A stretch of DNA of 26,385 nucleotides from IMG/VR virus record IMGVR_UViG_2909309443_000009; one strand, given 5' to 3'. The notes beneath the pieces are model-generated. The model had not been told where the DNA came from. It made no database searches and saw only the letters and a list, made by a program, of their open reading frames with translations. Source of the stretch: a virus (lineage: Duplodnaviria; Heunggongvirae; Uroviricota; Caudoviricetes). Shown here piece by piece: positions 1-26,385 of this stretch (positions within the stretch are counted from its first letter, which is position 1; each line of letters starts with the position of its first letter). A program made the position numbers and the translations under genes.

Positions 1-753
1 TCAGATTCCCTGGTGAGTAAGAATTTTACTTTCTGAACTCCTCTGAGAGTATTGACTTGGAGAAACACCAAAATAACGTCTAAATACATAAGTAAAGTAT
101 GAGACACTGGCATAACCACAGACCTTAGCTACTTTACTAATAGGATAACAACGAGTGCTGAGTAAATATTCAGCCATTTGCATCCTCTCATCAAGTATGA
201 TCTTACTGAATGATACCCCCTCTTCTTTCAATTTCCTCTTTAGTAAACTTTCGCTGAGATATAATCTTGATGATATATCCTTAAGACGCCATGGTGCAGA
301 TAAATCCGTATGAATAATCGTTTTAACTTTAGCCCCTGTGCTTTTCAAACATCCAAACAGAAATACTCCAAATTGTTTTTCAGAAGAAAATGCAGAGAGA
401 CATGTAAAAGCAATAGACTCATCAAAAATTTCTATGTATTCAGCACAGTGATTAGCCCAACTAATTAATCCTTTAATTAAACTGAAGTCAGCAAAGTTTA
501 TTTTTAAATAAGATGGATATTCCCTACAATCAGAAATATCCCTTAAGTTATTAGCTTTCAAATAGCGACTAATAAACTCAGCGCCAAAATCCGCCACTAT
601 CACTCTTTCAGGATATGTCAGGAAAAAATCTCTAGAGCTAGAGTCGACAAGTACAGATGAACCTCTCTCCAGAAACACAATCTCTTTTCCTAAATAAACA
701 TCAAAGGACTCCAAAATCAATATAACTGAACATGTAGTTGCCATATCATCCAC
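1..753 (-). CDS. AraC/XylS-family transcriptional regulator (AT-rich, island-type)
   Basis: 250-aa ORF; C-terminal AraC-type HTH signature (KVAKVCGYASVSYFTYVFRRYFGVSPSQY); stop codon at window positions 1-3; markedly AT-rich codon usage. Confidence 0.7.
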   Translation of the reverse strand: MDDMATTCSVILILESFDVYLGKEIVFLERGSSVLVDSSSRDFFLTYPERVIVADFGAEFISRYLKANNLRDISDCREYPSYLKINFADFSLIKGLISWANHCAEYIEIFDESIAFTCLSAFSSEKQFGVFLFGCLKSTGAKVKTIIHTDLSAPWRLKDISSRLYLSESLLKRKLKEEGVSFSKIILDERMQMAEYLLSTRCYPISKVAKVCGYASVSYFTYVFRRYFGVSPSQYSQRSSESKILTHQGI

Positions 754-1328
754 CCAATTTAACTGAAACTAGGATGAAGTATATGCATATAAAGTTCACT
801 TTGCCAAACTTCAGTATAAAAAACCACATAAAAAATAGGGTGTGATAAAAAATACCGTAACAATAAAGCAAAGGATTATAAATTCCGTTACAGTTACAAA
901 TGATACTCAAGAAACAATTCCTTAGGAAAAACTTATTTACAGCCAATAAGTAAGACACTTATATGATATCAAGTTTTCATAAAACATAACTAGGCTAAAT
1001 AGCTTCGCCTAATACCGCTACACTTTTGCCAGCCCATGTTTGCCTCCGGGTATTGACCCCTTCTCTACGCAACTTCAGTTCCCACCACCAACTTTGCGGC
1101 AGCTTTGTAGGATCAATGTCTAAAAGAATAATGGTGACCGATAAGAAAACGACTGAATAACTGCAGATTTTCGCTCGAAACCTTCCTGTCAGATCCATAG
1201 CGAATCAAGTGCTGAATGTCACAGTATCGAACAGAAAACAGTGACGATCTAACCCTTCAAGAATATTCTACGATTGTTCTGTTTAGGAAAAGCAAGGCGG
1301 GAAGTCGGGAGATAAGTCATTGATAAAG

Positions 1329-1394
1329 TGGCGGAGAGAGGGGGATTTGAACCCCCGGTAGAGTTGCCCCTACTCCGGTTTTCGAGACCGGTCC
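1329..1394 (-). other. 3' fragment (about 66 nt) of a tRNA-Ser gene, anticodon CGA (serU-like); att-site remnant, not an intact tRNA
   Basis: Minus-strand sense reads GGACCGGTCTCGAAAACCGG (anticodon stem-loop, CGA) + long variable arm + T-arm GGGGGTTCAAATCCCCC + CTCTCCGCCA; the 5' acceptor/D-arm is absent and sequence diverges after 1394. Confidence 0.75.
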
Positions 1395-1475
1395 AATCAT
1401 AAAACGAAACATAAAATTAATTCACATTATGAGGAAAAAGTATCTTTTTTGTACTATGTAAATTCAAAGACTTAG

Positions 1476-2345
<870 letters not shown>

Positions 2346-2438
2346 GTCTTTAAGTGATAAGCATAAACCGCAGCACGATCTTGCATACGACGTGCTACGG
2401 TTTCATTTATCTCCGACTGGAAACTTCTTATACAAAGA

Positions 2439-2957
2439 CTATACGCCAACATCATAAATGATCGCCACCTTCTGGCGAGGAACTCCTGATGCAATTAATC
2501 GTCCGGCTTGTGCCCATTGTTCTGGTGTAAGTTTGGGACGACGTCCACCAATTCGTCCCTGTGCGCGAGCAGCTTCCAGTCCAGCTTTTGTTCGTTCAAC
2601 AATCAGTTCTCGTTCCATTTCAGCCAGGGCACCCATCACATGAAAGAAAAAACGCCCCATCGGCGTGCTGGTATCAATAGCATCCGTCAGGCTGCGAAAA
2701 TTAACGCCACGTTCGCGCAACTCCTCAACCAGAATGACCAGATGCCGCATACTACGCCCCAGCCGATCCAGCTTCCAGACAACCAGAGTGTCACCTGCCG
2801 ATAATGTCCTGAGCAGTTTTTTCAGTCCCAGCCTTTCGGACTTTGTACCGCTTATCTTGTCTTCAAAAATCAGCTCGCATCCTGCACAGTTCAGCGCATT
2901 ACGTTGTAGATCTGTGTTCTGGTCATTTGTTGACACACGTACATAGCCAATAAGCAT
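2439..2957 (-). CDS. pin: Pin/Gin/Hin-family serine DNA invertase, inverted second copy, C-terminally truncated (ends ...IIYDVGV)
   Basis: MLIGYVRVSTNDQ... resolvase/invertase catalytic domain; near-identical to 4835-5389 but lacks the last ~12 residues of the HTH; lies in a ~600-bp inverted repeat. Confidence 0.7.
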   Translation of the reverse strand: MLIGYVRVSTNDQNTDLQRNALNCAGCELIFEDKISGTKSERLGLKKLLRTLSAGDTLVVWKLDRLGRSMRHLVILVEELRERGVNFRSLTDAIDTSTPMGRFFFHVMGALAEMERELIVERTKAGLEAARAQGRIGGRRPKLTPEQWAQAGRLIASGVPRQKVAIIYDVGV

Positions 2958-2983
2958 GGTAGATCTCCCTGACAAAAGCAGGA

Positions 2984-3271
2984 ATGATGCCATTTGCTCG
3001 TTATTTCTGCATTTTCATAAATGTTGGTTTGGGAGAAGGTGCTCCAGCTATTGGCGTTCCGTTCTTCTGGCCGTCCGCTGCAATGCCAAATACTGTAATC
3101 GACAGCTGGTCCAGTATGGTGTTTTTGAAGTTCAACGGCGCGAAATTCTCTGCCACTGATTATCCTGTGCTGGCGAAAGTGTTTCCTTCGCTGGTATTAC
3201 CTGAAGCCCGCGGTGATTTCATTCGTATCTGGATGACGGGCGAGGTGCAGACGGTGGTCGCGAATTATTAA
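2984..3271 (+). CDS. Orphan tail-fibre C-terminal variable cassette (Sv-like) reading through the left crossover site
   Basis: ORF begins MMPFARYFCIFINVGLGEG across the crossover site, then a unique C-terminal cassette; no upstream constant tail-fibre region exists. Confidence 0.45.
   Translation: MMPFARYFCIFINVGLGEGAPAIGVPFFWPSAAMPNTVIDSWSSMVFLKFNGAKFSATDYPVLAKVFPSLVLPEARGDFIRIWMTGEVQTVVANY
3012..3037. repeat. pix/gix/hix-like 26-bp invertase crossover site (left)
   Basis: TTTTCATAAATGTTGGTTTGGGAGAA, reverse complement resembles hix/gix consensus TTnTCnAAACC..GGTTT..GAnAA; inverted partner at 4755-4780. Confidence 0.6.
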
Positions 3272-3479
3272 GCTGGCAGGCAGCTACAAACTTTTCTCAG
3301 TTTGCCGGGAATATAGGCGAAGGTGCGGGACACGCAATTAACTTTCATGATGGCATCGCCGGAAATCAGCCAGGATTTTCACGATTTAATTTCACCAGTA
3401 ACTCTGTGGGTGATGGTGTGAATTTTGTTGCTGTCAGACCGCGAAATATTGCATTTAACTTTCTGGTGAGGGCTAAATA

Positions 3480-4073
3480 ATGAAACCTGTTTTTGATGAA
3501 AATGGGCTGGCTACAGTGCCGGGCGATATGCGTTGTTTTTATTATGATGCTGAAACATCTGAGTATACGGGCTGGTCTGATGAATATATTAATACTGGCG
3601 TAAGTATGCCCGCCTGTTCCACTGGTATTGACCCTGGCGAAAACATTCCGGGAAGAGTGGCAGTATTTACAGGTAAGGGATGGCGCCATGAAGAAGACCA
3701 TCGCAATGAGACTGTTTACTTAATCGAAAATGGCGCAGCTGTTACAGTGGATTATATCGGTGCCATCAAAGACGGTTATGTCACGATTTCACCGTTAACG
3801 CCATACGATAAATGGGATGGTGAGAAATGGGTGACAGACACTGAGGCACAACACAGTGCCGCAGTAGACGCGGCAGAAGCACAGCGCCAGTCACTGATTG
3901 ATGCAGCAATGGCTTCCATTAGTCTGATTCAGCTGAAATTACAGGCCGGACGGAAACTGACTCAGGCAGAAACAACCCGACTTAACGCCGTGCTGGATTA
4001 CATTGACGCGGTGACGGCAACAGATACCAGCACCGCGCCGGATATCATCTGGCCTGAACTGCCGGAGGCGTAG
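3480..4073 (+). CDS. Tail fibre assembly protein (Tfa/U-like)
   Basis: 197-aa ORF with RBS GAGGG; Tfa-like N-terminus and C-terminal region; position directly after the tail-fibre cassette inside the invertible segment. Confidence 0.65.
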   Translation: MKPVFDENGLATVPGDMRCFYYDAETSEYTGWSDEYINTGVSMPACSTGIDPGENIPGRVAVFTGKGWRHEEDHRNETVYLIENGAAVTVDYIGAIKDGYVTISPLTPYDKWDGEKWVTDTEAQHSAAVDAAEAQRQSLIDAAMASISLIQLKLQAGRKLTQAETTRLNAVLDYIDAVTATDTSTAPDIIWPELPEA

Positions 4074-4259
4074 GCCATTCAATATCGGGTGCTGTTGACG
4101 TATCAACACGCATCAGCAGCACACGGTATTTCTTCCATTGGGTGAGAGTTGTAGCTTCTTCATCAGTTGCGATATCAGCATCAACAGCATCCTGACGCCA
4201 GGATATTTCACTGTCAGCTTTTTCCCGTAATTGGGATTTTTTAACTTCAGCAATAGCTA

Positions 4260-4472
4260 TTAATTCCTTTTGGTCGGCTGAGGAATATCTATCAGTGCTG
4301 GTTTTCCATTCAGTGTTCCAATCTGTTTTCCTGGTGGAATATCCATAAATAACTTCTTATGTTCTTCCTCACTGACTATTACACCATCATCAGGCCACAG
4401 ACCTGATGCCTCAAATTTTTCTTTCTCCGATATGGGGAAAAAGCCATTTGCTTTAGCGCTCCATACGTACAT
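4260..4472 (-). CDS. Tail fibre assembly protein, alternative copy, truncated (70 aa)
   Basis: Tfa-like N-terminus (MYVWSAKANGFFPI...) on the opposite strand, convergent with 3480-4073; premature stop suggests a decayed gene. Confidence 0.4.
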   Translation of the reverse strand: MYVWSAKANGFFPISEKEKFEASGLWPDDGVIVSEEEHKKLFMDIPPGKQIGTLNGKPALIDIPQPTKRN

Positions 4473-4487
4473 ATCAATACCCCACCG

Positions 4488-4808
4488 CTATAATGTCCAC
4501 ATTAAATCCCCGGGACCTGCCTGCCAGATGCTGGCCCCTGTTAATGATTTTGTTTGATGAACAACCGCCACATTTGCTGGCGATTGTGTTTCAGTTGTTA
4601 CAGTACCGATATCATTCCAGTTAATTGAGATGGAATAGTTCGTTGTTGTAAACGACCGGGGGAAAGTTATGTGTCTTACATTGGTGCCGACAGGAAATCC
4701 AAGATAAACACGCTGAATTATCATTCCTCCAGGTAACATAACCCAGTTAGCACCTTCTCCAAAACCAAGGTTTATGAAAATGCAGAAATAACGAGCAAAT
4801 GGCATCAT
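4488..4808 (-). CDS. Orphan alternative tail-fibre C-terminal cassette (Sv'-like) reading through the right crossover site
   Basis: Begins with the same MMPFARYFCIFIN junction peptide as 2984-3271, then a different C-terminal cassette. Confidence 0.45.
   Translation of the reverse strand: MMPFARYFCIFINLGFGEGANWVMLPGGMIIQRVYLGFPVGTNVRHITFPRSFTTTNYSISINWNDIGTVTTETQSPANVAVVHQTKSLTGASIWQAGPGDLMWTL
4755..4780. repeat. pix/gix/hix-like 26-bp invertase crossover site (right)
   Basis: TTCTCCAAAACCAAGGTTTATGAAAA; compare hixL TTCTTGAAAACCAAGGTTTTTGATAA; ~55 bp upstream of pin. Confidence 0.65.
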
Positions 4809-4834
4809 TCCTGCTTTTACCTGGGGGATCTACC

Positions 4835-5389
4835 ATGCTTATTGGCTATGTTCGCGTATCAACAAATGACCAGAACACCGATCTACAACGTAATGCGTTG
4901 AACTGTGTAGGATGTGAACTGATTTTTGAAGACAAGATAAGCGGTACGAAGTCCGAAAGACCGGGACTGAAAAAACTGCTCAGGACATTATCGGCAGGTG
5001 ACACTCTGGTGGTCTGGAAACTGGATCGGCTGGGGCGTAGTATGCGGCATCTGGTCATTCTGGTTGAGGAGTTGCGCGAACGTGGCGTTAATTTTCGCAG
5101 CCTGACGGATGCTATTGATACCAGCACACCGATGGGGCGTTTTTTCTTTCATGTGATGGGTGCCCTGGCTGAAATGGAACGAGAACTGATTGTTGAACGA
5201 ACAAAAGCTGGACTGGAAGCTGCTCGCGCACAGGGACGAATTGGGGGACGTCGTCCCAAACTTACACCAGAACAATGGGCGCAGGCCGGGCGATTAATTG
5301 CATCAGGCGTTCCTCGCCAGAAGGTGGCGATCATCTATGATGTTGGTATATCGACACTGTATAAGAAGTTTCCGGTCGGAGATAAATGA
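4835..5389 (+). CDS. pin: Pin/Gin/Hin-family serine DNA invertase (full length)
   Basis: 184 aa from MLIGYVRVSTNDQNTDLQRNAL...; complete C-terminal HTH (...VAIIYDVGISTLYKKFPVGDK); RBS GGGGGA upstream. Confidence 0.85.
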   Translation: MLIGYVRVSTNDQNTDLQRNALNCVGCELIFEDKISGTKSERPGLKKLLRTLSAGDTLVVWKLDRLGRSMRHLVILVEELRERGVNFRSLTDAIDTSTPMGRFFFHVMGALAEMERELIVERTKAGLEAARAQGRIGGRRPKLTPEQWAQAGRLIASGVPRQKVAIIYDVGISTLYKKFPVGDK

Positions 5390-5860
5390 AACCGTAGCAT
5401 GTCGTATGCAAGATTGTGCGCGGTTGGCTGGTGAACTTTCGATAGTGCGAGTATTGAATGATTTCCAGCCGTTATCGATTTTATGTATTTTTTGCATGAG
5501 AGGATTTCCATCACCTCCCACCGGCCATCTATGACTTTACGCCACTGTCCCTAGGACTACTATGTACTAGGAGCGGATGTTAAACTCAGACTCGTTTCAG
5601 CTACATTGCGTTTTGAATAATATTCCATCATAATAACTCTTTGAAAAATGTAACCTTTTCATTTATAACACTTATGACTTACTTATCTCATTGGGATATC
5701 GGAGGCGAATACTTAACTATGACAAGCCCGATTATTATGACGCTGGCGATATTATATAGATTGATATTAAAATGTAGGATTAGGTTCTTGCCAAGGTGTC
5801 AAGATTTACAGATAGGTTTAAAACCATATAAATATGTTTTACGGTGAGATGTAATAATTA

Positions 5861-5888
5861 TTGGAAAGCATAAACGCTTGGTAAAAAT
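5861..5888 (+). promoter_or_regulatory. Candidate sigma70 promoter for the large NTPase gene
   Basis: TTGGAA - 16 bp - TAAAAA about 25 bp upstream of the RBS GGGAGAAG; by-eye call only. Confidence 0.25.
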
Positions 5889-5911
5889 TTAATTGTTGGG
5901 AGAAGCTAATC

Positions 5912-8900
5912 ATGGAACCCATATCAATTACAGTGGCAACTTATGTAGCAACTAAACTTATTGATCAATTCATTTCTCAAGAAGGATATAGTTGGATTAA
6001 GAAAGCATTATTCCCCACAGAAAAATATGTGGATAGATTATATCAACTAATTGAAGAGACGGCAATTGAGTTTGAAGAAACATATCCAGTAGAAAGTGGA
6101 GCAATTCCATTTTATCATTCTAAACCATTGTTTGAGATGTTGAATGAGTACATCCTTTTTAAAGAGTTCCCTGACAAAGAGATGTTATTAGACAAGTTCA
6201 AAGAATATCCAAGCGTCACTCCCCCAACTCAACAACAACTCAGCCTTTTTTATGGGATGTTATCATTAAAAATCAATAATTGTTCGAAGTTAAAAAAGCT
6301 ACATATCGAAGAAACGTATAAAGAAAAAATATTCGATATTAATGAAGAGCTCATTCAAGTCAAACTTATTTTACGGTCTATAGATGAGAAACTAACTTTT
6401 CACTTAAGTGATGATTGGTTAAATGAAAAAAATAGTCAAGCAATAGCTGACTTGGGAGGTCGATACACACCCGAACTCAACGTAAAGCTAGAAATAGCAG
6501 AGATATTTGATGGCCTCGGTAGAACTAATGATTTTTCTAAAATATTTTATTCGCATATAGATAGCTTTCTGGTCGCTGGAAAGAAATTACATAGTTGCGA
6601 TGTAATTTCCTCAGAATTATTTGAAATAAACCAGTCCTTAAAAGAAATTTCTGATATATATCAGGAGATTAATTTTTCTAAATTAGATGAAATCCCTATA
6701 AATAAATTTAATAACTATGTTTCTAGCTGCCAGACAGCTATTGGCGGAGCGGTATCAATATTGTGGGAACTCCGAGAAAAGTCAGAGCAAGTAGGTGAAA
6801 CCAAGCATTACAGTGATAAGTATTCATCTACTCTGCGAATGCTTCGGGAATTTGACTATGCGTGCAATGAATTACGTATATTCATTAATTCAACAACAGT
6901 GAAGTTGGCTAACAACCCATTCTTACTTCTCGAAGGAAAAGCAGGAATTGGTAAGTCTCATTTACTGGCTGATGTGATTAAAAATCGAATTGCTTCTGGG
7001 TATCCTTCACTACTCATACTAGGGCAACAACTTACTTCAGATGAATCTCCATGGTCACAAATCTTCAAGAGATTACAGCTTAAAATCACTTCTCGTGAAT
7101 TCCTAGAAAAACTGAATTTATATGGCAAAAAAACAGGAAAAAGAGTCTTAGTTTTTATTGATGCTATTAATGAAGGTAATGGAAATAAATTCTGGAATGA
7201 CAATATTAACAGTTTTGTCGATGAAATCAGATGCTTTGAATGGCTTGGTCTGATAATGTCAGTCAGAACAACATATAGAAATGTAACAATTTCACATGAG
7301 AATGTTGTGCGAAATAATTTTGAAATTCATGAACATATTGGATTCCAGAACGTTGAGTTGGAAGCGGTTAGTCTATTTTATGATTATTACAATATTGAGA
7401 GGCCTTCATCTCCTAACCTTAATCCAGAGTTTAAAAATCCTCTATTTCTTAAGTTATTGTGTGAAGGCATTAAGAAAAATGGTTTAACCAAAGTGCCTGT
7501 TGGATTTAATGGGATTTCAAATATTTTTAACTTTTTAGTTGAAGGGGTAAATAAATCATTAGCATCGCCAAAAAAATATGCATTCGATCCCAGTTTTCCT
7601 CTTGTTAAAGATGCTCTCAATGAAATCATAAAATTCAAATTAGAGATTGGTCGTAATAGTATTTCACTTAAAGATGCTCACTCAGTGGTTCAATCTGTAG
7701 TTAATGATTATGTTGCTGATAAAACCTTCCTCAGCGCCTTGATTGACGAAGGATTATTGACTAAAGGCATAGTGAGAAATGATGATAATTCTACTGAGGA
7801 AGTAGTTTATGTGGCTTTTGAAAGGTTTGATGATCATTTAACTGTTAATTTTTTATTAAATGATGTTGAAAATATCGAAAGTGAATTTAAGCCTGATGGT
7901 CGTCTGAAAAAATATTTTCATGATGAATGTGATTTTTATATAAAATCGGGAATAGTAGAGGCGTTGTCTATTCAATTGCCAGAAAGGTATGAAAAAGAGC
8001 TTTATGAATTTCTGCCGGAGTTCAGCAATAATCTTAAATTACTAGAAGCCTTTATTGATAGCTTGATATGGCGCGATATTAAGGCTATTTATTTCGAAAA
8101 AATTAGACCTTTCATCAATGAACATGTTTTTAAATTTAAAGATAGTTTTGATCATTTCCTCGAGGCAGTGATCTCTATTTCAGGTTTAGTTGGCCATCCC
8201 TTTAATGCTAATTTCTTGCATGATTGGCTAAAAGATTATTCTTTGGCAAATCGAGATTCGTTTTGGACTACAGAACTTAAATATAAATATAGTGAAGACT
8301 CAGCATTTAGGCATCTAATCGATTGGGCATGGGCCAGAACAGATAAAAGCTTTGTTTCGGATGAGTCAATCGAGCTAGTTGCAACTAGTTTATGCTGGTT
8401 TTTAACTTCTAGTAACCGAGAACTTCGAGATTGCTCAACTAAGGCTTTAGTGAGTTTACTCGAGCCAAGAATTCCTGTATTGAGAAAAATAATTGATAAG
8501 TTTTATGGTGTAAATGATCCTTACGTTTGGGAAAGAATATTTGCAGTTGCATTAGGCTGTACATTGCGAACTGATAATATTAAAGAACTAAAATATTTAG
8601 CCGAAACTGTTTACCAAAAGGTATTTTGTTCTAAGTATGTGTATCCAAATATATTACTTAGAGATTATGCTAGAGAGATTATTGAATTTGCTAATCATCT
8701 TGGATTGGAACTTGAAAGCATTGAATTATCCAAGACTAGACCACCCTACAACAGCATTTGGCCTGACAAGATTCCTTCAAAAGAGGAACTAGAGTCCCTT
8801 TATGATAAAGAACCTTATCGGGAACTCTGGAGCTCTATTATGGAAGATGGTGACTTTTCACGATATACTATTGGAACAAATTATAATCATTCTGATTGGT

Positions 8901-10366
8901 CTGGTTGCAAGTTTAATGAAACCCCTGTTGACCGTAAGCAAGTTTTTAAAACTTTCAAATGTAAACTAACTGATCAACAAAAAGACTTGTATGATGCCAC
9001 AGATCCTTTCATTTATGATGATAAATGCGAAGGAATTAAATTTGGTCGTGTGGTCGGTAGAAAAGCACAGGAAGAAATAAAGGCGAGCAAGAAATTATTT
9101 AAGAATTCATTGTCATACGATCTGTTAAGTGAGTTTGAAAATGAAATAGAGCCATACCTGGATCATAATAATAATCTGCTGGAAACTGATAAACACTTTG
9201 ATCTTCGACTAGCTCAACAATTTATATTCAATCGTGTTATAGAGCTTGGTTGGGATCCGGAGAAGCATGGTAATTTTGACCAACAAATAGGAACTGGACG
9301 TGGACGTAGAGAGGCATTCCAAGAACGGATTGGTAAAAAATACCAATGGATTGCTTATTATGAATACATGGCAAGGCTAGCCGATAATTTTACTCGTTTT
9401 GAAGGTTATGGTGACGAACGAAAGGAAAATCCATACCAAGGGCCATGGGAGCCTTACGTAAGAGATATAGATCCCACTATCTTACTTAAAGAAACTGGAA
9501 CGAAAAAAATAAGCAATAAAGAAATGTGGTGGCTTAATGATGAAGTGTTTGATTGGACTTGCTCTAATGAAGACTGGGTTAAAAGTTCTACTACTATAAC
9601 TAATTCATATGCTTTTATTGAAGTTAAAGATGATAATGGTGATGAATGGATAGTATTAGAAAGTCATCCATCATGGAAAGAACCAAAAATTATTGGAAAC
9701 GATGATTGGGGGCACCCACGAAAAGAGGTTTGGTATCAGATCAGAAGTTATATCGTTAAAGTTGAAGAATTTGAAAATTTTAGATGTTGGGCAATAGCTC
9801 AAGACTTTATGGGCAGGTGGATGCCGGAATGTACTGATAGATACCAATTATTTAATAGGGAGTACTATTGGTCCGAAGCATTTAAGTCTTTTAAATCAGA
9901 TTATTATGGTGGATCTGACTGGACTTCGGTAACAGACCGGGAGTCTGGAGCTAAGATAGCTGATGTTAGTGTCACTTCGATTAATTATTTGTGGGAAGAG
10001 GAGTTCGACAAATCAAAAATAGAAACTTTGAATTTTTTGAAGCCTAGTAACTTAATCTTTGAAAAGATGGGATTAAAAAGTGGGGAAGTAGAGGGTAGCT
10101 TCAATGATGAAAATGGAACTATGGTTTGCTTTGCAGCTGAAGCTGTATATGCTTCAAAGCCGCATCTACTTGTTAAAAAAGAACCATTTTTAACAATGTT
10201 AAGGGACAATGGTTTTGAAATCGTTTGGACATTATTAGGTGAAAAGGGCGTTATAGGGGGCTCACTCATATCAAGTCATCATTATGGTCGACAGGAGTTT
10301 AGTGGAGCATTTTATTATGAAGACAGTCAGCTAACAGGAAGTCATAAAACTAGCTTTACGAGATAA
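5912..10366 (+). CDS. Large (1484 aa) STAND/NACHT-like P-loop NTPase with uncharacterised N- and C-terminal modules; candidate antiphage defence protein
   Basis: Uninterrupted ORF with strong RBS; Walker A GKAGIGKS (nt 6935-6958), Walker B VLVFIDAINE (~7145-7177), sensor-1-like LIMSVRT; AT-rich; sits between pin and an att core. Confidence 0.8.
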   Translation: MEPISITVATYVATKLIDQFISQEGYSWIKKALFPTEKYVDRLYQLIEETAIEFEETYPVESGAIPFYHSKPLFEMLNEYILFKEFPDKEMLLDKFKEYPSVTPPTQQQLSLFYGMLSLKINNCSKLKKLHIEETYKEKIFDINEELIQVKLILRSIDEKLTFHLSDDWLNEKNSQAIADLGGRYTPELNVKLEIAEIFDGLGRTNDFSKIFYSHIDSFLVAGKKLHSCDVISSELFEINQSLKEISDIYQEINFSKLDEIPINKFNNYVSSCQTAIGGAVSILWELREKSEQVGETKHYSDKYSSTLRMLREFDYACNELRIFINSTTVKLANNPFLLLEGKAGIGKSHLLADVIKNRIASGYPSLLILGQQLTSDESPWSQIFKRLQLKITSREFLEKLNLYGKKTGKRVLVFIDAINEGNGNKFWNDNINSFVDEIRCFEWLGLIMSVRTTYRNVTISHENVVRNNFEIHEHIGFQNVELEAVSLFYDYYNIERPSSPNLNPEFKNPLFLKLLCEGIKKNGLTKVPVGFNGISNIFNFLVEGVNKSLASPKKYAFDPSFPLVKDALNEIIKFKLEIGRNSISLKDAHSVVQSVVNDYVADKTFLSALIDEGLLTKGIVRNDDNSTEEVVYVAFERFDDHLTVNFLLNDVENIESEFKPDGRLKKYFHDECDFYIKSGIVEALSIQLPERYEKELYEFLPEFSNNLKLLEAFIDSLIWRDIKAIYFEKIRPFINEHVFKFKDSFDHFLEAVISISGLVGHPFNANFLHDWLKDYSLANRDSFWTTELKYKYSEDSAFRHLIDWAWARTDKSFVSDESIELVATSLCWFLTSSNRELRDCSTKALVSLLEPRIPVLRKIIDKFYGVNDPYVWERIFAVALGCTLRTDNIKELKYLAETVYQKVFCSKYVYPNILLRDYAREIIEFANHLGLELESIELSKTRPPYNSIWPDKIPSKEELESLYDKEPYRELWSSIMEDGDFSRYTIGTNYNHSDWSGCKFNETPVDRKQVFKTFKCKLTDQQKDLYDATDPFIYDDKCEGIKFGRVVGRKAQEEIKASKKLFKNSLSYDLLSEFENEIEPYLDHNNNLLETDKHFDLRLAQQFIFNRVIELGWDPEKHGNFDQQIGTGRGRREAFQERIGKKYQWIAYYEYMARLADNFTRFEGYGDERKENPYQGPWEPYVRDIDPTILLKETGTKKISNKEMWWLNDEVFDWTCSNEDWVKSSTTITNSYAFIEVKDDNGDEWIVLESHPSWKEPKIIGNDDWGHPRKEVWYQIRSYIVKVEEFENFRCWAIAQDFMGRWMPECTDRYQLFNREYYWSEAFKSFKSDYYGGSDWTSVTDRESGAKIADVSVTSINYLWEEEFDKSKIETLNFLKPSNLIFEKMGLKSGEVEGSFNDENGTMVCFAAEAVYASKPHLLVKKEPFLTMLRDNGFEIVWTLLGEKGVIGGSLISSHHYGRQEFSGAFYYEDSQLTGSHKTSFTR

Positions 10367-10749
10367 AAATGAATCTCAGAGCTGAATATATAAGTAGTAT
10401 TAGAAACCGGGTTATACTTAAGAAATCAATCTTAAGTGTGGCAGTCGAATGGTAGCTAATATGCTAGCGGCGCTAATGCCTGTTTGTTGCTCATAACAGG
10501 CATTCACTTTAGTTATGGCAGAAAAGTATACATGCTGGGTTGGGAAAGTGTGAAAGAAAGGAAGATTGCTGCGCCGTTTGTCGTCACGTTTATCTTCATT
10601 GGCTATGCAAGTCGTAATAAAAGGTGGGACAAAACTGAGACACATAAAGCCTCGCAATGGCTTGCAAGGCTTTACATGTTTTGATGTGGTGGGACGTGTG
10701 AGCGCAGTGTTGATGGGGTAATGCTTTGAATTAGAAGCGGATTCTTATA

Positions 10750-10795
10750 ATTCGTAATGCGAAGGTCGTAGGTTCGACTCCTATTATCGGCACCA
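10750..10795 (+). other. 3' 46-nt fragment of tRNA-Thr (thrW-like, anticodon CGU): att core, not an intact tRNA
   Basis: ATTCGTAATGCGAAGGTCGTAGGTTCGACTCCTATTATCGGCACCA; upstream sequence is not tRNA-like. Confidence 0.75.
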
Positions 10796-10809
10796 TTTAA
10801 ATCAATAAG

Positions 10810-11587
10810 TTACCTCACATTTAAGTAAACTACGTTCTCCTCTTGTGCCGTATTTGTGCCATTGCGACTTATAATCGCATCGATTTTGCTCGCGTGCTCG
10901 GTGAGATGCCCGGCTGAAAGGTGGGCGTATCTTTGAACCATTTCGAGAGTTTCCCATCCTCCCATCTCTTTAAGTGCAAGAAGAGAGACACCGGACTGAA
11001 CCAGCCAGCTTGCCCAGGTATGCCTCAGATCATGGAAGCGGAAGTTGCTAATGCCTGCCCGCTTTAACGCTCCCTTCCATGCCTTGTTGCTGTCGGTTCT
11101 CATTTTCCTTACCGCTGCTGTTTTTGTTCCGTCGCTTCGGTAGGCAGGTTTGGTGTGGACAAATACCCATCTCTTATGGAGCCCCTGCTGTTTTCTTAAT
11201 ATCTGGCATGCGGTTTCGTTAAGAGGAACTCCAATCGCATTGCCAGCTTTTGTTTCATCAGGGTGCATCCATGCCATTTTCTTATCCAGATCGACCTGTG
11301 ACCACTCAAGGTCTGTAACGTTGGAACGGCGAAGGCCTGTCGTGATTGCAAACATGACCACAGGGAAGAAGTGAGGAGCAATTTCTGCAAACAGGCGCTT
11401 CGATTCCTCCTCTGTAAGCCATCTGATTCGTCCATTCTTAACGCGTGGTGTTGATATTTTGGGCGCCCTGTCAAGCCATCCCCATTCAACAGCCATATTG
11501 AGAATAGCGCGAAGTATTGCCAGATGCCGCGTCTTCGTTCCTTTGCTTGCCAGCTTTGGTTTATACTCCGGCACTGGCTTGCCAAGC
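10810..11587 (-). pseudogene. int: Tyrosine integrase, C-terminal ~255 codons, separated from its upstream part by IS66 insertion
   Basis: Catalytic motifs [13 protein letters not shown] and RYAHL present; aligns to residues ~130-387 of the intact integrase at 22883-24046; reading frame continues through the target duplication into the IS. Confidence 0.75.
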
Positions 11588-11617
11588 GTAAGCGACTCGT
11601 CAGAACCGTATTGATAT

Positions 11618-13189
11618 TTACTGAGAGCTCAGATCAACTTTCCAGGGCAACAGATCGCGTACCCGGTTTGCCGGCCAGTCCTGGATATGTTCAATGACGT
11701 AACGCAGCCACTTTTCTGACTCCACATTGTTCAGACGGCATGTGCCGATCAGCGAGTACAACACCGCCGCATGTTCACCACCGCTGTCGGAACCCGCGAA
11801 CATCCAGTTTTTCCGGCCTACGGCCACTCCCCGTAAGGCGTTCTCTGCGATGTTGTTGTCGATTTCCACCCAGCCATTACTGCAGTACACGTTCAGTGCA
11901 TCCCACTGTTTCAGCAGGTATGCGAACGCTTTTGCCGTATCTGAGTGACGCGACAGTGTTTTCATCTGTTGCTGTATCCAGTCATACAGTGACTGCATCA
12001 GTGGCGCGGCTCTGGCTTTTCTTGCCGCCAGACGCTGTTCTGCTGAACAGCCCCGGACCTCTGCCTCGATGGCATACAGTTCACCGATACGCTGCAGGGC
12101 TTCCGTGGTGATGTAGGTGGGCGCTCTTGCATGCACATCGTGGATTTTTCTCCGGACATGAGCCATACACGCGGCTTCCGTTATTCTGCCGGATTCGTAT
12201 AACGCCCGGTAACCACCGTAAGCATCGGCCTGAAGCACACCGCTGTAACCGGCCAGGTGATTTTGTGGATGGATACCTTTCCGGTCCGGACTGTACGCGA
12301 ACCAGACCGCCGGGGGCATCTGTGAACCGGCGTTACGGTCATCACGGACGTAGACCCACAGCCGGGCTGTCCGGGTTTTACCGCTGCCCGGCTCCTGGAC
12401 CGGGACGGGGATATCATCAGCATGGACTTTACCGGGCATCAGCACATACTGGCGCAGGACGTCATACAGCGGCTCCAGCAGTTCAGCAACAGCACCTGTC
12501 CAGCGCCCCAGTGTGGCACGGCTCAGCTCCACGCCCTGACGACGGTATATTTCTGACTGGCGGTATAACGGCAGATGGTCTGCATATTTCCCGGTGACAA
12601 CATGGGCCAGAAGCCCCGCTCCGGCATAACTGCGTGCAATGGGTTTTGAAGGTACTGGTGCCTGCACGATATGGTCGCACCGGCAACAGGCCTGTTTCGG
12701 ACGTTGTGTTTCGATAACCTTAAAGGCGCTGCTGATAAGCTCCAGTTGCTCTGACACATCACATCCCAGAGAACTGAGTTCACCACCACAGGCAGGACAG
12801 CATTCCTCTTCCGGCCGGATAACCCGGGTTTCACGGGGAAGTGAGGCCGGTAACGGTTTACGGGCTGAAGACTGGCGCAGGGGGGATGGCAGTACCGGGT
12901 CATATTGCTCACCCAGCGTTTCTGCCATTTCTTCCTGAAGTGCGCTGATTCGCTCCTGTGCTTCCTGTATCTGCCGTTCGGTTTTTGCGCGAAGTTTTTC
13001 TGAGCTTTTACCGAACTGCATACGTTGCAGTTTCGCAACCAGCGCCTTCAGCCGGTTGATTTCGGAAGCATAAGCCGCCACCCGCTGTGAGAGCAGGCGG
13101 TTGTATTCAGCCATCTGGCGTATGGTGTCCTGTTGCGTCTGCAACAGTGCCCGCAGGCGGGCGTTCTCATGAGCAAGTGAGGTGTCCAT
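11618..13189 (-). CDS. tnpC: IS66-family transposase TnpC
   Basis: 523-aa ORF with N-terminal coiled-coil/leucine-zipper-like region and Cys-rich segment typical of IS66 TnpC. Confidence 0.8.
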
Positions 13190-13208
13190 ATCCTCACTTT
13201 ACAACGGG

Positions 13209-13556
13209 TTATATGCGGATTCCAGCGCGTTCCGTTCGTTTCGGGTGCTTCCAGTTGATACCTTCAAGAAGCATGGATAACTGAGCCGGAGTAAGGTGCA
13301 CCTTGCCGTCACGGGTGACTGGCCAGACGAAGCGGCCCCGCTCCAGGCGTTTGGTGAAGAGGCACAGTCCGTCACTGTCAGCCCACAACACTTTTATCTG
13401 GTCACCCCGGCGTCCGCGGAAGATGAACAGGTGTCCGGAGAACGGGTCATCCTTCAGGACGTTCTGAACTTTTGATGCCAGGCCGTTAAAGCCATTTCGC
13501 ATATCGGTGATACCTGCAACCAGCCAGATACGCGAACCTGCAGGGAGAGATATCAT
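13209..13556 (-). CDS. tnpB: IS66-family accessory protein TnpB (Orf2)
   Basis: 115-aa ORF MISLPAGSRIWLVAGITDMRNGFNGL... immediately upstream of tnpC. Confidence 0.75.
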   Translation of the reverse strand: MISLPAGSRIWLVAGITDMRNGFNGLASKVQNVLKDDPFSGHLFIFRGRRGDQIKVLWADSDGLCLFTKRLERGRFVWPVTRDGKVHLTPAQLSMLLEGINWKHPKRTERAGIRI

Positions 13557-13680
13557 CAGTGGCTGCTCCCTTTTATTTCGCGGATAAGTGTCTGTAATAA
13601 CGCCGGCGTCAGTTTACCTTTAAGCCTGAGAGTTCCGGCCGGCAGAACCAGCTCACAACACAGACTGTCGGACGGTGTAT

Positions 13681-14232
13681 TTATCTGCTCTGGTTCCTGT
13701 GCGGGGCCGGGATTTTATTATCCGGCTCCGGCGTTAACGTCACGGGAAGCAGTGCCGGCATATTTTTTCCGGAAGGCAGCAGGCCACCTTTCCGGTATTG
13801 ATGGCGCCAGTTGAAGAGCAGGTTATCGTTGATTCCGTTTTCCCGGGCGATCTGCGCCACACAGGCTCCGGGCTGCAGTGACTGCTCCACTAAGGCGATT
13901 TTAAACTCATAAGGGAAGTTGGGCCGCCGGGGACGTTTTTTTACCACGGGGGCTTCGGATATAACGGTGCTTTCAGGACGTACGACTGGTATCGTGGAAA
14001 ATTGTCCGTAAAGGCAGGCATCAAGTTCCTGCTCCGACATGCCTGCGGGCAAAGGCCACGAAAGGCCAGCTCTCCGAAAGCGCACGAACATACTACAAAC
14101 TGTTGATTTTGGTACACCCAGGCGACGCCCGGCCACAACCCGGGGTAAATGTTCTTCAAAGTGAAGACGTAAAGCTTCAGTGATCCAGGTCCGGTGTTTC
14201 ATACGATAGTGTCCATTAAAAATGATGGACAT
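13681..14232 (-). CDS. tnpA: IS66-family accessory protein TnpA (Orf1), HTH-containing; N-terminal extent uncertain
   Basis: C-terminal part RPRRPNFPYEFKIALVEQSLQPGACVAQIARENGINDNLLFNWRHQYR is a transposase-type HTH; 124-bp gap before tnpB is atypical. Confidence 0.55.
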   Translation of the reverse strand: MSIIFNGHYRMKHRTWITEALRLHFEEHLPRVVAGRRLGVPKSTVCSMFVRFRRAGLSWPLPAGMSEQELDACLYGQFSTIPVVRPESTVISEAPVVKKRPRRPNFPYEFKIALVEQSLQPGACVAQIARENGINDNLLFNWRHQYRKGGLLPSGKNMPALLPVTLTPEPDNKIPAPHRNQSR

Positions 14233-14353
14233 TATTTTTGTAGAGCCGGAGGAAACAGACCAGACGGTTTAAATGAGCCGGTTACTGCCAAGCCGCAAAC
14301 ACCTGTCCCGGCTCATTTCCCAGTTCAGGCGATGGCGGCGGTTTTCCATCCCG

Positions 14354-14563
14354 TCTATCCGGAGGAAACAACACGATCTCCACTGAAGCAGGTGCCGACG
14401 TTGGTTTCGGCAGACGACGTAACTGCTCAACTATTGCTGCGCACGCCGCGCTCTGGAATTTTCGCCCCGCCGCGCTTATCAGGCTCTTACCAGCAAACGC
14501 CCCTTTGTTGGGGTGTCGCCAGTACGTGTTCACGCTGGGCGGAAAAGGCAGGATCAGCTTCAT
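14354..14563 (-). pseudogene. RusA-like Holliday-junction resolvase, N-terminal ~70 codons only, fused to an integrase fragment
   Basis: MKLILPFPPSVNTYWRH...VEIVLFPPDRR resembles the RusA N-terminus; homology stops near 14350, where another frame (14294-14350) encodes MENRRHRLNWEMSRDRCLRLGKPV matching the integrase. Confidence 0.55.
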
Positions 14564-14886
14564 ACTTTCAGGTCCCTCTCATGTAACCAGTGGGTTGCAC
14601 GCAGCCTTGCGTTTTCCTCACCGGCAAGCAGTGCGCGGATAATCCCGACCGCCTCGCTGTCGTCGTCCTTCACCGCGGTATGAAGCGTTATCCCCCGGGC
14701 CACGCCACGCTTTATCGTGATGACGCCTTTTTTCTCCAGTGCGCGAAGATGCTCCACCGCTGCATTCACCGAACGGTATCCCAGCATGGTTGCCACCTCC
14801 TGATTGGTTGGCGGGAAGCCACGTTCTTTCTGATAAGAAATCAGCATATCCAGCACCTGCTGCTGGCATTGAGTTAACGTCGTCAT
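14560..14886 (-). CDS. LexA-like winged-helix DNA-binding protein lacking the S24 peptidase domain
   Basis: QQQVLDMLISYQKERGFPPTNQEVATMLGYRSVNAAVEHLRALEKKGVI closely parallels the LexA N-terminal DNA-binding domain; 108 aa total; 4-nt overlap with upstream gene. Confidence 0.6.
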   Translation of the reverse strand: MTTLTQCQQQVLDMLISYQKERGFPPTNQEVATMLGYRSVNAAVEHLRALEKKGVITIKRGVARGITLHTAVKDDDSEAVGIIRALLAGEENARLRATHWLHERDLKV

Positions 14887-15536
14887 GCCGCCATCTCCCT
14901 GACCAGTTTTTCCGCCTGCTGGCGAACCTGCGCCAGAAACGCCTCACCACATGCCTCAAGTTCATCGCGCCCGATGTAGCTGATTGCCGGTCCCTTCCAG
15001 GTCTTGTCAAAAACAGCAATAGCACCAGCGAAAAAAGCTCCTGTCGGTACCTGCTTCTCGTCTTTCGGGATAAACCAGACAGGCAGTTCAAAACCAATAC
15101 GCCCGCGAATAAAAGCAATATGATCTGCATCTTCCGGCCACCACACTTCGCTGGTGGCAGCTTTGATCAGGAAAACATAGCGCCCGCCCTTATCACGCAT
15201 GGCACTGGCATGTTTCATGATGTAACGCATGCCGGTGATGTATTGCCCCTCATGCTGACTGGCGCGGCTGTATGGGGGATTACCAAAGGCAGCACCTTTA
15301 AGCTCCGCAAGACGTTCTGACCAGTCATGCGCCAGCGCGTTGTCTTCCGCCGTGTAATACGCGGCACATTTGGCGTTATCACCGTCAGTGAACAGATCCA
15401 GAACAAACGGGCCAAACAGGGTGTTAATTCCCCAGAAAATGTTGTCCGGCGTGCGCCACTGATCGCCCACTTCCTTCAGTTCATGGGCTGGTTTGTTCCG
15501 CAGTTCCACCAGCGCCTGGCAATATTTATTACTCAT
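14883..15536 (-). CDS. Phage-type DNA N6-adenine methyltransferase
   Basis: NPPY catalytic motif (AAFGNPPYSRA); start ATG at 15534-15536 overlaps the upstream stop (translational coupling). Confidence 0.7.
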   Translation of the reverse strand: MSNKYCQALVELRNKPAHELKEVGDQWRTPDNIFWGINTLFGPFVLDLFTDGDNAKCAAYYTAEDNALAHDWSERLAELKGAAFGNPPYSRASQHEGQYITGMRYIMKHASAMRDKGGRYVFLIKAATSEVWWPEDADHIAFIRGRIGFELPVWFIPKDEKQVPTGAFFAGAIAVFDKTWKGPAISYIGRDELEACGEAFLAQVRQQAEKLVREMAA

Positions 15537-16030
15537 TAAGCCCCCACGTAATTCCCTGACAGATACCACTCTTCACCCGATGCAGCGCGCTTGCTGCTTT
15601 TCCGTAAGCACCGCTCACGACGCGTCAGAAAATTGTTTCGTTCTGGCTGGGAGTGGCTTTCACGGAATGCCGCCATCCACACGGTTGCAGCACGACGGTA
15701 TAAGCCCCTGGACTCCAGTTCTTCCGCCTGGCGGGTCAGGCACAAAATCACACGGGGATCGTTAGTGCCGACATAGAAATTGCGCACAGGTCTGGTTTCA
15801 CGAACTGGTTGTGGTTCCGGTTCCTGCGCTCTCTCAGTCAGGCGCGGGAAATGTCTGCGTGTATCTCCTTCACAACGGTGAGCCACACGCCCACTCTGAC
15901 GTAACTTGCTTGCTGACTGCAGAACGCGCTGCCGTGAGTAACCGGCAAAAGCATCCGCAATATCTCCGGAAGTACAGCCCGGATGGGCTTCAATGAATTT
16001 CTGAACGTCATTCAAAAGACTCATGCTCAC
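15536..16030 (-). CDS. Prophage regulatory protein with PerC-like C-terminal motif
   Basis: AEELESRGLYRRAATVWMAAF resembles the PerC/Pch signature; N-terminal winged-helix-like region; ATGA overlap with O-like gene. Confidence 0.4.
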   Translation of the reverse strand: MSMSLLNDVQKFIEAHPGCTSGDIADAFAGYSRQRVLQSASKLRQSGRVAHRCEGDTRRHFPRLTERAQEPEPQPVRETRPVRNFYVGTNDPRVILCLTRQAEELESRGLYRRAATVWMAAFRESHSQPERNNFLTRRERCLRKSSKRAASGEEWYLSGNYVGA

Positions 16031-16968
16031 CCCCTGAATCCTGCCGGGATCTGGCTGTAGTCCACGTTGTCGTAACTGGCTTTGAAGTACGGGTCTTCGC
16101 GTTTTTCGGTGTACGTGCTGACGGACGGCGATAAGCGCAGGGAAAGCTCATCCCATTTTTCCCGCAGCTTCGACGGGCTGAGCACGTTACGGCACCAGAA
16201 CGGATCGCGACTGACGCGGCTGTACATCTCGCAGATTTGTTTATGAGTACGACCATCCTGCACACACATCAGGCGAATTTCGTTTGCCCAGGCTGTCCAG
16301 TTCGGTTCTTTGGGACGAACCACCTCGCCGTCACATTCGGCGGCCTGCTCGTACAGGGCGATGATTTTTTTCCAGAGCCACTGTGCGCAGGTCAAATCAT
16401 CCTGCGTTCCCCACTGGCGCTTTTTAGGGCTGAATACAACCGCATCAGGATGGCGAGTTAAAAACTCCTGTTCAGCCGTCTGCGTGTCCGGTTGCGAAGC
16501 GTCCGGACGAGAAGTTTTTTTATCTGACGGATCATGTTTTGATTTTACTGACGGATCCCCGCCAGATTCTGACGGGTGAAAACCCGCTTTTTTGCCAGAT
16601 TTCGACGCATCAAATTTTGACGGGTCAGATTTTGATGCGTCAGATTTTGACGGGTCAGAATCTGACAGTTGAGAAAATGCCGCTGCCTGAAGCTTCGCAA
16701 CGTTAAGCTGATAAACATTCGACGCATTGCGGTTACCCTGGCGACGCGCCTTACGCGTTAACCAGCCTTCTGCTTCCAGCCGTGCGATAGCCGTTCTGAC
16801 GGTACTCATCCCCGCGCCAATCTGACGGGCAATGGTTTCAATTGATGGCCAGCACACACCTTCGTCATTACTGAAATCAGCCAGGCGGGCCATAATTGCC
16901 ACGCTGGATAATTTCATGCCTGACGCTGCGCAACCATCCCATACATAGCCGGTTAATTTAGTGCTCAT
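16027..16968 (-). CDS. Lambdoid replication initiator (O-like) with internal origin iterons
   Basis: N-terminal HTH (MSTVRTAIARLEAEGWLTRK); central low-complexity SDSDPSKSDASKSDPSKFDASKS encoded by tandem DNA repeats; position after the CII-like gene. Confidence 0.65.
   Translation of the reverse strand: MSTKLTGYVWDGCAASGMKLSSVAIMARLADFSNDEGVCWPSIETIARQIGAGMSTVRTAIARLEAEGWLTRKARRQGNRNASNVYQLNVAKLQAAAFSQLSDSDPSKSDASKSDPSKFDASKSGKKAGFHPSESGGDPSVKSKHDPSDKKTSRPDASQPDTQTAEQEFLTRHPDAVVFSPKKRQWGTQDDLTCAQWLWKKIIALYEQAAECDGEVVRPKEPNWTAWANEIRLMCVQDGRTHKQICEMYSRVSRDPFWCRNVLSPSKLREKWDELSLRLSPSVSTYTEKREDPYFKASYDNVDYSQIPAGFRG
16524..16668. repeat. Iteron array (about 8 tandem ~15-bp repeats, GATTTTGACGGGTCA / GATTTTGATGCGTCA) inside the O-like gene: putative prophage replication origin
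   Basis: Direct repeats read in sequence at 16524-16668. Confidence 0.6.
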
Positions 16969-16977
16969 GACCGACCT

Positions 16978-17316
16978 CTATTTCCCTGAATTTACGACGA
17001 AACTGTTCGAGCGGACTGAAGCACTCATGCTCATAGCCTTCGCGGAGGTAGATAACCCGTTGTGTTTCCGGTTCCCAACGAATGACTCTGACGGGCACTC
17101 CGTAGTGATCTTTGAACCAGCGGTTAACTTGTCGCAAAGGACTGTCTCCTTCTGCCGGTTGAAATCACCCACAGCCCACTCTGCAAAGCTGTGGGTTACA
17201 ATTTCCCTGTCACCTGGTACATTTACTGCATAGCAATACTCCACCTTCGCTTTTCCACCCGGTACAGGAAGCGCAATCAGTTGCGAGCGACGGTAGTGTG
17301 TTGTTAAACTGTTCAT
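16978..17316 (-). CDS. Hypothetical prophage protein
   Basis: 112-aa ORF whose start overlaps the stop of the CII-like gene (ATGA), consistent with a coupled operon. Confidence 0.4.
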
Positions 17317-17864
17317 GCGTTAGTTTCTCCACAGTCACGACACGCCACGGCGCCCGGAGCTGCACACTCGCGGGCGTCATTACTTTCTGAAATGCAAAAG
17401 ATTTTGTAGACCAGTGCTGCATGCTCCTGCAGCTTCGAAATTGAGAGATATAGCTCGTCGTTAATTGCAGTTTTCTCATGCGGTTCCACTACACCGTCTT
17501 CGATTGCTGAACGAATCTGTTTTGAATAACTGCCGATCTGTTCAATGACCTCCAGCAGGCGTTGGTTGATATCGGCGTTGTCCACATCCTCGACATCAGG
17601 AAGAGACACAAAGACGCCATTTGCAGACTGCGCCACAGCGTCAGCAATGAAGTGAGTTCCACCAGCACGTTGCAAAATCATTGCCCATCCCAGCGGGAAA
17701 ATCTGATCGCCATCGGCACGAAGGCGGTTAAATAATGCGTTCTCTGTTACATCCAGCCAGTCAGCAGCTTCAGCGTACCCCCCCGGCAACGCTGCGATAG
17801 TTTTTCTGACAGCTTTCACGTACCACTCAGGCTGTTTTTCTACTTTCCAGTGATGCTTACCCAC
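17313..17864 (-). CDS. CII-like / YdaT-family prophage regulatory protein
   Basis: 183-aa ORF immediately downstream of cro in the early-right operon; family assignment by position and general resemblance only. Confidence 0.45.
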
Positions 17865-18117
17865 GGTTCACCTCCTGTTCCTGTGGTTTAAACCCATTCT
17901 GGTTTTGGCTAGATTGAAAACGTGCCGGATAAAGAATCTGCATTTCGCTGACTTCACCCTTAAAAAAATTGGCTAAACGTTCTGCAAGCTCGATAGATGG
18001 AATCTGCTCCAGCCTCTCAATACGACTCAACGTCGCTGGATTGACTTGAACACCCGCAGCAACATGCTGCAAAGTGAAACCATGCGCCTTACGCACATTT
18101 CGTAATGGTGATTGCAT
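17857..18117 (-). CDS. cro: Cro-like HTH (XRE-family) regulator
   Basis: 86 aa, HTH GFTLQHVAAGVQVNPATLSRIERLEQ; divergent from the cI-type repressor across an operator region. Confidence 0.7.
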   Translation of the reverse strand: MQSPLRNVRKAHGFTLQHVAAGVQVNPATLSRIERLEQIPSIELAERLANFFKGEVSEMQILYPARFQSSQNQNGFKPQEQEVNRG

Positions 18118-18214
18118 ACGCCCTCCAAATATTGCGCGTTATGCATGTTATTTCACGCAATTATTTTGCGCAAGTTGATTTGCTTATCACGCAATAAAGA
18201 AATGTAATAAACGC
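18118..18214. promoter_or_regulatory. Divergent immunity promoter/operator region (OR-like) between cro and cI
   Basis: Repeated TCACGCAAT / TTGCGC(A/G) motifs (18132-18137, 18153-18161, 18166-18171, 18187-18196) in the 97-bp gap between divergent HTH regulator genes. Confidence 0.5.
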
Positions 18215-18907
18215 ATGAACATAGGAAACCGAGTCAGACAACTTCGCCAAGCGAAGAACATGAAAATCGCCGATCTCGCTGAAGCGATAGGAGTAGATGC
18301 GGCGAACATCTCGCGCTTAGAAACGGGTAAGCAAAAACAATTTACCGAACAAACACTGAGTAATATTGCCAAGAGCTTAGGTGTTGATATTGCTGATCTC
18401 TTTACCTCTGCCCACAAAAGTAATACTGTATATAAAAACAGTAATAATGAGGATGTTGCGCAGGTGAAGGATGTGTTCCGTATTGAAATGCTGGATATCA
18501 GTGCCAGTGCGGGAAATGGCCTTATCCAGGGCGGTGATGTCATTGATGTGATTCATGCCATCGAATACAGAACTGATAATGCTGTATCAATGTTCGGCGG
18601 ACGACCAGCCAATCACATCAAAGTTATCAACGTTCGTGGGGACAGTATGTGTCCAACCATTGAGCCCGGAGATCTCATCTTCGTTGATGTCAGCATCAAT
18701 CAGTTTGATGGTGATGGTATATATGTCTTTGGTTTTGATGACAAAATATACGTTAAAAGACTTCAAATGATTCCTGACAAACTGCTGGTGATTTCTGATA
18801 ACCAGATTTACCGTGAATGGGGAATTACTAGCGAAAACGAACACCGATTCATGGTCTTTGGAAAGGTCTTAATCAGTCAGTCGCAAACCCTTAAGAGACA
18901 TAATTAA
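18215..18907 (+). CDS. cI-type prophage repressor (XRE HTH + S24 LexA-like peptidase domain)
   Basis: N-terminal HTH (MKIADLAEAIGVDAANISRLETGKQ) and C-terminal S24 domain (INVRGDSMCPTIEPGDLIFVD ... KRL). Confidence 0.85.
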   Translation: MNIGNRVRQLRQAKNMKIADLAEAIGVDAANISRLETGKQKQFTEQTLSNIAKSLGVDIADLFTSAHKSNTVYKNSNNEDVAQVKDVFRIEMLDISASAGNGLIQGGDVIDVIHAIEYRTDNAVSMFGGRPANHIKVINVRGDSMCPTIEPGDLIFVDVSINQFDGDGIYVFGFDDKIYVKRLQMIPDKLLVISDNQIYREWGITSENEHRFMVFGKVLISQSQTLKRHN

Positions 18908-18927
18908 CCTCAATATCCCATCCATCG

Positions 18928-18948
18928 GCCACCGAAAGGTGGCTTTTT
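18928..18948 (+). terminator. Rho-independent terminator downstream of the repressor gene
   Basis: GCCACC-GAAA-GGTGGC hairpin followed by TTTTT. Confidence 0.65.
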
Positions 18949-18961
18949 ATTACCTATAAAT

Positions 18962-19001
18962 TTGCATATCTCGCAAATATCACTTGCATGTCTCGCAATT
19001 T
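18962..19001. promoter_or_regulatory. Two 17-bp direct repeats (TTGCATATCTCGCAAAT / TTGCATGTCTCGCAATT): OL-like operator candidates
   Basis: Share the core CTCGCAA(T/A) with the OR repeats (TCACGCAAT); located downstream of cI, upstream of the rightward (pL-like) genes. Confidence 0.4.
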
Positions 19002-19184
19002 AATTTTATCTTTTGTTCCAGACCAACTACAGGATTACAACAAAATCTGGTTGCAACACGGTGCATGTGTCGTAAGCAGTCAGTAAATGTCAAAAACGAA
19101 CAGGCAGGACGCCCACGAAGTAGCCGCCTGGGGCATATGAAGTCCAGGATGATTCGTTGAGTCATGTTGTGCCACTAGGCACTC

Positions 19185-19481
19185 ATGTTAAAGCAGGTGT
19201 ATGAAATGAAAGTCCAGATTTTAAACAATAACTGTGAAGTCGTTTGGTCATACGACATAGCCGCCCCTGTAGATCAGAGCGGCGATAGCTGGACCAATGG
19301 GAAACATCAGATTATGGCTGGAGTTGTGTTCTCTTTACGCCGTGCTTTGGAACAGGCTGAAGTATTTCCATCAGACCCTGAATGGAAATGGCCTTTTTCT
19401 ATTTGTCCAAATTCGGAGAGCACATTTCAGAAAATTGGTCAGAAAGTCGCACTCGAAGAGCATCAGCCAACTGTTTCCTGA
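19185..19481 (+). CDS. Hypothetical prophage early-left protein
   Basis: 98-aa ORF with RBS (GCAGGTG) before ATG; no recognisable motif. Confidence 0.35.
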   Translation: MLKQVYEMKVQILNNNCEVVWSYDIAAPVDQSGDSWTNGKHQIMAGVVFSLRRALEQAEVFPSDPEWKWPFSICPNSESTFQKIGQKVALEEHQPTVS

Positions 19482-19644
19482 TTTTTTCAGGTAACTCGTC
19501 GGCATCGCAGAAACAACAACGCTCGATCATGTTGAAAGCCGATTCGTAGAACTGTTTCTGCTGAGTGTCGCTGAGACAGGAAAAGAGCGACGTTACGATG
19601 ATTTTATTAATTGCATTATCAAGTTCTTTTTCATCAAAAGTCAT
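19399..19644 (-). CDS. Hypothetical small protein (81 aa)
   Basis: Good RBS (AAAAGGAAAATC-ATG) on the minus strand; Cys-containing; overlaps the 3' end of 19185-19481. Confidence 0.4.
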   Translation of the reverse strand: MTFDEKELDNAINKIIVTSLFSCLSDTQQKQFYESAFNMIERCCFCDADELPEKIRKQLADALRVRLSDQFSEMCSPNLDK

Positions 19645-19897
19645 TTGATTTTCCTTTTATGTATACGGGCTTAAAAGGATACCACCGAGCCTGAAGTGGT
19701 GAAAAGACAGGCACATAACAGCTAAGTATTTTCAACCAAAGAGAATCCTTAGCGTTGTGGTGAATGCGGCTCAGCGCACGCGGGTTAAGGTTGAGGCTGA
19801 CAGTCGACCTTCTGTGGATACCCACCCGTCTGGTGTGCAACCTTCGCCAGGCACCGGGAGGCACCCGGCACCACAACTTTATGCTGTGTGTAGTCCT

Positions 19898-19944
19898 GGC
19901 GGTACCAGTTTGTACCCTTGCTTCCGGCTGGTACCGTCCTTTTT
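19898..19944 (+). terminator. Rho-independent terminator-like hairpin within a GC-rich structured region
   Basis: GGCGGTACCAG ... CTGGTACCGTC 11-bp stem followed by CTTTTT. Confidence 0.5.
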
Positions 19945-20081
19945 ACAAAACAGAGAAGAGCATCACCGGACGACGGGCTCATAACCCAATCCATCCGGGC
20001 GGCTGCCACCGCAGGTGTTCTTCTCTGTTTTGTGGAGAAACTAATCGGCCTTGCAGGGTCGATATGATGAGGAGCAGCAAA

Positions 20082-20444
20082 ATGGCTAGCGAACGCAGTA
20101 CTGATGTGCAGGCATTTATCGGGGAGCTGGACGGCGGCGTATTTGAAACCAAAATCGGCGCAGTTCTCAGTGAAGTCGCTTCCGGTGTGATGAACACGAA
20201 AACCAAAGGTAAGGTCTCACTCAACCTGGAAATCGAACCATTTGATGAGAACCGTGTGAAAATCAAACACAAACTCTCATATGTTCGCCCGACTAACCGC
20301 GGGAAAATTTCCGAAGAAGACACCACCGAAACGCCGATGTATGTCAATCGCGGTGGTCGCCTGACTATTCTGCAGGAAGACCAGGGACAATTACTGACTC
20401 TTGCCGGTGAACCTGACGGAAAACTCCGCGCAGCAGGTCATTAA
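20082..20444 (+). CDS. Hypothetical prophage protein (120 aa)
   Basis: ATG at 20082 preceded by RBS GAGGAG; the longer ORF-track extension upstream crosses a structured non-coding region and is probably spurious. Confidence 0.5.
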   Translation: MASERSTDVQAFIGELDGGVFETKIGAVLSEVASGVMNTKTKGKVSLNLEIEPFDENRVKIKHKLSYVRPTNRGKISEEDTTETPMYVNRGGRLTILQEDQGQLLTLAGEPDGKLRAAGH

Positions 20445-20509
20445 TATCGTTCTTAATTAACTGATTATTTATCTCATCACTGAATATCTTTATATAGTGA
20501 GGACTTATT

Positions 20510-21334
20510 ATGTCTCAGAACTTAGACGCAACCGCAATTAATCAAATCCATGCCCTTATTTCTGCTCAGGGTGTTAATGAAATTATCAGTAAGATTGGTG
20601 CCGATGCTGTGGCATTGCCTGAGAATTTCCGCATTCATGATCTGGAAAAATTTAATTTAAATCGCTTCCGTTTCCGTGGTGCGCTTTCCACTGCCAGCAT
20701 CGATGACTTTACCCGTTATTCTAAAGATCTTGCAGATGAAGGCACCCGCTGCTTTATCGATGCTGATAATATGCGTGCCGTCAGTGTGCTTAACCTGGGT
20801 ACTATTGATGAACCAGGTCACGCAGATAACACCGCCACTCTCAAACTGAAAAAGACAGCACCGTTCTCTGCTCTGTTGTCTGTTAATGGCGAGCGTAACT
20901 CCCAGAAATCACTGGCAGAATGGATTGAAGACTGGGCCGACTACCTTGTGGGCTTTGATGCTAATGGTGACACCATTCAGGCAACAAAAGCGGCTGCGGC
21001 GGTCCGTAAAATCACGATTGAAGCAAACCAGACCGCTGATTTTGAAGATAATGACTTCAGCGGCAAACGCTCCCTGATGGAGTCTGTCGAAGCGAAGACC
21101 AAAGACATTATGCCAGTGGCATTTGAATTTAAATGCATTCCGTTTGAAGGTCTGAAAGAACGTCCGTTTAAATTACGCCTCAGCATTATCACTGGCGATC
21201 GTCCGGTACTGGTTCTGCGCATTATTCAGCTGGAGGCGGTGCAGGAAGAAATGGCTAACGAATTTCGTGATCTGCTTGTTGAGAAATTCAAGGACAGCAA
21301 AGTAGAAACCTTTATTGGTACTTTCACCGCCTGA
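20510..21334 (+). CDS. YfdQ-like (DUF2303-type) prophage protein
   Basis: 274 aa; length and gene order (followed by 178-, 120- and 101-aa genes) match my recollection of the yfdQRST block of E. coli CPS-53-type prophages. Confidence 0.5.
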
Positions 21335-21461
21335 TTTCATTACTGCAAATGCCCCTGCGGGGGCATTTATGGAAACGTAATTTACTCAATAATCGCCGGA
21401 TGGTGAGGGATTCTTTTTACCAGAATTCAGCGCGGTGCAGCGCATATACGTGGAGAACAAA

Positions 21462-21998
21462 ATGTCATTTATTAAAACTTTTTCCGGGAAGCATTTTTAT
21501 TATGACAGGATAAATAAAGACGACATCGATATTAACGATATCGCGGTTTCCCTTTCAAATATCTGTCGCTTTGCCGGTCATCTTTCGCACTTCTACAGCG
21601 TCGCCCAACATGCGGTTCTTTGCAGCCAGCTGGTGCCGCAGGAATTTGCTTTTGAAGCGTTAATGCATGATGCAACAGAAGCGTATTGCCAGGACATTCC
21701 CGCACCACTGAAACGCCTTCTTCCTGACTATAAACAAATGGAAGAAAAAATAGACTCCGTAATCCGTGAGAAATACGGATTACCCCCAGTTATGAGTACG
21801 CCCGTGAAATATGCCGATCTCATCATGCTGGCAACCGAACGCCGCGATCTCGGGCTTGATGATGGCTCTTTCTGGCCTGTACTGGAAGGTATCCCGGCAA
21901 CAGAGATGTTCAACGTGATTCCACTGGCACCGGGCCATGCCTACGGGATGTTTATGGAACGCTTTAACGAGTTATCGGAGTTACGCAAATGCGCATGA
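21462..21998 (+). CDS. HD-domain phosphohydrolase (YfdR-like 5'-deoxynucleotidase)
   Basis: HD motif (HFYSVAQHAV ... LMHDATEAY); ATG at 21462 with RBS GGAG; 178 aa. Confidence 0.65.
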   Translation: MSFIKTFSGKHFYYDRINKDDIDINDIAVSLSNICRFAGHLSHFYSVAQHAVLCSQLVPQEFAFEALMHDATEAYCQDIPAPLKRLLPDYKQMEEKIDSVIREKYGLPPVMSTPVKYADLIMLATERRDLGLDDGSFWPVLEGIPATEMFNVIPLAPGHAYGMFMERFNELSELRKCA

Positions 21999-22351
21999 AT
22001 GTTTTCGAAATGGAAGGGTTTCTTCGTGGGAGATGTGTACCGCGAGATCTGAAAGTAAATGAAACAGATGCTGAATACCTGGTGCGTAAATTCGATGCGC
22101 TTGAAGCTAAATGTGCAGCACAGGAAAACAAAGTAATACCAGTGTCAACTGAACTGCCACCAGCAAATGAAAGTGTTTTGTTATTCGATGCTAACGGAGA
22201 AGGCTGGCTAATTGGCTGGCGTTCTCTCTGGTACACCTGGGGACAAAAAGAAACCGGAGAATGGCAGTGGACATTTCAGGTCGGGGACCTTGAAAACGTC
22301 AATATCACTCACTGGGCAGTAATGCCAAAAGCACCGGAGGCTGGAGCATAA
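21989..22351 (+). CDS. Hypothetical prophage protein (YfdS-like)
   Basis: 120-aa ORF, overlapping coupling with neighbours. Confidence 0.45.
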   Translation: MRMNVFEMEGFLRGRCVPRDLKVNETDAEYLVRKFDALEAKCAAQENKVIPVSTELPPANESVLLFDANGEGWLIGWRSLWYTWGQKETGEWQWTFQVGDLENVNITHWAVMPKAPEAGA

Positions 22352-22656
22352 TGACCACTTTTACCGACAAAGAACTGATTAAAGAAATTAAAGAGCGTAT
22401 CAGCAGCCTTGACGTGCGAGACGATATTGAGCGCCGTGCTTATGAAATCGCACTCCTATCTCTGGAAGTAGAACCAGATGAACGCGAAGCTTATGAATTA
22501 TTCATGGAAAAGCGTTTCGGTGACTTAGTAGATCGTCGGAGAGCAAAAAACGGCGATAACGAATACATGGAATGGGATATGACTCTCGGTTGGATCGTCT
22601 GGCAGCAACGAGCTGGTATCCATTTTTCAACAATGTCACAGCAAGAGGTGAAATAA
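22351..22656 (+). CDS. Hypothetical prophage protein (YfdT-like)
   Basis: 101-aa ORF; stop overlaps the xis start (TAATG). Confidence 0.45.
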   Translation: MTTFTDKELIKEIKERISSLDVRDDIERRAYEIALLSLEVEPDEREAYELFMEKRFGDLVDRRRAKNGDNEYMEWDMTLGWIVWQQRAGIHFSTMSQQEVK

Positions 22657-23006
22657 TGGAGCCATACAGCCTCACACTCGATGAGGCCTGTCATTTTCTC
22701 AAGATATCCAGACCGACTGCCATTAACTGGATACGCACAGGGCGTCTTCAGGCAACACGCAAAGATCCCACTAAGAATAAATCTCCTTACCTCACAACAC
22801 GACAAGCCTGCATTGCGGCTCTTCAGTCTCCGCTGCATACTGTCCAGGTGAGCGCGGGTGATGGCATAACAGAGGAAAGAAAATGTCACTCTTCCGCAGA
22901 GGTGAAATATGGTACGCCAGTTTCACATTGCCGAACGGTAAAAGATTTAAACAGTCTCTTGGAACAAAGGACAAAAGGCAGGCGACAGAACTCCATGACA
23001 AGCTAA
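22656..23006 (+). CDS. xis: Excisionase (AlpA/Xis-type HTH); 3' extent uncertain
   Basis: [36 protein letters not shown] typical of excisionases; RBS GAGGTG; in-frame ORF runs to 23006, overlapping the int start at 22883. Confidence 0.5.
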
Positions 23007-24046
23007 AGGCTGAAGCATGGCGGGTCAGCAAACTTGGTGAAATACCTGATATAACGTTCGAGGAAGCGTGTGTCAGGTGGCTTGAAGAGAAAGCACATAA
23101 AAAATCACTGGACGATGACAAAAGCCGGATCGGATTCTGGCTTCAACATTTCGCAGGAATGCAACTAAGAGACATTACTGAATCAAAAATTTATTCAGCA
23201 ATGCAGAAAATGACGAACCGGCGTCATGAGGAAAACTGGAAACTCAGGGCAGAAGCATGCAGAAAAAAAGGGAAACCTGTTCCAGAATACACGCCAAAAC
23301 CAGCGTCCGTTGCAACGAAGGCTACGCATCTTTCATTTATAAAGGCCCTACTAAGAGCCGCAGAGCGTGAATGGAAAATGCTGGATAAGGCACCAATTAT
23401 TAAAGTGCCTCAACCAAAGAATAAACGGATCCGCTGGCTGGAGCCCCATGAAGCACAAAGGCTGATTGATGAATGTCCGGAGCCATTAAAGTCTGTTGTT
23501 GAATTTGCACTGGCAACAGGCTTAAGACGCTCGAACATCATCAACCTTGAATGGCAACAAATAGATATGCAGCGCCGGGTGGCATGGATAAACCCGGAAG
23601 AGAGTAAATCAAACCGCGCAATCGGCGTTGCGCTGAATGATACTGCATGTCGCGTTTTGAAAAAACAAATCGGGAATCATCACCGTTGGGTATTTGTGTA
23701 CAAGGAAAGCTGTACCAAACCAGACGGAACGAAAGCGCCAACAGTAAGGAAGATGCGGTATGACGCAAACACAGCCTGGAAAGCAGCGCTGAGACGGGCT
23801 GGTATTGATGATTTCAGATTTCACGACTTGAGACACACCTGGGCAAGTTGGCTGGTTCAAGCCGGAGTCCCGTTGTCAGTGTTACAGGAAATGGGAGGCT
23901 GGGAGTCTATCGAAATGGTTCGTCGATATGCTCACCTTGCACCTAATCACCTTACCGAACACGCACGGCAAATAGACTCGATCCTGAACCCATCGGTCCC
24001 AAATTCGTCCCAGTCAAAAAATAAGGAAGGTACTAATGATGTGTAA
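22883..24046 (+). CDS. int: Lambdoid tyrosine integrase (intact)
   Basis: 387 aa; RBS AGGAAAG; catalytic R...HxxR...Y motifs ([24 protein letters not shown]); ends 14 bp before the att core. Confidence 0.9.
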
Positions 24047-24060
24047 CTTATTGATTTAAA

Positions 24061-24109
24061 TGGTGCCGATAATAGGAGTCGAACCTACGACCTTCGCATT
24101 ACGAATGCG
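24061..24109 (-). other. 3' 49-nt fragment of tRNA-Thr (thrW-like) in inverted orientation: second att core
   Basis: TGGTGCCGATAATAGGAGTCGAACCTACGACCTTCGCATTACGAATGCG; the 14-bp spacer to the integrase stop (CTTATTGATTTAAA) is identical to the spacer at 10796-10809. Confidence 0.75.
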
Positions 24110-24197
24110 TAAATTGATCTTGTAAAATCAATACCTATCGAATTTAAATGGATTTTTTGCCACAATATTGCCACAGTTCGTTAGGAATCAGACAGAA

Positions 24198-25271
24198 ATG
24201 GCGACTATACGCAAACGTGGTAACTACCAATGGGAAGCTCAAATCCGTAAACGTGGTTTTCCCTCTCAAACCAAAACCTTTAACACCAAAGTAGAAGCAG
24301 AAGCTTGGGCCAAAATGATCGAGTCAGAAATGGCGAGAGGAGTTTGGCTTAGCCGCAGCGAAGCGGAATCTACGACATTGTATGAAGCCCTAACGCGATA
24401 TGAAAAAGAGATTGTTCCCGACAAAAAAGGGGCAGTGCAAGACCGATCATTGGTGCGGATACTAAAAGGCACTCAGCTGGCGAAAAACTATATGGCCAGC
24501 ATCAGGAGTGCCGATGTCGCCAAGCTGAGAGATGAATGGTTGAAAATCTATGCTCCTGCAACCGTTTTAAGGCGTTTGGCCTTACTTTCTCATGTATTCA
24601 ATGTTTCGCGGAAAGAATGGGGCATGGAGAGCCTGCTGAACCCCGTAGAGGCCATTCGTAAACCCCAACCCAAGAACTCCAGGACCAGACGCCTAGAAGC
24701 GCTGCCTGTAGTTTCTGAGAAAACCGGTGTTACGTCAGGAAAGCAAATAGCCAACGAGATCGAACATATCATCGCCGCAACACATTCATTAGTATTGCCA
24801 GCAATCATTCTTCTGGCGTTAGAGACAGCCATGCGCCGTAGCGAAATCGCAGAGCTTCGATGGCGCTTTATCGATCTTGATCGGCGAGTTGCACATCTGC
24901 CGGATACTAAGAATGGTAATGCCCGCGATGTCCCTTTATCAACGAAAGCCATTACGATACTGTCCAGTCTCAAGGAACATTCTAAGCCAGCTGCTGATAA
25001 GGTTTTTGATATGCGTGCAGACGCGATTACCCGAGCTTTTGACCGAGCTGTAAAACGAGCCAGAGAACGATACGAGAAAACAAACTCATTATGTGATGAA
25101 TCTTTCCTTAAAGATTTAAGATTTCATGACCTTCGACATGAAGCAACTTCTCGACTTGCTGAAATTTTCCCTATGCATGAACTAACCAAAATTACAGGAC
25201 ATAAAGATCCAAGAATGCTAATGCGGTATTATCATCCAAAAGCTGAAGATTTGGCGTTAAAGTTGAAATAA
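24198..25271 (+). CDS. Tyrosine site-specific recombinase / island integrase (second family)
   Basis: MATIRKRGNYQWEAQIRKRGF N-terminus typical of island integrases; catalytic LRFHDLRHEATSRL and MRYYH; ATG 24198 with RBS AGGA. Confidence 0.8.
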   Translation: MATIRKRGNYQWEAQIRKRGFPSQTKTFNTKVEAEAWAKMIESEMARGVWLSRSEAESTTLYEALTRYEKEIVPDKKGAVQDRSLVRILKGTQLAKNYMASIRSADVAKLRDEWLKIYAPATVLRRLALLSHVFNVSRKEWGMESLLNPVEAIRKPQPKNSRTRRLEALPVVSEKTGVTSGKQIANEIEHIIAATHSLVLPAIILLALETAMRRSEIAELRWRFIDLDRRVAHLPDTKNGNARDVPLSTKAITILSSLKEHSKPAADKVFDMRADAITRAFDRAVKRARERYEKTNSLCDESFLKDLRFHDLRHEATSRLAEIFPMHELTKITGHKDPRMLMRYYHPKAEDLALKLK

Positions 25272-25280
25272 GGACGTTGT

Positions 25281-26171
25281 ATGGATTATAAAAATAAGTT
25301 AGTTGATGCATCACCAAAATTAAACAACCCTCAACTATTGGCTATAATATACTTAATACCTTTTGGATACTTGATTGTAGAAAACCCATTATGGCTAGAA
25401 AATATATACATTGCCGCTCCAATTTTCCTATCATCTATAGCTTTATTAACCAGTGTATACATAGGATATCGTGATTTATTAAATAAAGTATTTAATAATG
25501 CAGTAGTTAAATGGGGCGTAACTGGCTTTACATATTCCGTATGCTTATGGATCGCAAAGTTTAAGCTTGACATAGCTTATGGTATAGTCCCAGAAAACCT
25601 TAATTACTCGACATTAGCTTATGCTTTCATGCTCTCATTTCCAATAGGGGCAATGATTTGTGCAATTACAGTCTATATATACATATTTTTGCGAGATGTA
25701 TCCCCAGCAAAAATAGTAATATCCTCTATGATTTCAGTATATATTGGAAGCTTGGCTCAACATCATATACAGATGAACAATCTTCCTGAAAAAATAATAT
25801 TAATAGGACTTATAATTATGGTCCCCTATAACATGGTCAATTTAGCTAGTTCATTAGTTATTAAAAGGAAATTTAATTTTAATCGTTTAGTATCAGGCTT
25901 ATCCCTTTTTGCTGTGTCAGTTGCTCTTTTTATTATTAGCATGACAGCAATGAAATACATTGAAAGATTTCAAGAAAAGTTTATTTTTCTCGATGCAAGA
26001 ACATCTACGACATGTGGTAGCTCAGAAAGCAAATCTCTTTATATTGAAAAAAATGAAAATCAGTGTTATAAAATATCAGGAAATAAATTCTCGGAGTTAA
26101 GACTAACTCTTGTAGATAAAAACATCTTGAATATAAATAATAAAGGCACTTCAACTTATGAACAAAAATAA
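25281..26171 (+). CDS. AT-rich polytopic membrane protein (about 7 predicted TM helices), unknown function
   Basis: 296 aa with multiple ~20-residue hydrophobic stretches; strongly AT-rich; immediately downstream of the integrase. Confidence 0.5.
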   Translation: MDYKNKLVDASPKLNNPQLLAIIYLIPFGYLIVENPLWLENIYIAAPIFLSSIALLTSVYIGYRDLLNKVFNNAVVKWGVTGFTYSVCLWIAKFKLDIAYGIVPENLNYSTLAYAFMLSFPIGAMICAITVYIYIFLRDVSPAKIVISSMISVYIGSLAQHHIQMNNLPEKIILIGLIIMVPYNMVNLASSLVIKRKFNFNRLVSGLSLFAVSVALFIISMTAMKYIERFQEKFIFLDARTSTTCGSSESKSLYIEKNENQCYKISGNKFSELRLTLVDKNILNINNKGTSTYEQK

Positions 26172-26385
26172 CCCTGCTAATTCATTTTCTATAGAAGCAA
26201 GGAAAGAAGCTTTTCGGAGAGCTGAAGCCAGTCTTTTTTTATCAAGTAAAGATCCCAAAGGCTCCTCATTTTTTAATGAAATAAAAACTAAGGTAATCAA
26301 TGGAGAGCTAACCTATGAAGAGGCAAAGAGAGAAGTATTAAATTATCACATTGAACAATCTAAAAATCAAAATAAAAGAGGCTAA
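26158..26385 (+). CDS. Small helical protein resembling VbhA-type antitoxins of Fic-family toxins (tentative)
   Basis: 75 aa; EARKEAFRRAEASLFLS ... INGELTYEEAKREVL pattern; overlaps the upstream gene end; stop codon is the last triplet of the window. Confidence 0.3.
   Translation: MNKNNPANSFSIEARKEAFRRAEASLFLSSKDPKGSSFFNEIKTKVINGELTYEEAKREVLNYHIEQSKNQNKRG

Follow-up and report, generated by a model that had tools for sequence, protein, structure and literature searches.

The window, a 26,385-nucleotide stretch of viral DNA (IMGVR_UViG_2909309443_000009), contains an e14-type Pin/P-segment tail-fibre switch whose constant side has given way to the pin-proximal side of a second, related prophage's switch. 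The arrangement is likely to have arisen by fusion of two prophages through their switches and a later deletion, leaving a segment that still flips and an output that has been lost. This is genome archaeology and not a new mechanism: the locus offers a natural, datable case of two prophages recombining via invertible tail-fibre switches, points to the P/pix regions as recombination points that scramble and decay neighbouring prophages, and explains a recurring annotation puzzle, i.e., an orphan recombinase beside defence genes.

Architecture of the double-pin module

A single inverted pair was returned by the repeat search, with arms of 671 nt at 2373–3043 and 4749–5419 that are 95% complementary and spaced 1705 nt apart. 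The arms aligned to each other by blastn with 94.5% identity and 36 mismatches, and pairwise alignment agreed; the near-identical inverted arms of about 600 bp described in a sequence-only reading of this DNA were thus borne out, at slightly greater length. In each arm a pin gene is accompanied by a 26-bp pix site, at which crossover takes place, in the order pin-left, leader and left pix in the left arm and right pix, pin leader and pin-right in the right. Between them lies an e14-type P segment of 1.74 kb with two convergent gene pairs, each consisting of a tail-fibre-tip gene and an assembly gene, so that two inverted pin genes do flank an invertible tail-fibre cassette, as had been proposed. 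The identical 61-aa antisense ORFs at 2458–2643 and 5149–5334 that had been pointed out are also present, mirrored, and are incidental antisense frames within pin.

The canonical arrangement has a single invertase gene, whereas here there are two, one at each end of the segment, and both outer sides are pin leaders in place of a constant tail-fibre 5′ part reading into the segment. The true constant-side half-site lies in the frame ...ALENLGLGEG and has the outer half CTCTCGAAAACC; this Sc-type half-site and its frame, found in prophages L003 and L004 and in K-12, are absent from the window module. Nine codons (MMPFARYFC) previously read as a remnant of the constant region are in fact the antisense of the pin leader. 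In K-12 e14 the stfE pseudogene next to pin opens with this same MMPFACYFFIFINVGLGEG start, and L003 and L004 likewise have this DNA beside pin. The loss of the constant 5′ part was nevertheless correctly recognised in that reading: L003, L004, L005, L007 and K-12 e14 all keep it, with late genes, YmfQ and Stf on one side and a single pin opposite. With a second pin arm standing where the constant side would be, neither cassette can be fused to an Stf N-terminus, which agrees with the earlier claim.

The pin invertase genes

The right-hand gene (pin-right or pinY; 4835–5389, plus strand) encodes an intact 184-aa DNA invertase, and the left-hand gene (pin-left or pinX; 2439–2957, minus strand) runs for 172 codons before an amber TAG at codon 173. 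Both true starts are the methionine of MLIGYVRV. The right copy has TCG (Ser173) at the position of the amber, and homology of the left copy continues beyond it to the natural stop at 2403; the left copy, previously called C-terminally truncated, is instead full-length apart from a point nonsense mutation (TCG to TAG). The amber removes the last part of the HTH domain and the copy also carries Pro43Leu, and pin-left is probably inactive. It is annotated as the 519-bp pinE WP_000904963.1 in all related loci fetched.

A domain search identified a Resolvase and HTH_7 ORF in both arms (E 2.9e-50 and 1.5e-51). Pin-right has the complete small serine recombinase architecture (Resolvase, E 1.5e-51; HTH_7, E 5.6e-13), with the active-site Ser in the YVRVST of MLIGYVRVST, and pin-left has it only in part, its HTH being cut by the amber at 173. 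The pin-right product is identical to K-12 PinE at 175 of 184 positions (95%) and matches Mu Gin over its full length (3UJ3, E 3.5e-93, 313 bits), compared with 110 bits for gamma-delta resolvase, placing it nearer to characterised invertases than to resolvases.

In such systems a recombinational enhancer with two Fis sites in cis sits inside the 5′ end of the invertase gene. Scanning for the strict Fis consensus gave one 15-mer at +71 in both pin copies and in K-12 pinE, i.e., one site per copy and not two, and a looser G...C 15-mer lies at +22, approximately 49 bp upstream. By homology, through identity to K-12 pinE, an enhancer is predicted in the 5′ ends of the window genes. Lys46, Lys47 and Arg50, together with the Gln, Arg and Leu of helix 1 of the DNA-binding domain (...QAGRL...), are found in both pin copies when aligned by eye to Hin numbering; these basic helix-B residues and those of helix 1 are reported to be conserved among Fis-dependent invertases (McLean et al., PMC3798978).

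Crossover sites and cassettes

The left pix (3012–3037, plus strand) reads TTTTCATAAATG-TT-GGTTTGGGAGAA with its core TT at 3024–3025, and the right pix (4755–4780, minus strand) reads TTTTCATAAACC-TT-GGTTTTGGAGAA on the minus strand with its core at 4767–4768. The two are imperfectly palindromic 26-bp sites in inverted orientation with an identical TT core. Both match both e14 sites in the inner half, and the inner half and core of the left site are the e14 repeat TTGGTTTGGGAGAAGG (PMC12529663). The invertible P segment extends from core to core (3026–4766, about 1.74 kb).

Two alternative C-termini for a tail fibre are encoded convergently in the segment, and an assembly gene goes with each. 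The first tip cassette, Sv (2984–3480, plus strand), has an stfE-type start (MMPFARYFCIFINVGLGEGA...) and a weak Collar match; it encodes 165 aa in relatives, is 44% identical to K-12 StfE, and is frameshifted in the window by a 1-bp deletion at 3230. It is followed by the intact tail-fibre assembly gene tfa (3480–4073, plus strand; 197 aa; Caudo_TAP, E 1.4e-27), whose product is 64.5% identical to K-12 TfaE. On the minus strand, the second tip cassette Sv′ (4474–4808) has a Gp53-like_C domain and the same stfE-type start as Sv, and is frameshifted at 4507 by a deletion that is also found in strain E8; the second assembly gene tfa′ (4045–4472), 142 aa in relatives, has lost 1 bp at 4267 in the window and is thereby frameshifted. 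In the related genomes examined, the only disrupted P gene is the one with the frameshift shared by E8.

Relationship to known inversion systems

Among the closest known systems is that of the cryptic prophage e14 of E. coli K-12, on which Mehta et al. reportedly worked in 2004. Shared with e14 are the TT core with its inner half-site (TT-GGTTTGGGAGAA), the leader on the pin side, the start of the stfE-type ORF and the slot for defence genes after pin, occupied by mcrA in K-12. The e14 segment is also similar in size (about 1.8 kb) and content (two convergent Stf-tip and Tfa pairs). In e14, unlike in the window, there is a single pin, and the constant 5′ part of stfP lies behind pixL; its cassette alleles also differ from those found here, one of which is 44% identical to StfE while the other encodes another type of tip, gp53-like. 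The e14 P segment and pinE are the subject of Plasterk & van de Putte 1985 (as cited in PMC4272514), and the segment was treated further by Goldberg et al. 2014 (PMC4272514) and Kirigo et al. 2025 (PMC12529663).

Full-length Gin homology, 26-bp sites and a 2-bp core are shared with the Gin/G segment of Mu, Cin/C of P1 and Hin/H of Salmonella, the serine DNA invertases of which depend on Fis and an enhancer. As in these systems, the invertase gene lies outside the segment and adjoins one site, and the Fis-contact residues are conserved; the difference, as with e14, is the second pin arm in place of the constant tail-fibre part. In the multi-site systems Min of p15B and the R64 shufflon, cassettes for tail-fibre or pilus tips are likewise surrounded by more complex layouts of crossover sites and invertase genes; they keep a constant N-terminal gene part, and extra sites enlarge the repertoire. 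Among 79 Pin loci across species, two full pin genes were found only in L020 (Trabulsiella odontotermitis), and L037 and L085 had fragments only. The L020 genes are divergent and 4.65 kb apart in a draft assembly and, unlike in the window, the interval contains gpI and a tail-fibre 5′ part. No record of the phage collection contains the double-pin module (best coverage, 52%).

Inversion of the segment among E. coli genomes

The module was present in 18 of 5,426 complete E. coli genomes, all at the same chromosomal site and forming one group of near-identical loci; the carriers include diarrhoeal strains. The segment is oriented as in the window in six of them and flipped in 11, and in the remaining one the module is cut by IS100. 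In the flipped locus L002 each arm keeps 99.9% identity to its own flank as far as the core of pix. The polymorphisms of the half-sites, read in this one flipped genome, are partitioned: the outer half (ATG/ACC) stays with the flank and the inner half (GGTTTG/GGTTTT) moves with the segment. This split places the exchange at the core dinucleotide, within an interval of 6–8 bp around the TT in 671 bp of homology. The pin protein alleles also remain with their own flanks in L089 and L091, two further loci in the opposite orientation.

RecA-dependent homologous recombination between the 671-bp arms, rather than Pin acting at pix, could in principle change the orientation, as 671 bp at 95% identity is a workable substrate and a separate, larger inversion in FDAARGOS_1077 used a repeat of about 240 bp. 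However, a crossover within the arms predicts chimeric arms; those of L002 are not chimeric and their polymorphisms split at the core, the pin alleles keep to their flanks in L089 and L091, and a random crossover would land in the 6–8-bp interval about 1% of the time. Recombination by RecA is therefore very unlikely to account for the flips.

Strain E8, in the window orientation, differs by one SNP in 20 kb from the flipped E1535 and by eight from E1433, which has the window orientation; both orientations are seen with and without the 13-kb thrW island. Orientation is thus incongruent with the flank SNPs, indicating that flipping is recurrent. On comparative genomics of assemblies from different isolates (both orientations, with unchanged arms), the segment still inverts, and the earlier suggestion that the switch may do so is supported. 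In practice, the locus can serve to mark orientation in the carrier E. coli group, where it is also likely to give rise to local errors of assembly.

Probable origin of the module by prophage fusion

The two arms are continued by different cargo. To the left lies the PD-T4-3 anti-phage gene (GIY-YIG nuclease; 1572–2345, plus strand), which follows pin in canonical X-type prophages, and to the right Avs2 (AVAST type 2 STAND NTPase; 5912–10366, plus strand), which follows pin in canonical Y-type prophages. A defence role is predicted for both by PADLOC profiles (PD-T4-3, E 2.7e-140, positions 1–255 of 256; Avs2, 1755 bits, positions 58–1497 of 1504). The X-type order (L003, L004) is late genes–YmfQ–Stf–P–pin–PD-T4-3(–AraC) and the Y-type order is Stf–P–pin–Avs2–attR, pin being in this phage family the last conserved gene before an attR cargo slot that holds mcrA, Avs2 or PD-T4-3. 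The Y-type L007 occupies the same pao/yagP′ site, and the Y-type L005 is a 44.8-kb circle in which int, attP, Avs2 and pin are contiguous. Window positions 4757–10639 (the Y pin end) and 22644–24086 (the Y int end) both match L005, in mutually inverted orientation.

Intact e14/SfV-like prophages at thrW in pCE-O153H30-A and WS0115A (pin-Avs2) and in Z1323HEC0067 and Z1323HEC0423 (pin-PD-T4-3) are the apparent parental types. Their P segments are 96–97% identical to that of the window and they have the same cargo and att arms; those of WS0115A and Z1323HEC0423 share the chromosomal neighbourhood of the window module. The parental types are complete single-pin switches with late genes and constant Stf, whereas the window keeps only the two pin-cargo ends.

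Three att cores mark the region. Core (b), a 3′ fragment of thrW (tRNA-Thr) at 10750–10813, lies between the Avs2 arm and a truncated integrase; core (c), at 24043–24106, is next to the Y-type integrase gene (22883–24046); core (a) is beside yagP′/LysR′, just outside the window. Cores (a) and (c) are direct and core (b) is inverted relative to both. ARAGORN found no tRNA in the window, the cores being partial copies assigned to thrW by its tRNA sequence and by the annotated tRNA-Thr that E1433 and E1535 have at the same site, with an intact thrW gene and proA at the position of core (c). Different cargo on each arm, the occurrence of each cargo in canonical single-pin prophages and the inverted core (b) together indicate fusion and not duplication.

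The palindromic duplication that had been proposed does not fit these data: the arms are alleles diverged by 5%, each contiguous with a different prophage end (PD-T4-3/AraC versus Avs2). A true fold-back duplication of one prophage end, the copies of which later diverged, would explain why the mirror-like order extends beyond pin (arm-core ... cargo-pin / P / pin-cargo ... arm-core) and why just four differences separate the two pins across their central 250 bp. It calls for near-identical arms with the same continuation; the arms have 36 differences and wholly unrelated cargo (PD-T4-3, AraC and IS3′ versus Avs2), each cargo-pin pair is found singly in canonical prophages, and the 3′ 170 bp of the right arm has 1–2 differences from Y-type pins where the left arm has 12–19 from all sampled pins. 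A fold-back origin is thus highly improbable. Pin sequence did not suffice to assign both arms to parental phage types. The alleles are mosaic, with a diagnostic stretch at the 3′ end of the right arm only, and the X-type prophages sampled do not carry the pins nearest to the left arm.

A second pin produced by a chimeric or mis-joined contig across the invertible region was also considered. Invertible regions often break assemblies, many Pin loci in draft genomes lie at contig ends, and the window has three 1-bp homopolymer deletions, all in the P segment. Against this, arms that differ at 36 positions are not a collapsed repeat, and these differences, the amber codon and the flanks all recur at one chromosomal site in 18 complete genomes, which several laboratories assembled independently. 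The assembly artefact named in the sequence-only reading as grounds for refutation is contradicted by these genomes, and the module is almost certainly real.

The fusion would have involved X and Y, two e14/SfV-like myovirus prophages with thrW as their common attachment site, the attR end of X being pin-PD-T4-3-AraC and that of Y pin-Avs2. Recombination would have taken place within their P/pix regions, with the prophages in opposite relative configuration, either by intramolecular inversion in a thrW::Y::X tandem array, with pixL of one prophage recombining with pixR of its neighbour, or by a crossover that brought a circular X genome into a resident Y at its P segment. By both routes one side would become pin-P-pin and the opposite side the reciprocal Stf-P-Stf junction, and a later deletion, fusing rusA′ to int′, would have taken that junction and both late-gene sets. 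FDAARGOS_1077 is arranged exactly as the circular-X route predicts, without IS66, and the other 17 genomes fit the tandem route; the data do not separate the two. A search for pre-recombination genomes by the Avs2-core-int′ junction found the full junction in the same lineage only, with no tandem Y::X lysogen and no Stf-P-Stf locus, and we accordingly infer the route only.

The integrase fragment (10810–11587, minus strand) lacks its N-terminus and is fused to rusA′ by an old deletion; rusA′ without its C-terminus and int′ without its N-terminus have the polarity predicted by the fusion model. IS66 was inserted later at this junction, and the window copy has a clean 8-bp target duplication. 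IS66 as the cause of the deletion was rejected, as in FDAARGOS_1077 the junction is identical and the insertion site empty. That genome also shows a second, nested inversion between att cores.

Output of the switch

The intact right-hand Pin, or a Pin-family invertase in trans, would bind the two 26-bp pix sites and, with Fis at an enhancer in the pin 5′ ends, exchange strands at the central TT to flip the 1.74-kb segment. As the outer sides are both pin leaders and nearly identical, all that a flip changes is the pairing of cassettes with leaders, which makes residue 14 of the stfE-type ORFs Val or Leu. Judged by its architecture rather than by expression, the switch is live with its output lost, a relic between two defence genes. 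A symmetric switch that flips yet changes almost nothing implies that selectable output is not needed for Pin-type inversion to persist. The locus further provides a natural test bed for inversion rates, with one intact and one amber pin, the same sites and no confounding phenotype.

The module might alternatively be a functional part of a defence island, its N-terminally short stfE-type tips being expressed and blocking the receptors of incoming phages, or its flip modulating the neighbouring defence genes. StfE2, the pin-proximal chimeric ORF of K-12 e14, inhibits T2 adsorption (Kirigo et al. 2025, PMC12529663), both cassettes here permanently bear an stfE-type start, the module lies between PD-T4-3 and Avs2, and the examined relatives have undamaged P genes, the E8 frameshift aside. 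However, the flanks of the carriers diverge by only a few SNPs per 20 kb, and intact ORFs are therefore too weak a sign to imply selection. A sigma-70 promoter scan gave no excess of sites over shuffled sequence; no site lay upstream of pin, and none was directed into a cassette. All genes of the segment read inward, such that a flip cannot redirect transcription into the flanks, the products of the two states are nearly identical, and the cassettes are unlike K-12 StfE/StfP (44% identity or unrelated). A defence function is consequently very unlikely.

A more specific version, by analogy with StfE2, would have pin-P-pin as a domesticated piece of a compact PD-T4-3/Avs2 island providing an always-on adsorption block, and is decidedly unlikely. 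If it held, the second pin leader would lock both receptor-binding tips in the stfE-type context, both would be made and the receptors would be occluded, and the att-core inversion of FDAARGOS_1077 would be a further layer of rearrangement.

Two prophage ends joined at an invertible segment

The window contains a single long inverted repeat, whose arms (2373-3043 and 4749-5419, each 671 nt) are 95% complementary and separated by a spacer of 1705 nt; pairwise alignment and blastn placed 36 mismatches between them. The near-identical arms described in the sequence-only reading were thereby confirmed, and the identical, mirrored antisense ORFs that it pointed to do exist, but are incidental. A domain search identified a protein with Resolvase and HTH_7 domains, the DNA invertase Pin, in both arms, and the genuine starts of the two pin genes are the methionines of MLIGYVRV. 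The right-hand gene (4835-5389, plus strand) is intact and encodes 184 amino acids. The left-hand gene (2439-2957, minus strand) carries a Pro43Leu substitution and has TAG in place of the TCG (Ser173) of the right copy; it is this codon that accounts for the C-terminal truncation noted earlier, as the frame and the DNA homology run on past it as far as the natural stop (2403). Over its full length the invertase is homologous to Mu Gin (3UJ3; E 3.5e-93); it is identical to K-12 PinE at 175/184 positions and possesses the residues described by McLean et al. as specific to Fis/enhancer-dependent invertases (PMC3798978). The 5' region of pin is near-identical to that of K-12 pinE and has one strict Fis-consensus match, and may contain a putative enhancer.

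The sequence beyond each arm was compared with related prophages. The left arm continues into a GIY-YIG gene, identified as defence gene PD-T4-3 (PADLOC E 2.7e-140), followed by an AraC-family gene, and intact myovirus prophages of the Z1323HEC0067/Z1323HEC0423 type (L003 and L004; X-type) end in pin-PD-T4-3(-AraC), as does the left side of the window. The right arm continues into Avs2 (1755 bits). An intact prophage of strain WS0115A (L007), located at the same pao/yagP' site, ends in pin-Avs2 (Y-type), and int-attP-Avs2-pin are contiguous in a 44.8-kb circular element, L005; window positions 4757-10639 match one end of an L005-like phage and 22644-24086 the other, in mutually inverted orientation. 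The arms thus run into different cargo, each of which closes its own prophages elsewhere, and the palindromic duplication proposed previously is not upheld: the structure is two prophage ends that have been fused, not duplicated.

In this phage family the slot between pin and attR is occupied by anti-phage cargo, namely PD-T4-3 (plus an AraC-family gene; window 1572-2345), Avs2 (window 5912-10366) or, in K-12 e14, mcrA (L008 6347-7180). The slot alone could account for orphan Pin-type recombinases beside defence genes. L005 (NZ_CP172337.1, pCE-O153H30-A, 44,831 bp) carries the annotation 'plasmid', yet its sequence is that of a complete, circular phage genome of e14/SfV-like type with the layout int-attP-Avs2-pin-P-Stf-late genes, a lambda-like early region, iss and emrE; it probably represents a prophage that was excised or assembled as a circle. 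In strain I4 (L006 1-14140) a multiresistance region bounded by IS26 and carrying qnrB19, tet(A) and floR interrupts the pin gene beside Avs2, which shows that pin can itself serve as a landing site for a resistance transposon.

Loss of the tail-fibre constant region

A 26-bp crossover site (pix) is found at the inner end of either arm. The left site (3012-3037) reads TTTTCATAAATG-TT-GGTTTGGGAGAA and the right site (4755-4780; minus-strand sequence) TTTTCATAAACC-TT-GGTTTTGGAGAA. Comparison with sites extracted from K-12 showed that the core and inner half are the inverted repeat of the K-12 e14 P segment, TTGGTTTGGGAGAAGG (PMC12529663). Two convergent gene pairs lie between the sites: the plus strand carries a Collar/StfE-like fibre tip with a Caudo_TAP assembly gene, and the minus strand a gp53-like tip with another assembly gene.

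The gene order in L003, L004, L005, L007 and K-12 is late genes-YmfQ-Stf(constant part)-pix-P-pix-pin-cargo. The outer half of the constant-side pix in these canonical loci is CTCTCGAAAACC, and their fibre frame enters the segment as ...ALENLGLGEG. Both outer halves in the window are of the pin-side type, and neither side is of the constant-side type. Nine codons, MMPFARYFC, had been taken as a remnant of the constant region; they are the antisense of the pin leader. The pin-proximal stfE pseudogene of K-12 has the same start, MMPFACYFFIFINVGLGEG, and the same DNA adjoins pin in L003 and L004. Since both outer halves are pin-side and MMPFARYFC is pin-leader antisense, the constant part is entirely gone from the window and both cassettes occupy the 'stfE slot'. 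The description of the cassette as orphaned therefore stands, as neither side has the constant-side outer half or fibre frame that the canonical relatives retain.

Comparison with seven related loci revealed 1-bp homopolymer deletions in the window at 3230, 4267 and 4507; all three lie within the invertible segment and frameshift Sv, tfa' and Sv' (two tip cassettes and an assembly gene). Only that at 4507 recurs in a related locus, strain E8, from which the window otherwise differs by 1 mismatch and 3 gaps over 25.4 kb. The deletions may be polishing errors from mixed-orientation reads and not true decay.

Inversion among carrier genomes

The module is carried by 18 of 5,426 complete E. coli genomes, which, judging from strain names (e.g., TW10598, B2C, E925 and 2014EL-1346-6), we take to be ETEC O6:H16-type strains. 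Six have the orientation of the window, 11 the opposite orientation, and in one (E1620) the module is interrupted by IS100. In a flipped carrier, L002, each arm is 99.9% identical to the arm on the same flank and only the interior is reversed. Outer positions 11-12 (TG vs CC) and inner position 19 (G vs T) distinguish the two pix sites from each other; in L002 the outer variants remain with the flanks while the inner variants move with the segment, which places the exchange within 6-8 bp around the TT core. Exchange at the core is characteristic of strand exchange by a serine invertase. A RecA-mediated crossover between the arms, which could occur anywhere across the 671 bp of homology, would fall in this TT interval only about 1% of the time, and is a most improbable source of the flip.

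Strain E8 (window orientation) differs over 20 kb of flank by 1 SNP from E1535 and by 2 SNPs from E54, both flipped, and by 8 SNPs from E1433, which has the window orientation; both orientations also occur among carriers with and without a 13-kb thrW island. Orientation thus does not track relatedness in these comparisons, and at least two independent flips, probably more, are needed. These assembly comparisons bear out the suggestion that the segment is still invertible, given the opposite orientations across carriers and the exchange at the pix core. Cultures of K-12 contain both e14 orientations simultaneously (PMC4272514), so carrier assemblies may just report the majority state.

A search of a phage collection found no record that holds the module. 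Pin loci of other species were also compared (79 in all, 51 of them with 3 kb or more of sequence upstream), and two full pin genes, divergently oriented, were present in one only, in Trabulsiella odontotermitis (L020; NZ_JNGH01000101.1, 774-6555). There the full-length pins are 4.65 kb apart; the interval contains tail genes (gpI-like and tail-fibre 5' ones) together with several large inverted repeats and resembles a multi-site Min/Cin system; this draft assembly contains Ns and may be mis-joined. The components, mechanism and family were known already; the architecture and its documented natural history are new.

Output of the switch

All four genes of the segment point inward, so a flip cannot drive transcription into the flanks, and because near-identical pin leaders lie on both outer sides the two states differ only at residue 14 (Val/Leu) of the stfE-type ORFs. 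A promoter scan found no promoter-like sites reading into the cassettes. StfE2, the pin-proximal chimeric ORF of K-12 e14, is claimed to block T2 adsorption (PMC12529663), and a similar function retained here would accord with the stfE-type start on both cassettes, as in StfE2, and with the two defence genes flanking the module. However, the cassettes differ from their K-12 counterparts, and the flanks of the carriers have diverged so little (a few SNPs per 20 kb) that selection cannot be deduced from intact ORFs. Such a function is unlikely, and the most economical reading is that the module is a live relic without function.

Origin of the fusion

Three att cores derived from thrW were located: core (a), just left of the window, adjoins yagP'/LysR'; core (b) lies at 10750-10813; and core (c), at 24043-24106, adjoins the Y-type integrase. 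Core (b) is inverted relative to (a) and (c), which are direct; (b) and (c) form a perfect 64-bp inverted repeat, each consisting of a thrW (tRNA-Thr) 3' fragment and an integrase-gene end. No complete tRNA was detected in the window by ARAGORN. Strains E1433 and E1535 have the intact tRNA-Thr gene (thrW) as core (c), located after the right-hand integrase and beside proA. Insertion by an integrase cannot invert a core; there must therefore have been a rearrangement that had one of its ends at the P/pix region.

The rusA' fragment lacks its C-terminus and int' its N-terminus, and two routes fit all core orientations and both truncation polarities. In route T, a tandem array thrW::Y::X would have undergone inversion between the Y pixR and the X pixL, either catalysed by Pin or resulting from homologous exchange of P segments that were in opposite states. 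In route C, a circular X genome would have recombined into the P segment of a resident Y in inverted register. Either would yield pin-P-pin and a reciprocal Stf-P-Stf junction, and a subsequent deletion joining rusA' to int' would have taken out that junction and both late regions. A search for a pre-recombination genome did not find the ancestral configuration.

Strain FDAARGOS_1077 (L092) has the identical rusA'::int' junction with no IS66. Its ~11.5-kb block between cores (a) and (b), IS3'-AraC-PD-T4-3-pin-P-pin-Avs2, is wholly inverted (L092 9032-20500 vs 17400-28868 in L001) between two ~240-bp att-core repeats, with the exchange point within a 76-bp identical stretch that contains the thrW-derived core. 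This arrangement is a direct prediction of route C, whereas the remaining 17 genomes match route T; the nested inversion could be integrase-mediated or homologous.

In the window, IS66 (tnpA-tnpB-tnpC, about 11588-14285) is a simple insertion into the pre-existing rusA'::integrase' deletion junction, with 8-bp target duplications (GCTTGGCA) at 11580-11587 and 14286-14293. This clean duplication and the empty site in FDAARGOS_1077 rule out IS66 as the cause of the deletion.

Positions 24107-26385, comprising an integrase gene (24168-25271) and the sequence downstream, are the start of the ~13-kb island between the Y-type integrase and thrW. The window, 2014EL-1346-6, E8 and E54 have the island, and E1433 and E1535 lack it; at its junction the NCBI annotation of two assemblies has an odd 112-nt 'tRNA-Ser'.

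Follow-up and report, generated by a model that had tools for sequence, protein, structure and literature searches.

The P segment of the e14 prophage, with its recombinase PinE and the crossover sites pixL and pixR, is said to have been described by Plasterk and van de Putte in 1985. In K-12, the canonical order of this switch is constant fibre part, pixL, P, pixR and pin, with one pin gene and with pixL located in the constant part of stfP. The sequences of the pix sites have been published (PMC3241671, Table 3), and inversion of the e14 P segment by PinE has been observed in culture (PMC12529663, PMC4272514). The Mu G segment with Gin, the P1 C segment with Cin and the Salmonella H segment with Hin employ enzymes of the same family and 26-bp sites with a 2-bp core, and act through an invertasome with a Fis-bound enhancer (PMC3798978), a mechanism that is presumed for the locus described below as well. 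In these three systems the output is clear, being a switch of a fibre or of a flagellin promoter.

Here, we analysed a stretch of 26,385 nucleotides (hereafter the window), which carries a segment closely related to the one of e14. With K-12 it shares the recombinase (95% identity), the pin-proximal 26-mer apart from one to two substitutions and with the same AA core, the convergent cassettes of tip and tfa, and the stfE-type start beside pin. However, a pin gene is found on each side of the segment, as a second, inverted pixR together with a truncated pin takes the place of pixL and of the constant part, and no output gene is left. We estimate the probability at roughly 80% that the locus is a vestigial, still recombination-competent P segment of the e14 type in a double-pin arrangement. 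The inversion of the P segment by Pin at pix sites is textbook knowledge. The locus is a leftover copy of the e14 switch that flips in nature although its tail-fibre gene is gone, and not a new system.

Crossover sites and the two pin genes

The left crossover site (3012-3037, - strand; TTTTCATAAATGTTGGTTTGGGAGAA as listed for these positions, core at 3024-3025) reads on the - strand TTCTCCCAAACC AA CATTTATGAAAA from the inner half through the core to the outer half. The right site (4755-4780, + strand; TTCTCCAAAACCAAGGTTTATGAAAA, core at 4767-4768) is composed of the halves TTCTCCAAAACC AA GGTTTATGAAAA. Both are of the pixR type, matching the published pixR 26-mer at 25 (left, one mismatch) and 24 (right, two mismatches) of the 26 positions. 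A scan of the 26-kb window with this 26-mer at up to three mismatches returned these two sites only, with 0 expected by chance. The palindromic Din consensus, scanned at 26-nt spacing with up to two mismatches, likewise returned just these two (one and two mismatches; 0.07 expected). As a reference, the K-12 pix sites were recovered at 4779-4804 and 6606-6631 of locus L004. The left site deviates at position 16, where it carries an A instead of the conserved G within the GTTT block of the Din consensus. The outer half-sites are both pixR-type, and pixL is absent from the locus.

The initial annotation had proposed two 26-bp invertase sites at exactly these positions, bounding a segment with two tips and two tfa genes, and had called the left site the inverted, slightly diverged partner of the right one. 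Both sites are real, and the alignments to pixR and to the Din consensus bear out this description. An incompatible core dinucleotide, which had been named as an argument against inversion, is not what we find: each site carries AA when read from its inner to its outer half, and the two sites, inverted to each other, share an identical asymmetric 2-bp core that is AA/TT compatible.

Because a pin gene is present on both sides of the segment, the crossover sites form the inner ends of a 671-nt inverted repeat. The repeat search delineated a left arm (2373-3043) that comprises pin', its leader and the left site, and a right arm (4749-5419) that is 95% complementary to it; in the alignment the arms differ by 36 substitutions, and they have different unique flanks. 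Thus, the 26-bp sites do flank the segment as annotated before, but its boundaries also include the two pin genes within the repeat. The second, oppositely oriented pin had been missed.

The right gene, pin (4835-5389, + strand), encodes an intact serine DNA invertase of 184 aa (Resolvase 1.2e-51, HTH_7 5e-13). It is 95% identical to K-12 PinE by alignment, aligns over its full length to Gin (PDB 3UJ3/4M6F; residues 1-181, E ~1e-92) and contains the catalytic Ser9. The left gene, pin' (2439-2957, - strand), encodes a truncated serine invertase of 172 aa (Pfam Resolvase 2.4e-50). As placed by alignment with K-12 PinE and the right copy, a premature TAG removes its last 12 residues (STLYKKFPVGDK), which correspond to the recognition helix of the HTH, and the HTH_7 match covers just 34 of the 45 profile positions. 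A 172-aa pinE is also annotated by PGAP in relatives. In our literature search, carried out in a limited library, we came across no report of two invertase genes bracketing an invertible segment.

The Fis-bound enhancer of Din systems acts in cis and normally lies in the 5' part of the invertase gene. Scanning the 5' regions of both pin genes with a degenerate Fis motif yielded several weak, unpaired candidates. A promoter and terminator scan gave no hit in front of pin or either tip ORF, and promoter-like sites were fewer than in shuffled sequence. By analogy with Hin and Gin, dimers of the intact Pin (4835-5389) would bind both sites, which would then be paired with a Fis-bound enhancer and cleaved at the AA/TT dinucleotide in their centre. 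After rotation of one tetramer half by 180 degrees, religation would leave the segment of 1.74 kb from core to core (3024/3025 to 4767/4768), with its two convergent cassettes of tip and tfa, in the flipped orientation. The right Pin is thereby the presumed catalyst, while a PinQ/PinR-like recombinase encoded elsewhere in the genomes could also act in trans (compare PMC12529663).

Tip and tfa cassettes without a constant fibre part

The segment harbors two oppositely oriented cassettes, each consisting of a tip and a tfa gene (Caudo_TAP matched twice, Gp53-like_C once). The tip 1 ORF (2984-3480, + strand) starts with the StfE-type sequence MMPFARYFCIFIN within the antisense strand of the pin' leader and reads through the left site. 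The tip into which it continues is 44% identical to K-12 StfE. In the window, the absence of a G at ~3230 shifts the reading frame, and the ORF with FINVGLGEG spans 2984-3271 (+ strand); in L001 the frame is uninterrupted and encodes 165 aa. PGAP labels the product as 'phage tail protein, missing N-terminus'. The adjacent tfa1 (3480-4073, + strand) encodes a tail-fibre assembly chaperone of 197 aa (Pfam Caudo_TAP 1.4e-27), which is 64% identical to K-12 TfaE by BLASTP.

On the opposite strand, the tip 2 ORF (4474-4808, - strand) has the same StfE-type start in the antisense strand of the right pin leader, reads through the right site and ends in a Gp53-like_C tip. This tip shares 98% identity with the last 99 aa of a complete fibre of 194 aa from strain Z1323HEC0067. 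In the window, as in E8, one C is lacking from a C5 run at ~4507, which alters the C-terminus, and the ORF with FINLGFGEG is found at 4488-4808 (- strand). Both tips are different alleles from those of K-12, tip 1 by its 44% identity to StfE and tip 2 by its Gp53-like nature.

The second chaperone gene, tfa2 (4045-4472, - strand), is split in the window, leaving an ORF of 70 aa (4260-4472). This truncation had been taken as a sign of decay. It is caused by the absence of a single T from a T5 run (~4263-4267), and an intact tfa2 of 142 aa is present in seven related sequences, namely E8, 2014EL-1346-6, FORC_031, E1433, E54, Z1323HEC0067 and WS0115A (intact in loci L001, L002, L003, L005, L007, L010 and L011; Pfam Caudo_TAP 6.6e-33 for the copy of L001). 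The same T5 homopolymer is under-called in the unrelated TW10598 assembly. As homopolymer deletions accumulate inside the segment in several assemblies, the single-base deletion in tfa2 is probably a sequencing error and does not reflect decay.

Could the segment still operate as a host-range switch, in which inversion splices alternative tips onto one constant N-terminus of a prophage tail fibre? Such a switch is suggested by two tips and two tfa genes that are convergent between Pin-type sites, and by frames that stay open across both of these sites. However, the complete fibres of K-12, Z1323HEC0067 and WS0115A start with MHRIDTKTAQ... and read TALENLGLGEG across pixL, whereas the frames entering the segment here are the antisense of the pin leader. 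The junction reads MMPFARYFCIFIN(V/L)G(L/F)GEG, compared to MPFACYFFIFINVGLGEG in K-12 StfE. The constant 5' part of the fibre (MHRIDTKTAQ...TALEN) is absent from the locus, as both outer flanks are pin leader and both outer half-sites are pixR-type, leaving no pixL. Moreover, no tail or baseplate genes are found at the locus, the neighbors being the GIY-YIG gene, an AraC-like gene, Avs2, a partial integrase and IS66. With neither a constant fibre part nor tail genes, flipping cannot switch a tail fibre, and we consider a working host-range switch very improbable.

The junction peptide shared by the two cassettes had been read as a mark of alternative C-termini spliced by inversion. This reading does not hold, since both frames enter from the antisense pin leader; the peptide is shared because both sites are pin-proximal, i.e., pixR-type. 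A flip merely swaps the pin flank that each tip ORF adjoins, whereby two junction residues change (FINV/FINL, GL/GF).

Orientation of the segment in related genomes

The locus is carried by 18 complete genomes of the ETEC lineage, and the double-pin layout is found in all of them. In six, the segment is oriented as in the window, and in 11 it is flipped between the same flanks. E1620, which had been considered as an inverted genome, was dropped from the mapping and from the clade arguments, as its segment consensus is gap-ridden and partly palindromic and an IS100 resides in pin'.

To locate the exchange, we inspected FORC_031, B2C and E54. In these genomes, the variant that distinguishes the inner half-sites (C7/A7) travelled along with the inverted segment. 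By contrast, the outer half-site variant at positions 15-16 (CA/GG) remained linked to the flanks, as did every one of the 36 substitutions in the arms. Because the half-sites were swapped reciprocally and the 36 arm differences kept their places, the exchange can be assigned to site positions 8-14 (AAACC AA), that is, to 7 bp including the core, the resolution of this mapping not being 2 bp.

This pattern also bears on the idea that the flips stem from RecA-dependent homologous recombination of the two inverted pin repeats of 671 nt. With their length (671 nt at 95% identity, including a perfectly identical run of ~200 nt) and their inverted orientation, the arms would be a classical substrate. 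If homologous recombination were responsible, most crossovers should fall into the long identical stretch, and the arm SNPs inside it would be carried over. In each of the three inverted genomes, which were checked independently, all 36 arm substitutions had kept their sides, and just the variant 5 nt inside the core had moved. Judging from these positions, we regard homologous recombination as a highly unlikely source of the flips.

Assemblers confused by an invertible repeat might also have produced the second pin copy or the differences in orientation. Consensus quality is poor in the segment, as seen from the homopolymer deletions in several assemblies and from the gap-ridden E1620. Nevertheless, the double-pin layout is common to 18 complete genomes from different laboratories, the arms differ at 36 positions and have unique, different flanks, and what distinguishes the orientation classes is an exact reciprocal swap of half-sites, which an arbitrary flip of the assembly graph would not give. 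An assembly artefact therefore appears extremely improbable.

Both orientations are present in each of two clades (ISEc62 insertion; avs2 SNP at window position 8090), which implies at least two independent inversions, with a clade split based on few markers, i.e., one IS insertion and one to three SNPs. SNPs in IS66 (window 11618-13189) were ignored for the clades, as IS copies can exchange sequence. From these differences between assemblies we infer recombination activity in the particular strain of the window.

Parentage and possible role of the double-pin locus

A LEM-3-like GIY-YIG gene (1572-2345, + strand; Pfam PF22945 2.1e-14) lies downstream of pin', and a gene annotated by PGAP as Avs2 (AVAST type 2; 5912-10366, + strand) lies downstream of pin, a position occupied by mcrA in K-12. 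The prophages of Z1323HEC0067 and WS0115A as well as pCE-O153H30-A, which have Mu-like tails, are together colinear with window 1312-4773 and 3792-10864 at 96-97% and contain the same tips, tfa genes and pin-distal cargo. Unlike the locus in the window, they have a single pin, pixL (TTCTCCCAAACC AA GGTTTTCGAGAG) in a complete fibre gene, and full sets of tail and head genes. By sequence comparison, the GIY-YIG side can thus be assigned to the terminus of an e14-family prophage like the one that is intact in Z1323HEC0067, and the Avs2 side to the terminus of another phage type in the e14 family (pCE-O153H30-A, prophage of WS0115A).

These comparisons show a mosaic parentage of the locus: window 1312-4773 is colinear with L002 at 97.2%, window 4757-10639 with L006 and window 3792-10864 with L007. 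The SNPs switch from L002-like to L007-like between 4632 and 4689: the window is L002-like up to 4632 and again at 4769, and L007-like at 4689, 4691, 4761 and from 4774 onwards. The double-pin layout represents the joined pin-proximal ends of two different e14-family prophages, one with GIY-YIG and one with Avs2. The junction may have formed at the pix core or through homologous recombination elsewhere within the segment; the SNPs are ambiguous in this respect and the parents are proxies.

Pin itself might have created the layout by a pixL x pixR exchange between two prophages (deletion/fusion), and the orphan switch might have been kept since start-joined StfE-type tips aid phage exclusion in a defence island (GIY-YIG, Avs2). 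We regard this scenario as unlikely.

A related proposal is that the locus was domesticated and that its two tip proteins, which are short and of the StfE type, are made from the starts next to pin and act in phage exclusion like StfE2 of K-12 e14. An adsorption block by StfE2, driven by PinQ/PinE, has been described in K-12 (Kirigo et al., NAR 2025), where an ORF likewise starts next to pin and extends through pixR into a tip. This feature is present here, as both ORFs read from the K-12 stfE-type start at the pin-proximal end through a pixR-type site into the tip and are open in most relatives. StfE2, which is built alike, was reported to block T2 adsorption (PMC12529663). Furthermore, the neighbors of the segment are defence genes, and the locus is kept nearly without substitutions in the 18 genomes. 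Yet, this lineage is nearly clonal and such conservation says little, and the promoter scan detected no promoter-like site upstream of either tip ORF. The tip sequences also differ: by BLASTP neither tip resembles the K-12 StfP tip, and tip 2 is without detectable similarity to this tip, which makes StfE2. Since a start is present at either end, each tip stays joined to one in both orientations, so that orientation cannot gate the tip product and inversion would not act as an on/off switch. Taken together, a domesticated role in exclusion seems quite doubtful, and equally so that the double-pin layout serves this role by keeping both tips on a start codon in either orientation.

Our preferred reading, a vestigial P segment of the e14 type that is still recombination-competent, has several consequences. 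Half-site polymorphisms in public genomes alone suffice to map an exchange point to within 7 bp. Where long-read assemblies show frameshifts in such segments, errors of the consensus are the probable cause, and gene decay should not be concluded from them. In e14-family phages, the position downstream of pin accommodates interchangeable defence genes, namely mcrA, a GIY-YIG nuclease or Avs2. If the double-pin layout was indeed made by Pin, DNA invertases would also remodel prophage arrays. Finally, the locus shows that an invertible segment can lose its target gene, become flanked by invertase genes on both sides and still flip in a lineage of enterotoxigenic E. coli in nature.

Crossover sites and two flanking pin genes

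The initial annotation proposed a pair of invertase crossover sites, and both 26-mers were found exactly where it had placed them, i.e., at 3012-3037 (left site, TTTTCATAAATGTTGGTTTGGGAGAA) and 4755-4780 (right site, TTCTCCAAAACCAAGGTTTATGAAAA), bounding an invertible segment of ~1.74 kb. Read from inner half-site over core to outer half-site, the left site is TTCTCCCAAACC AA CATTTATGAAAA on the minus strand and the right site TTCTCCAAAACC AA GGTTTATGAAAA. The published sites of the e14 P segment are TTCTCCCAAACC AA GGTTTTCGAGAG for pixL, located inside the constant fibre part, and TTCTCCCAAACC AA CGTTTATGAAAA for the pin-proximal pixR (PMC3241671 Table 3), and both were recovered exactly from K-12 MG1655 (L004 4779-4804 and 6606-6631). 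Identity to pixR amounts to 25/26 for the left and 24/26 for the right site, and the window contains no further pixR match with ≤3 mismatches (0 expected by chance). Likewise, only these two sites fit the 26-nt Din consensus with ≤2 mismatches (0.07 expected). Both share the core AA in inverted orientation, so the core incompatibility that the initial annotation had named as a refutation is not observed. In the left site, an A replaces the conserved G at consensus position 16 (the G of the GTTT block), despite which the site functions.

An inverted repeat that had been overlooked (2373-3043 and 4749-5419, 671 nt per arm, 95% complementary) has the two sites at the inner ends of its arms. One pin gene lies on each side of the segment, both facing outward. 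The right pin (4835-5389) encodes an intact protein of 184 aa with Resolvase and HTH_7 domains; it is 95% identical to K-12 PinE, and an alignment to the sequences of Gin crystal structures spans residues 1-181 and contains the catalytic Ser9. In the left copy, pin' (2439-2957, 172 aa), an early TAG stop removes the C-terminal 12 residues STLYKKFPVGDK. As this stretch constitutes the recognition helix of the Hin/Gin HTH domain, the left copy is probably inactive.

Judging from the invertase family (PMC3798978) and from e14 (PMC12529663, PMC4272514), Pin dimers would bind both sites and be joined with a Fis-bound enhancer, followed by cleavage at the AA/TT core, a 180° rotation of one tetramer half and religation. 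A scan of both pin 5' regions for Fis motifs yielded several weak candidates but no convincing pair. The catalyst could also be a Pin-family enzyme encoded elsewhere and acting in trans, like PinQ on e14.

Natural inversion of the segment

The lineage of the window is enterotoxigenic E. coli, with the pin-Avs2 junction present in 18 complete genomes at ≥99.9% identity. Six genomes have GIY-YIG, pin', P, pin and Avs2 arranged and oriented as in the window, while 11 carry the segment flipped between identical flanks. In the flipped FORC_031, B2C and E54, the GIY-YIG-side site reads TTCTCCAAAACC AA CATTTATGAAAA and the Avs2-side site TTCTCCCAAACC AA GGTTTATGAAAA. Thus, the inner-half variant (C/A, position 7) travels with the segment, and the outer-half variant (CA/GG, positions 15-16) and all 36 pin-arm substitutions remain with the flanks, which align at 99.97-99.99% up to the very site. 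Because the position-7 variant moved while positions 15-16 and the arms stayed, the exchange was reciprocal and occurred within site positions 8-14 (AAACC AA), including the 2-bp core, which fits site-specific recombination. Homologous recombination within the 671-nt arms could also invert the segment, but the confinement of the exchange and the 36 unmoved arm substitutions argue strongly against it. Similarly, the orientations could reflect an arbitrary flip by the assembler, against which the reciprocal half-site swap at these same positions argues strongly.

Each of two clades contains genomes of either orientation. One clade, marked by an ISEc62 insertion and by G at window position 8090 (also listed as ~8093), comprises 2014EL-1346-6 and TW10598 versus the flipped B2C; the other, with T at this position, comprises the window, E8 and E1433 versus the flipped FORC_031 and E54. 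Therefore, at least two independent inversions are needed.

Strain E1620 (L012 10040-14200) carries IS100 in a truncated pin' and a gap-ridden, partly palindromic segment of 1579 bp with tip 1 at both ends, which could be either a genuine rearrangement or a consensus chimera of the two orientations. In other E. coli genomes, intact single-pin prophages of the GIY-YIG type likewise occur with the segment in either orientation, in keeping with active switching by the functional phages.

Tail-fibre tips and their assembly genes

The segment does contain two alternative tail-fibre tips with matching tfa genes. On the plus strand, tip 1 (3038-3480; 44% identical to K-12 StfE) is followed by tfa1 (3480-4073, 197 aa); on the minus strand lie tfa2 (4045-4472) and tip 2 (4474-4754), which has a Gp53-like_C domain and is 98% identical to the tip of the complete 194-aa fibre of strain Z1323HEC0067. 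Both tfa products carry Caudo_TAP.

The second tfa had been described as truncated to 70 aa by decay. This ORF is indeed present, but it results from a missing base in a T5 run (~4267), and tfa2 is intact at 142 aa in E8, 2014EL-1346-6, FORC_031, E1433, E54, Z1323HEC0067 and WS0115A. Compared to three close relatives, the segment differs only by this and two further single-base deletions in homopolymer runs, one in a GGG run at ~3230 that frameshifts tip 1 and one in a C5 run at ~4507 that alters the end of tip 2. Over 24 kb, the window and 2014EL-1346-6 are separated by four indels (~3230, 4267, 4507, 13702), three of them in the 1.7-kb segment. Gapped positions fall inside the segment in 8 of 11 cases for TW10598, which is from the other clade yet has gaps in the same T5 and C5 runs, and in 3/3 for B2C and 1/1 for E8. 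No substitutions occur among eight segments. The same runs are hit in different clades and in several independent complete assemblies. Probably, these deletions are consensus or polishing errors concentrated here rather than biological decay; mixed-orientation reads, or multi-copy tfa/stf sequence hampering polishing, could be their cause.

The similar junction peptides had been read as a sign of alternative C-termini spliced by inversion, but they do not stem from a spliced-on constant fibre part. Complete fibres of K-12 (StfP), Z1323HEC0067 and WS0115A start with MHRIDTKTAQ... and cross pixL as ...TALENLGLGEG. Both window ORFs instead start with MMPFARYFCIFIN and continue over the site as FINVGLGEG or FINLGFGEG. 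This start lies antisense to the pin leader and is the counterpart of the K-12 stfE pseudogene start MPFACYFFIFINVGLGEG. The likeness of the two peptides is explained by both sites being of the pin-proximal pixR type. At the locus, no constant fibre part, tail or baseplate gene was found; its neighbours are a LEM-3-like GIY-YIG gene (1572-2345) and Avs2 (5912-10366), whereas the fibre of intact relatives is adjoined by ymfQ, baseplate, tape-measure, sheath and head genes. The consequence of inversion is minimal, as each tip ORF has the same 13-residue start and only V/L and L/F are swapped at the junction. In agreement, PGAP protein accessions differ between orientations.

Origin of the double-pin locus

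The intact GIY-YIG-type prophage of Z1323HEC0067, with one pin gene and with pixL inside a complete fibre gene, is colinear at its pin end with window positions 1312-4773 (97.2%). Avs2-type elements are colinear at their pin end with positions 4757-10639 and 3792-10864 (~96%), namely the 44.8-kb circular pCE-O153H30-A, a whole phage genome, and the WS0115A prophage beside paoD. Since its two sides match different pin ends, the locus joins the pin-proximal end of one e14-family prophage to that of a different one. The parental SNP pattern switches between 4632 and 4773, with the right site within. This fits a fusion by Pin-mediated exchange between pixL and pixR, and, had the two segments been in opposite states, it also fits homologous recombination within the tfa2/tip 2 region that they share.

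Although deposited as a plasmid, pCE-O153H30-A (NZ_CP172337.1) is a complete e14-family phage genome with int, avs2, pin, P segment, fibre, Mu-like baseplate and tail, HK97-type head and lambdoid early genes, and also iss and emrE. Homology to the Avs2-type phage stops at window position 10639, a putative att core, and the flank beside the yagP' fragment immediately to the left of the window recurs, inverted and at 94%, at 10624-10864. The distal end of a CPS-53-like remnant carries an integrase (22883-24046, within the region 22644-24086) that is 98% identical to that of the Avs2-type phage. With IS66 at 11618-13189, the surrounding region is a layered mosaic of prophage remnants. The slot directly downstream of pin in e14-family prophages holds interchangeable defence-type genes (window 1572-2345 and 5912-10366; L004 7347-8180): mcrA in K-12, the LEM-3-like GIY-YIG nuclease in one phage type and Avs2 in another. 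Around 45 nt past the pin stop codon are common to these variants before they diverge.

Taken together, its recombinase, sites, core and cassette logic make the locus an e14 P-segment/Pin system, but the constant fibre part and the tail module, by which a tail-fibre host-range switch is defined, are both missing. It departs from all described relatives in having two invertase genes; a limited literature search found no description of such a segment, which is weak evidence of novelty. We consider it unlikely, at roughly one chance in eight, that Pin-mediated fusion of two prophages was combined with a retained exclusion function of the StfE-type tip proteins, which would then act like StfE2, the K-12 e14 product that is read from a pin-proximal start through pixR into a tip and is reported to block adsorption of T2.

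Follow-up and report, generated by a model that had tools for sequence, protein, structure and literature searches.

The window, a stretch of 26,385 nucleotides, contains the tail-fibre end of a degraded and rearranged composite E. coli prophage (Table 1). At the locus studied here, the invertase gene pin ends with its stop codon at 5389 and a 46-bp stretch matching thrW in its 3' part, for which zero matches are expected by chance, begins exactly at 10750. The only real gene in the interval between these boundaries is a 4455-bp ORF (5912-10366), accompanied by 335 bp of cassette DNA upstream and 123 bp downstream, in agreement with an earlier note on this DNA that had described the content as a large NTPase plus short flanks. 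ARAGORN detected no intact tRNA in the window, and an Rfam scan of positions 5300-10900 gave no matches. Promoter-like and terminator-like sites were no commoner than in shuffled sequence, with the exception of one long hairpin in the attP arm. A convincing promoter upstream of avs2 was likewise not found, promoter-like sites being no commoner there than in shuffled sequence.

Table 1 Features of the window surrounding the avs2 cassette.
Feature	Coordinates	Strand	Evidence or remark
pin, intact serine DNA invertase, 184 aa	4835..5389	+	Pfam Resolvase 174.8 bits and HTH_7; final conserved phage gene ahead of the slot
Conserved left flank of the slot	5390..5576	.	84-96% identity retained in relatives with SIR2 or CBASS cargo
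Variable AT-rich cassette, 4913 bp	5577..10489	+	Other cargo between the same flanks in relatives
avs2, AVAST type 2 STAND NTPase, 1484 aa, EcAvs2 allele by sequence match	5912..10366	+	NCBIfam, PADLOC, PDB 9O4E
Conserved attP arm	10490..10749	.	Homology with SIR2 and CBASS relatives resumes at 10490-10511
50-aa ORF inside the attP arm	10532-10684		Identical copy downstream of different cargo
Hairpin, 18-bp stem, inside the attP arm	10640-10679
att core, 46 bp identical to the 3' part of thrW (tRNA-Thr CGU)	10750..10795	+	Inverted with respect to the real thrW of the genome
int_X', integrase remnant without N-terminus, second thrW-integrating element	10796..11587	-	Pfam Phage_integrase 121 bits
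IS66-family insertion	11588..14285	-	8-bp target duplication TGCCAAGC
Pin-invertible tail-fibre segment	3040..4752	.	Between crossover sites 3024-3039 (+) and 4753-4768 (-)
pin', second invertase copy, C-terminally truncated	2439..2993	-	678-bp inverted repeat with pin
PD-T4-3 (GIY-YIG) defence gene, mirror-image slot after pin'	1521..2345	+	PADLOC, Pfam LEM-3 GIY-YIG
AraC-family regulator gene, AT-rich (GC 0.35), outer cargo of the mirror-image arm	1..753	-	Pfam HTH_AraC and HTH_18
Second thrW att core in the window	24061..24106	-	Adjoins the intact integrase int_Y (22928-24046)

The avs2 gene and its allele

By its sequence matches, the product of ORF 5912-10366 is Avs2, in the form of an EcAvs2 allele. 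Residues 178-1476 match the NCBIfam equivalog NF041813 with 1687 bits (cut-off 1000), residues 22-1483 match the PADLOC Avs2 profile PDLC02164 with 1755 bits, and the alignment to PDB 9O4E runs end to end over residues 1-1484 with 3415 bits. The Pfam family nSTAND6 matched weakly, below its cut-off. The gene as such is already known, as it is named by NCBI's annotation pipeline and a cryo-EM structure exists.

EcAvs2 is a terminase-sensing STAND NTPase, the structure of which was determined by cryo-EM (PDB 9O4E; Evans et al., Nat Commun 2026, PMC13601566). It binds the ATPase domain of the large terminase of an invading phage, upon which an ATP-bound C4 tetramer assembles and gathers the N-terminal effectors, which are not enzymatic; the outcome is cell death or growth arrest ahead of phage release (PMC13601566). 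Both anti-phage activity and terminase-triggered toxicity were demonstrated for EcAvs2 (PMC13601566). The window protein is ~99% identical to EcAvs2 and of equal length (1484 aa), and the two share the Walker A motif (GKAGIGKS, residues 342-349), the Walker B motif (VLVFIDAINE, residue 412) and the residues D981 and R1130, which make contacts to the terminase and a bridging ATP. The end-to-end alignment takes in the TPR domain and the C-terminal sensor for the terminase ATPase domain. The window allele also has the rare non-enzymatic N-terminal effector, whereas most Avs2 proteins carry an Mrr-like nuclease (PMC13601566).

The allele of NCTC9087, which agrees with the PDB 9O4E sequence across the 200 residues compared, served as reference. 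In comparison to it, the window protein shows 12 amino acid differences, 11 of which fall into residues 27-115, covering effector and helical extension, and one at residue 727; the latter is the single substitution in residues 200-1484. The N-terminal block of variants looks like an imported allele rather than decay, because the variants run on into the non-coding flank at similar density. The earlier note had assigned the NTPase a defence role, and this assignment stands at the level of the family, in which anti-phage function has been validated for the ~99% identical EcAvs2. For the window allele itself we can only infer anti-phage activity from sequence, because 12 residues, 11 of them N-terminal, differ from the tested allele.

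Composition and alternative contents of the slot

GC content across the whole interval from the pin stop to the att core (5390-10749) is 0.350. Even though the description of this interval as AT-rich in the earlier note was borne out by low GC and low third-position GC (GC3), its extent has to be narrowed. The true cargo is the comparatively defined cassette at 5577-10489 (GC 0.341), whereas 5390-5576 (187 bp, GC 0.465) and 10490-10749 (260 bp, GC 0.434) are conserved phage flanks. In neighbouring regions, GC content is 0.487 for the pin region (4749-5425), 0.464 for the invertible segment, 0.490 for the integrase remnant (10796-11587) and 0.486 for the early region of the prophage, and GC3 amounts to 0.267 in the avs2 ORF versus 0.44-0.50 in pin, tfa and the integrases. 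Among all 4913-bp segments of the 26-kb sequence, the GC minimum starts at 5551, at most 26 bp from the comparative breakpoint. Composition is thus not uniform in either sliding-window or third-position GC, and the change in GC falls at the breakpoints defined by comparison, which argues for the status of the cassette as cargo.

Homology of the left flank with relatives breaks at 5576-5581 and restarts on the right at 10490-10511. Between the same flanks, a SIR2 relative holds a cassette of 3023 bp and a relative with CBASS and a nuclease one of 4340 bp. Downstream of a 100% identical Pin the slot contains, depending on the genome, Avs2, a 936-aa SIR2 protein encoded on the other strand, or PD-T4-3, and beside an identical arm ORF it contains either Avs2 or a CBASS cyclase together with a 2TM effector and an Aga-type nuclease. 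These contents were sampled through exact-protein look-ups, and among the matches listed Avs2 carriers predominate. Of 5426 complete E. coli genomes, 87 carry the Avs2 version, 35 the CBASS version and 14 the SIR2 version. The interval between pin and att is therefore not conserved core sequence with the same gene in all relatives; cargos alternate, and the finding of different genes beside an identical Pin or arm ORF supports the earlier reading of the NTPase as horizontally acquired. Not every occupant of the slot is a proven defence system. For the 936-aa SIR2 protein, a candidate defence gene, PADLOC returned domain-level matches only and no system-level name. In L009, where PD-T4-3 directly follows an intact and identical Pin, two ORFs beyond PD-T4-3 had no PADLOC defence match. 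No copy of the cassette was found in deposited phage genomes, where pin alone gave matches.

The slot had also been tied to the invertase gene. The order pin, cargo and att is indeed found in the window, but the same avs2 cassette with its flanks follows Stf-Tfa without any pin in NCTC9087, strain 26561, JX21CE35, L018 and L026, and in lambdoid relatives the left flank comes after Tfa, in place of pin. JX21CE35 carries avs2 in an apparently complete 44-kb lambdoid prophage with the order thrW, int, early genes, terminase, tail, Stf, Tfa, avs2, arm and core. Judged from these arrangements, the slot corresponds to the lambda b region: its limits are the attP arm and the point where the tail-fibre operon ends, and the invertase does not define it.

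We consider it very probable that 5577-10489 is a horizontally exchanged defence cassette in an accessory slot of a thrW-integrating temperate phage, located at its far end and bounded by the last gene of the tail-fibre module, here pin, and the attP arm. Exchange of cassettes would proceed through homologous recombination in the conserved flanks, which measure 187 bp on the left and, attP arm and core taken together, ~300 bp on the right. This route is suggested by the distribution of nucleotide differences from the NCTC9087 cassette, as 50 of 61 are concentrated within 5392-6392 and one lies within 6392-10642. A dedicated site-specific route acting on the flanks, be it integron-like or by means of Pin or Int, has little probability in comparison. 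It could account for the sharp breakpoints (5576-5581 and 10490-10511), which are reused by three unrelated cassettes, for a conserved stem-loop after the pin or tfa stop codon and for the invertase and integrase adjoining the slot. However, the cassette ends at 5577 and 10489 have no terminal repeats, direct or inverted, no linking repeat pairs, no target duplication and no recombination site, and thus neither the end repeats nor the site of an autonomous transposable or integron-type cassette. Furthermore, the Pin crossover sequence (TTGGTTTGGGAGAAGG, taken from PMC12529663; exact in one copy and with one mismatch in the other) is confined to positions 3024 and 4753 of the window, the SNP mosaic with a breakpoint inside avs2 is a pattern of homologous exchange, and the length of the flanks suffices for RecA or phage recombinases.

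The proximity of int_X', which lies only 15 bp past the core, raises the idea that avs2 belongs to a separate small integrative island using int_X' and the thrW core and is not prophage cargo; in other genomes, P4-type-integrase islands with DRT3, SIR2 or a methyltransferase do follow the same core. We regard this as highly improbable, since the core has avs2 on its tRNA-5' side, where the left-hand element has its far end, and an integrase at 10810 would instead move DNA on its right-hand side. Moreover, cassette, arm and core directly abut the chromosomal yagP flank without int_X in NCTC9087, strain 26561 and L019, and in JX21CE35 the cassette comes directly after Stf-Tfa of a complete prophage. 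A third scenario accepts the prophage cassette and sees in the avs2 ORF a relic, decaying or silenced, that no longer serves in defence, either because its N-terminal substitutions inactivate it or because it is shut down as foreign AT-rich DNA. Its setting, a prophage remnant that is heavily rearranged and has taken up an IS66 element, the clustering of 11 substitutions in the effector region and the lack of a clear avs2 promoter would all fit such a fate. It is nonetheless unlikely, as the 1484-codon frame is intact, a single nucleotide separates it from the reference allele over 4.2 kb, catalytic and terminase-contact residues are retained, at least 17 ETEC genomes share the sequence with 100% identity and the N-terminal variant block, reaching into the non-coding flank, resembles import.

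Comparison with e14, lambda and known defence hotspots

At the DNA level pin is 91% identical to pinE of e14, and this homology stops exactly at the pin stop codon. The earlier note had placed mcrA in the slot after pinE in the e14 element of E. coli K-12. This is correct, and the att boundary at icd' (attR) comes next; pinE, mcrA and att are arranged alike in a full e14-like phage. Like the window, and in the same order, e14 comprises an invertible tail-fibre segment, Pin, one AT-rich defence gene and att; its early genes (ymfL and others) are homologous to those of the window, and the mcrA interval has a GC content of 0.349. In contrast, e14 has its att at icd instead of thrW and a different integrase, carries a type IV restriction enzyme as cargo and is without the lambda-b-like left flank.

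Over 180 bp, the left flank shares 86% identity with positions 24169-24348 in the b region of phage lambda. From this homology it follows that the cassette sits where lambda has ea31-ea59, with the tail-fibre genes on one side and attP on the other. The ea31-ea59 genes match the PADLOC profiles PtuA (Septu) and PDC-M01 and would, by profile, be a Septu-like pair. Lambda differs in its attB between gal and bio, with an Int and arm of its own, and in the placement of ea47 between tfa and the flank.

Defence hotspots in P2 and P4 are said to have been described by Rousset et al. in 2022. The slot resembles known hotspots in that one type of mobile element carries, at one fixed internal position, interchangeable defence cargo between conserved flanks; in contrast to the P2 and P4 hotspots, its phage backbones are e14-like and lambda-like. 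That defence hotspots occupy fixed positions in prophages and satellites has been stated in general terms (Hochhauser et al. 2023, PMC10121019). Interchangeable defence genes at a fixed prophage position are thus an established principle and the slot is of a known kind, so that, with a known gene in it, little is changed overall. Our literature search found no paper naming thrW or this slot as a defence hotspot, and nothing specific on hotspots between tail fibre and att. The exact coordinates, marked by the lambda-b-like flank and the thrW-type attP arm, could serve to mine further candidates for defence genes, among them the 936-aa SIR2 protein and the unnamed L009 ORFs. The analysis also places the natural genomic home of EcAvs2 in a lambdoid or e14-like prophage at thrW, of which a term search found no description in the main text of PMC13601566.

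Proposed rearrangement of the prophage and the question of tolerance of a terminase sensor

The earlier note had taken the thrW core as the boundary of the element. The 46-bp core does lie directly downstream of the cargo, but it is internal and inverted and not the outer boundary. Together with a second core in inverted orientation it encloses a double-ended defence module of 10.7 kb; the real thrW lies on the other strand, outside the window on its right side. What follows the core on the right is another element, the integrase remnant with IS66, and not the chromosome. An int_X-type integrase is found beside an intact thrW in, for example, E. coli 536, and comes after prophage arm and core in tandem arrays of other strains. 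The 68 bp after the NCTC9087 core were considered as a deleted int_X; this was rejected because an identical sequence comes after the K-12 pseudo-tRNA core by yagP, so that they represent ancestral chromosomal flank. Their relationship to the C-terminus of int_X' is only distant.

The repeat formed by pin and pin' (4749-5425 and 2366-3043) is 94.5% identical over 678 bp, and the segment between the crossover sites is reversed in strain L1_E925, which is otherwise 99.9% identical. PD-T4-3 in the mirror-image arm matches its PADLOC profile with 464 bits over positions 1-255 of 256, and Pfam PF22945 with 54 bits. For the AraC-family gene no PADLOC match was obtained. Transposition of the segment into avs2 in L011, under a model of two Pin inversions, was rejected as a scaffolding artefact because the junctions are runs of N.

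We propose that two tandem prophages at thrW were fused head-to-head via an inversion between their Pin-invertible segments, which would give the order AraC, PD-T4-3, pin', segment, pin and avs2. Subsequently, the late genes would have been deleted, the 10.7-kb module flipped through recombination between the two inverted att cores and, finally, the IS66 element inserted. The model builds on the orientations of both cores and both integrases, on the tandem junctions of arm, core and int_X elsewhere and on an arm swap, in which arms A and B trade partner flanks between L007 and L013 with a crossover within at most 85 bp including the core. The order of events is an argument from parsimony.

A terminase sensor on a temperate phage makes the phage's own induction potentially suicidal, which raises the question of how a prophage tolerates a sensor of its own terminase. 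Late genes are entirely missing in three of the four avs2-bearing thrW prophages examined, namely in the window lineage, NCTC9087 and strain 26561, while JX21CE35 has a complete late region including its own TerL (WP_025670557.1). It is conceivable, if rather doubtful, that the presence of avs2 is itself what drives or stabilises the loss of the late region from terminase to tail, leaving remnants such as that of the window which endure as defence modules. JX21CE35 would then need a TerL escape variant or an Avs2 inhibitor. A term search in the main text of two papers yielded no mention of EcAvs2 sensing or not sensing lambda-type terminase.

The IS66 element is missing from FDAARGOS_1077, where 11587 is joined straight to 14286. 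IS66 as the cause of deletion and inversion was rejected, as it is a simple insertion flanked by its 8-bp duplication, and L007, which has no IS66, already contains the int_X'-to-rusA' junction.

Composition and identity of the cargo gene

Between the stop codon of the serine invertase gene pin (5389) and the tRNA-Thr att core, the interval 5390-10749 has a GC content of 0.350. A sliding profile gave values of 0.31-0.37 over 5500-10500 compared to 0.43-0.50 on the left and 0.48-0.60 on the right side. The GC minimum among all 4913-bp windows starts at 5551. The single long open reading frame of the interval (1484 aa) shows a third-position GC content (GC3) of 0.267, while pin, tfa and the integrases range from 0.44 to 0.50. 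GC profile, segment values (see table) and GC3 bear out the AT-rich interval described in the earlier note, at the coordinates given there. No intact tRNA was detected in the window by ARAGORN.

The reading frame is Avs2, an allele of EcAvs2 itself. It scored 1687 bits against the NCBIfam equivalog NF041813 (cut-off 1000) and 1755 bits against the PADLOC Avs2 model, a 100%-identical gene carries the RefSeq name avs2, and the protein aligns end to end with EcAvs2 in its complex with the PhiV-1 terminase (PDB 9O4E). Walker A, Walker B, D981 and R1130 are all retained. The EcAvs2 study (PMC13601566) describes a flat C4 tetramer with bridging ATP, triggered by the ATPase domain of highly diverse large terminases. 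The N-terminal effector is characterized there as uncommon and probably non-enzymatic, its first 15 residues resembling amyloid signalling motifs. Compared to the allele of NCTC9087, which equals the PDB sequence over the first 200 residues, the window allele differs at 12 residues, 11 of which lie within residues 27-115.

Features of the window and its surroundings
Feature	Position	Strand	GC	Remarks
AraC-family regulator gene	1-753	-	0.35	AT-rich; outer end of mirror-image cargo arm
PD-T4-3 (GIY-YIG)	1521-2345	+		PADLOC 464 bits; mirror-image slot beside pin'
pin' (truncated)	2439-2993	-		
Pin crossover sites	3024-3039, 4753-4768			bound the tail-fibre segment
Invertible segment	3040-4752		0.464	
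pin repeat	4749-5425		0.487	
pin	4835-5389	+		
avs2	5912-10366	+		
att core	10750-10795			ATTCGTAATGCGAAGGTCGTAGGTTCGACTCCTATTATCGGCACCA; identical to thrW 3' part
Integrase remnant int_X'	10796-11587	-	0.490	
IS66-family element	11588-14285			inside integrase remnant; 8-bp target duplication TGCCAAGC; absent from FDAARGOS_1077
Prophage early region			0.486	
Intact integrase int_Y	22928-24046			

An exchangeable cassette between conserved flanks

Relatives were retrieved by exact-protein look-up, using either a 100%-identical Pin or the identical 50-aa ORF of the att-proximal arm, and aligned to the window. In the SIR2 version (5 loci whose Mu-type tail modules are intact), homology extends from pin up to 5576, breaks off and restarts at 10490; the insert of 3023 bp (GC 0.306) carries a 936-aa SIR2-domain gene on the opposite strand. 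In the CBASS version (3 loci), homology covers 5389-5581 at 85% and restarts at 10511, and the 4340-bp insert encodes a CBASS cyclase, a 2TM effector and an Argonaute-associated-type nuclease. At one further locus (L009), PD-T4-3 comes directly after an identical Pin, and beyond it are a left-flank copy that has diverged and two unnamed ORFs. The Avs2, SIR2 and CBASS versions are carried by 87, 14 and 35 of 5426 complete E. coli genomes, respectively.

Because the homology of the relatives breaks and resumes there, 5577-10489 is the exchangeable cassette and 5390-5576 and 10490-10749 are its conserved flanks; the compositional step coincides with these limits. The earlier note had taken the whole interval as cargo, which holds for the cassette and not for the two flanks. 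Its proposal of a horizontally acquired NTPase with a defence role is supported by the Avs2 identity and by the swapping of cargo between the same flanks. Presumably, the integrase requires the right flank as its attP arm. Several strains have a 90% identical copy of 87 bp of the left flank (5402-5487) in the chromosome between ykgJ and ecpE (L004, 32379-32465), perhaps left over from the end of an old prophage.

The cassettes of the window and NCTC9087 differ at 61 nucleotides, 50 of them within 5392-6392, one in the next 4250 bp (6392-10642) and ten at the core and outer flank. From this cluster we infer that homologous recombination exchanged a tract that ends within avs2. The 11 of 12 amino acid changes in the N-terminal effector region result from the SNPs clustered in the first kilobase, and it looks as if a recombination tract imported a variant effector end of Avs2. 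Neither repeats nor a target duplication were found at the cassette ends. Owing to the clustered differences and the lack of terminal repeats, cassettes would be exchanged by ordinary recombination in the conserved flanks rather than by a dedicated cassette recombinase.

The slot in e14, lambda and related prophages

The gene order in e14 of K-12 is stfE, pinE, mcrA, icdC, with a GC content of 0.349 from pinE to the att boundary, and a deposited full-length e14-like phage carries pin and then mcrA at the end of its Mu-type tail module; the earlier note was right to place mcrA after pinE. The pin gene of the window is 91% identical to pinE, with homology stopping exactly at the stop codon. While the pin-then-cargo order is thus shared with e14, the invertase does not define the slot, as a lambda-type Stf-Tfa pair precedes the Avs2 cassette and its flanks in NCTC9087, strain 26561 and the loci L018, L020 and L026. 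In JX21CE35, an apparently complete lambdoid prophage of 44 kb has the Avs2 cassette as its last gene (thrW, int, early genes, Q, lysis, terminase, head, tail, J, lom, stf, tfa, avs2, arm, core). This raises the question of how a phage with a terminase of its own can live with the large-terminase sensor that it carries. In this prophage, a gene for an 'ATP-dependent nuclease' separates Q from the lysis genes (L028, 34553-36004) and may mark a second cargo position of the same phage.

With 86% identity, the left flank matches lambda 24169-24348, which lies in the b region from ea47 to ea31; therefore, the cassette sits in the position of lambda ea31-ea59. Lambda ea59 and ea31 (L029, 5510-7974) matched PADLOC PtuA (Septu) with 611 bits and the PDC-M01 A/B candidate pair with 667 and 375 bits. 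This slot, which runs from the tail fibres to attP, is the classical accessory region, and its arrangement parallels e14 and the lambda b region.

That one type of mobile element can carry different defence genes at a set site has already been published for E. coli (PMC10121019). In the literature, we found no paper naming the slot or thrW as a defence hotspot, which is a cataloguing gap and not a new kind of biology. The initial observation is correct and well made; the finding is ordinary, as both the gene and the kind of site that it occupies are known. Late genes were lost in the window lineage, NCTC9087 and strain 26561; whether avs2 carriage favours this loss is posed purely as a question, cryptic remnants being common anyway.

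A double-ended module within a composite thrW locus

The window contains a double-ended defence module (AraC, PD-T4-3, pin', segment, pin, avs2), since a second defence gene, PD-T4-3, mirrors the position of avs2. The AraC-family gene had no defence-database match. The segment 3040-4752 is inverted between the window and L1_E925, which are otherwise 99.9% identical; this suggests that Pin-type inversion is recent or ongoing. The diverged pin and pin' repeats were not exchanged between the two, which points to site-specific Pin action.

The order of the locus was read in the ETEC lineage of the window (strain E8 and relatives). At its left end are paoABCD and yagP', and then, about 364-600 bp left of the window, a degenerate core (minus) with arm B, the second att-proximal arm. 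The module follows with AraC, PD-T4-3, pin' (minus), the invertible segment, pin (plus), avs2, arm A (10490-10749) and the core (plus), then int_X', IS66, rusA', e14/CPS-53-like early genes, int_Y and a core (minus), and finally an integrative-element remnant, the real thrW (minus) and proA. The core at 10750 is hence internal and not the outer boundary of the element, as had been assumed. The two integrases have the core and 18 bp in common and are about 65-70% identical elsewhere.

In FDAARGOS_1077, the 10.7-kb module lies the other way round within its surroundings: each arm, A and B, retains its own cargo and trades its partner flank (int_X' versus yagP). The exchange point, from the last arm polymorphism to a 1-bp indel near the core 3' end, spans at most 85 bp including the 46-bp core. 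The flip fits recombination between inverted att cores, by intact int_Y or RecA. The window-type module junction occurs in 17 complete genomes, and direct-tandem arm-core-int_X junctions occur in other strains. In the simplest history, two tandem prophages at thrW would have undergone inversion between their Pin-invertible segments, yielding pin', segment, pin with a cargo slot at either end. All late genes would then have been lost by a deletion between rusA and int_X, and an att-by-att inversion and the IS66 insertion would have followed.

The prophage remnant is separated from the real thrW by another integrative element (window 24198-26385; L002, 14699-28255), and thrW therefore holds at least three stacked elements in the strain of the window. 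This element encodes an integrase, an AT-rich 296-aa ORF, a VbhA-family antitoxin, Trb/TraJ conjugation genes and a PD-(D/E)XK nuclease. At 24061-24172, RefSeq annotates a 112-nt 'tRNA-Ser', which consists of the thrW 3' core plus unrelated DNA, gave no tRNA by ARAGORN and looks like a mis-call. In other genomes, islands with a P4-type integrase use a duplicated core after the slot (L014, 13416-14612; L012, 15306 onwards; L021, 9878-13833), and their cargo is DRT type 3 (Drt3a, 513 bits), a SIR2 gene, or a methyltransferase with an ORC/Cdc6-like gene.

What the first reader, a model, noticed from the sequence alone, without database searches (positions are those of the whole stretch)
5912..10366. 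Orphan 1484-aa STAND/NACHT-like NTPase with unrecognisable flanking domains: candidate single-gene antiphage system
One uninterrupted ORF with a strong RBS (GGGAGAAG 7 nt before ATG 5912) and a plausible sigma70 promoter. Residues 342-349 form a Walker A P-loop (GKAGIGKS), residues 412-421 a NACHT-style Walker B (VLVFIDAINE, i.e. hhhhD-x-x-N-E instead of hhhhDGxDE), followed about 30 residues later by a sensor-1-like LIMSVRT. The NTPase core is sandwiched between an N-terminal ~330-residue module and a ~1000-residue C-terminal module in which I can recognise no nuclease, TIR, HEPN, protease or repeat motif by eye. Tripartite architecture, single-gene organisation, AT-richness against flanking phage DNA and location in a prophage cargo slot all match the logic of Avs/bNACHT-type defence proteins, but the flanking domains do not look like effector or sensor domains I know.
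Basis: partly seen in the sequence, partly recalled or inferred. Interest (0 to 1): 0.88.

Follow-up and report, generated by a model that had tools for sequence, protein, structure and literature searches.

The report
Known phage-defence gene Avs2 (EcAvs2)
This 1484-residue gene is not an orphan: it is a natural variant (12 amino-acid changes) of E. coli Avs2, an already characterised and structurally solved anti-phage sensor that detects the phage terminase, and only the way its small N-terminal killing domain works is still unknown.

The parts
5398..10812 (+). The mobile avs2 cassette: upstream region, gene and 3' tail, up to the prophage att site.
   Evidence: It is 99.1% identical over 5416 bp to strain H8, where the flanks differ. 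The upstream boundary falls just after the pin gene, which ends at 5389.
5898..5905 (+). Shine-Dalgarno-like GGGAGAAG, 6 nt upstream of the ATG.
   Evidence: Read directly from the sequence. The published allele has GGAAGAAG here.
5912..10366 (+). avs2 coding sequence (1484 codons plus stop). The product is identical to WP_001394806.1.
   Evidence: PADLOC Avs2 1755 bits; NCBIfam NF041813 1687 bits against a cut-off of 1000; 100% nucleotide identity to annotated avs2 genes; PDB 9o4e matches residues 1-1484.
5912..6316 (+). N-terminal effector module (residues 1-135). It has a helical core (residues ~39-131) preceded by a flexible MEPIS-motif helix. Its biochemical function is unknown.
5912..5983 (+). 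MEPIS-motif N-terminal helix (residues 1-24, MEPISITVATYVATKLIDQFISQE).
   Evidence: The sequence starts with MEPIS and a helix is predicted at residues 7-24. The motif is conserved in homologues. Ibarlosa et al. report that the motif is shared with Bab, Bell and Hell domains and that mutations in this region impair Avast2 defence against T4.
5974..6255 (+). Divergent tract distinguishing the window allele from the published EcAvs2 allele: 16 of the gene's 17 nucleotide differences and 11 of its 12 amino-acid differences.
   Evidence: Clustering P about 1e-18, with 12 nonsynonymous and 4 synonymous codon changes and omega about 0.72. The upstream ~520 bp is also about 4% divergent. Only 18 of 87 genomes carry the window-type 5' end.
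6317..6886 (+). Helical extension between effector and ATPase (residues ~136-325). The boundaries are approximate and inferred.
   Evidence: The preprint describes a large helical extension between effector and ATPase that contacts the terminase. The NCBIfam Avs2 model starts at residue 178 and the P-loop hits start at residue 325.
6887..7861 (+). STAND NTPase module (residues ~326-650). The C-terminal boundary is approximate and inferred.
   Evidence: Sub-threshold nSTAND6, NB-ARC, NACHT and AAA hits at residues 325-427. The cryo-EM structure resolves NBD, HD1 and WHD subdomains with ATP bound. This is the slowest-evolving part of the protein: dN 0.059 against L014.
6935..6958 (+). Walker A motif GKAGIGKS (residues 342-349; K348).
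   Evidence: K348A abolishes defence against Pal009, T7 and PhiV-1 in the published allele.
7145..7174 (+). Walker B-like motif VLVFIDAINE (residues 412-421; D417).
   Evidence: The preprint states that the Avs2 ATP is coordinated by canonical Walker motifs, but the text I read gives no residue numbers.
7250..7270 (+). Sensor-1-like motif LIMSVRT (residues 447-453; R452). The assignment is inferred.
   Evidence: The motif is present. Its role rests on general knowledge of STAND NTPases and was not tested.
7862..10363 (+). [quoted passage not shown]
   Evidence: Identical to 9o4e apart from Y727 (D in the PDB chain). [quoted passage not shown]
10637..10682 (.). Hairpin in the phage int/att-end region, possibly a bidirectional terminator.
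   Evidence: The scan calls it terminator-like on the - strand. RNA fold -21.2 kcal/mol, z -1.75. The homologous region of phage SfII is annotated 'terminator | int'.
10750..10813 (+). 64-bp att repeat: about 56 nt of the 3' part of tRNA-Thr (thrW) plus 8 nt of downstream flank. It marks the prophage end next to avs2.
   Evidence: 100% identical to the 3' part of tRNA-Thr in FORC_031, with an inverted second copy at 24043-24106. It matches the attP/int ends of the thrW-integrating phages SfI, SfII, SfIV and SfV.

Best explanation
The ORF is avs2, a natural allele of E. coli Avs2 (EcAvs2, also called AVAST type 2 or 'Avast2'). It is a single-gene abortive-infection sensor carried as the terminal cargo gene of a thrW-integrating prophage. 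[quoted passage not shown] Binding drives ATP-dependent assembly of a flat C4 tetramer through the STAND NTPase, which brings the four N-termini together. Defence needs Walker A K348 and an intact N-terminal MEPIS region. Inferred: clustering of the four N-terminal effector modules (residues ~1-135) frees their flexible MEPIS helices. These then damage the inner membrane or osmotic homeostasis non-enzymatically, giving a plasmolysis-like death as reported for Bab and bNACHT11, and the cell dies before phage progeny are released. My confidence is about 0.97 for the identity and the sensing mechanism, and about 0.5 for the membrane mode of killing. The single confidence value given (0.9) refers to the identity and overall mechanism.
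For: Identity: PADLOC Avs2, 1755 bits over residues 22-1483. NCBIfam equivalog Avs2, 1687 bits against a cut-off of 1000, covering the whole model 1-1317. 100% nucleotide identity to genes annotated avs2 in E. coli, found in 88 of 5426 genomes. PDB 9o4e aligns over residues 1-1484 with 12 differences. The H8 allele WP_063118745.1 has the PDB residue at exactly these 12 positions and is the accession used in the literature for EcAvs2/Avast2. Mechanism: the cryo-EM tetramer with PhiV-1 terminase, the bridging ATP, the K348A and interface mutants, and terminase as the only trigger in whole-phage-genome screens. All named residues are present in the window allele. Effector: the protein starts with MEPIS, Ibarlosa et al. 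report the motif in Bab, Bell and Hell membrane-targeting domains, and mutations there impair Avast2 defence against T4. bNACHT11 with an MDPIT N-terminus kills by plasmolysis once oligomerised. In my models the N-terminal 35 residues are not confidently packed (pLDDT below 50) on a confident helical core, in line with the missing EM density. Conserved positions are mostly hydrophobic or proline. The module is portable and always N-terminal, on Avs2, nSTAND3, NB-ARC-TPR and Agp-like TPR-GreAB-C-PIN proteins. In the Agp-like proteins it sits where Agp carries the amyloid motif that signals to the Bell-type executioner Bab. Circumstantial: Avs2 toxicity screens were run on salt-containing LB, and MEPIS-type killing by bNACHT11 needs salt. 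Single-gene status: there are no Avap1 or Avap2 partner genes in the flanks.
Confidence: 0.9

Rival explanations
1. The effector is an enzyme or small-molecule-binding domain of a new fold, for example a hydrolase that uses the conserved S70, T50 and E55, and not a membrane-active module.
For: S70 is invariant, and T50, E55 and Y68 are nearly invariant, within a conserved PFYHSQxLF motif across 33 homologues down to 31% identity. The helical core is confidently folded. There is no transmembrane-grade hydrophobic segment.
Confidence: 0.12
2. The effector does not kill directly. It recruits or templates a separate host or prophage executioner, by amyloid-like or adaptor signalling as in Bab/Agp.
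For: Evans et al. describe the first 15 residues as homologous to amyloid signalling proteins and suggest that interaction partners may be missing from the EM sample. The same module is found on Agp-like proteins.
Against: EcAvs2 works as a single gene in laboratory E. coli strains. No partner gene lies in the conserved 5.4-kb cassette. According to Ibarlosa et al., the MEPIS motif belongs to the executioner (Bell/Bab) helix 1, not to the amyloid motif.
Confidence: 0.12
3. The window allele is a weakened or inactive variant of EcAvs2, because of the recombinant effector tract.
For: Eleven effector substitutions, including G27S at a position conserved in at least 90% of homologues; omega about 0.72 in the tract; and a changed Shine-Dalgarno and upstream region.
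Against: The ORF is intact, and the allele is identical in at least 18 complete genomes and in 4 viral contigs. The MEPIS helix (residues 1-24) is unchanged. The published allele also departs from the family consensus, with F82 where at least 90% of homologues have L. All ATPase and sensor residues are intact.
Confidence: 0.1
4. One reading: it is an orphan, previously unrecognised STAND defence protein with novel sensor and effector domains.
For: Pfam finds no domain above threshold.
Against: Full-length family matches, the RefSeq annotation, a solved structure and functional studies all exist.
Confidence: 0.01

Closest known systems
EcAvs2 / AVAST type 2 / 'Avast2' (WP_063118745.1; PDB 9O4E; Evans et al. 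2026, bioRxiv 10.64898/2026.04.30.721860)
   Same: Same gene and length (1484 aa), with 1472 of 1484 residues identical. Same ATPase, TPR and C-terminal sensor, including all published contact residues. Same effector type. Same cassette at a thrW prophage end.
   Different: Twelve substitutions (window residue, position, published residue: S27G, W28C, T36Q, E37K, K38R, K71E, Y80H, L82F, M91I, V102I, G115E, Y727D). Eleven lie in the effector. The upstream region is about 4% divergent, with GGGAG in place of GGAAG in the Shine-Dalgarno. The window allele has not been tested experimentally.
KpAvs2 (Bechon et al. 2024, PMC11564622)
   Same: Avs2-family STAND NTPase and sensor. It senses the large terminase and also Ksap1, and acts by abortive infection.
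   Different: KpAvs2 has an Mrr-like nuclease effector that degrades DNA and sits in a three-gene operon with a radical-SAM protein and a DUF6375 protein. The window gene has the MEPIS-type non-nuclease effector and stands alone.
SeAvs3 (PDB 8DGC)
   Same: A terminase-sensing Avs tetramer. [quoted passage not shown]
   Different: A different TPR domain, an elongated rather than flat tetramer, a Cap4-like nuclease effector, and binding of the folded terminase nuclease domain.
Bab/Agp and Bell, HeLo and Hell domains (Ibarlosa et al. 2024, bioRxiv 10.1101/2024.11.07.622273)
   Same: The N-terminal ~15-residue MEPIS motif, which is needed for defence. Both are small all-helical domains that act in abortive infection. 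The EcAvs2-type effector is itself fused to Agp-like TPR-GreAB-C-PIN proteins.
   Different: There is no detectable sequence or fold similarity beyond the motif. The effector is fused directly to the receptor instead of being activated through an amyloid motif. A membrane phenotype has not been shown for Avs2.
bNACHT11 (bioRxiv 10.1101/2024.12.17.629029)
   Same: A bacterial NLR-like protein with an MDPIT/MEPIS-type N-terminus that is unresolved in cryo-EM and needed for killing after oligomerisation.
   Different: bNACHT11 has only a ~45-residue extension, a NACHT module, a SNaCT sensor and a heptameric assembly. EcAvs2 has a ~135-residue folded effector, is a tetramer and senses terminase.

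Membership tests
Avs2 (AVAST type 2) | Full-length match to the curated family profile above its cut-off | tested here: met
   NCBIfam NF041813 (equivalog): 1687 bits against a cut-off of 1000, model positions 1-1317 of 1317. PADLOC Avs2 PDLC02164: 1755 bits over residues 22-1483.
Avs2 (AVAST type 2) | [quoted passage not shown] | tested here: met
   GKAGIGKS at 342-349 and VLVFIDAINE at 412-421, with sub-threshold STAND and P-loop Pfam hits at the same place. K348A abolishes defence in the published allele.
Avs2 (AVAST type 2) | Avs2-type C-terminal sensor (TPR plus beta-rich C-terminal sensor) with the terminase and bridging-ATP contact residues | tested here: met
   Residues 136-1484 are identical to PDB 9o4e except at residue 727. 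D981, T1128, R1130, R1132, W1266, E1362, E1364, E1444 and E1462 are all present.
Avs2 (AVAST type 2) | Terminase-triggered oligomerisation and phage defence | not testable with these tools
   Shown for WP_063118745.1. The window allele has not been tested.
KpAvs2-type three-gene Avs2 operon | Adjacent radical-SAM (Avap1) and DUF6375 (Avap2) genes | tested here: not met
   The flanking ORFs are a Pin resolvase upstream and an att fragment and integrase downstream. No such genes lie in the 5.4-kb cassette.
Bell / HeLo / Hell membrane-targeting cell-death domains | Conserved N-terminal MEPIS-type motif on helix 1 | tested here: met
   The protein starts MEPISITVATYVATK. M-E/D-P-hydrophobic-S/T is conserved in the homologue alignments. 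Ibarlosa et al. list Avast2 among the motif carriers.
Bell / HeLo / Hell membrane-targeting cell-death domains | Profile match to the HeLo, Helo_like_N or SesA families | tested here: not met
   A Pfam scan of residues 1-180 and 1-330 at E up to 10 gives only a spurious Erf4 hit.
Bell / HeLo / Hell membrane-targeting cell-death domains | Fold resemblance: a helical bundle cupping hydrophobic helix 1 | tested here: inconclusive
Bell / HeLo / Hell membrane-targeting cell-death domains | Membrane relocalisation or permeabilisation on activation | not testable with these tools
   There is no experimental report for Avs2. The hydropathy of residues 4-22 (1.09) is below transmembrane grade.
NACHT (Pfam PF05729) | Profile match above the gathering threshold | tested here: not met
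   13.2 bits against a cut-off of 26.7, covering only the P-loop (residues 338-357). The protein is a STAND NTPase but cannot be assigned to NACHT by this test.

The most novel reading that the evidence does not exclude
The ~135-residue N-terminal module is a structurally new, non-enzymatic, proximity-activated executioner. It would belong to the MEPIS class functionally but not to the Bell/HeLo fold, and it would be interchangeable with amyloid-signalled Bell domains, since it replaces the BASS11-to-Bab relay on Agp-like TPR-GreAB-C-PIN proteins. Its rapid, mosaic evolution (two E. coli alleles differing by a 5' recombination tract; dN five times that of the ATPase) would then reflect selection acting on the killing step, for example by phage inhibitors.
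Probability: 0.3. Interest if true: 0.5.

Novelty: already known. Interest (0 to 1): 0.12.

Why it matters
As a discovery it does not matter much. The gene is a textbook-level defence system with a solved structure, and standard tools (PADLOC, DefenseFinder, PGAP) already call it. Two things are still useful. First, the case shows that eyeballing motifs correctly recovers the class of a STAND defence protein but cannot establish novelty, and that Pfam alone would also have missed the family. Second, the only open biology, how the MEPIS-type effector kills, is sharpened here. The module is portable across at least four receptor architectures, including the Agp type that otherwise signals to a Bell-domain executioner. 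It has no solved structural relative. Nature also provides two effector alleles on an otherwise identical receptor, which is a ready-made pair for testing effector function.

Tried and rejected
- Pfam on the whole protein and on residues 1-180, 1-330 and 471-1484: only sub-threshold P-loop hits and a spurious Erf4 hit.
- PHROGs: nothing.
- Effector profile against PDB sequences: only 9o4e itself.
- Word-index homologue searches with the effector returned only short proteins. I considered that these might be stand-alone effectors, like Bab, and rejected that: the Chlorobium and Photobacterium cases are Avs2 genes split by an IS element or a frameshift.
- A 40-residue N-terminal query found only two fragments.
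- Kyte-Doolittle and hydrophobic-moment analysis gave no transmembrane segment.
- Rfam and ARAGORN found no RNA gene in or beside the locus.
- No copy of avs2 in deposited phage genomes or in PLSDB plasmids.
- Positive selection on the effector was considered, but omega of 0.72 on 16 changes does not show it. The pattern is better explained by a recombination tract.
- The preprint's reference list is not held, so I could not confirm its reference 23. I take it to be Ibarlosa et al. 2024.


Full report
**1. The observation**

The window contains one uninterrupted ORF at 5912-10366 on the + strand, encoding 1484 residues. The only ORFs on the opposite strand inside it are 81-94 aa long. The Walker A pattern occurs only once in the protein. 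GC is 0.32-0.37 across the gene and 0.42-0.58 on either side. GGGAGAAG lies at 5898-5905, 6 nt before the ATG rather than 7. The "plausible sigma70 promoter" is not supported. The consensus scan reports no + strand site between the end of the upstream pin gene (5389) and the ATG, and the number of promoter-like sites in the region (19) is no higher than in shuffles (22 +/- 4.4).

**2. What it is**

Defence-specific and NCBI profile libraries recognise the whole protein.
- PADLOC Avs2 model PDLC02164 scores 1755 bits over residues 22-1483, and five further Avs2 models also match.
- The NCBIfam equivalog NF041813, "AVAST type 2 anti-phage system protein Avs2", scores 1687 bits against a curated cut-off of 1000 and is covered end to end.
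- The nucleotide sequence is 100% identical to genes annotated avs2 in complete E. coli genomes. It is found in 88 of 5426 genomes, one copy each. In strain FORC_031 the product is WP_001394806.1.
- A solved structure exists. PDB 9o4e chain A, 1484 residues, aligns over 1-1484. Reading the alignments residue by residue gives 12 differences, at positions 27, 28, 36, 37, 38, 71, 80, 82, 91, 102, 115 and 727.
- The avs2 gene of strain H8 (WP_063118745.1) has the PDB residue at exactly these 12 positions. WP_063118745.1 is the accession that papers give for EcAvs2/"Avast2".

The window therefore encodes a natural allele, 99.2% identical, of the experimentally studied EcAvs2.

**3. What is already known about it**

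Evans et al. 2026 (bioRxiv 10.64898/2026.04.30.721860) report the following.
- EcAvs2 defends against T7-like PhiV-1, T7, T1-like ZL19 and the Dhillonvirus Pal009.
- K348A abolishes defence.
- In screens of whole phage genomes, the large terminase is the only trigger in PhiV-1 and ZL19. In Pal009, both terminase and Ksap1 trigger it.
- The terminase ATPase domain is sufficient as a trigger.
- A 2.3 Å cryo-EM structure shows a flat C4 tetramer with four terminases bound.

[quoted passage not shown] A third, "bridging" ATP is held by T1128, R1132, E1364 and D981. All of these residues, plus R1130, W1266, E1362, E1444 and E1462, are present in the window protein.

**4. Context**

The cassette shared between the window and strain H8 is 5398-10812 (99.1% identity). 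It starts just after the tail-fibre-assembly and Pin invertase module. It ends at a 64-bp att repeat containing the 3' part of tRNA-Thr. The last ~190-320 nt of the cassette match the attP/int ends of the thrW-integrating Shigella phages SfI, SfII, SfIV and SfV. In H8 the gene follows lambdoid gpJ-lom-tail fibre-tfa. Nine IMG/VR viral contigs carry the gene. No deposited phage genome and no PLSDB plasmid does. The "prophage cargo slot" idea is therefore supported. The gene stands alone: the radical-SAM and DUF6375 partners of the KpAvs2 operon are absent.

**5. The part that is still open: the effector**

PADLOC Avs2 clades with other effectors, or with none, begin to align at residues 131-164, which delimits an effector of about 135 residues.

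Evans et al. call it uncharacterised. It was invisible in the EM map and probably acts non-enzymatically, and they describe its first 15 residues as "homologous to amyloid signaling proteins". Ibarlosa et al. 2024 (bioRxiv 10.1101/2024.11.07.622273) named this N-terminus the "MEPIS motif"; the window protein literally begins MEPIS. They report that it is shared by helix 1 of the Bab, Bell and Hell membrane-targeting death domains and by bNACHT02, bNACHT11 and bNACHT23, and that mutations there impair Avast2 defence against T4. The bNACHT11 study (bioRxiv 10.1101/2024.12.17.629029) reports that clustering of MDPIT/MEPIS N-termini causes salt-dependent, plasmolysis-like death.

My own tests gave the following.
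- Pfam at E up to 10 gives no HeLo, SesA or Helo_like_N hit.
- There is no transmembrane-grade segment: residues 4-22 have a 19-residue Kyte-Doolittle mean of 1.09.
- Two AlphaFold2 models show a confident helical core (residues ~39-131, pLDDT 80-90). The first 35 residues stay below pLDDT 50 and are not confidently packed.
- In 33 homologues down to 31% identity, the conserved positions are mostly hydrophobic or proline. S70 is invariant, and T50 and E55 are nearly invariant.
- An exhaustive HMMER search finds 308 cluster representatives, with the domain always at the extreme N-terminus.
- The domain is fused to full Avs2 (P0073), to shorter Avs2-like STANDs (~870 aa), to NB-ARC plus TPR (P0099) and to nSTAND3.
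- Among 38 representatives of the ~1200-1300-aa class, 14 carry the TPR-GreAB-C-PIN architecture and 11 carry nSTAND3.

TPR-GreAB-C-PIN is the architecture of Agp, which in the Bab/Agp system carries an N-terminal amyloid motif that activates the Bell-type executioner Bab. In these fusions the EcAvs2-type effector sits where that signalling relay begins. This domain-substitution argument supports the view that the effector is itself an executioner.

One circumstantial clue: Avs2 toxicity screens were run on LB with 5 g/L NaCl, while most other Avs families were screened on 0.5 g/L. That fits salt-dependent killing, but the paper does not give a reason for the choice.

**6. Most likely mechanism**

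Shown, for the sister allele: terminase binding, ATP-dependent tetramerisation, N-termini brought together, and cell death or abortive infection that needs K348 and the MEPIS region.

Inferred, with confidence of about 0.5: clustering releases the four flexible MEPIS helices from their helical cores, and they damage the inner membrane or osmotic homeostasis without any enzymatic step.

The rivals are an enzymatic effector of a new fold (0.12), recruitment of a separate executioner (0.12), and an inactive window allele (0.10).

**7. Allele structure**

Sixteen of the 17 nucleotide differences from the published allele lie in nt 63-344 of the gene (binomial P about 1e-18). They comprise 12 nonsynonymous and 4 synonymous codon changes (omega about 0.72). 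The ~520 bp upstream are also about 4% divergent. Over the whole gene, 78 of 88 genomes are at least 99% identical to the window. Over 5700-6400 only 18 of 87 are. This is a recombination tract covering the promoter region and the effector.

Against a more distant full Avs2 (L014, 80% identical overall), dN is 0.285 for the effector, 0.151 for the helical extension, 0.059 for the ATPase and 0.101 for the sensor. Synonymous sites are saturated only in the effector. The effector therefore has its own, deeper history. Positive selection is not demonstrated.

**8. Verdict**

The gene is already known, so interest is low. The remaining interest lies in the effector's mechanism, which the field already recognises as open.

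Noticed in passing
window 1521-2345 (+): A 274-aa GIY-YIG (LEM-3-like) protein matches PADLOC PD-T4-3 over its full length (464 bits, E 2.7e-140). It is a second known defence gene, 3.5 kb upstream of avs2, so this stretch is a small defence island.
   Followed up: partly
window 2366-5425: A segment with two Pin/resolvase genes (2439-2993 on the - strand, 4799-5389 on the + strand) and tail-fibre-assembly ORFs is inverted relative to strain FORC_031 (97.5% identity). It looks like a remnant of an invertible tail-fibre host-range switch caught in the opposite orientation.
   Followed up: partly
window 10750-10813 (+) and 24043-24106 (-): There are two identical 64-bp att repeats containing the 3' part of tRNA-Thr (thrW), in inverted orientation. 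Each is next to the 3' end of a tyrosine integrase gene (10810-11574 on the - strand, truncated and followed by an IS66 element at about 11618-14230; 22883-24046 on the + strand). Tandem or rearranged elements at thrW are a likely cause, but the inverted arrangement is not explained.
   Followed up: partly
window 24061-24172 (-): In strains identical to the window (for example E8), RefSeq annotates a 112-nt 'tRNA-Ser' here. ARAGORN finds nothing, and Rfam tRNA scores 22.3 bits against a gathering score of 29. The sequence has the authentic tRNA-Thr anticodon and T arms joined to a degenerate 5' part supplied by the neighbouring element. It is probably a chimeric att remnant and a mis-annotation.
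   Followed up: yes
window 24168-26385: The right end of the window is the start of a further integrated element that FORC_031 lacks. It has an integrase (24168-25271), an AT-rich 296-aa ORF with no Pfam or PADLOC hit (25281-26171) and a VbhA-family antitoxin. In strain E8, TrbL, TrbJ and TraJ conjugation genes follow, so this is an integrative conjugative element at thrW.
   Followed up: partly
P0066 and 13 other representatives: The EcAvs2-type effector is fused directly to the N-terminus of TPR-GreAB-C-PIN (Agp-like) proteins that have no STAND NTPase. It takes the place of the BASS11 amyloid motif that, in Bab/Agp, signals to a separate Bell-domain executioner. This suggests that fused and amyloid-relayed executioners are interchangeable solutions.
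   Followed up: partly
L003 7001-12892 (Chlorobium limicola DSM 245); L005 556-5030 (Photobacterium leiognathi): These are homologues with the same effector that have been inactivated. In Chlorobium a DDE transposase splits a 196-aa N-terminal piece from a 1231-aa remainder. In Photobacterium a frameshift gives adjacent 189-aa and 1296-aa ORFs. Many short database 'proteins' matching the effector are fragments of this kind.
   Followed up: yes
window 1-753 (-): An AT-rich (GC 0.33) AraC-family regulator gene lies at the left edge, next to the PD-T4-3 gene. Its relation to the defence genes was not examined.
   Followed up: no

Follow-up and report, generated by a model that had tools for sequence, protein, structure and literature searches.

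Genes and Prophage Ends at the Locus

The stretch of DNA analyzed here, in the following called the window, comprises 26,385 nucleotides of the viral sequence IMGVR_UViG_2909309443_000009 and carries two phage integrase genes, each of which abuts with its 3' end a partial copy of the same tRNA gene, thrW. The outer parts of the locus are both ends of one normally oriented SfV/e14-like prophage, which is complete in LR882050. At the distal end of this resident prophage, the window starts with an AraC-family regulator gene (1-744, minus strand; PGAP annotation of strain E8), a cargo gene in normal orientation, and a second cargo gene follows beside the left pinE (1572-2345, plus strand), which is annotated as a LEM-3-like GIY-YIG protein and was recognized by PADLOC as the defence gene PD-T4-3 (464 bits). 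The order yagP'-IS3'-AraC-GIY-YIG-pinE is also found at the distal end of the complete prophage in LR882050, and positions 1-3038 of the window are 98.5% identical to that genome. The other end is formed by the early region (14358-22882, normal orientation) with the N-terminal part of rusA (rusA'), a methylase gene, replication genes, cro/cI-like genes, yfdP-T and xis, which is collinear at ~99% with complete thrW prophages in LR882050 and others. The ~27 kb of late genes located between the two ends in LR882050 are missing in the window.

The early region is followed by int1 (22883-24046, plus strand), an intact integrase gene of the SfIV/SfV/SfII/SfI type with a nucleotide identity of 99.6% to SfIV, 99.3% to SfV and 80% to P22. 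Its product is full length with 387 amino acids (386 for the Int of mEp213) and matches PF00589 at positions 1-171 of 172 (E = 3e-48). With the adjoining spacer and att core (24047-24109, minus strand, including 49 nt of thrW), int1 forms the right module, an ordinary attL of the SfV/e14-like prophage in thrW. In four island-free genomes (E1535, FDAARGOS_1077, LR882050 and ETEC1732) the same integrase gene abuts intact thrW via the 14-bp spacer, the core being the 3' end of the tRNA gene and int lying directly downstream of, and convergent with, the intact tRNA. In the genome of the window, a later island of 13.5 kb has separated attL from the 5' part of thrW; the start of this island (24110-26385, plus strand) fills the remainder of the window, and the island continues beyond the window end. 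It encodes its own tyrosine integrase (24168-25271; PF00589, E = 2e-26), followed in strain E8 by trbL, trbJ and traJ. Direct repeats of 49-50 bp from the thrW 3' end border the island, and sister genomes lack exactly this insertion.

Located between both prophage ends is an inverted piece (4755-14357) with the order pinE-avs2-P arm-core-int'. Its cargo between pinE and the att site is avs2 (5912-10366, plus strand), an AVAST type 2 defence gene according to PADLOC (Avs2, 1755 bits) and PGAP. A complete prophage in Z0117EC0040 naturally terminates at its distal end in pinE-avs2-P arm-core, oriented oppositely to the window.

Two Mirror-Image att Cores

An inverted-repeat search revealed a perfect inverted repeat (10750-10813 and 24043-24106) with arms of 64 nt that are 100% complementary and separated by 13,229 nt, and a match of this length would practically never arise in 26 kb by chance. 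Both arms are composed of the 3' part of thrW, the 14-bp spacer TTTAAATCAATAAG, the triplet TTA, which is the reverse complement of the integrase stop codon, and one further base. The left core (10750-10795, plus strand) corresponds to the last 46 nt of thrW, in comparison to 49 nt in the right core, and is inverted with respect to chromosomal thrW on the minus strand; the left spacer (10796-10809, plus strand) represents the start of the P' arm. The first-pass annotation had described mirror-image cores, each with an identical spacer and an integrase stop codon but with different sequences on the far side, and the alignment of both arms bears this out, as a phage P arm lies beyond the left core and the end of the integrated island beyond the right one. 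It had also noted that intact thrW is missing: within the window ARAGORN predicted 0 tRNA genes and Rfam gave 0 matches at the gathering threshold, and the tRNA content is confined to the 46-nt and 49-nt 3' fragments of thrW, with the intact gene 13.5 kb past the right core and outside the window. A "tRNA-Ser" annotated at this locus is a pipeline miscall of a tRNA fragment.

The spacer TTTAAATCAATAAG is identical in SfX, HK446 and every E. coli SfV-type attL site examined, while SfIV and mEp213 each show a single-nucleotide difference. Since it is conserved across the thrW-phage family, the identical spacers at both cores are not evidence of local exchange. A ~13-kb segment with outward-pointing mirror modules had been described as well, which is correct for the modules. 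The interval itself is not the inverted unit; most of it (14357-24109) is the normally oriented early region ending in an ordinary attL.

Inverted repeats of 64, 241 and 671 nt abound in this region and invite the suspicion of a misjoin at the repeated att or pin sequences, which would result in a false mirror image. We regard such an assembly artefact as extremely improbable and for practical purposes ruled out, as at least 17 independent complete genomes of enterotoxigenic E. coli (ETEC), sequenced in several projects and countries, share the same structure, among them the CM1805xx series, CP024232, CP035846, CP035874, CP013190 and LR883050. Positions 9500-24109 align as one collinear piece with ~100% identity in at least 17 complete chromosomes, and the target duplication and the empty site of the IS66-family element described below agree internally. 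Three of the genomes with this structure carry an extra IS21-family insertion.

A Hybrid att Junction in the Left Module

The left module starts with a P arm of the SfIV/SfV type ("type 1"; 10624-10749, plus strand), assigned by comparison with the attP of SfIV. Over positions 10625-10813, which cover P arm, core and spacer, the identity to the attP region of this phage amounts to 97%, and the P arm is unlike that of SfX, HK446 and mEp213. The P arm in this inverted module is complete and cognate to the SfV-type Int. The adjoining int' is a pseudogene of the SfX/mEp213 type on the minus strand, whose 3' piece (10810-11587) shows 98-99% nucleotide identity to int of SfX, HK446, mEpX2, HK75, HK542 and mEp213, and whose 5' piece (14294-14357), delimited by a three-way comparison, ends at the fusion to rusA'. 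Rejoined, both pieces comprise 279 codons with 99.3% amino acid identity to residues 108-386 of mEp213 Int and match PF00589 at positions 2-170 of 172 (E = 5e-35). As in int1, the catalytic domain is complete, but int' is not full length. It lacks the complete N-terminal part with the arm-binding and core-binding regions, residues 1-107 being lost, and it has been joined to rusA' and interrupted by an IS66-family element.

Both integrases are PF00589 tyrosine recombinases with an amino acid identity of 55.7%, in agreement with the earlier statement that they are related but not identical, and they represent two lineages of thrW phages, the SfV/SfIV type on the right and the SfX/mEp213 type on the left. 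The presence of two phage lineages and the inversion of the left module also support the claim that simple integration cannot give mirror-image int-att modules and that inversion or recombination of related thrW prophages has to be assumed.

In the left module, an SfIV-type P arm, the core and an SfX/mEp213-type int form a hybrid att junction, whose arms, unlike those expected for the attP of a single phage, belong to different phage types. This combination is absent from sequenced phages: all three fetched phages with an int'-type integrase (SfX, HK446 and mEp213) bear the other P arm, and mEp043, mEpX2, HK75 and HK542 likewise match the window only from the core onward. Among 5,426 genomes searched, none outside the lineage of the window joins a type-1 P arm to SfX/mEp213-type int, except for six other records with a short piece left over from an older SfX-like int. 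Hybrid arms at an intact core are expected for a junction inside a tandem array, and strain GF66.2 shows the reciprocal case at a tandem junction, where a type-2 P arm is linked to int1; the tRNA-like orientation and the flanking prophage bodies of such a junction are, however, lacking in the left module. The prophage body belonging to int' is deleted at codon 107, and the module lies upside-down together with the pinE-avs2 prophage end. A junction from within a tandem prophage array would have this appearance after inversion and breakage.

The same data bear on a different and rather unlikely origin, in which the left module would be the unrecombined attP of a single circular phage that arrived with pinE, avs2, a P arm of type 1 and an int of SfX type. 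Not Int but a single crossover within the invertible tail-fibre segments, in opposite flip states at the time, would have brought this phage upside-down into the resident prophage, and the same deletion from int' to rusA would have followed. Two phages would suffice, the resident would be exactly of the LR882050 type, the predicted final structure is the same as for a tandem array, and the anatomy of an attP (cargo, P arm, core and int toward the core) is indeed present as in mEp213 and SfIV. The phage and genome comparisons given above argue against it, as does Z0117EC0040, in which the type-1 P arm and the avs2 cargo accompany an int1-type integrase; the same probably applies to NCTC9087, where the type was judged by annotation name only.

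Joints of the Inverted Fragment

The left module is flanked on one side by a mirror cassette of pinE, an invertible segment and a second pinE, and on the other side by the int'/rusA' fusion. The left pinE (2439-2993, minus strand; Pfam Resolvase E = 3e-50 and partial HTH_7) encodes a serine invertase of the Din family, and the right pinE (4799-5389, plus strand; Resolvase E = 2e-51 and HTH_7) is part of the inverted fragment. Both are mirror images within an inverted repeat of 671 nt (2373-3043 and 4749-5419, 95%). Reading of the sequence identified a 26-bp invertase crossover (pix) site on each side, TTTTCATAAATGTTGGTTTGGGAGAA on the left (3012-3037, plus strand) and TTTTCATAAACCTTGGTTTTGGAGAA on the minus strand on the right (4755-4780); the left site agrees with the Din-family crossover consensus quoted in PMC4134206. 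The enclosed tail-fibre segment (3038-4754) holds two tail-fibre C-terminal parts and two assembly genes, with a pin gene at each side. Its orientation is polymorphic between near-identical sister genomes, six of them as in the window and 12 flipped, and in E8 and E1535 the annotated genes of the segment have changed places. With a serine invertase, inverted 26-bp sites and the occurrence of both orientations, the cassette has the features of a Din-family inversion system, in which pinE is the candidate flipping enzyme.

Homology to relatives with a single pin gene halts at the centres of the pix sites (3024 and 4773). On the left side it begins at 3024, the centre of the left pix site, and on the right side homology to GIY-YIG-type single-pin prophages ends at 4773 and homology to the avs2-type Z0117EC0040 begins at 4754. 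The complete pinE-segment-pinE cassette is restricted to 18 genomes, all belonging to the lineage of the window. We propose that the right pix site is the joint of the large inversion.

At the other joint, int' and rusA' are fused at 14356-14358 with a TA common to both parents, mEp213 int and LR882050 rusA, and the microhomology is limited to these two nucleotides. The IS66-family element inside int' (11588-14285, minus strand, 2698 bp; Pfam DDE_Tnp_IS66) contains tnpA, tnpB and tnpC, has the ends GTAAGCG...GGTTAC, in accordance with the GTAA...TTAC ends of the family, and is flanked by the 8-bp target duplication TGCCAAGC (11580-11587 and 14286-14293). Because FDAARGOS_1077 has the empty site and the window the duplication, this element is a later simple insertion and not a rearrangement joint.

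In addition, a fourth att-like copy is located ~0.4-0.6 kb left of the window start next to yagP'. One sister genome carries the 11-kb block between this site and the left module in flipped orientation; the crossover is reciprocal and maps to an interval of ~84 bp including the 5' 39 nt of the core. The inverted att-containing repeats remain recombinogenic. With a low probability, the locus could be a nested and still active set of inversion switches instead of a dead scar. Flipping of the tail-fibre segment, the first level, is seen directly. Flipping of the 11-kb block with Avs2 and PD-T4-3 between inverted att-like sites is a possible second level, with both isomers seen and the core included in the crossover interval. 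As a possible third level, SfV-type Int and Xis could act on attL and the inverted left module, by which the 13-kb early region would be inverted and not excised. If true, the prophage would be locked in place through inversion of one att site, and integrase-driven programmed inversions might alter the expression of the defence genes.

Proposed Origin of the Mirror Image

We favour the interpretation, with a probability of about 0.6, that the window represents a thrW prophage hotspot of an ETEC lineage, in which co-resident thrW phages were rearranged with one another and left the mirror image as a scar. The structure is the result of prophage decay at an integration hotspot and not a new kind of element. 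In a first step, Int-mediated tandem integration of two or three related phages at thrW would have created the hybrid junction P(type 1)-core-int'. With two prophages, the distal phage must have combined an SfX-type int with a type-1 P arm, a pairing absent from sequenced phages; if the arms match in every phage, three tandem prophages are needed. Recombination between the Pin-invertible tail-fibre modules of two prophages, either by Pin on inverted pix sites or by RecA within segments in opposite flip states, would then have inverted the DNA between the modules; both routes would lead to the same product, a mirrored pinE-avs2-P-core-int' and a large quasi-palindrome of late genes. An illegitimate deletion at the 2-nt microhomology may have removed at least ~27 kb from codon 107 of int' to rusA. 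Finally, the IS66-family element would have entered int' with its 8-bp duplication, and afterwards the 13.5-kb island would have integrated into thrW in part of the lineage. As no genome representing an intermediate, neither the uninverted tandem array nor the quasi-palindrome, was found, we infer the order of these events.

The int'/rusA' joint would also be explained directly, as two left-hand ends joined to each other, if a single illegitimate inversion with breakpoints in int' and rusA had occurred first in the tandem array and had been followed by a deletion between two tail-fibre modules, for example by Pin on directly oriented pix sites. The number of events would be equal, but we consider this order quite improbable, since inversions at a 2-nt microhomology are much rarer than deletions and the second event is difficult to reconcile with the enzymes in question: in the Gin/Hin/Pin systems deletion is strongly disfavoured by Din-family invertases, and RecA cannot delete between inverted copies.

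Relation to Known Systems and Implications

The right module is 97.5-99.6% identical at the nucleotide level over xis, int, spacer and core to SfV, SfIV, SfII and SfI, the SfV/e14-like serotype-converting phages of S. flexneri at thrW, and the attP of SfIV is the 97% match to the type-1 P arm (10625-10749). The cargo locus is equally placed between the tail-fibre genes and the P arm, but these phages carry gtrABC at this position instead of Avs2, or PD-T4-3 and AraC, and in contrast to them the late genes are deleted here and the P arm is inverted and paired with an SfX-type int. For int', spacer and core of the left module, the nucleotide identity to SfX, HK446, HK75, HK542, mEpX2, mEp043 and mEp213 is 98-99%; unlike in this group, only codons 108-386 are present, with the fusion to rusA, the split by IS66 and a different type of P arm. 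Salmonella phage P22 shares the integrase family and the same core at the 3' end of tRNA-Thr at thrW (80% nucleotide identity of the right module), but is a more distant relative with another host and another phage body. Database records name these thrW-phage sites P22-like attP.

In E. coli K-12, the cryptic prophage CP4-6 with its distal partial thrW copy (ptwF) occupies the same locus (proA-thrW to yagP-paoD), and the same old remnant of core, spacer and 55 bp of int is found beside yagP as just left of the window. Unlike here, the K-12 copy is a direct repeat of thrW, and intF is another integrase gene, whose 5' end is turned toward the repeat; the island integrase of the window is only 25% identical to IntF over 171 amino acids. 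With Pin (e14), Gin (Mu) and Cin (P1), the cassette shares an invertase gene beside 26-bp inverted crossover sites flanking alternative tail-fibre ends, as well as the polymorphic orientation among near-identical strains. It differs from these systems by an invertase gene on both sides and by the missing constant 5' part of the tail-fibre gene, and the invertible segment has lost the ability to switch a functional fibre. Tandem (polylysogenic) tRNA arrays share the hybrid P(phage 1)-core-P'(phage 2) junctions, with a normally oriented example in GF66.2, and the prophage-island junction at 24061-24109 is a further likeness; unlike in such arrays, one junction has been turned around with respect to the tRNA, and the prophage bodies to its left and right have been lost by deletion.

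All components and processes at this locus are already known, and neither a new mechanism nor a new class of elements is involved. The locus is instead a clean and reconstructable case of a tRNA hotspot that gathers phages and then scrambles them by tandem integration, inversion via invertible tail-fibre modules, deletion, IS insertion and island insertion. For annotation it is a warning that an integrase beside a partial tRNA need not mark the end of an element and that pipelines can miscall such tRNA fragments. Invertible tail-fibre cassettes can serve as orientation adaptors, which allow co-oriented prophages to recombine head-to-head, and the outcome in this lineage is that the anti-phage defence genes Avs2 and PD-T4-3 were retained, while all structural genes were lost.

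The locus in its genomic context

Positions 9500-25500 are 100% identical to the chromosome of ETEC strain E8, and the part from 9500 to 24109 is collinear at ~100% identity in at least 17 complete genomes from several projects (among them TW10598, B2C, 2014EL-1346-6, FORC_031, LR883050 and the CM1805xx series), three of which carry an extra IS21-family insertion within it. An assembly misjoin, raised as a concern in the first-pass annotation, is therefore excluded. In the orientation of the window, the annotation of E8 begins at the outer left with yagU, paoABCD and yagP' and continues with an IS3 fragment, AraC, a GIY-YIG gene, pinE(-) encoding a Din-family serine invertase, a tail-fibre segment, a second pinE(+) and the anti-phage defence gene avs2. 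These are followed by an att core(+), the integrase pseudogene int'(-) and an IS66 element, then by rusA', the early genes, xis, the integrase gene int1(+) and a second core(-), and at the outer right by a 13.5-kb island bearing a separate integrase gene, the intact tRNA-Thr gene thrW(-), proA and proB. Within a replication-initiator-like gene at 16027-16968, a 30-nt repeat occurs four times in overlap with 15-bp spacing (CAGATTTYGAYGSRT-like units, 16596-16670); by analogy with lambda O these units are probably origin iterons.

A perfect inverted repeat within two integrase-att modules

A repeat search of the window revealed a perfect inverted repeat of 64 nt (10750-10813 versus 24043-24106), whose arms are separated by 13,229 nt. 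As read from the sequence, each arm is composed of the 3' end of thrW, the spacer TTTAAATCAATAAG and the reverse complement of an integrase stop codon, which confirms the earlier proposal that the same core, 14-bp spacer and integrase stop occur at both ends. Identity to the thrW 3' end covers 46 nt in the left and 49 nt in the right arm, and the sequences beyond the cores are unrelated, as had been described. The ORFs adjoining both cores encode tyrosine recombinases (PF00589) with 55.7% amino-acid identity to each other, in line with the initial view of related yet non-identical integrases. ARAGORN and Rfam detected no tRNA gene in the window, so that the reported lack of an intact thrW also holds; the intact gene is located outside.

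SfX, HK446 and every E. coli int1-type attL site examined share the 14-bp spacer without change; SfIV and mEp213 deviate from it at 1 nt, and older remnants at 2-3 nt. Local gene conversion between the modules is ruled out as the source of the identical spacer, as the same 14 bp are present in SfX, HK446 and the E. coli SfV-type attL sites examined, and its identity across both modules reads as a family trait and not as a local event.

The right module as a normal attL site

The segment comprising int1, spacer and core shows 99.6% nucleotide identity to SfIV, 99.3% to SfV, 98.7% to SfII, 97.5% to SfI and 80% to P22, and 14 bp separate the same integrase gene from an intact thrW in E1535, FDAARGOS_1077, LR882050 and ETEC1732. 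This makes the right module a normal attL. In the window genome the 13.5-kb island, with a 49-50-bp direct repeat on both flanks, has integrated into thrW, which explains both the lack of tRNA sequence beyond the right core and the position of thrW outside the window; E1535 and FDAARGOS_1077 are devoid of this island. It starts at 24110, runs through the end of the window (26385) to position 44180 of the E8 locus (L001) and encodes, besides a tyrosine integrase of its own (24168-25271), a VbhA-family antitoxin, trbL, trbJ, traJ and a PD-(D/E)XK nuclease. Z0117EC0040 has the same island start. Kinship with K-12 IntF/CP4-6 was ruled out, as the intF geometry is opposite and the island integrase is only 25% identical to IntF over 171 aa. 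RefSeq (PGAP) calls a 112-nt ‘tRNA-Ser’ at 24062-24173 in E8 and Z0117EC0040, a stretch in which neither ARAGORN nor Rfam detects a tRNA; the span covers the partial thrW copy and the island end, and the call looks like an annotation artefact.

The left module combines arms of two phage types

The sequence at 10625-10749 matches the P arm of the SfIV attP, and the alignment continues through core and spacer at 97%. This type-1 P arm is the partner arm of the int1 type, and SfX, HK446 and mEp213 all carry a different one. The adjoining int' is 98-99% identical at the nucleotide level to the integrases of SfX, HK446, mEpX2, HK75, HK542, mEp043 and mEp213, but keeps only codons 108-386 (99.3% amino-acid identity to mEp213 Int). 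As the P arm matches SfIV and int' the SfX/mEp213 group, the sequence comparison identifies the left module as a hybrid att junction, P(SfIV type)-core-P'(SfX type), with a dead integrase. No phage combining an SfIV-type P arm with an SfX-type P' is present among sequenced phages; this combination is of the kind that Int generates where two different tandem prophages meet. Among 5,426 genomes searched, the junction of type-1 P arm, core and int' is not found outside the lineage, with the exception of a short older SfX-like int remnant in six records. An intact mEp213-like attP was also considered and rejected: an early BLAST match into the P arm is a non-collinear 47-bp piece with 87% identity, and the remaining mEp213 P arm is unrelated. 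A 50-aa ORF annotated at 10532-10684 (hypothetical protein WP_000901952.1), located after avs2 and before the core, overlaps the start of the P arm with its 3' end and is kept wherever the avs2-type attR occurs.

An IS66-family element of 2698 bp (11588-14285) splits int' and is flanked by an 8-bp target duplication, TGCCAAGC. In FDAARGOS_1077 int' is uninterrupted at this site and already fused to rusA', and as this strain carries the empty site, IS66 is a later simple insertion. Together with the perfect duplication, this rules out the element as a joint of the rearrangement.

The inverted unit is bounded by a double-pinE cassette

LR882050 harbors a complete prophage at thrW with the order yagP', IS3', AraC, GIY-YIG, pinE(-), invertible segment, tail, head, terminase, lysis, Q, rusA, early genes, int1(+) and thrW(-). 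Window positions 1-3038 and 14348-24109 correspond to the two ends of this prophage in the same orientation (98.5-99% identity), whereas in place of its ~27 kb of late genes the window has pinE(+)-avs2-P-core(+)-int'. In Z0117EC0040, a complete prophage from this family naturally ends distally in core-P-avs2-pinE, a block that runs there in the opposite direction to the window. The inverted unit is therefore 4755-14357, and not the 13-kb interval between the cores as first proposed; a flip isomer of the 13.2-kb interval between the repeat arms was not found, and all 17 genomes covering it are collinear.

At its right boundary int' and the N-terminal portion of rusA are fused (14356-14358), with TA alone common to both parents. 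One could regard this joint as the inversion junction itself, but that requires rarer events and we consider it very improbable.

At the left boundary two mirror-image pinE genes (2373-5419; 671-nt inverted repeat, 95%) enclose a single 1.7-kb tail-fibre segment that lacks an adjoining constant fibre gene; the left pinE gives only a partial HTH_7 match. The 26-bp crossover sites bounding the segment (3012-3037 and 4755-4780) match the Din-invertase consensus quoted in PMC4134206, and homology of single-pin prophages to the window ends at the site centres, 3024 and 4773. The cassette is present in 18 genomes, all of this lineage, and was not found outside it. The segment lies one way in six of these and the other way in 12 at otherwise ~100% identity, indicating that it still flips. 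At both mirrored ends defence cargo lies between pinE and the att site, PD-T4-3 (GIY-YIG) at 1572-2345 and Avs2 at 5912-10366. Many E. coli, e.g., NCTC9087, retain a minimal remnant consisting only of thrW, an int fragment, avs2 and attR.

Further att-like sites at the thrW locus

A fourth att-like site is located next to yagP' at 5898-6136 of the E8 locus (L001), ~0.4-0.6 kb left of window position 1. Its P arm is of type 1, its core has a deletion of 1 nt, its spacer has diverged, and 55 bp are left of an old SfX-like int; the site matches 10624-10864 in inverted orientation with 94% identity over 241 bp. This int remnant is also found beside K-12 ptwF and the LR882050 prophage. In FDAARGOS_1077, and in this genome alone, the 11-kb block between the fourth site and the left module is flipped by a reciprocal exchange. 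The crossover interval of ~84 bp extends from the last P-arm polymorphism to the 1-nt deletion and holds the 5' 39 nt of the core, and the data fit Int and homologous recombination equally. In each isomer the two ends of a complete prophage of known type reappear, LR882050 in the window form and Z0117EC0040 in the FDAARGOS_1077 form.

GF66.2 contains a tandem array in normal orientation (L012 1540-1620 and 14650-14920). One junction is the reciprocal hybrid, with an SfX-type P arm carrying gtr cargo, the core and then int1, and the distal one keeps ~205 bp of the old SfX-like int. These two junctions point to repeated rounds of integration at the thrW locus.

A model for the origin of the locus

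We propose that tandem lysogeny at thrW, by two phages (one with mixed arms) or three with matching arms, generated the hybrid junction. Two co-oriented prophages would then have recombined through their invertible tail-fibre modules, either by Pin on inverted pix crossover sites or by RecA within segments in opposite flip states, an event that would have inverted the intervening DNA and left the pinE-segment-pinE cassette, an upside-down pinE-avs2-P-core-int' block and a long late-gene quasi-palindrome. An illegitimate deletion may have joined int' codon 107 to rusA; the IS66 insertion and, in some strains, the island followed. We assign a probability of roughly 0.62 to this model of tandem lysogeny, inversion and deletion, the first three steps being deduced; no intermediate genome for them, including an uninverted ancestor, was found. 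The main competing explanation, in which a single circular phage co-integrated via the invertible segment, appears unlikely.

All components, i.e., P22/SfV/SfX-type int-att modules at thrW, Din invertase cassettes, IS66 and Avs2 and PD-T4-3 cargo, are known, and so are the processes; an account of this particular arrangement was not found in the literature searched. The one more novel reading, that intact Int/Xis or Pin still drives programmed inversions of the defence cargo or the 13-kb early region, has indirect support and is improbable. The locus documents prophage decay in good resolution, and its double-invertase cassette is unusual.

Follow-up and report, generated by a model that had tools for sequence, protein, structure and literature searches.

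An ISCro1-like IS66-family element with an 8-bp target-site duplication lies within a truncated prophage integrase gene

The locus described here lies in a window of 26,385 nt, which is the whole stretch of DNA that was analysed, and brings together an integrase remnant, a fragment of rusA and an IS66-family insertion sequence (Table 1). Its surroundings are those of a CPS-53/KpLE1-like prophage remnant with yfdN-yfdT, a phage Dam methylase gene and a gene for a LexA-like regulator, and this remnant has an intact 387-aa integrase of its own at 22883-24046. To the left of the locus are the anti-phage gene Avs2 (5912-10366) and, in a tail-fibre segment, two genes for the invertase pinE. ARAGORN found no complete tRNA in the window; all that is present is the 3' fragment of a tRNA-Thr that makes up the att core. 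The contiguous arrangement of Avs2, att core and integrase was not found in phage genomes, which match only the integrase arm and the att core, from 10750 rightwards. Taken as a whole, this is a mosaic graveyard of prophages adjoining an Avs2 defence gene.

Table 1. Features of the locus in window coordinates
Feature	Position	Strand	Supporting evidence
tRNA-Thr 3' 46 nt, thrW-type att core, just past the integrase stop codon	10750-10795	+	Exact end point of the homology with E. coli HS and phage attP regions
Integrase remnant, distal part (about HS residues 127-384, complete catalytic domain)	10810-11587	-	Pfam Phage_integrase (PF00589), E 4.6e-35
Target-site duplication, left copy, TGCCAAGC	11580-11587		Single copy at the FDAARGOS_1077 empty site (L002)
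ISCro1-like IS66-family insertion sequence, 2698 bp (usual length 2699 bp)	11588-14285	genes on -	Full-length copies in numerous E. coli are 99.9% identical
Terminal inverted repeat, tnpC end, GTAAGCGACTCGTCAGAACCGTATTG	11588-11613		18 of 26 positions equal to the other end
tnpC, DDE transposase, 523 aa, intact	11618-13189	-	Pfam DDE_Tnp_IS66 (PF03050), E 1.5e-103
tnpB, IS66 accessory protein, 115 aa, intact	13209-13556	-	Pfam TnpB_IS66 (PF05717), E 4.7e-40
tnpA, frameshifted	13556-14232 (open frame 13681-14232)	-	HTH_Tnp_1 domain
Terminal inverted repeat, tnpA end, reverse complement GTAACCGGCTCATTTAAACCGTCTGG	14260-14285		
Target-site duplication, right copy, TGCCAAGC	14286-14293		
Integrase remnant, proximal part (HS residues about 105/106-126), separated from the rest by the IS	14294-14357	-	
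rusA 5' fragment, codons 1-69 of 129	14357-14563	-	99% nucleotide identity to intact rusA (L010)

The element carries three consecutive minus-strand ORFs, tnpA, tnpB and tnpC, in the layout of the IS66 family. In addition to the IS66-type DDE domain, TnpC has zinc-finger and leucine-zipper regions, with matches to zf-IS66, LZ_Tnp_IS66 and DDE_Tnp_IS66_C (PF13005, PF13007, PF13817) that all lie above the gathering scores. The TnpC of another copy of the element (L004) is identical to it, and that of a copy labelled ISCro1 agrees at 520 of 523 residues. TnpB is of the IS66 Orf2 type and agrees at 115 of 115 residues with the protein of a copy from E. coli O26. Copies that PGAP labels "IS66-like element ISCro1 family" (2699 bp) have 99.3-99.6% nucleotide identity to the window element. 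By contrast, copies labelled as ISEc8 family, which share its family and gene layout, reach only ~71% identity, and this over query positions 243-1110, within tnpC (about a third of the element). The likeness to ISEc8 suggested in the preliminary description is therefore not upheld, and the element is best classed as ISCro1-like within the IS66 family, with the PGAP-labelled copies serving as a proxy for the ISfinder reference, to which an element of that name should by ISfinder convention have at least ~95% nucleotide identity. It resembles ISCro1 in its tnpA-tnpB-tnpC layout and in its ends, but differs from the ISCro1-family copies in being 1 bp shorter and in having a frameshifted tnpA. 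IS679 and IS66, the founding and experimentally studied members of the family, are different elements that likewise have three ORFs. ISCro1 was named from Citrobacter rodentium ICC168, where it expanded to 24 copies (PMC3072379). Its length in strain EC958 is given as 2,824 bp (PMC8764528), as against 2699 bp for the copies compared here.

The gene that the element interrupts is related to the 384-aa prophage integrase at thrW in E. coli HS. When the IS and one copy of TGCCAAGC were removed in silico and the product was re-translated, the integrase frame was open across the restored junction (...DRCLRLGKPVPEYKPKLASKG..., aligned to approximately residues 120-140 of the intact HS protein), and the restored sequence (...DGMENRRHRLNWEMSRDRCLRLGKPVPEYKPKLASKG...) differed from the HS integrase by one amino acid over residues 106-384. 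The preliminary description had followed the integrase frame across the duplication, and comparison with the HS protein agrees with this. The break that it had placed after "KPV" lies instead within codons L127-G128-K129, the V being no more than the GTG with which the downstream ORF begins. The distal part of the remnant has 98.8% nucleotide identity to the HS gene and covers positions 2-170 of the 172 in the Phage_integrase profile, and a further 23 integrase codons lie beyond the IS. Homology to the HS gene starts only at ~14357-14361, which corresponds to HS residue 105/106, and residues 1-105 of the 384, including the start, are missing from the window. The same limit holds for hundreds of other genomes, whose matches in a search with the restored sequence go no further than query position 468. 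PGAP annotates the integrase gene as partial both with and without the IS. Among thrW-targeting integrases (CP4-6-type att), those of the lambdoid phages HK75, mEpX2, HK542, mEp213 and SfX have 98.6-99.1% nucleotide identity to the window over the att core and the 3' portion of the gene. Compared with these integrases and that of E. coli HS, the window remnant lacks the first ~105 codons, has rusA joined to it in another frame and is interrupted by the IS.

On the far side of this joint, homology to rusA ends at 14356, after codon 69. The C-terminal 60 residues of RusA are lost, and PGAP labels the product "missing C-terminus". The rusA and integrase frames differ at the joint (~14356-14361), where 2-5 bases of microhomology are present. 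The intact relative of this gene encodes a 129-aa protein from a CPS-53/KpLE1-like prophage that matches Pfam RusA (PF05866). Pfam searches with the 93-aa and 69-aa rusA fragments gave no match, and a full-length RusA domain was not found in them.

Each end of the element abuts a copy of the 8-mer TGCCAAGC, which the preliminary description had taken to be a perfect target duplication. The 8-mer occurs exactly twice in the window, at these two positions, and the identity between the flanks stops at eight bases, the ninth being different. The element starts with GTAAGCGACTCG... and finishes with ...GAGCCGGTTAC, so that the reverse complement of its end reads GTAACCGGCTCA.... Its terminal inverted repeats are imperfect, with GTAAGCG... 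at one end and GTAACCG... at the other, and the agreement between their first 26 positions has a binomial P of ~2.6e-6. The terminal inverted repeats of the IS66 family have the consensus start GTAAGCG, and those of IS679 and IS66 begin in this way.

That an 8-mer should occur twice in 26 kb is nothing unusual by itself, and in 29 of 100 shuffles at least two occurrences were found; the copies of TGCCAAGC could on that count match by chance, with the real ends of the element lying elsewhere. What matters, however, is their position, and identity of two fixed 8-mers has a chance probability of 4^-8 (~1.5e-5). Moreover, seven independent insertions (L004-L009, L012) have the same end bases as the window copy and are each flanked by a perfect 8-bp duplication of their own (TTTTGAGG, CCTTTGAA, GTCTAATC, AGAACATG, CCTTTATC, TTTTGAAC and GCTAGACA). 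These copies occupy unrelated sites on an ETEC chromosome, an ETEC plasmid, three replicons of E24377A, another plasmid and the chromosome of O26:H11 11368. No target-site consensus was evident among the eight duplications. In O26-type ISCro1 copies, homology seemed to reach 17-28 bp beyond the left end of the IS, but this was an artefact of BLAST, which had extended the alignment with gaps into flanks of loose similarity; on inspection of these flanks, the left end of the O26 copy was the same as in the window and GCTAGACA was its own duplication. An 8-bp duplication thus accompanies the element at eight independent sites, the window site included, and is of the length reported for IS66 (PMC6778807). 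Finally, the sequence from which the IS and one TGCCAAGC copy had been removed is 100% identical over 800 bp to a locus in E. coli FDAARGOS_1077, where the site is naturally unoccupied and TGCCAAGC is present once. Because seven other insertions share these ends and have 8-bp repeats of their own, and because an exact empty site exists, the ends are the true ends of the element and the TGCCAAGC repeats are a genuine target-site duplication; the probability of a chance match is negligible. Together with the protein domains, the shared ends also confirm that the element belongs to the IS66 family and retains both of its ends.

The preliminary description had further stated that the IS splits an integrase gene and thereby inactivated it. 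The IS does physically divide the integrase reading frame, and a frame that is open across the restored junction, with 23 integrase codons beyond the IS, is what one would expect if the element had entered an intact, functional gene. However, the sequence upstream of ~14357 is rusA in another frame, and only residues 106-384 of the 384 are present in the window. In addition, the IS-free genome FDAARGOS_1077 has the same junction, and its integrase gene is truncated in the same way and carries a pseudogene annotation, with an 843-bp integrase ("incomplete; missing N-terminus") beside a RusA that lacks its C-terminus. The target was already a pseudogene, and it is very unlikely that the insertion inactivated a functional integrase. 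An equally unlikely alternative is that the IS came first, that the rusA/integrase junction formed later and that the empty site in FDAARGOS_1077 resulted from precise excision of the IS. Such an order would accommodate the finding of the junction in one IS-free genome as against 17 with the IS. It would also sit with the further rearrangement of FDAARGOS_1077, which is set apart by an inversion and by an insertion of IS100 and for that reason is a relative and not a direct ancestor. Yet it needs a rare precise excision that left exactly one copy of the repeat. Furthermore, ~68 bp separate the junction from the IS, whose target duplication is undamaged, which means that the junction did not come from a deletion at the edge of the IS. 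Because the IS-free genome carries the same rusA/integrase junction, we infer that the junction formed first and the IS arrived second, the most parsimonious order, as read from the single IS-free genome FDAARGOS_1077.

The best explanation, in which we have high confidence, is accordingly that an ISCro1-type IS transposed into an already decayed integrase remnant. Illegitimate recombination or deletion would first have joined codon 69 of rusA, from a CPS-53/KpLE1-like prophage, to codon ~105 of a foreign thrW-type integrase gene. With different frames at the joint, both rusA and the integrase would have been dead before the IS arrived. The 2.7-kb ISCro1-type IS66-family element would then have transposed into the prophage remnant, 68 bp downstream of the junction. 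Cuts staggered by 8 bp at TGCCAAGC and the subsequent repair of the gaps would have produced the flanking direct repeats, and the insertion would have been without functional consequence for the integrase. At a later time, the window copy would have lost one G of five in tnpA, leaving TnpA truncated and uncoupled from the tnpB start codon that it normally overlaps.

The element had been called complete, a description that fits both ends, tnpB and tnpC but not tnpA, which is frameshifted by a 1-bp deletion. Relative to three other copies (L001, L004 and L006), one G is absent from a five-G run at 13703-13706. The predicted TnpA consists of 177 native residues followed by six foreign residues and a stop, giving 183 aa as against 225 aa in the reference copies. 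In those copies the tnpA stop and the tnpB start overlap by 1 nt (TGATG), whereas in the window copy tnpA translation stops ~125 nt short of the start of tnpB. Strain E8 carries at this locus a copy with all five Gs, in which tnpA is intact. The four-G allele is present in 26 of ~2085 records, sporadically and at unrelated sites, a distribution that fits recurrent homopolymer slippage or sequencing error. Since it falls in a homopolymer, the 1-bp deletion in the window could itself be a sequencing error. The related IS679 reportedly needs all three ORFs for transposition. Because TnpA is truncated and all three ORFs are said to be required in this relative, the window copy, provided that the missing G is real, is probably non-autonomous and immobile unless complemented in trans. 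There is a slight chance that the five-G run in ISCro1 tnpA acts as a slippage-prone, reversible on/off switch of element activity. If so, the four-G allele seen here and in the 26 unrelated records would reflect recurrent, reversible inactivation and not sequencing noise.

In E. coli and on the plasmids of enterobacteria, few IS66-family insertion sequences are as common as this one. Full-length matches were found in 1,493 of 5,426 complete E. coli genomes, many of them at 99.9% identity, and on 1,399 plasmids from Escherichia, Shigella, Salmonella, Klebsiella and other genera. Many near-identical copies occupy different sites, and those that were examined each have their own duplication, which is an indirect sign of transposition. 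As an ordinary, widespread element in a dead gene, the insertion was already known and carries little biological weight. What is useful are the corrections, namely that the integrase was already a pseudogene, that the locus is mosaic and that this copy of the IS is probably not self-mobile. The insertion marks a single clonal lineage of ETEC, and in combination with the rusA/integrase junction it could be used as a marker of that lineage. The same exact insertion is present, and already annotated, in 17 complete RefSeq ETEC genomes, and its carriers include TW10598, B2C, FORC_031, an O6:H16 strain and human isolates with "E" names (E8, E54 and others).

The junction between rusA and the remnant of the thrW-type integrase split by the ISCro1-like IS66-family element has microhomology of 2-5 bases and is illegitimate. 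It is common to 18 genomes, of which 17 carry the IS and one lacks it. This junction marks the fusion of two different prophages, an event that deleted the CPS-53-like phage's late region. Further to the right lies a second, intact integrase that is presumably the resident prophage's own and that underlines the foreign origin of the IS-split remnant.

Features of the window and of sister genomes
Feature	Position	Strand	Details
Inverted-repeat pair	window 2366-3043 and 4749-5425		678 bp each, 94.5% identical
Avs2 ORF	window 5912-10366	+	1484 aa; PGAP annotation in identical loci
Inverted block	window 1-8070 vs L002 (FDAARGOS_1077) 8073-1		boundary near window 10623/10624
tRNA-Thr 3' 46 nt, thrW-type att core	window 10750-10795	+	homology ends at 10750
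rusA codon 69 / integrase codon ~105 junction	window 14356-14361		out of frame
Tyrosine integrase, intact	window 22883-24046	+	387 aa; Pfam Phage_integrase, E 3e-48
IS100	L002 (FDAARGOS_1077) 11441-13242		interrupts helix-turn-helix (HTH)-domain gene adjoining yfdN
ISEc62-family IS21-like element	L011 (O6:H16 strain) 14683-16649		adjoins frameshifted hypothetical gene

The att core lies 15 bp past the integrase stop codon, and position 10750 is the exact limit of homology both to E. coli HS, a reference with an intact integrase at thrW, and to the attP regions of phages HK75, mEpX2 and SfX. Because homology stops there, the Avs2 side corresponds neither to the thrW chromosomal flank nor to the other arm of HK75, mEpX2 or SfX. 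The integrase remnant and the att core lie directly to the right of the Avs2 ORF, which at identical loci is labelled by PGAP as 'AVAST type 2 anti-phage system protein Avs2' and which in Pfam matched only nSTAND6, weakly (E 0.0022). On the far side of this ORF, the 678-bp inverted repeats bracket tail-fibre and tail-fibre-assembly genes and each overlaps one of two pinE invertase genes, an arrangement resembling an invertible host-range segment that is double or has been duplicated.

In E. coli FDAARGOS_1077, where the IS site is empty, the block comprising AraC, pinE, the tail-fibre genes and Avs2 is in the opposite orientation to that in the window, and its left endpoint lies beyond the window. 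A gene remnant for an 'integrase core domain' protein adjoins the integrase remnant in this genome. In two sister genomes, FDAARGOS_1077 and the O6:H16 strain, the same prophage remnant has gathered further insertion sequences. This region is a sink for IS elements.

The tnpA allele of the window's IS, with four Gs (13703-13706) in place of the five in reference copies, was also found in 26 other E. coli records, from unrelated strains and at unrelated insertion sites. This recurrence may reflect either real slippage or homopolymer sequencing error.

Follow-up and report, generated by a model that had tools for sequence, protein, structure and literature searches.

A gene located at positions 14560 to 14886 (minus strand) of the 26,385 nt stretch of prophage DNA analysed here (the window) encodes an intact LexA DNA-binding domain without the LexA protease, and its match to LexA is far beyond chance. 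The open reading frame opens with an ATG and specifies a 108-amino acid protein whose sequence is the one quoted in the original prediction. PGAP names the product a 'LexA family transcriptional regulator' (WP_000210155.1), and it belongs to phrog_362, a family of lambdoid nin-region proteins. We propose that it may be a phage regulator descended from proteobacterial LexA, in which the S24 protease/dimerization domain would have been swapped for a two-helix hairpin. That the protein is a DNA-binding regulator of some kind is highly probable, and more graded statements about its target are developed below.

The resemblance to the N-terminal winged-helix domain of LexA, which had been noticed from the letters of the sequence, is borne out by database searches and by structure prediction. 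The Pfam profile LexA_DNA_bind (PF01726) is matched over its full length (positions 1-65 of 65) with an E-value of 2.9e-19 and a score of 69 bits, against a cut-off of 23.7. A sequence search of the PDB returns the E. coli LexA DNA-binding domain (1lea, E = 6e-16) as its best match and full-length LexA at about 1.4e-15, with residues 2-90 of the query aligned to residues 2-86 of LexA. Direct comparison with E. coli LexA by BLASTP gives 39 identities in 90 positions (43%, E = 1e-21). The AlphaFold2 model (mean pLDDT 84.5) contains three helices (residues 6-22, 28-35 and 40-52) and a two-stranded wing (residues 56-58 and 66-68), as in LexA. When compared by Foldseek with LexA bound to DNA (3jso), the model superimposes with an rmsd of 1.0 Å over 68 columns at 50% identity. 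Pfam, the model and Foldseek place the LexA-type winged helix-turn-helix at residues 1-68 (14683-14886, minus strand).

No match to an S24 or other peptidase domain was found in the 108-residue protein with Pfam or NCBIfam. The lexA equivalog model TIGR00498 scores 70.6 bits, under its cut-off of 110.95, and is matched only at model positions 1-91 of 203. The original prediction that the autocleavage domain is missing is thus upheld, and so is the further claim that the protein cannot be cleaved via RecA, because a protein that lacks the S24 domain cannot undergo LexA-type self-cleavage stimulated by RecA*.

The protein is nonetheless more than a bare domain, which the original prediction had not remarked on. 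An acidic linker at residues 69-74 (14665-14682, minus strand), modelled with low confidence (pLDDT below 50 at residues 71-75), leads into an amphipathic hairpin at residues 75-103 (14578-14664, minus strand) that was delineated from the family alignment and the AlphaFold2 model. Its two helices (residues 75-88 and 93-103) are joined by a short turn and are modelled with good confidence. LexA itself dimerizes via its S24 domain (PMC6590174). Since that domain is missing here, the simplest reading is that the hairpin serves as a replacement dimerization module. Many metagenomic proteins carry two tandem LexA DNA-binding domains without S24 (P0130, P0131, P0148, P0150, P0153, P0156 and P0159-P0162), which is another apparent way round a missing dimerization domain.

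The gene was predicted to lie within a prophage operon and to be translationally coupled to a Dam methylase, and both statements hold. RefSeq annotation of an identical stretch in E. coli L1_E925 describes a degraded lambdoid prophage at tRNA-Thr/proA, whose minus-strand genes are, in order, cro-like, ymfL, DUF4222, an O-like replication protein, PerC/yfdN, Dam, the LexA-like gene and rusA. The TGA stop codon (14885-14883) of the Dam gene, a phage N-6-adenine methyltransferase (PF05869/TIGR01712; 14883-15536, minus strand), overlaps the ATG (14886-14884) of the LexA-like gene in an ATGA arrangement, and a Shine-Dalgarno sequence, AGGGAG, lies about 9 nt upstream of the gene. The same arrangement recurs at the other end, where the LexA-like TGA (14562-14560) overlaps the ATG (14563-14561) of rusA (14351-14563, minus strand).

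Gene order and annotation place a divergent cI/cro control region at 18118-18214, which is the presumed source of a leftward early-lytic transcript. When scanned for sigma-70-like sites, the minus strand from this region to the LexA-like gene yielded nothing promoter-like, from which we infer that the cI-repressed early-lytic promoter is the gene's only source of transcription. On this basis, a pR-type transcript would carry cro, ymfL, the O-like gene, PerC, Dam, the LexA-like gene and rusA. The LexA-like protein would be silent in the lysogen and would be made together with Dam and RusA upon derepression. In the intact phage SfII, a KilA-N gene, Q and the lysis genes come after the same gene block, and related phages likewise carry a Q antiterminator for their late genes.

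The late genes are missing from the prophage in the window, and the 3′ end of rusA is truncated by an IS66-family element (11618-14350; tnpC 11618-13189, tnpB 13209-13556, tnpA 13681-14232). This insertion leaves the LexA-like gene as the last intact early-lytic operon gene of the remnant. Exactly this IS66-in-rusA configuration is found in 16 complete genomes. To the left of the element (5912-10366, plus strand, and 1-5400) is a defence and debris island that adjoins the prophage remnant. RefSeq annotation assigns to it a gene for a 1484-amino acid Avs2 (AVAST type 2) anti-phage protein, two pinE-type invertases, tail-fibre assembly fragments, a truncated integrase and a GIY-YIG protein.

The recognition helix, as aligned to LexA, comprises residues 39-52 (S-V-N-A-A-V-E-H-L-R-A-L-E-K; 14731-14772, minus strand). 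To identify DNA contacts we relied on two secondary sources, which disagree on E44. According to a review that covers the crystal structure of LexA on DNA, CTGT is read mainly by S39, N41, A42 and E45 (PMC11442139); an older summary counts E44 among the contacts as well (PMC3091678). Conservation of the recognition helix, on which the original prediction depended, holds for S39, N41, A42 and E45, all of which are kept. Of two other LexA residues, R28 is replaced by N28 and E44 by valine. The RGI motif of the wing is also kept. In the window, the codons for residues 28 and 44 occupy 14803-14805 and 14755-14757, respectively.

A scan of genome contigs recovered mostly genuine host lexA genes, and LexA sequences from 57-72 gammaproteobacterial species among them served to gauge conservation in the hosts. 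R28 and E44 do not vary among 73 host LexAs, yet each of the five aligned phage lineages has both replaced; S63 and A51 are likewise altered consistently in the phage lineages relative to host LexA. The joint loss of R28 and E44 suggests that these residues act as a pair in LexA, possibly through a salt bridge, and that E44 is not an independent base contact. Positions 42-45 also vary, with the helix motif reading NAAVEH, NTITGH, NAAFEH, NAAAEH or NAATDM according to phage lineage, whereas 56 of the 57 host LexAs in the control set carry NAAEEH. Some lineages have lost both A42 and E45, as in Citrobacter (NTITGH) and in P0172 and P0218. By this comparison of sequences, the LexA-like family is clearly less constrained than true LexA, although most lineages still keep the CTGT-reading set.

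The original prediction had also pointed to LexA-box-like sites in promoters; for the prophage, one strong box does exist, and it sits within a coding sequence. Scored with a weight matrix made from 26 E. coli SOS boxes, of which the umuD box alone was checked against K-12, the only strong SOS site in the window is TACTGTATATAAAAACAGTA at 18424-18443 (26.5 bits). In sixty shuffled versions of the window, no site reached 20 bits. This box, a candidate site for LexA or for the LexA-like protein, is identical to the operator located 20 nt upstream of umuD in E. coli K-12. It is embedded in linker codons of the cI-like gene (18215-18907, plus strand), between the HTH and S24 domains of the repressor.

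A box of 20-25 bits is found at the same position in cI homologues that are only 67-83% identical, those of ST64B, Klebsiella P7641 and Kp4882-3, and E. coli Flotzy. The cI-internal boxes map to L002:29167, L203:8210, L204:8210, L286:7210, L287:6344 and L288:7210. The linker peptides are otherwise unrelated, and only T-V-x-x-x-S is kept, which corresponds to aCTGT-N8-(a/c)CAGt. A promoter scan found no sigma-70-like hexamers around the cI-internal box, and no earlier report of an intragenic SOS box in cI was present in the literature searched. The box could possibly act as a roadblock to cI transcription, or mark an internal or antisense promoter.

Two further classes of box were found in related lambdoid phages. 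Type D, TACTGTATTTATGAACAGTG (L050:10765), occupies the gap between rusA and a KilA-N/antirepressor-like gene and looks like a LexA-controlled antirepressor promoter. Type C, TACTGTAAAAATAAACAGTG (L064:13921, L204:235), falls on codons 3-9 of the gene for a late N6/N4 DNA methylase, just downstream of Q. At least one strong SOS box is present at a regulatory node in 46 of 81 related phage loci.

The LexA-like gene frequently accompanies these boxes, being present in 14 of the 15 cI-box contigs with enough flank, in 65 of 69 type D contigs and in 29 of 38 type C contigs. This co-occurrence reflects physical linkage, because rusA is itself present in the box contigs (69 of 69 for type D and 32 of 38 for type C). 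ST64B, P7641, Kp4882-3 and Flotzy carry the cI box without the LexA-like gene, and host LexA alone therefore suffices to explain the phage boxes. Conversely, no SOS box of 16 bits or more lies within 10 kb on either side of the LexA-like gene in the Kosakonia and Buttiauxella loci. We therefore rejected a functional dependence between gene and boxes in either direction, as each occurs without the other once the phages are more divergent. The phage boxes remain canonical even beside divergent recognition helices (L206, L159), and they are natural candidate targets if the phage protein reads CTGT.

Our favoured reading is that the LexA-like protein, probably dimerizing through its tail, would bind CTGT-type palindromes resembling SOS boxes. 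This target is plausible, though we give it somewhat less than even weight. It is favoured because the LexA domain is complete, because the model superimposes so closely on DNA-bound LexA and because the four readout residues are kept. The strong boxes at regulatory nodes of 46 related loci also count in its favour. Movement of the gene among mosaic phages without a conserved, linked cis-acting site also fits a universal host target, and Enterobacterales hosts, as far as is known, share the CTGT-N8-ACAG SOS box. The reading is weakened because a strict LexA mimic should match the conservation of LexA, whereas positions 42-45 vary and no aligned phage lineage retains R28 or E44. It is weakened further because the phage boxes are explained by host LexA alone, and because the precedent described below changed both the site and the sign of regulation.

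If SOS boxes are indeed bound, the inability to self-cleave would make the protein a RecA*-insensitive stand-in for LexA, active during infection or once host LexA is gone. Part of the host SOS regulon would then be repressed, as would the LexA-wired nodes of the phage where these are present: the cI-internal box, the Ant promoter beside rusA and the late methylase gene. In its fullest form, which we consider rather unlikely, this surrogate would come on after induction or infection and bring both sets of boxes back under repression. On the host side these would include recA itself, genes for SOS toxins and colicin-type lysis, and the antirepressors of rival prophages that LexA controls.

Alternatively, the protein may be a phage regulator of altered specificity that recognizes another palindrome, in a phage promoter or a non-SOS host promoter, and possibly activates transcription. 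We regard this as a serious possibility, if a less than probable one. It has a precedent in GIL01 gp6, which consists only of a LexA domain, binds a site other than that of LexA and activates a late promoter (PMC6182141). Moreover, the loss of R28 and E44 from each aligned lineage and the diversification of positions 42-45 form a pattern typical of immunity-type regulators. The retention of S39, N41, A42 and E45 in most lineages argues against such retargeting, as does the existing service of late genes by the Q antiterminator in these phages. A conserved candidate site linked to the gene across the mosaic phages would also be expected, but a de novo survey of conserved 6 nt inverted repeats in the 81 loci returned only coding-sequence coincidences and nothing convincing. 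One such palindrome, CCAGCA-N5-TGCTGG, was rejected as a site because it sits in the QCQQQVLD codons of the LexA-like gene itself.

The distribution of the gene bears on a different role. Relatives that are 40-67% identical were recovered by a profile-free search of 1.8 billion representatives, combined with locus retrieval, from Citrobacter, Cronobacter, Kosakonia, Enterobacter, Cedecea, Klebsiella, Buttiauxella and Salmonella. Together with Escherichia, all of these host genera belong to the Enterobacterales. The only neighbour conserved in all lineages is rusA, which lies directly downstream, and the LexA-like gene is almost always immediately upstream of it. Dam is often upstream, but not always. 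The conserved gene partner of the family is therefore rusA and not Dam. In ST64B, the Dam homologue (sb44, L203:3529-4422; 297 amino acids, with an unrelated C-terminal extension of about 80 residues) adjoins rusA directly, at the spot where other phages carry the LexA-like gene.

This linkage raises the possibility that the protein is not a transcription factor, but rather a DNA-binding accessory that works with RusA (and Dam) in recombination or replication of phage DNA. Its ATGA-coupled adjacency to rusA is the only feature of gene order that is conserved down to 42% identity, and it holds in Citrobacter, Kosakonia, Buttiauxella and L159. The nin regions of lambdoid phages do encode small DNA-binding proteins whose functions relate to recombination. 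Nevertheless, the adjacency may be mere operon linkage, the domain is a sequence-specific winged helix-turn-helix with conserved readout residues, and neither structure nor sequence links it to junction-binding proteins. We consider this role improbable.

The relatives share the layout of a LexA domain, a short variable linker and a tail with the amphipathic pattern h-h-R-A-L-L ... A-R-x-R-A-x-x-W/F-L, in which A97 and L101 are invariant. The tail remains amphipathic and conserved across genera between lineages that are only 40-50% identical, and the tail-bearing family was found only in prophages of the Enterobacterales. Within the tail of the window protein, A88-G89 aligns with the scissile A84-G85 of LexA, and the HMMER and BLASTP alignments run through LexA residues 79-86. 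The segment could accordingly be viewed as a decoy of the cleavage-site region (ALLA-GE, similar to VAA-GE of LexA) that titrates RecA* or the LexA active site. This is very improbable, as the Ala-Gly pair is not conserved (relatives have ER, TR, SG, DD, AC, AE or AD in the same columns) and the model places the segment in a helix of the hairpin. We consider mimicry of the cleavage site to be largely refuted by the family alignment and the predicted helix.

The gene is also very common, and its variation is strongly constrained. Fifty deposited phage genomes encode the protein at 95-100% identity, among them SfII, SfV (orf42), SfIV, mEp460, the cdtI phage and many Stx1 and Stx2 phages, including 1720a-02. 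At the DNA level, 2233 of 5426 complete E. coli genomes (about 41%) carry the gene, with up to four copies per genome. Among 102 copies representing 58 distinct alleles, pN/pS is 0.13, third codon positions account for 55 of the 82 segregating sites, and residues 35-54, which include the helix-turn-helix, show no amino acid variation. The match to phrog_362 (a 'transcriptional repressor' in PHROGs) covers positions 1-106 of 106 (E = 3.8e-59), the tail included. The low pN/pS, the wide occurrence and this full-length match indicate, on sequence grounds, that the LexA-like protein is maintained and functional under purifying selection. The state of the prophage itself, with IS66 in rusA and its late genes missing, might suggest a decaying, functionless remnant of a captured lexA gene, but this is negligible as an explanation and refuted by the selection and conservation data, which include a constant length of 108 amino acids in the functional phages SfII, SfV, mEp460 and Stx phages and conservation of the tail across genera.

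Literature searches aimed at the protein found no functional study. The gene is very common and was already annotated by homology, and what is new here is the conserved tail, the linkage to rusA, the loss of R28 and E44 beside four retained readout residues, and the strength of purifying selection. If SOS boxes are bound, many E. coli, Shigella and Stx-phage lysogens would carry a latent, uncleavable LexA analogue that comes on exactly when host LexA is destroyed, with consequences for mutagenesis that depends on SOS, for the expression of toxins and colicins, for the dynamics of Stx-phage induction and for competition among prophages that share a host. Should the surrogate reading be true, derepression even of a defective prophage would reshape SOS output and the prophage hierarchy in about 41% of E. 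coli. If another site is read, GIL01 gp6 would no longer be the sole instance in which a phage has captured the SOS repressor domain of a host and given it a new target, and the two captures would be independent. Separately, the conserved SOS box within cI offers a clue to how this repressor family is tied to LexA.

Among known systems, E. coli LexA shares the winged-helix fold, with 43% identity over 90 residues rising to 50-51% over the 67-69 that are structurally aligned. Unlike LexA, the phage protein has no S24 domain, no Ser119/Lys156 and no family-conserved Ala-Gly site; it carries a two-helix tail, has R28 and E44 replaced and scores under the TIGR00498 cut-off. It is also encoded by a phage and would be expressed with lytic genes. 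The LexA 1-84 fragment and LexA(Ind-) are comparable in that the DNA-binding domain is parted from the protease or LexA is insensitive to RecA*. The affinity of the 1-84 fragment drops when dimerization is lost, and ClpXP and Lon degrade it after cleavage exposes degradation signals (PMC6590174), whereas the phage protein finishes with a conserved module of its own and exposes no end created by cleavage. Stand-alone LexA_DNA_bind proteins are widespread in tailed phages and tectiviruses. These proteins (65-152 amino acids in BFVD, and the tandem P0130 and P0131) have the same fold and likewise lack S24, but most are without the two-helix tail.

The only characterized phage LexA homologue in the literature searched is gp6 of the Bacillus phage GIL01. 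Like the protein described here, this truncated LexA homologue is phage-encoded, is essentially a LexA DNA-binding domain without the protease and is the product of an early gene (PMC6182141). In contrast, gp6 is 66 amino acids in length and has no tail, and GIL01 is a tectivirus rather than a lambdoid phage. The two proteins give no BLASTP alignment at E ≤ 100, and this lack of detectable similarity suggests that they are independent captures, with gp6 derived from a Gram-positive LexA. Since gp6 binds GaCACAnnTGTGaC rather than the LexA box of its host, and is an activator of the late promoter P3 (PMC6182141), its example suggests by analogy that a captured LexA domain need not keep its target.

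Follow-up and report, generated by a model that had tools for sequence, protein, structure and literature searches.

What is encoded by the roughly 400 bp of structured, apparently untranslated DNA between cI and yfdP in an SfV-type lambdoid prophage, and does it act on the polymerase that transcribes it or in trans as a small RNA? The stretch occupies positions 19650–20065 of the window, by which we mean the whole 26,385-nt stretch of DNA that was analysed (IMG/VR record IMGVR_UViG_2909309443_000009, Caudoviricetes). An original prediction, made from the letters and their open reading frames, had described it as GC-rich, highly structured and non-coding, with tandem terminator-like hairpins, and had offered two readings: a lambdoid pL leader with nutL- and tL-like elements, or a prophage-encoded small RNA. 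These readings are compatible and do not exclude each other; the stretch is very probably a divergent STnc100-family RNA lying within a pL leader.

Folding of the stretch and its two hairpins

RNA folding, proposed as a check at the outset, sets the plus strand apart from shuffled sequence: the fold of 19650–20065 has −173.5 kcal/mol, whereas shuffled versions average −134.1 ± 7.1 (z = −5.57) and none of 100 folded as well. The minus strand reaches z = −3.86. The description as GC-rich holds for about 19750–20030 (G+C of 0.54–0.57, versus 0.38–0.45 in the flanks) but not for the first 80–100 nt of the interval. Most of the thermodynamic signal comes from two hairpins, T1 (z = −3.70 when folded alone) and T2 (−51 kcal/mol, z = −7.77). 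The STnc100-like core folded alone is unremarkable (z = −1.67), so that its reality rests on homology and covariation and not on folding energy. The hairpins and the linker before them are as follows.

19878–19897 (+): linker, with a conserved GU-rich motif, GCTGTGTGTAGTC (19884–19896), immediately 5′ of T1
19898–19944 (+): T1, intrinsic terminator; 11-bp stem with one G·U pair (GGCGGTACCAG, 19898–19908, with CTGGTACCGTC, 19928–19938), 19-nt loop, then C and TTTTT (19940–19944)
19940–20038 (+): T2, long three-way-junction hairpin with two inner hairpins; 12-bp stem (AACAGAGAAGAG, 19949–19960, with TTCTTCTCTGTT, 20018–20029; one G·U pair), its outer stem extending to about 25 bp (19940–19964 with 20014–20038)

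The T1 stem and its CTTTTT lie where they had been placed, and in the alignment to the STnc100 model T1 falls on the segment that represents the terminator. Relatives have a hairpin and T-run at the same position, built from four unrelated stem sequences, among them GTCGGCGTC/GACGCCGAC in ST64B, TGCCCATCG.../CGGTGGGCA in LLS (the one stem scored by the terminator scan) and GCGGCACC/GGTGCCGC in L082. What is conserved in T1, an intrinsic terminator, is its function and not its sequence. The GU-rich motif precedes the T1 hairpin in several core classes, irrespective of the sequence of the stem. A candidate ops/RfaH site within T1 (GGCGGTAC..., 8 of 12 positions by eye) was rejected, as it is not conserved in ST64B or LLS.

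The second hairpin had been located correctly, 12-bp stem included, but its 3′ arm reads TTCTTCTCTGTT and not CTCTTCTCTGTT as first written, which leaves one G·U pair, and it encloses 57 nt in two sub-hairpins where about 55 nt had been estimated. The outer stem pairs the T1 U-tract and an A-rich segment with a 3′ arm that includes the GGAGA of GTGGAGAA. Relative to ST64B and sal3 this stem shows compensatory and wobble changes, and an inner hairpin changes from GCGG/CCGC to GCTG/CAGC; in mEp460, cdtI and Stx2c phages T2 is 96% identical. The U-run of T2 is only TTTT (20028–20031), partly paired, and is absent in phiNP and LLS, which keep the hairpin. The view of T1 and T2 as tandem terminators is correct for T1, whereas T2 is a conserved structured hairpin that lacks a U-run in some relatives. 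Together with the STnc100-like RNA before them, they probably control polymerase reading into the downstream phage genes.

Homology to STnc100 and a covarying core

STnc100 and PasD are, to our knowledge, catalogued prophage sRNAs without known function, and they serve as markers in the genomics of Shiga-toxin-producing and enteropathogenic E. coli. At Rfam gathering thresholds the stretch has no match. STnc100 (RF02076) emerged only in an E-value search, in which 19732–19947 (+) aligns to the full model (positions 1–206 of 206) at 39.5 bits, short of the 47-bit gathering cut-off (E = 6e-7 on 901 nt; 1.7e-5 on the whole window). This covariance-model search had also been called for, and its full-length, sub-threshold match lends support to the small-RNA reading. 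We refer to copies like this divergent one as window-type, and to STnc100/PasD copies, mostly between Q and lysis/NanS genes, as canonical; the other window-type copies score 34.7–36.9 bits and the canonical copies 44.2–131.4 bits. An exact 22-mer, CACCGGGAGGCACCCGGCACCA, lies at 19852–19873 (chance expectation 0) and occurs in more than 120 viral contigs, and the conserved STnc100 core UGGUGAAU ... CACCGGGAGGCACCCGGCACCA, which closes the multi-helix junction, is present in the window copy. A literature search for the conserved 15-mer as a literal string gave no match. Homology to STnc100 is secure. The related PasD1 and PasD2 (bioRxiv 10.64898/2026.05.13.724894) are abundant Hfq-dependent sRNAs documented by northern blots and RIL-seq (PMC8550237).

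The core consists of the following elements, each given with the method that supports it.

19754–19877 (+): STnc100/PasD-like core, a five-helix junction closed by P1, with a loop-loop pseudoknot
19754–19762 with 19869–19877 (+): P1, GTTGTGGTG with CACCACAAC (RNAalifold, compensatory changes)
After the P1 5′ strand (+): junction AAT
19766–19781 (+): P2 (RNAalifold)
19781–19785 with 19824–19828 (+): P3, CGGGT with ACCCG (anchored parses, partner swap)
19787–19793 with 19838–19844 (+): pseudoknot, AAGGTTG with CAACCTT in the P5 loop (anchored parses, partner swap)
19829–19835 with 19845–19851 (+): P5, TCTGGTG with CGCCAGG (anchored parses, partner swap)
19854–19868 (+): P6, CCGGG-AGGCA-CCCGG (RNAalifold)

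MAFFT failed on the variable centre of all 23 window-type sequences, and we therefore used anchored parsing together with a MAFFT alignment of the alignable subset. P1, P2 and P6 emerge from RNAalifold, P1 with compensatory changes, and the P6 stem of phage LLS is itself compensated (GGTGG-AGGCA-CCACC). P3, P5 and the pseudoknot occur in 11–14 distinct, mutually complementary versions; when partners were swapped between sequences, pairing fell from 100% to ~50% for P5 and the pseudoknot and to 81% for P3. The best loop complement averages 6.3 nt, compared with 4.2 nt in shuffled loops. In the MAFFT alignment, which was not fitted to the structure, 96% of cells pair (32%–42% with the partners slid), the covariation score is reached by 0 of 500 shuffles, and three pairs of the pseudoknot have changed on both sides. 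The compensatory changes that support the core and its pseudoknot are spread across seven genera. The tRNA-like appearance of ...GGCACCA at the 3′ side was considered and dismissed: the 3′ strand of P1 accounts for CACCA, and the loop of P6, at 5 nt, is not a T-loop.

The window copy shares with STnc100 and with the PasD1 and PasD2 of pathogenic E. coli prophages the identical 22-nt P6/P1 segment, the P1-AAU-P2 ... P5/pseudoknot-P6 architecture, a terminator about 20–60 nt past P1, and residence in prophages, co-oriented with the downstream operon. It differs in P2 (GCGGC-TCAGC-GC-A-CGC versus CCCCC-TGTGC-GG-A-GGG in STnc100, in a different register) and in location, being 3′ of cI in the early-left leader without a promoter of its own, whereas canonical copies lie between Q and lysis/nanS-p.

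Position in the early-left leader

The pL-leader reading draws support from the position of the element relative to cI, from operator-like repeats and from a promoter-like site. The window is confirmed to encode cI (S24 peptidase and HTH) along with a cro-like and a CII-family gene, and the element lies between cI and yfdP, co-oriented with cI and with yfdP...int. The flanking features are listed here.

18962–18976 and 18984–18998 (+): putative OL operators, TTGCATATCTCGCAA and TTGCATGTCTCGCAA, cI-operator-like repeats just 3′ of cI
18984–19012 (+): pL-like promoter, −35 TTGCAT (18984–18989), 17-nt spacer, −10 TATCTT (19007–19012), read directly from the sequence
19676–19721 (+): upstream module, hairpin ACCACCGAGCCTGAAGTGGT (19681–19700) followed by GAAAAGACAGGC
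19721–19753 (+): 5′ hairpin of the MFE fold, GCTAAGT...CCTTAGC, overlapping the boxA position (19743–19754)
20032–20081 (+): yfdP 5′ UTR, with GTGGAGAA (20032–20039), a TTGCAG-loop hairpin (20044–20063) and the Shine-Dalgarno sequence GAGGAG (20070–20075); the yfdP start codon is at 20082

The OL-like repeats belong to a family common to the cro-cI intergenic operator at 18180–18194. The pL-like site, which the promoter scan did not list, would be the source of the element's transcript; in the compact relative LLS the sole promoter-like site between cI and yfdP is also pL-like, about 190 nt upstream of the element. The core has no convincing promoter of its own: the best candidate matches 6 of 12 positions, and CTGAAG-17-CATAAC, seen by eye, is weak. 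A sigma-70 match of at least 9/12 positioned for a start at P1 is present in 21 of 98 canonical copies and in 0 of 37 window-type ones. The stretch is very probably the untranslated early-left (pL) leader of an SfV-type lambdoid prophage without an N gene at the usual position.

The same setting recurs among relatives. A co-oriented cI-like gene lies upstream of 33 of 48 window-type copies and YfdP/YfdQ downstream of 18, whereas Q and lysis/NanS genes flank 110 of 127 canonical copies; none of the STnc100-like copies examined is antisense to its operon. A terminator within 150 nt is absent in 15/37 window-type copies, which run straight into a ribosome-binding site or leader; 69/98 canonical copies have a terminator. 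The upstream module is about 95% identical in Klebsiella phages and sits just 5′ of the element in Lelliottia and Klebsiella loci; in LLS it closely follows the pL-like promoter, near to where the transcript is predicted to begin. The minus strand of this module scored as terminator-like. Downstream, GTGGAGA followed by a (T/G)TGCAG-loop hairpin with covarying stems recurs in Pantoea, Buttiauxella, Mixta and L082. An upstream ORF starting from the TTG of the TTGCAG loop was considered and rejected; its peptide varies between lineages in length (2 codons upward) and sequence, which points to an RNA motif and not a leader peptide. Among 5,426 complete E. coli genomes, 2,864 carry leader-matching sequence and 1,361 the SfV-type element (at least 80% of the query). 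In K-12 the element is deleted from CPS-53, leaving the last 35 nt before yfdP, and K-12 transcriptome data are for this reason uninformative.

The window-type branch is also linked to boxA. Of 34 distinct window-type sequences examined, 9 have a boxA-like YGCTCTY at a constant distance 5′ of P1, close relatives of the window copy among them, and the motif is also found in mEp460, cdtI and lambda; it occurs in none of 98 canonical copies. The window copy itself has no boxA (CGCUCUUA / UGCUCUUU), the sequence at 19743–19754 being a degenerate GAATCCTTAGCG. The combination of boxA with GTTGTGNTGAAT is present in more than 120 viral contigs, 44 in early-left and 47 in late context. A related element with a boxA stands in lambda's own late leader (P1 GTTGTGCTG/CAGCACAAC), where it spans lambda positions 44,857–44,942; since lambda uses Q there and yet carries the element, it is not simply a substitute for a protein antiterminator. 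Literature searches on ST64B sRNAs and on boxA-type prophage elements returned nothing relevant.

Read-through in cis, a small RNA or an attenuator

We tentatively read the core as a nut- or put-like leader element governing read-through of T1 in cis, a possibility that its arrangement suggests and to which we give somewhat less than even weight; the explanation taken as a whole, leader and mechanism together, is only just short of an even chance. After induction, polymerase from pL would transcribe the core, and the folded core would remain with the elongation complex, allowing read-through of T1 and later terminators into yfdP...xis-int. The boxA-like site directly 5′ of P1 in many relatives, a candidate NusB/NusE site, would give the system a likeness to nut/N or HK022 put, though with no phage protein dedicated to it. 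Unmodified polymerase would instead stop at T1 and release an STnc100-like RNA of about 190–230 nt, which, by analogy with PasD, may act in trans with Hfq. T2 forms a third module, after the core and T1 (20 nt past the core), abutting the yfdP ribosome-binding region. We count against read-through the distance of about 735 nt from the putative pL, with a possible convergent ORF between. In ST64B, whose copy spans 27,270–27,600 of that phage, a terminator-like hairpin and T-run lie upstream of the element (seen by eye in the alignment, not listed by the scan), and a similar hairpin was seen in LLS, also only by eye; a downstream antiterminator could not help polymerase past these. On the same side weigh the degenerate boxA of the window copy, the validated Hfq-dependent sRNAs among canonical relatives and the lack of boxA in canonical copies, the dissimilarity in sequence to put, the presence of a related element in the Q-dependent late leader of lambda, and the unremarkable folding energy of the core.

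Comparison with known systems bears on this reading. With lambda nut (boxA and boxB, where N acts with NusA/B/E/G) the element shares its place in a pL leader upstream of terminators and, in relatives, a structured RNA that is immediately preceded by a boxA-like YGCUCUY and has a GU-rich, boxC-like motif 3′ of it. It differs in having a junction of 60–200 nt in place of the 15-nt boxB hairpin and, in the window, a degenerate boxA. No small boxB hairpin was found in the window, and the usual place of N holds no N-like gene; neither of the ORFs that separate pL from the element, of 98 aa and 81 aa, matches Pfam or is rich in arginine, and LLS has no ORF there.

HK022 putL and putR are protein-independent antiterminator RNAs of two stem-loops (~70 nt, no boxA) that bind the zinc-binding domain of the RNA polymerase β′ subunit. 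The likeness to put lies in a cis RNA in the early leader of an N-less lambdoid phage, with terminators 3′, and in a core that does not vary between phages whose regulators differ, which is what a host target would lead one to expect. The element here has five helices and a pseudoknot, however, and occurs in pL and late leaders where put occurs in pL and pR. It cannot be filed as put: the whole HK022 genome has no match to the 22-mer (up to 3 mismatches) and no Rfam match. The relatives share with rrn leader and spacer antiterminators (boxB-boxA-boxC) the order of small hairpin, boxA, structured RNA and GU-rich motif, and a boxA that immediately precedes the 5′ strand of a long-range helix, as with the 16S processing stem. 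In rrn-type complexes, NusB-NusE on boxA hold the 5′ element at the RNA exit and aid long-range pairing (PMC8632103). The present element belongs to a phage operon leader and not to rRNA, and nothing in the analysis points to a complex of the SuhB/S4 type. Lambda 6S RNA and StxS are likewise short structured RNAs from a stop at a leader terminator that modified polymerase reads through; they arise directly at pR′, depend on Q and have no sequence relation to the element, whereas elements of the STnc100 type are found farther downstream or in the early-left leader.

The best-surviving alternative to read-through in cis is a free-standing sRNA gene of the STnc100/PasD type, with a weak promoter of its own, an end at T1, stabilization by Hfq and base pairing in trans, its place in the pL leader being incidental. 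The full-length STnc100 match, which includes the terminator, is what such a gene predicts, as are the abundance and Hfq dependence of the northern-validated PasD RNAs, the terminators (69/98) and good P1 promoters (21/98) of canonical copies, and the conserved single-stranded GU-rich linker before T1, which could be a seed. Against this, P1 promoters are lacking in all 37 window-type copies, 15 of which have no nearby terminator and continue into mRNA; conservation is highest in a five-helix junction with a pseudoknot and not in a single-stranded seed; the orientation is always that of the operon; and boxA is linked to the element in relatives. We consider this possible, on balance unlikely.

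A riboswitch-type attenuator, in which occupancy of the P1-closed junction, by a small molecule or by a protein of the host or the phage, decides whether T1 forms, seems improbable. The architecture is aptamer-like (P1-closed junction, pseudoknot, invariant junction and loop nucleotides, variable peripheral helices), and a terminator or a ribosome-binding site comes next, depending on lineage. But inspection across lineages with different T1 stems revealed no conserved, mutually exclusive core-T1 pairing, the P1 3′ strand stays constant across lineages whose T1 stems are entirely different, and interiors of quite different classes stand between identical P1 strands, unlike a ligand pocket. One candidate antiterminator pairing of P6/P1 with T1 (6 of 7 matches in the window) is not kept in ST64B.

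It is very unlikely that the locus is only a pair of tL-type insulating terminators silencing int, xis and other early-left genes, the upstream structure being functionless: T1 is a good intrinsic terminator, T2 a very stable hairpin with a short U-run, and the SfV authors annotated putative terminators nearby in the interval, but neither of those coincides with T1 or T2, seven genera have kept the core with compensatory changes, and in phiNP and LLS the T2 structure persists although the U-run is lost. A degraded protein-coding gene, as the NCBI pipeline would have it (RefSeq annotates a "frameshifted hypothetical protein" pseudogene), can be dismissed almost entirely, since the overlapping ORFs of 49–106 codons that cover the region in several frames, judged implausible as proteins from the start, include none with a Pfam match (five searched, even at E ≤ 1), substitutions preserve base pairs and not reading frames, and the RNA-family match is significant.

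A region whose RefSeq label is currently that of a frameshifted pseudogene holds a divergent, promoterless branch of STnc100 in what is very probably a pL leader, directly before a terminator. The conserved part of STnc100/PasD is an elaborate junction with a pseudoknot and not a seed, and the window-type branch and several sister classes are joined to a boxA-like site, with a related element in the lambda late leader. We think it rather doubtful, though conceivable, that STnc100/PasD, the early-left element, the mEp460- and cdtI-type elements and the lambda late-leader element are all one unrecognised, widespread cis module, composed of boxA, a P1-closed RNA, a GU-rich motif and a terminator, that heads early-left and late operons and would make polymerase termination-resistant with host Nus factors and without N. 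If true, phages would have a third type of antitermination site in addition to nut and put, one that would account for early-left expression in N-less phages of the SfV/ST64B type. The family is now a testable candidate for RNA-based elongation control in many lambdoid prophages without N.

The structured stretch and its STnc100 match

The stretch 19650–20065 had been predicted to be a structured, G+C-rich, non-coding region with tandem terminator-like hairpins. The structure is real, with a folding energy of −173.5 kcal/mol for the 416 nt, compared to −134.1 ± 7.1 in shuffles (z −5.6), and the opposite strand folds more weakly (z −3.9). Both hairpins lie where they had been placed, T1 at 19898–19944 (z −3.7) and T2 with a stem of 19949–19960 and 20018–20029 that is extendable to 19940–20038 (z −7.8). 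The pairing of T2 stands, but its 3′ arm had been misread at one base (T, not C), giving a G·U pair, and G+C richness holds for about 19750–20030 rather than for the whole interval. The ORFs called here, already judged implausible as proteins, have no Pfam family match even at E ≤ 1; RefSeq annotates a frameshifted pseudogene.

Rfam at curated thresholds gave no match. The possibility of a small RNA, raised in the original prediction, was borne out when Rfam was searched by E-value: 19732–19947 (+) aligns to the whole STnc100 model (39.5 bits, E 6e-7; below the cut-off of 47). Within it, the 22-mer CACCGGGAGGCACCCGGCACCA (19852–19873) is identical to the model consensus and is present in more than 120 IMG/VR contigs, a lower bound. 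We consider it very probable that the element is an STnc100-family RNA in the pL leader.

Shigella phage SfV (U82619.2) and many E. coli prophages adjoining a tRNA-Thr gene and proA are 100% identical to the stretch. The surrounding genes are as follows.

Genes around the element
17313–17864, minus: CII-family gene
17857–18117, minus: cro-like HTH gene
18215–18907, plus: cI-type repressor with HTH and S24 peptidase domains
20082–20444, plus: yfdP
then, all plus: yfdQ (DUF2303), yfdR and further genes as far as xis and int

An operator-like 15-mer occurs between cro and cI and again, in two copies, directly after cI, where the copies overlap a promoter-like TTGCAT-17-TATCTT. We infer that this is pL, and reading it so places the element, about 735 nt away, in the early-left operon leader. 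Between the two lie the annotated 98-codon orf33 and an unannotated 81-codon ORF (19399–19644, minus) that is convergent with orf33, overlaps it by 83 nt and has a good Shine-Dalgarno sequence (AAGGAAAATCAAATG). Neither SfV nor RefSeq annotates the 81-codon ORF, and Pfam gives no match to it; should it be real, it must be crossed antisense by pL transcription. A 45-nt module at 19676–19721 (hairpin ACCACCGAGCCTGAAGTGGT plus GAAAAGACAGGC; ~95% identity in Klebsiella phages) recurs immediately 5′ of the element in Lelliottia and Klebsiella; its counterpart in phage LLS directly follows the pL-like promoter, near the predicted transcript 5′ end (LLS locus L271, about 1140–1175). Elsewhere in the window, 4094–4271 (minus) matches Rfam IS009 over the full model length (46.7 bits, E 5.8e-8; significant but below the cut-off of 117); IS009 is among the prophage-associated RNAs in the Pas-sRNA preprint.

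Comparative evidence for the core, T1 and T2

A common plan was drawn from 97 distinct copies among the matches listed. The 5′ strand of the closing helix P1 (NNRUGGUG ... CACCAYNN) is followed by a junction AAU and a short hairpin, P2 (U-N-N-G-C loop, bulged base), then by helix P3, variable inserts and hairpin P5; a nearly invariant hairpin, P6 (CCGGG-AGGCA-CCCGG), leads straight into the P1 3′ strand. The P5 loop is complementary to the stretch directly after the P3 5′ strand, the window's pseudoknot strands being AAGGTTG (19787–19793) and CAACCTT (19838–19844). A search of species-representative genomes with a pattern tailored to the P2 type of the window found 21 further loci; this type occurs in Citrobacter, Lelliottia, Pseudescherichia, Pantoea, Buttiauxella, Klebsiella and Mixta as well as Escherichia and Shigella. 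Copies in Salmonella phages ST64B and 118970_sal3 are 77–79% identical to the window's. Some single prophages carry tandem STnc100 copies, often 484 nt apart (loci L009, L012, L019, L036, L050 and L070); in L009 (1121–1300 and 1609–1794) the second lacks the exact 22-mer yet scores 72.8 bits.

The folding energy of the core alone is unremarkable (z −1.7), so the structural case rests on comparison. RNAalifold, applied to a MAFFT alignment of 23 window-type sequences, recovered P1, P2 and P6, with five pairs of P1 kept despite changes on both sides. Because MAFFT could not align the variable centre, each sequence was parsed from fixed anchors (the P2 end and the CA before P6). This gave 13 versions of P3 (e.g., CGGGU/ACCCG, CGGAAG/UUUCCG, CGAC/GUCG, UGGUGA/UCACCG), 11 of P5 and 14 of the pseudoknot (e.g., AAGGUUG/CAACCUU, ACUGACA/UGUCAGU, GAGCUGGC/GCCAGCUU, CAGUUAA/UUAACUG, GGCAAA/UUUGCC). 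Pairing is 100% with own partners, which for P5 and the pseudoknot is partly by construction; with partners swapped between lineages it is ~50% for P5 and the pseudoknot and 81% for P3. The best loop complement averages 6.3 nt versus 4.2 nt with shuffled loops. In an unfitted MAFFT alignment of the 11 Pantoea/Mixta-type sequences that align with one another, 96% of cells are paired versus 32%–42% with slid partners, the covariation score was reached by none of 500 shuffles, and three pairs of the pseudoknot helix are changed on both sides. Phage LLS has a compensated P6 stem (GGUGG-AGGCA-CCACC) and an unchanged loop. The window's AAGGTTG has an alternative local pairing with TCGACCTT, preferred by the MFE fold; in ST64B this alternative is weaker and the pseudoknot partner is retained.

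In the alignment to the STnc100 model, T1 falls on the terminator. Relatives have a hairpin and T-run at the same distance after P1 with unrelated stem sequences, so T1 is conserved as a terminator.

T1 counterparts in relatives
ST64B and sal3: GTCGGCGTC.../...GACGCCGAC
LLS: TGCCCATCG.../...CGGTGGGCA (listed by the terminator scan)
Related locus L082: GCGGCACC/GGTGCCGC

A GU-rich motif, GCTGTGTGTAGTC, stands 5′ of T1 regardless of the upstream core class. T2 is a three-way junction; in its outer stem the T1 U-tract is paired with GGAGA from GTGGAGAA. Compared to ST64B, one pair of this stem is fully compensated and two changes are compatible with wobble pairing, and one inner hairpin changes from GCGG/CCGC to GCTG/CAGC. 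Phages phiNP and LLS keep the T2 hairpin, with a larger interior and no U-run after it, so T2 is conserved as a structure but need not be a terminator. Identity across T1, T2 and the yfdP leader is 96% in mEp460, cdtI and Stx2c phages. At 20032–20063, GTGGAGAA leads into a hairpin whose loop is TTGCAG; this type of motif and hairpin also stands before the first early-left gene of Pantoea, Buttiauxella, Mixta and L082, where the stems covary and the loop, (T/G)TGCAG, is conserved. It could bind a protein, as boxB does, or act in translation.

Genomic context of canonical and window-type copies

Reference proteins, chosen after clustering neighbour ORFs and checking cluster representatives in Pfam, were placed by tblastn around every copy. 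Among the matches listed, 110 of 127 canonical STnc100 copies have a Q antiterminator (PF03589, PF06530/DUF1133) upstream and/or holins, endolysin or NanS-p esterase downstream. Of the 48 window-type copies, 33 have a cI-like repressor in the same orientation upstream, and 18 have YfdP/YfdQ downstream. No copy placed in this way is antisense to the operon it precedes.

Signals at the two kinds of copy (promoter at P1 with a match of at least 9 of 12; terminator no more than 150 nt away)
Canonical, among the matches listed: promoter 21/98; terminator 69/98; boxA-like motif 0/98
Window-type: promoter 0/37; terminator 22/37; boxA-like motif 10/37

The window-type copies of Buttiauxella, Citrobacter, Lelliottia and Klebsiella lead directly into a ribosome-binding site or leader. 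The whole cI–yfdP interval of LLS has a single promoter-like site (TTGACC-17-TAGATT), followed by the element, T1, T2 and yfdP with no ORF between. Context, signal counts and the LLS layout together indicate that the window-type branch is a leader element, not a self-contained gene.

BoxA, sister classes and a possible cis-acting role

The rrn boxA is UGCUCUUUAACAA and that of lambda nut is CGCUCUUA. YGCTCTY occurs at a fixed offset directly 5′ of P1 in 9 of 34 distinct window-type sequences (e.g., GUGCUCUUUCCG, GUGCUCUCUUCG), and in several lineages the first eight bases therefore agree exactly with rrn boxA. At this position the window has GAATCCTTAGCG and ST64B has GAACTCTTATCG; the window's boxA is degenerate, and sal3, a close relative of both copies, has a proper one.

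In mEp460 and cdtI (L147 and L148, both about 3380–3500) the same boxA is combined with the P1 strands and T1/T2 found in the window, around interiors unrelated to the window's; this also holds for phiNP (L270, 1290–1460). The closing helix and its flanks behave as a cassette receiving different structured domains. BoxA plus GTTGTGNTGAAT is found in at least 120 contigs. Among the matches listed, the commonest is the mEp460 class (P2 GCGCAGGCUGAUGCGC, P6 GCCGG-AGAUCAGCA-CCGGC), another class is minimal, with an interior of 37 nt, and contexts are early-left in 44 and late in 47. A third boxA class is the lambda late leader (L149 1050–1143; lambda 44,849–44,942), downstream of tR′ and upstream of S. 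Here a boxA-like GUGCUCUUUCC directly precedes a 9-bp P1 (GUUGUGCUG/CAGCACAAC) enclosing a 68-nt structured interior (z −2.1), with a hairpin and U-run afterwards (L149 about 1230–1265), and we take it as a sister class of the window's element.

Several phages have a tRNA-like 3′ half (GGTCCGTTCAATTCGGACACCGGCA...) or real tRNA genes directly upstream of boxA (L135, L136, L160, L253, L270), an order that recalls rrn spacers; in L006 (8314–8560) three tRNAs directly precede a canonical STnc100. The pR-side antirepressor regions of mEp460 (L147 823–1011) and cdtI (L148 914–1102), both minus, match C4 antisense RNA and isrK above Rfam cut-offs.

Five features of the window's branch share the arrangement of nut and put sites. 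It is a structured RNA with key parts invariant in phages whose repressors and Q proteins differ; it often has a NusB/NusE-type boxA joined to the 5′ strand of the closing helix; it has no promoter of its own; a terminator lies 20 nt downstream; and it heads an operon needing expression after induction, in phages without N. In rrn-type complexes, NusB–NusE bound to boxA anchors the 5′ element where the RNA exits and favours long-range pairing (PMC8632103), a role that would suit a boxA directly before P1. These parallels favour a cis-acting read-through element. Against it, boxA is degenerate in the window and absent from canonical copies, the element does not resemble put, lambda carries a related element even though it uses Q at that place, and terminator-like hairpins, read by eye and absent from the scan listing, lie upstream of the element in ST64B and LLS. 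We put cis-acting read-through forward tentatively, as a serious possibility and not as the expected outcome.

The family is already known (Rfam RF02076; PasD). Apparently new relative to the literature covered are the divergent, promoter-less, early-left branch, the junction and pseudoknot structure with covariation, the link to boxA and sister classes, one of them in lambda, and the resulting cis hypothesis. Under this hypothesis, the element would make polymerase read through T1 and later terminators, and termination at T1 would yield an STnc100-like RNA. PasD, which is related to STnc100 (bioRxiv 10.64898/2026.05.13.724894), acts with Hfq (PMC8550237), and the RNA ending at T1 may also act in this way.

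Follow-up and report, generated by a model that had tools for sequence, protein, structure and literature searches.

A hypervariable membrane-protein gene and a VbhA-like small gene beside the integrase of a mobilizable thrW island

The integrase end of a 13.6-kb island in thrW

The window (the whole stretch of 26,385 nucleotides analysed here) ends in three genes read in the same direction. The first encodes a tyrosine integrase (24198..25271, + strand; PF00589, E=1.6e-26; phrog_1 integrase, E=1.9e-49), which is 357 aa long from the ATG at 24198 and 367 aa from the TTG at 24168, where the longest ORF begins. After a gap of 9 nt comes the gene of an inner-membrane protein of 296 aa with seven transmembrane helices (7-TM; 25281..26171, + strand; defined by its ORF and an AF2 model), and this gene overlaps by 14 nt that of a helical, cytoplasmic protein of 75 aa (26158..26385, + strand). 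A preliminary description of this DNA took the small ORF to be cut off by the window edge; it is complete, its TAA being the last three bases of the window, and only the DNA downstream is missing. The same description proposed one operon for the two overlapping ORFs, and the overlap together with the short gap to the integrase gene indicates that all three genes are packed as a single one. The membrane-protein gene is AT-rich (30% GC vs 45% for the integrase gene), and the seven long helices of the AF2 model agree with the polytopic protein expected earlier. All three ORFs are real genes: the integrase is 91-95% identical between island variants, with dN/dS of 0.06-0.11, and the membrane and small ORFs are under purifying selection, with dN/dS values (0.17-0.19, and 0.09 at long distance, respectively) well below 1. 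Profile scans of the three proteins (Pfam, NCBIfam, PADLOC and PHROGs) recognised the integrase and, apart from it, no more than two PHROGs of unknown function.

Ahead of the integrase gene lies the distal att copy (24043..24109, - strand), recognized both as a direct repeat of thrW and as an inverted repeat. Positions 24060-24109 are the 3' 48 nt of the tRNA-Thr gene thrW plus 2 nt, and in E. coli E8, which is 100% identical to the window and in which the genes beyond its end are annotated, they form a perfect 50-nt direct repeat with the intact thrW, 13,618 bp apart. The three genes and this att copy make up the integrase-proximal end of a 13.6-kb island in thrW of E. coli, in keeping with the earlier report of a second island start, and the inverted att core that accompanied that report is also there, since 24043-24106 is a 64-nt perfect inverted repeat of 10750-10813 in the window. 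PGAP places a 112-nt 'tRNA-Ser' at this att copy; it is a tRNA fragment, because ARAGORN finds no tRNA there and the Rfam tRNA model scores 22.3 bits against a threshold of 29. The integrases on either side of the att copy had been ascribed to different families; they are instead different lineages of one superfamily, the tyrosine recombinases, with about 30% identity over the catalytic domain.

Complete genomes show that the small gene is followed by a convergent 70-aa ORF and then by trbL, trbK, trbJ and traJ, and not by the Fic toxin gene that had been predicted immediately downstream. The 70-aa ORF and trbL come next in islands of E. coli and Dickeya and in metagenomic ones alike. The traJ gene (NikA-like, E=5.5e-23 for the island TraJ), trbJ, a trbK-like lipoprotein gene (a 57-aa lipoprotein-like ORF between trbJ and trbL) and trbL run opposite to the integrase gene, all of them outside the window, and beyond this block the island carries variable defence-type cargo. 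A 13-bp hairpin between the convergent small and 70-aa genes is split by the window end, with its first arm at 26374..26385 (no strand assigned); the complete terminator-like structure, seen at 17375-17405 of the locus L001, corresponds to window positions 26374-26404.

Islands having only TrbJ, TrbK and TrbL have been described as IncP-mobilized elements (PMC5704250; bioRxiv 10.64898/2026.01.12.698999). As the thrW-bounded island carries traJ-trbJ-trbK-trbL, it is an integrative mobilizable element of the GIsul2, IncP-island or PIME kind. It shares with these elements (PMC5704250; PMC9376610; bioRxiv 10.64898/2026.01.12.698999) a tyrosine integrase at one end and att direct repeats (here PF00589 and the 50-nt repeat around 13.6 kb), TraJ plus TrbJ-TrbK-TrbL homologues in the absence of a full type IV secretion system (no complete mating apparatus in the PGAP annotation of the complete island), large accessory regions with defence genes, including a second one beside the integrase, and close copies across several genera. 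The insertion site differs, being thrW here and guaA for GIsul2, and the contents of the slot beside the integrase (the 7-TM protein and a VbhA-like protein devoid of the characteristic Glu) are undescribed for GIsul2 and PIME elements. Membership in the PIME class as defined is incomplete, because alpA and repA are neither annotated nor matched by Pfam in the E8 island, although hypothetical island proteins of 420, 93 and 85 aa could be their divergent equivalents. As it stands, the island would fail the PIME search criteria.

A rare seven-helix protein in a swap-prone slot

A useful AF2 model of the membrane protein (pLDDT 77.6, pTM 0.74) was obtained from an alignment to which distant relatives had been added; that from the shallow alignment was useless (pLDDT 40). 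It has seven long helices and, in addition, a small beta domain. The count of seven is based on these helices and on loop charges, a crude hydropathy scan having under-called them, and the positive-inside rule and the model together predict a cytoplasmic N-terminus and an external C-terminus. The family alignment has only three invariant columns (D238, C245 and C262) and seven near-invariant ones. A loop at residues 95-110 and the C-terminal beta domain are conserved, and both are predicted to be periplasmic; the most variable parts are the cytoplasmic loops and TM5-6. Conservation towards the periplasm and variability towards the cytoplasm are not expected from a simple arms race with phage proteins of the periplasm and count against that kind of defence; they would agree just as well with a conserved target in the periplasm or with an enzymatic site.

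Pfam, NCBIfam and PADLOC gave no match for this protein, if one sets aside as noise a weak NCBIfam similarity to a His-Xaa-Ser system protein (E=0.08). None of the window proteins matched PADLOC-DB v2, nor did three other 7-TM alleles, the 465-aa protein described below or orf70, and a Foldseek search with the model yielded nothing in PDB or BFVD (best E 0.38 and 0.16; TM below 0.27). The lack of a PADLOC match for any 7-TM allele and of a structural relative is a point against a defence function.

The family is very rare, with 18 clusters in 1.84 billion protein representatives. Word-indexed homology searches retrieved only close relatives, with at least 84% identity for the 7-TM protein and 21 matches for the small one. 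A scan of species-representative genomes yielded just three loci, of which one lies on a contig that is probably a contaminant. In tblastn searches, phage records gave nothing for two 7-TM alleles or for the small protein, and plasmids gave one distant match; blastn of two prophage 7-TM alleles against E. coli genomes gave none.

Comparison of related islands shows that the position right after the integrase gene is a swap-prone accessory slot. In backbones otherwise 92-100% identical it holds a 7-TM protein of group A (the window allele), one of group B (about 28% identical to the former) or, in the loci L060 and L062, an unrelated 465-aa membrane/coiled-coil protein. Relative to the E. coli island, the integrase is 91-95%, TrbJ 83-100% and TrbL 74-99% identical, the 7-TM protein only 28-30%. 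In general, 7-TM alleles are about 30% identical while the genes flanking them are 86-100% identical. The same is true of two P2-like prophages, where gpJ, gpW, gpV, gpS, gpR and the lysozyme are 86-98% identical and the intervening 7-TM protein 32%.

In these prophages the 7-TM gene stands alone between gpV and gpS, the 'orf30' site, which is one of the three known moron regions of P2 (PMC6823313). When compared with P2 orf30 morons and with the defence hotspots of prophages and satellites (PMC6823313; PMC9122126), the prophage homologues hold exactly this slot and, like orf30 morons, are AT-rich, lie on the strand opposite to the tail genes and turn over completely between near-identical phages. 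In contrast, the window gene sits in an island rather than in a phage, and the family matches no PADLOC model. Other homologues lie beside NotI restriction-modification genes and an AAA_15 ATPase gene, on a plasmid-like contig with resolvase, CcdAB and ParA as neighbours, and on a Pantoea megaplasmid that encodes a TIR protein alongside. In every context the gene is 14-24 GC points below its flanks. One homologue is found in an ordinary chromosomal neighbourhood, after ychF, which counts against the role proposed below. We know of no anti-phage activity for this family.

The small gene does not always accompany the 7-TM gene, being absent beside it at L008-L013, L016-L019, L021 and L037; at L016-L018 the 7-TM gene is intact and the island otherwise intact as well. 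The occurrence of the 7-TM protein intact and alone in prophages, on plasmids and in these three islands counts for its autonomy. Conversely, the small protein also follows the unrelated 465-aa protein of L060 and L062, and its identity is 60-80% where that of the 7-TM protein is 28%.

The 75-aa protein and its resemblance to Fic antitoxins

The small protein had been likened to VbhA, and PGAP does name it 'antitoxin VbhA family protein'; the resemblance is, however, statistically weak. With PF18495 (VbhA) the protein reaches 12.4 bits (E=0.16), where the gathering cutoff is 25.9, and the match spans only profile positions 20-45; 4/10 members of the family give a hit (best E=0.049). By hhalign against 15 true VbhA proteins the E-value was 0.029 and the probability 1.7%, and VbhA (3SHG, 3ZC7) was not among the PDB entries that a sequence/profile search returned. 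All true VbhA relatives carry PF18495, whereas no member of the small-protein family has a precomputed Pfam match. A SHOCT-like profile, PF22746, did somewhat better at residues 40-58 (19.1 bits, E=9.7e-4), matching 9/10 family members (best E=1.7e-4; 16.6 bits for the L060 homologue), and it too stayed below its cutoff of 27. The motif GELTYEEAK of the small protein is weakly VbhA-like or SHOCT-like.

Class I Fic antitoxins bear the motif (S/T)xxxE(G/N), the Glu of which (E24 in VbhA) blocks productive ATP binding (PMC3667792). The hhalign alignment covers the whole VbhA domain and pairs R15, A22, S25, L28, P33 and G49 with R10, A17, S20, L23, P28 and G42 of VbhA, so that SLFLSS (S25 to S30, with S29 at the critical position) is set against SQRLEG. 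The aligned full-length members have Ser where the inhibitory Glu would be, the partial sequence P0013 has Phe, and the motif ends in S, G or N. Ser is kept even by divergent homologues (SLYLSS in L020, SLYLSN in L060) that are 60-69% identical to the window protein. Compared with VbhA, FicA and YhfG (PDB 3SHG, 3ZC7; PF18495), the small protein is of similar size, helical and weakly alignable over its full length (R..., A.AS..L.(G)..P and 'GEL'). It differs in having Ser for Glu and hydrophobic residues for the Q-R of the motif, in its sub-threshold PF18495 match, and in the position of its gene, which is 3' of a membrane-protein gene rather than 5' of a toxin gene, in a Fic-free island. The proposed check for a Fic/Doc gene on the extended sequence found none among the 10 other island proteins, and the Fic motif HxFx(D/E)GNGRxxR does not occur in the six frames of 63 related loci. 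The reading as a Fic antitoxin fails, also by the terms of refutation set in the preliminary description, because Ser replaces Glu, the Pfam score is far below threshold and there is no Fic gene or motif; we infer that the protein is not a Fic antitoxin, the Fic-inhibiting Glu having been lost or never present.

Possible functions

In our view, the membrane protein is most likely a stand-alone factor of exclusion or defence acting at the level of the envelope. It would work alone at the periplasmic face of the inner membrane, through a conserved core made up of TM3, loop 3-4 and a C-terminal domain that is probably disulfide-bonded, and would hinder the entry of foreign DNA (ejection of phage genomes, conjugative transfer or both) or otherwise protect the host of its element. 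The 75-aa protein would act in the cytoplasm as an accessory to the integrase operon and may modulate the expression or the activity of whatever occupies the slot. New genes of exclusion and defence have been discovered repeatedly by following such wholesale swapping of alleles. Hypervariable exclusion proteins of the inner membrane are known in TraS of the F plasmid, Eex of SXT/R391 and the Sie proteins of phages (SieA of P22, gp15 of HK97), all of them single-gene polytopic proteins whose alleles diverge far beyond the flanking genes. The 7-TM protein resembles them in being a single-gene polytopic product of mobile elements with alleles that outpace their flanks. Unlike them, it is larger (seven helices plus a periplasmic Cys domain), exposes to the periplasm its most conserved and not its most variable parts, and has no sequence or fold similarity that we could find. 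Taken as a whole, the reading of this region as the end of a mobilizable island with a swap-prone slot, a stand-alone 7-TM factor of exclusion or defence and a non-Fic accessory is one that we put forward tentatively.

Two other explanations are unlikely, to a similar degree. In the first, the 7-TM protein serves lysogenic conversion: as an enzyme on the periplasmic side it would alter O-antigen, LPS, ECA or peptidoglycan and thereby, indirectly, the phage receptors. Phage gtr, oac and wzy genes are AT-rich, hyper-divergent and placed next to int/att or in moron sites, and the serotype-converting phages of Shigella use thrW; the 7-TM gene, AT-rich and hyper-divergent, lies beside int/att or in prophage moron sites as well, and conserved polar residues of its product (K77, Y100, E105, Y109, D238 and Y254) point towards the periplasm. 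Nevertheless, the protein shows no sequence or fold likeness to GT-C enzymes, acyltransferase_3, Wzy, O-antigen ligase or PEtN transferases, its few invariant and near-invariant columns speak against an enzyme, and there are no partner genes of the gtrA/gtrB type.

The second relates both genes to the mobility of the island, the small protein being a recombination directionality factor or regulator of the integrase operon and the 7-TM protein an accessory of conjugation or entry exclusion for IncP-type transfer. Both genes belong to the integrase operon, no alpA-type excisionase is detectable in the island, the mildly basic small protein is conserved along with the backbone, and the island's trbJ, trbK and trbL are presumed to remodel the mating apparatus of the helper (PMC5704250). 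Yet the 7-TM family is also present in P2-like prophages and other non-conjugative contexts, the small protein matches no DNA-binding domain, and its gene is missing from the otherwise intact islands L016-L018. For this last reason its role as the island excisionase was down-weighted.

Slightly less probable still is that the two proteins form a toxin-antitoxin or abortive-infection pair, in which a lethal membrane effector is checked or triggered by the small protein; a pair of the latter kind had been the fallback of the preliminary description. The 14-nt overlap stands and would couple the translation of the two genes, most islands carry them together, with 7-TM alleles of two very divergent groups, and effectors of abortive infection are often membrane proteins (PMC9122126). 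This reading is weakened because both genes are also found apart. Intact copies of the 7-TM gene that lack the small gene occur in P2-like prophages, on plasmids, at chromosomal sites and in islands L016-L018, so that the 7-TM protein is not lethal by itself; the small gene in turn also follows the gene of the 465-aa protein. Neither obligatory pairing nor co-variation was observed, the small protein being conserved at 60-80% where the 7-TM protein falls to 28%, and the cytoplasmic parts of the latter are short and its least conserved.

An orphan-immunity role of the 7-TM protein, directed against a bacteriocin or a CDI or T6SS effector that acts on the membrane or periplasm, appears improbable. 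Hyper-divergent alleles in conserved flanks on mobile elements are typical of immunity genes, and this polytopic protein has just such alleles; against this, it exceeds the typical size of immunity proteins, and no toxin, CDI, T6SS or bacteriocin gene lies near its gene in about 10 independent contexts. Finally, it is very improbable that the small protein is, as its PGAP name and its alignment over the whole domain would have it, a class I Fic antitoxin (VbhA/FicA/YhfG type) of a toxin encoded by a chromosomal fic gene or brought by the conjugative helper, given the Ser at the inhibitory position, the low PF18495 score and the absence of a Fic gene beside it in any context.

These results correct a database label, as some 250 identical or near-identical Enterobacterales proteins named 'antitoxin VbhA family' lack the residue for Fic inhibition and never adjoin a Fic gene. 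They also place the thrW island among the newly recognised mobilizable elements that hijack IncP transfer, even though it escapes the published search criteria, and they disclose a very rare family of membrane proteins, without known fold relatives, whose alleles are swapped wholesale between near-identical islands and P2-like phages. It is conceivable, if rather doubtful, that the family represents a new single-gene kind of envelope exclusion or defence in which the alleles set the specificity and the small protein is an attachable cytoplasmic modulator. If this were true, unrelated mobile elements (IncP-hijacking islands, P2-like phages and plasmids) would keep the 7-TM gene in dedicated, swap-prone slots, specificity would come from hyper-divergent alleles sharing a conserved periplasmic core with a disulfide bond, and islands would attach a Glu-less VbhA/SHOCT-like modulator to whichever membrane effector occupies the slot.

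The integrase end of a thrW island

The window DNA is from E. coli. Strain E8 and five sister genomes match 24000-26385 with 100% identity, and among 5,426 complete E. coli genomes there are 47 in which at least 80% of the stretch is present. Just upstream of the integrase gene, at 24060-24109, we found a perfect 50-nt match to the 3' end of thrW (tRNA-Thr), and in E8 the identical 50 nt recur 13,618 bp onward, within the intact thrW beside proBA. The 24198-26385 region thus belongs to a thrW island of 13.6 kb, of which it forms the integrase end. This confirms the second island start proposed in the preliminary description, as well as its inverted att core: 24043-24106 and 10750-10813 form a perfect inverted repeat. 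ARAGORN detected no tRNA in the window and the Rfam tRNA match, at 22.3 bits, fell short of the threshold (29); the 112-nt "tRNA-Ser" of RefSeq/PGAP (24061-24172, minus strand) consists of the thrW 3' fragment (the att repeat) plus island DNA and is likely an annotation artefact.

The region contains a tyrosine integrase gene (int, 24198-25271, plus strand; PF00589, E=1.6e-26), followed 9 nt past its stop codon by a 296-aa ORF with an AAGGA Shine-Dalgarno ahead of it (25281-26171, plus strand; the 7-TM protein) and by a 75-aa ORF (26158-26385, plus strand; the small protein). The last two overlap, as already noticed, the overlap being 14 nt long. The 75-aa ORF had been taken to be cut off by the window edge, but it is complete, because its TAA stop codon forms the final three bases of the window. 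The GC content is about 45% in int versus 30-32% in the other two ORFs, and purifying selection is evident in both from dN/dS values of 0.17-0.19 (membrane gene) and, in comparison with a distant homologue, 0.09 (small gene). Both are real genes.

Past the window, a convergent 70-aa ORF (orf70) is followed by trbL, a 57-aa lipoprotein-like ORF at the trbK position, trbJ and traJ, the product of the latter being NikA-like (E=5.5e-23). Further on there are small ORFs and iteron-like repeats, and then unannotated cargo that includes a PD-(D/E)XK nuclease. It is known that TraJ plus TrbJ/K/L only characterizes the GIsul2/IncP-island type of mobilizable element (PMC5704250), and a 2026 preprint generalises such islands as IncP-dependent "PIMEs", reservoirs of immune systems that may carry a second accessory region beside the integrase (bioRxiv 10.64898/2026.01.12.698999). 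No alpA or repA was detectable in the thrW island, which would therefore fail the PIME search criteria of the preprint. The island represents a variant of the GIsul2/PIME-type mobilizable element, a kind already known.

Several features of this island were observed in L001, the collected locus that continues beyond the window. Between a 93-aa gene and a HigA-like HTH gene lie three tandem 22-nt repeats (21378-21443) and three dispersed 20-nt repeats (21525-21731), which may serve the island as iterons or operators (oriV/oriT region). The ORF at the trbK position (19087-19260, minus strand; 56-57 aa) displayed 52% identity among island variants where trbJ displayed 83%, a divergence consistent with an entry-exclusion specificity determinant. 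The conserved and acidic orf70 (17408-17620, minus strand) had no family match; it closes the trb operon, converges with the small gene on a common hairpin and diverges along with the cassette directly after int (59-97% identity). In the Lonsdalea locus L004 (10237-12653) the island seemingly consists only of int, the 7-TM gene and the small gene, with about 2.4 kb without called genes between the latter and proA, and represents either a minimal or a decayed form of the element.

The thrW region overall is a stack of mobile elements with defence genes. Across the att copy lies the integrase of a KpLE1/CPS-53-like prophage (22883-24046), about 30% identical to the island integrase in the catalytic domain. 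The inverted 64-nt copy at 10750-10813, which comprises the integrase 3' end plus a 3' part of thrW, adjoins an N-terminally truncated integrase split by IS66 (tnpA/B/C; 10809-11594, 11617-14232). The inverted int-att copies on both sides of the KpLE1/CPS-53-like prophage remnant suggest an inversion or two head-to-head insertions. A long AT-rich stretch (5911-10365, plus strand; 31-37% GC) is an Avs2 (AVAST type 2) anti-phage gene according to RefSeq for the identical E8 sequence. Two pinE invertase genes, together with tail-fibre or tail-fibre-assembly fragments, mark the region of two 671-nt inverted repeats (2373-3043 and 4749-5419; 95% complementary, about 1.7 kb apart), and what lies between these repeats looks like an invertible host-range segment. 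Four overlapping 30-nt repeats of 15-nt period (16596-16670), within the HTH/replication-initiator-like gene of the prophage, are probably origin iterons of the lambdoid-type prophage remnant.

The small protein and Fic antitoxins

The PGAP name of the small protein coincides with the preliminary description, which noted a resemblance to VbhA-type antitoxins and, if the protein is one, expected its toxin partner immediately downstream. Support for the name is thin. The Pfam VbhA model matched the protein with 12.4 bits (cutoff, 25.9) and over its second half only, and a SHOCT-like model scored slightly higher, still below threshold (19.1 bits; cutoff, 27). NCBIfam and PADLOC yielded zero matches, and sequence and profile searches of the PDB did not retrieve VbhA. 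For the profile comparison, we collected 59 true VbhA proteins, all with PF18495, the VbhA sequence itself having been confirmed against PDB 3SHG and 3ZC7. The profiles of VbhA and the small-protein family aligned over 51 columns with E=0.029 and a probability of 1.7%, and the conserved VbhA residues R10, A17, S20, L23, P28 and G42 were matched. The inhibitory motif that defines class I Fic antitoxins such as VbhA is (S/T)xxxE(G/N) (PMC3667792). At this place the small protein reads SLFLSS, homologues merely 60-69% identical to it read SLYLSS and SLYLSN, and all aligned full-length members have Ser at the position of the inhibitory Glu. Instead of a toxin, orf70 and trbL lie downstream; a Fic gene is absent there from E. 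coli, Dickeya and Lonsdalea as well as from all metagenomic copies, none of ten other island proteins had Fic/Doc matches, and a six-frame search for the Fic signature in all 63 collected loci yielded nothing. The Fic-antitoxin reading is thus refuted on the terms in which it was put forward, and a canonical Fic antitoxin is highly improbable. The small protein may at most be a Glu-less distant relative of the VbhA/SHOCT helical-hairpin type, similar to VbhA in outline, yet departing from it in every membership feature tested. This corrects a misleading annotation.

The 7-TM family and its allele turnover

The 7-TM protein had no match in Pfam, NCBIfam or PADLOC, and its PHROG has no assigned function. 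HMMER, run exhaustively against 1.84 billion representative proteins, disclosed only 18 clusters. Once these distant relatives were added, the pLDDT of the AlphaFold model rose from 40 to 77.6 (pTM 0.74), and the seven long helices of this model, followed by a three-stranded beta domain, agree with the AT-rich polytopic protein (30-32% GC) initially described. Foldseek found no relative of the model in the PDB or BFVD, and the family is without a characterised relative. The N-terminus has a charge of +3, loops 2-3 and 4-5 have +2, and loop 6-7 reads KRKFNFNR, growing to 11-12 Lys/Arg in other alleles. These charges predict a consistent topology, in which the N-terminus would be inside and the C-terminal domain periplasmic. 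Across ten allele types, TM3 with loop 3-4 (pairwise identity, 45-50%) and the C-terminal domain, where D238, C245 and C262 are invariant, form the conserved core, and identity elsewhere is 10-25%. The two invariant cysteines of the predicted periplasmic domain suggest a disulfide.

The order int, 7-TM gene, small gene, orf70 and trbL is repeated in E. coli, Dickeya, Lonsdalea, Pantoea, Enterobacter and many metagenomes, with identities to the E. coli island of 91-95% (int), 83-100% (trbJ) and 74-99% (trbL). The island 7-TM proteins form two groups only 28-30% identical to each other, and two loci (L057, L059) with trbJ and trbL 100% and 99% identical to those of E8 nevertheless carry the other group. 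In L060 and L062 (trbK, 98-100%; trbL, 98-99%), the place after int is occupied by an unrelated 465-aa membrane-anchored coiled-coil protein, with the small protein still encoded downstream, and L016-L018 have the 7-TM gene and lack the small gene. These results show that int is followed by an accessory slot prone to swapping and that the small protein is not tied to the 7-TM protein. The 465-aa protein (L060, 3584-4981; same position in L062) starts with TM helices and has a long coiled coil and, at its C-terminus, an acidic domain; it had no Pfam or PADLOC match and is a second unknown cassette for this slot; trbJ, trbK and trbL of its islands are 98-100% identical to those of the E. coli island.

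Two further 7-TM alleles were found in P2-like prophages, each solitary and placed between gpV and gpS in opposite orientation. This site, the "orf30" position, counts among the three moron regions known in P2-like phages (PMC6823313). In two such prophages gpJ, gpW, gpV, gpS, gpR and lysozyme are 86-98% identical, but the 7-TM proteins only 32%. Other homologues adjoin a NotI restriction-modification system plus an AAA_15 ATPase, a resolvase, CcdAB and ParA (plasmid-like contig), or IS66 remnants; one is downstream of a TIR-domain protein in a Pantoea megaplasmid, and one is in an ordinary chromosomal site, after ychF. In all contexts, the GC content of the gene is 14-24 points below that of its flanks. 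The 7-TM family is thus a stand-alone gene of mobile elements that undergoes wholesale allele replacement in two unrelated element kinds. A 604-nt Microbacterium contig (L007, NZ_CACSKB010000163.1) encoding the enterobacterial protein (97% identity) is almost certainly a contamination of that assembly.

Possible functions

The likeliest reading, though a tentative one, is that the 7-TM protein acts at the envelope, where it may keep out incoming DNA (phage ejection and/or conjugation) or protect the host otherwise. We infer such an envelope-level factor because prophages, islands and plasmids have this single polytopic inner-membrane protein, with its predicted conserved periplasm-facing core, at moron or hotspot positions. 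TraS, Eex and the phage Sie proteins are hypervariable exclusion proteins, and may be its closest functional analogies.

The most conserved parts are the predicted periplasmic ones, a pattern for which a catalytic site or a target conserved in the host would account equally well, so that a conversion enzyme or an immunity protein keeps some probability. An envelope-modifying conversion enzyme is unlikely. A role in the mobility of the island itself is similarly doubtful, since prophages have 7-TM homologues and some islands lack the small gene. Somewhat less probable still is that the 7-TM and small proteins constitute a toxin-antitoxin or two-gene abortive-infection pair, as each gene occurs independently and the two do not co-vary. 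An immunity protein seems improbable. A new mechanism is not demonstrated by these results; the 7-TM family is a well-delimited candidate that is cheap to test.
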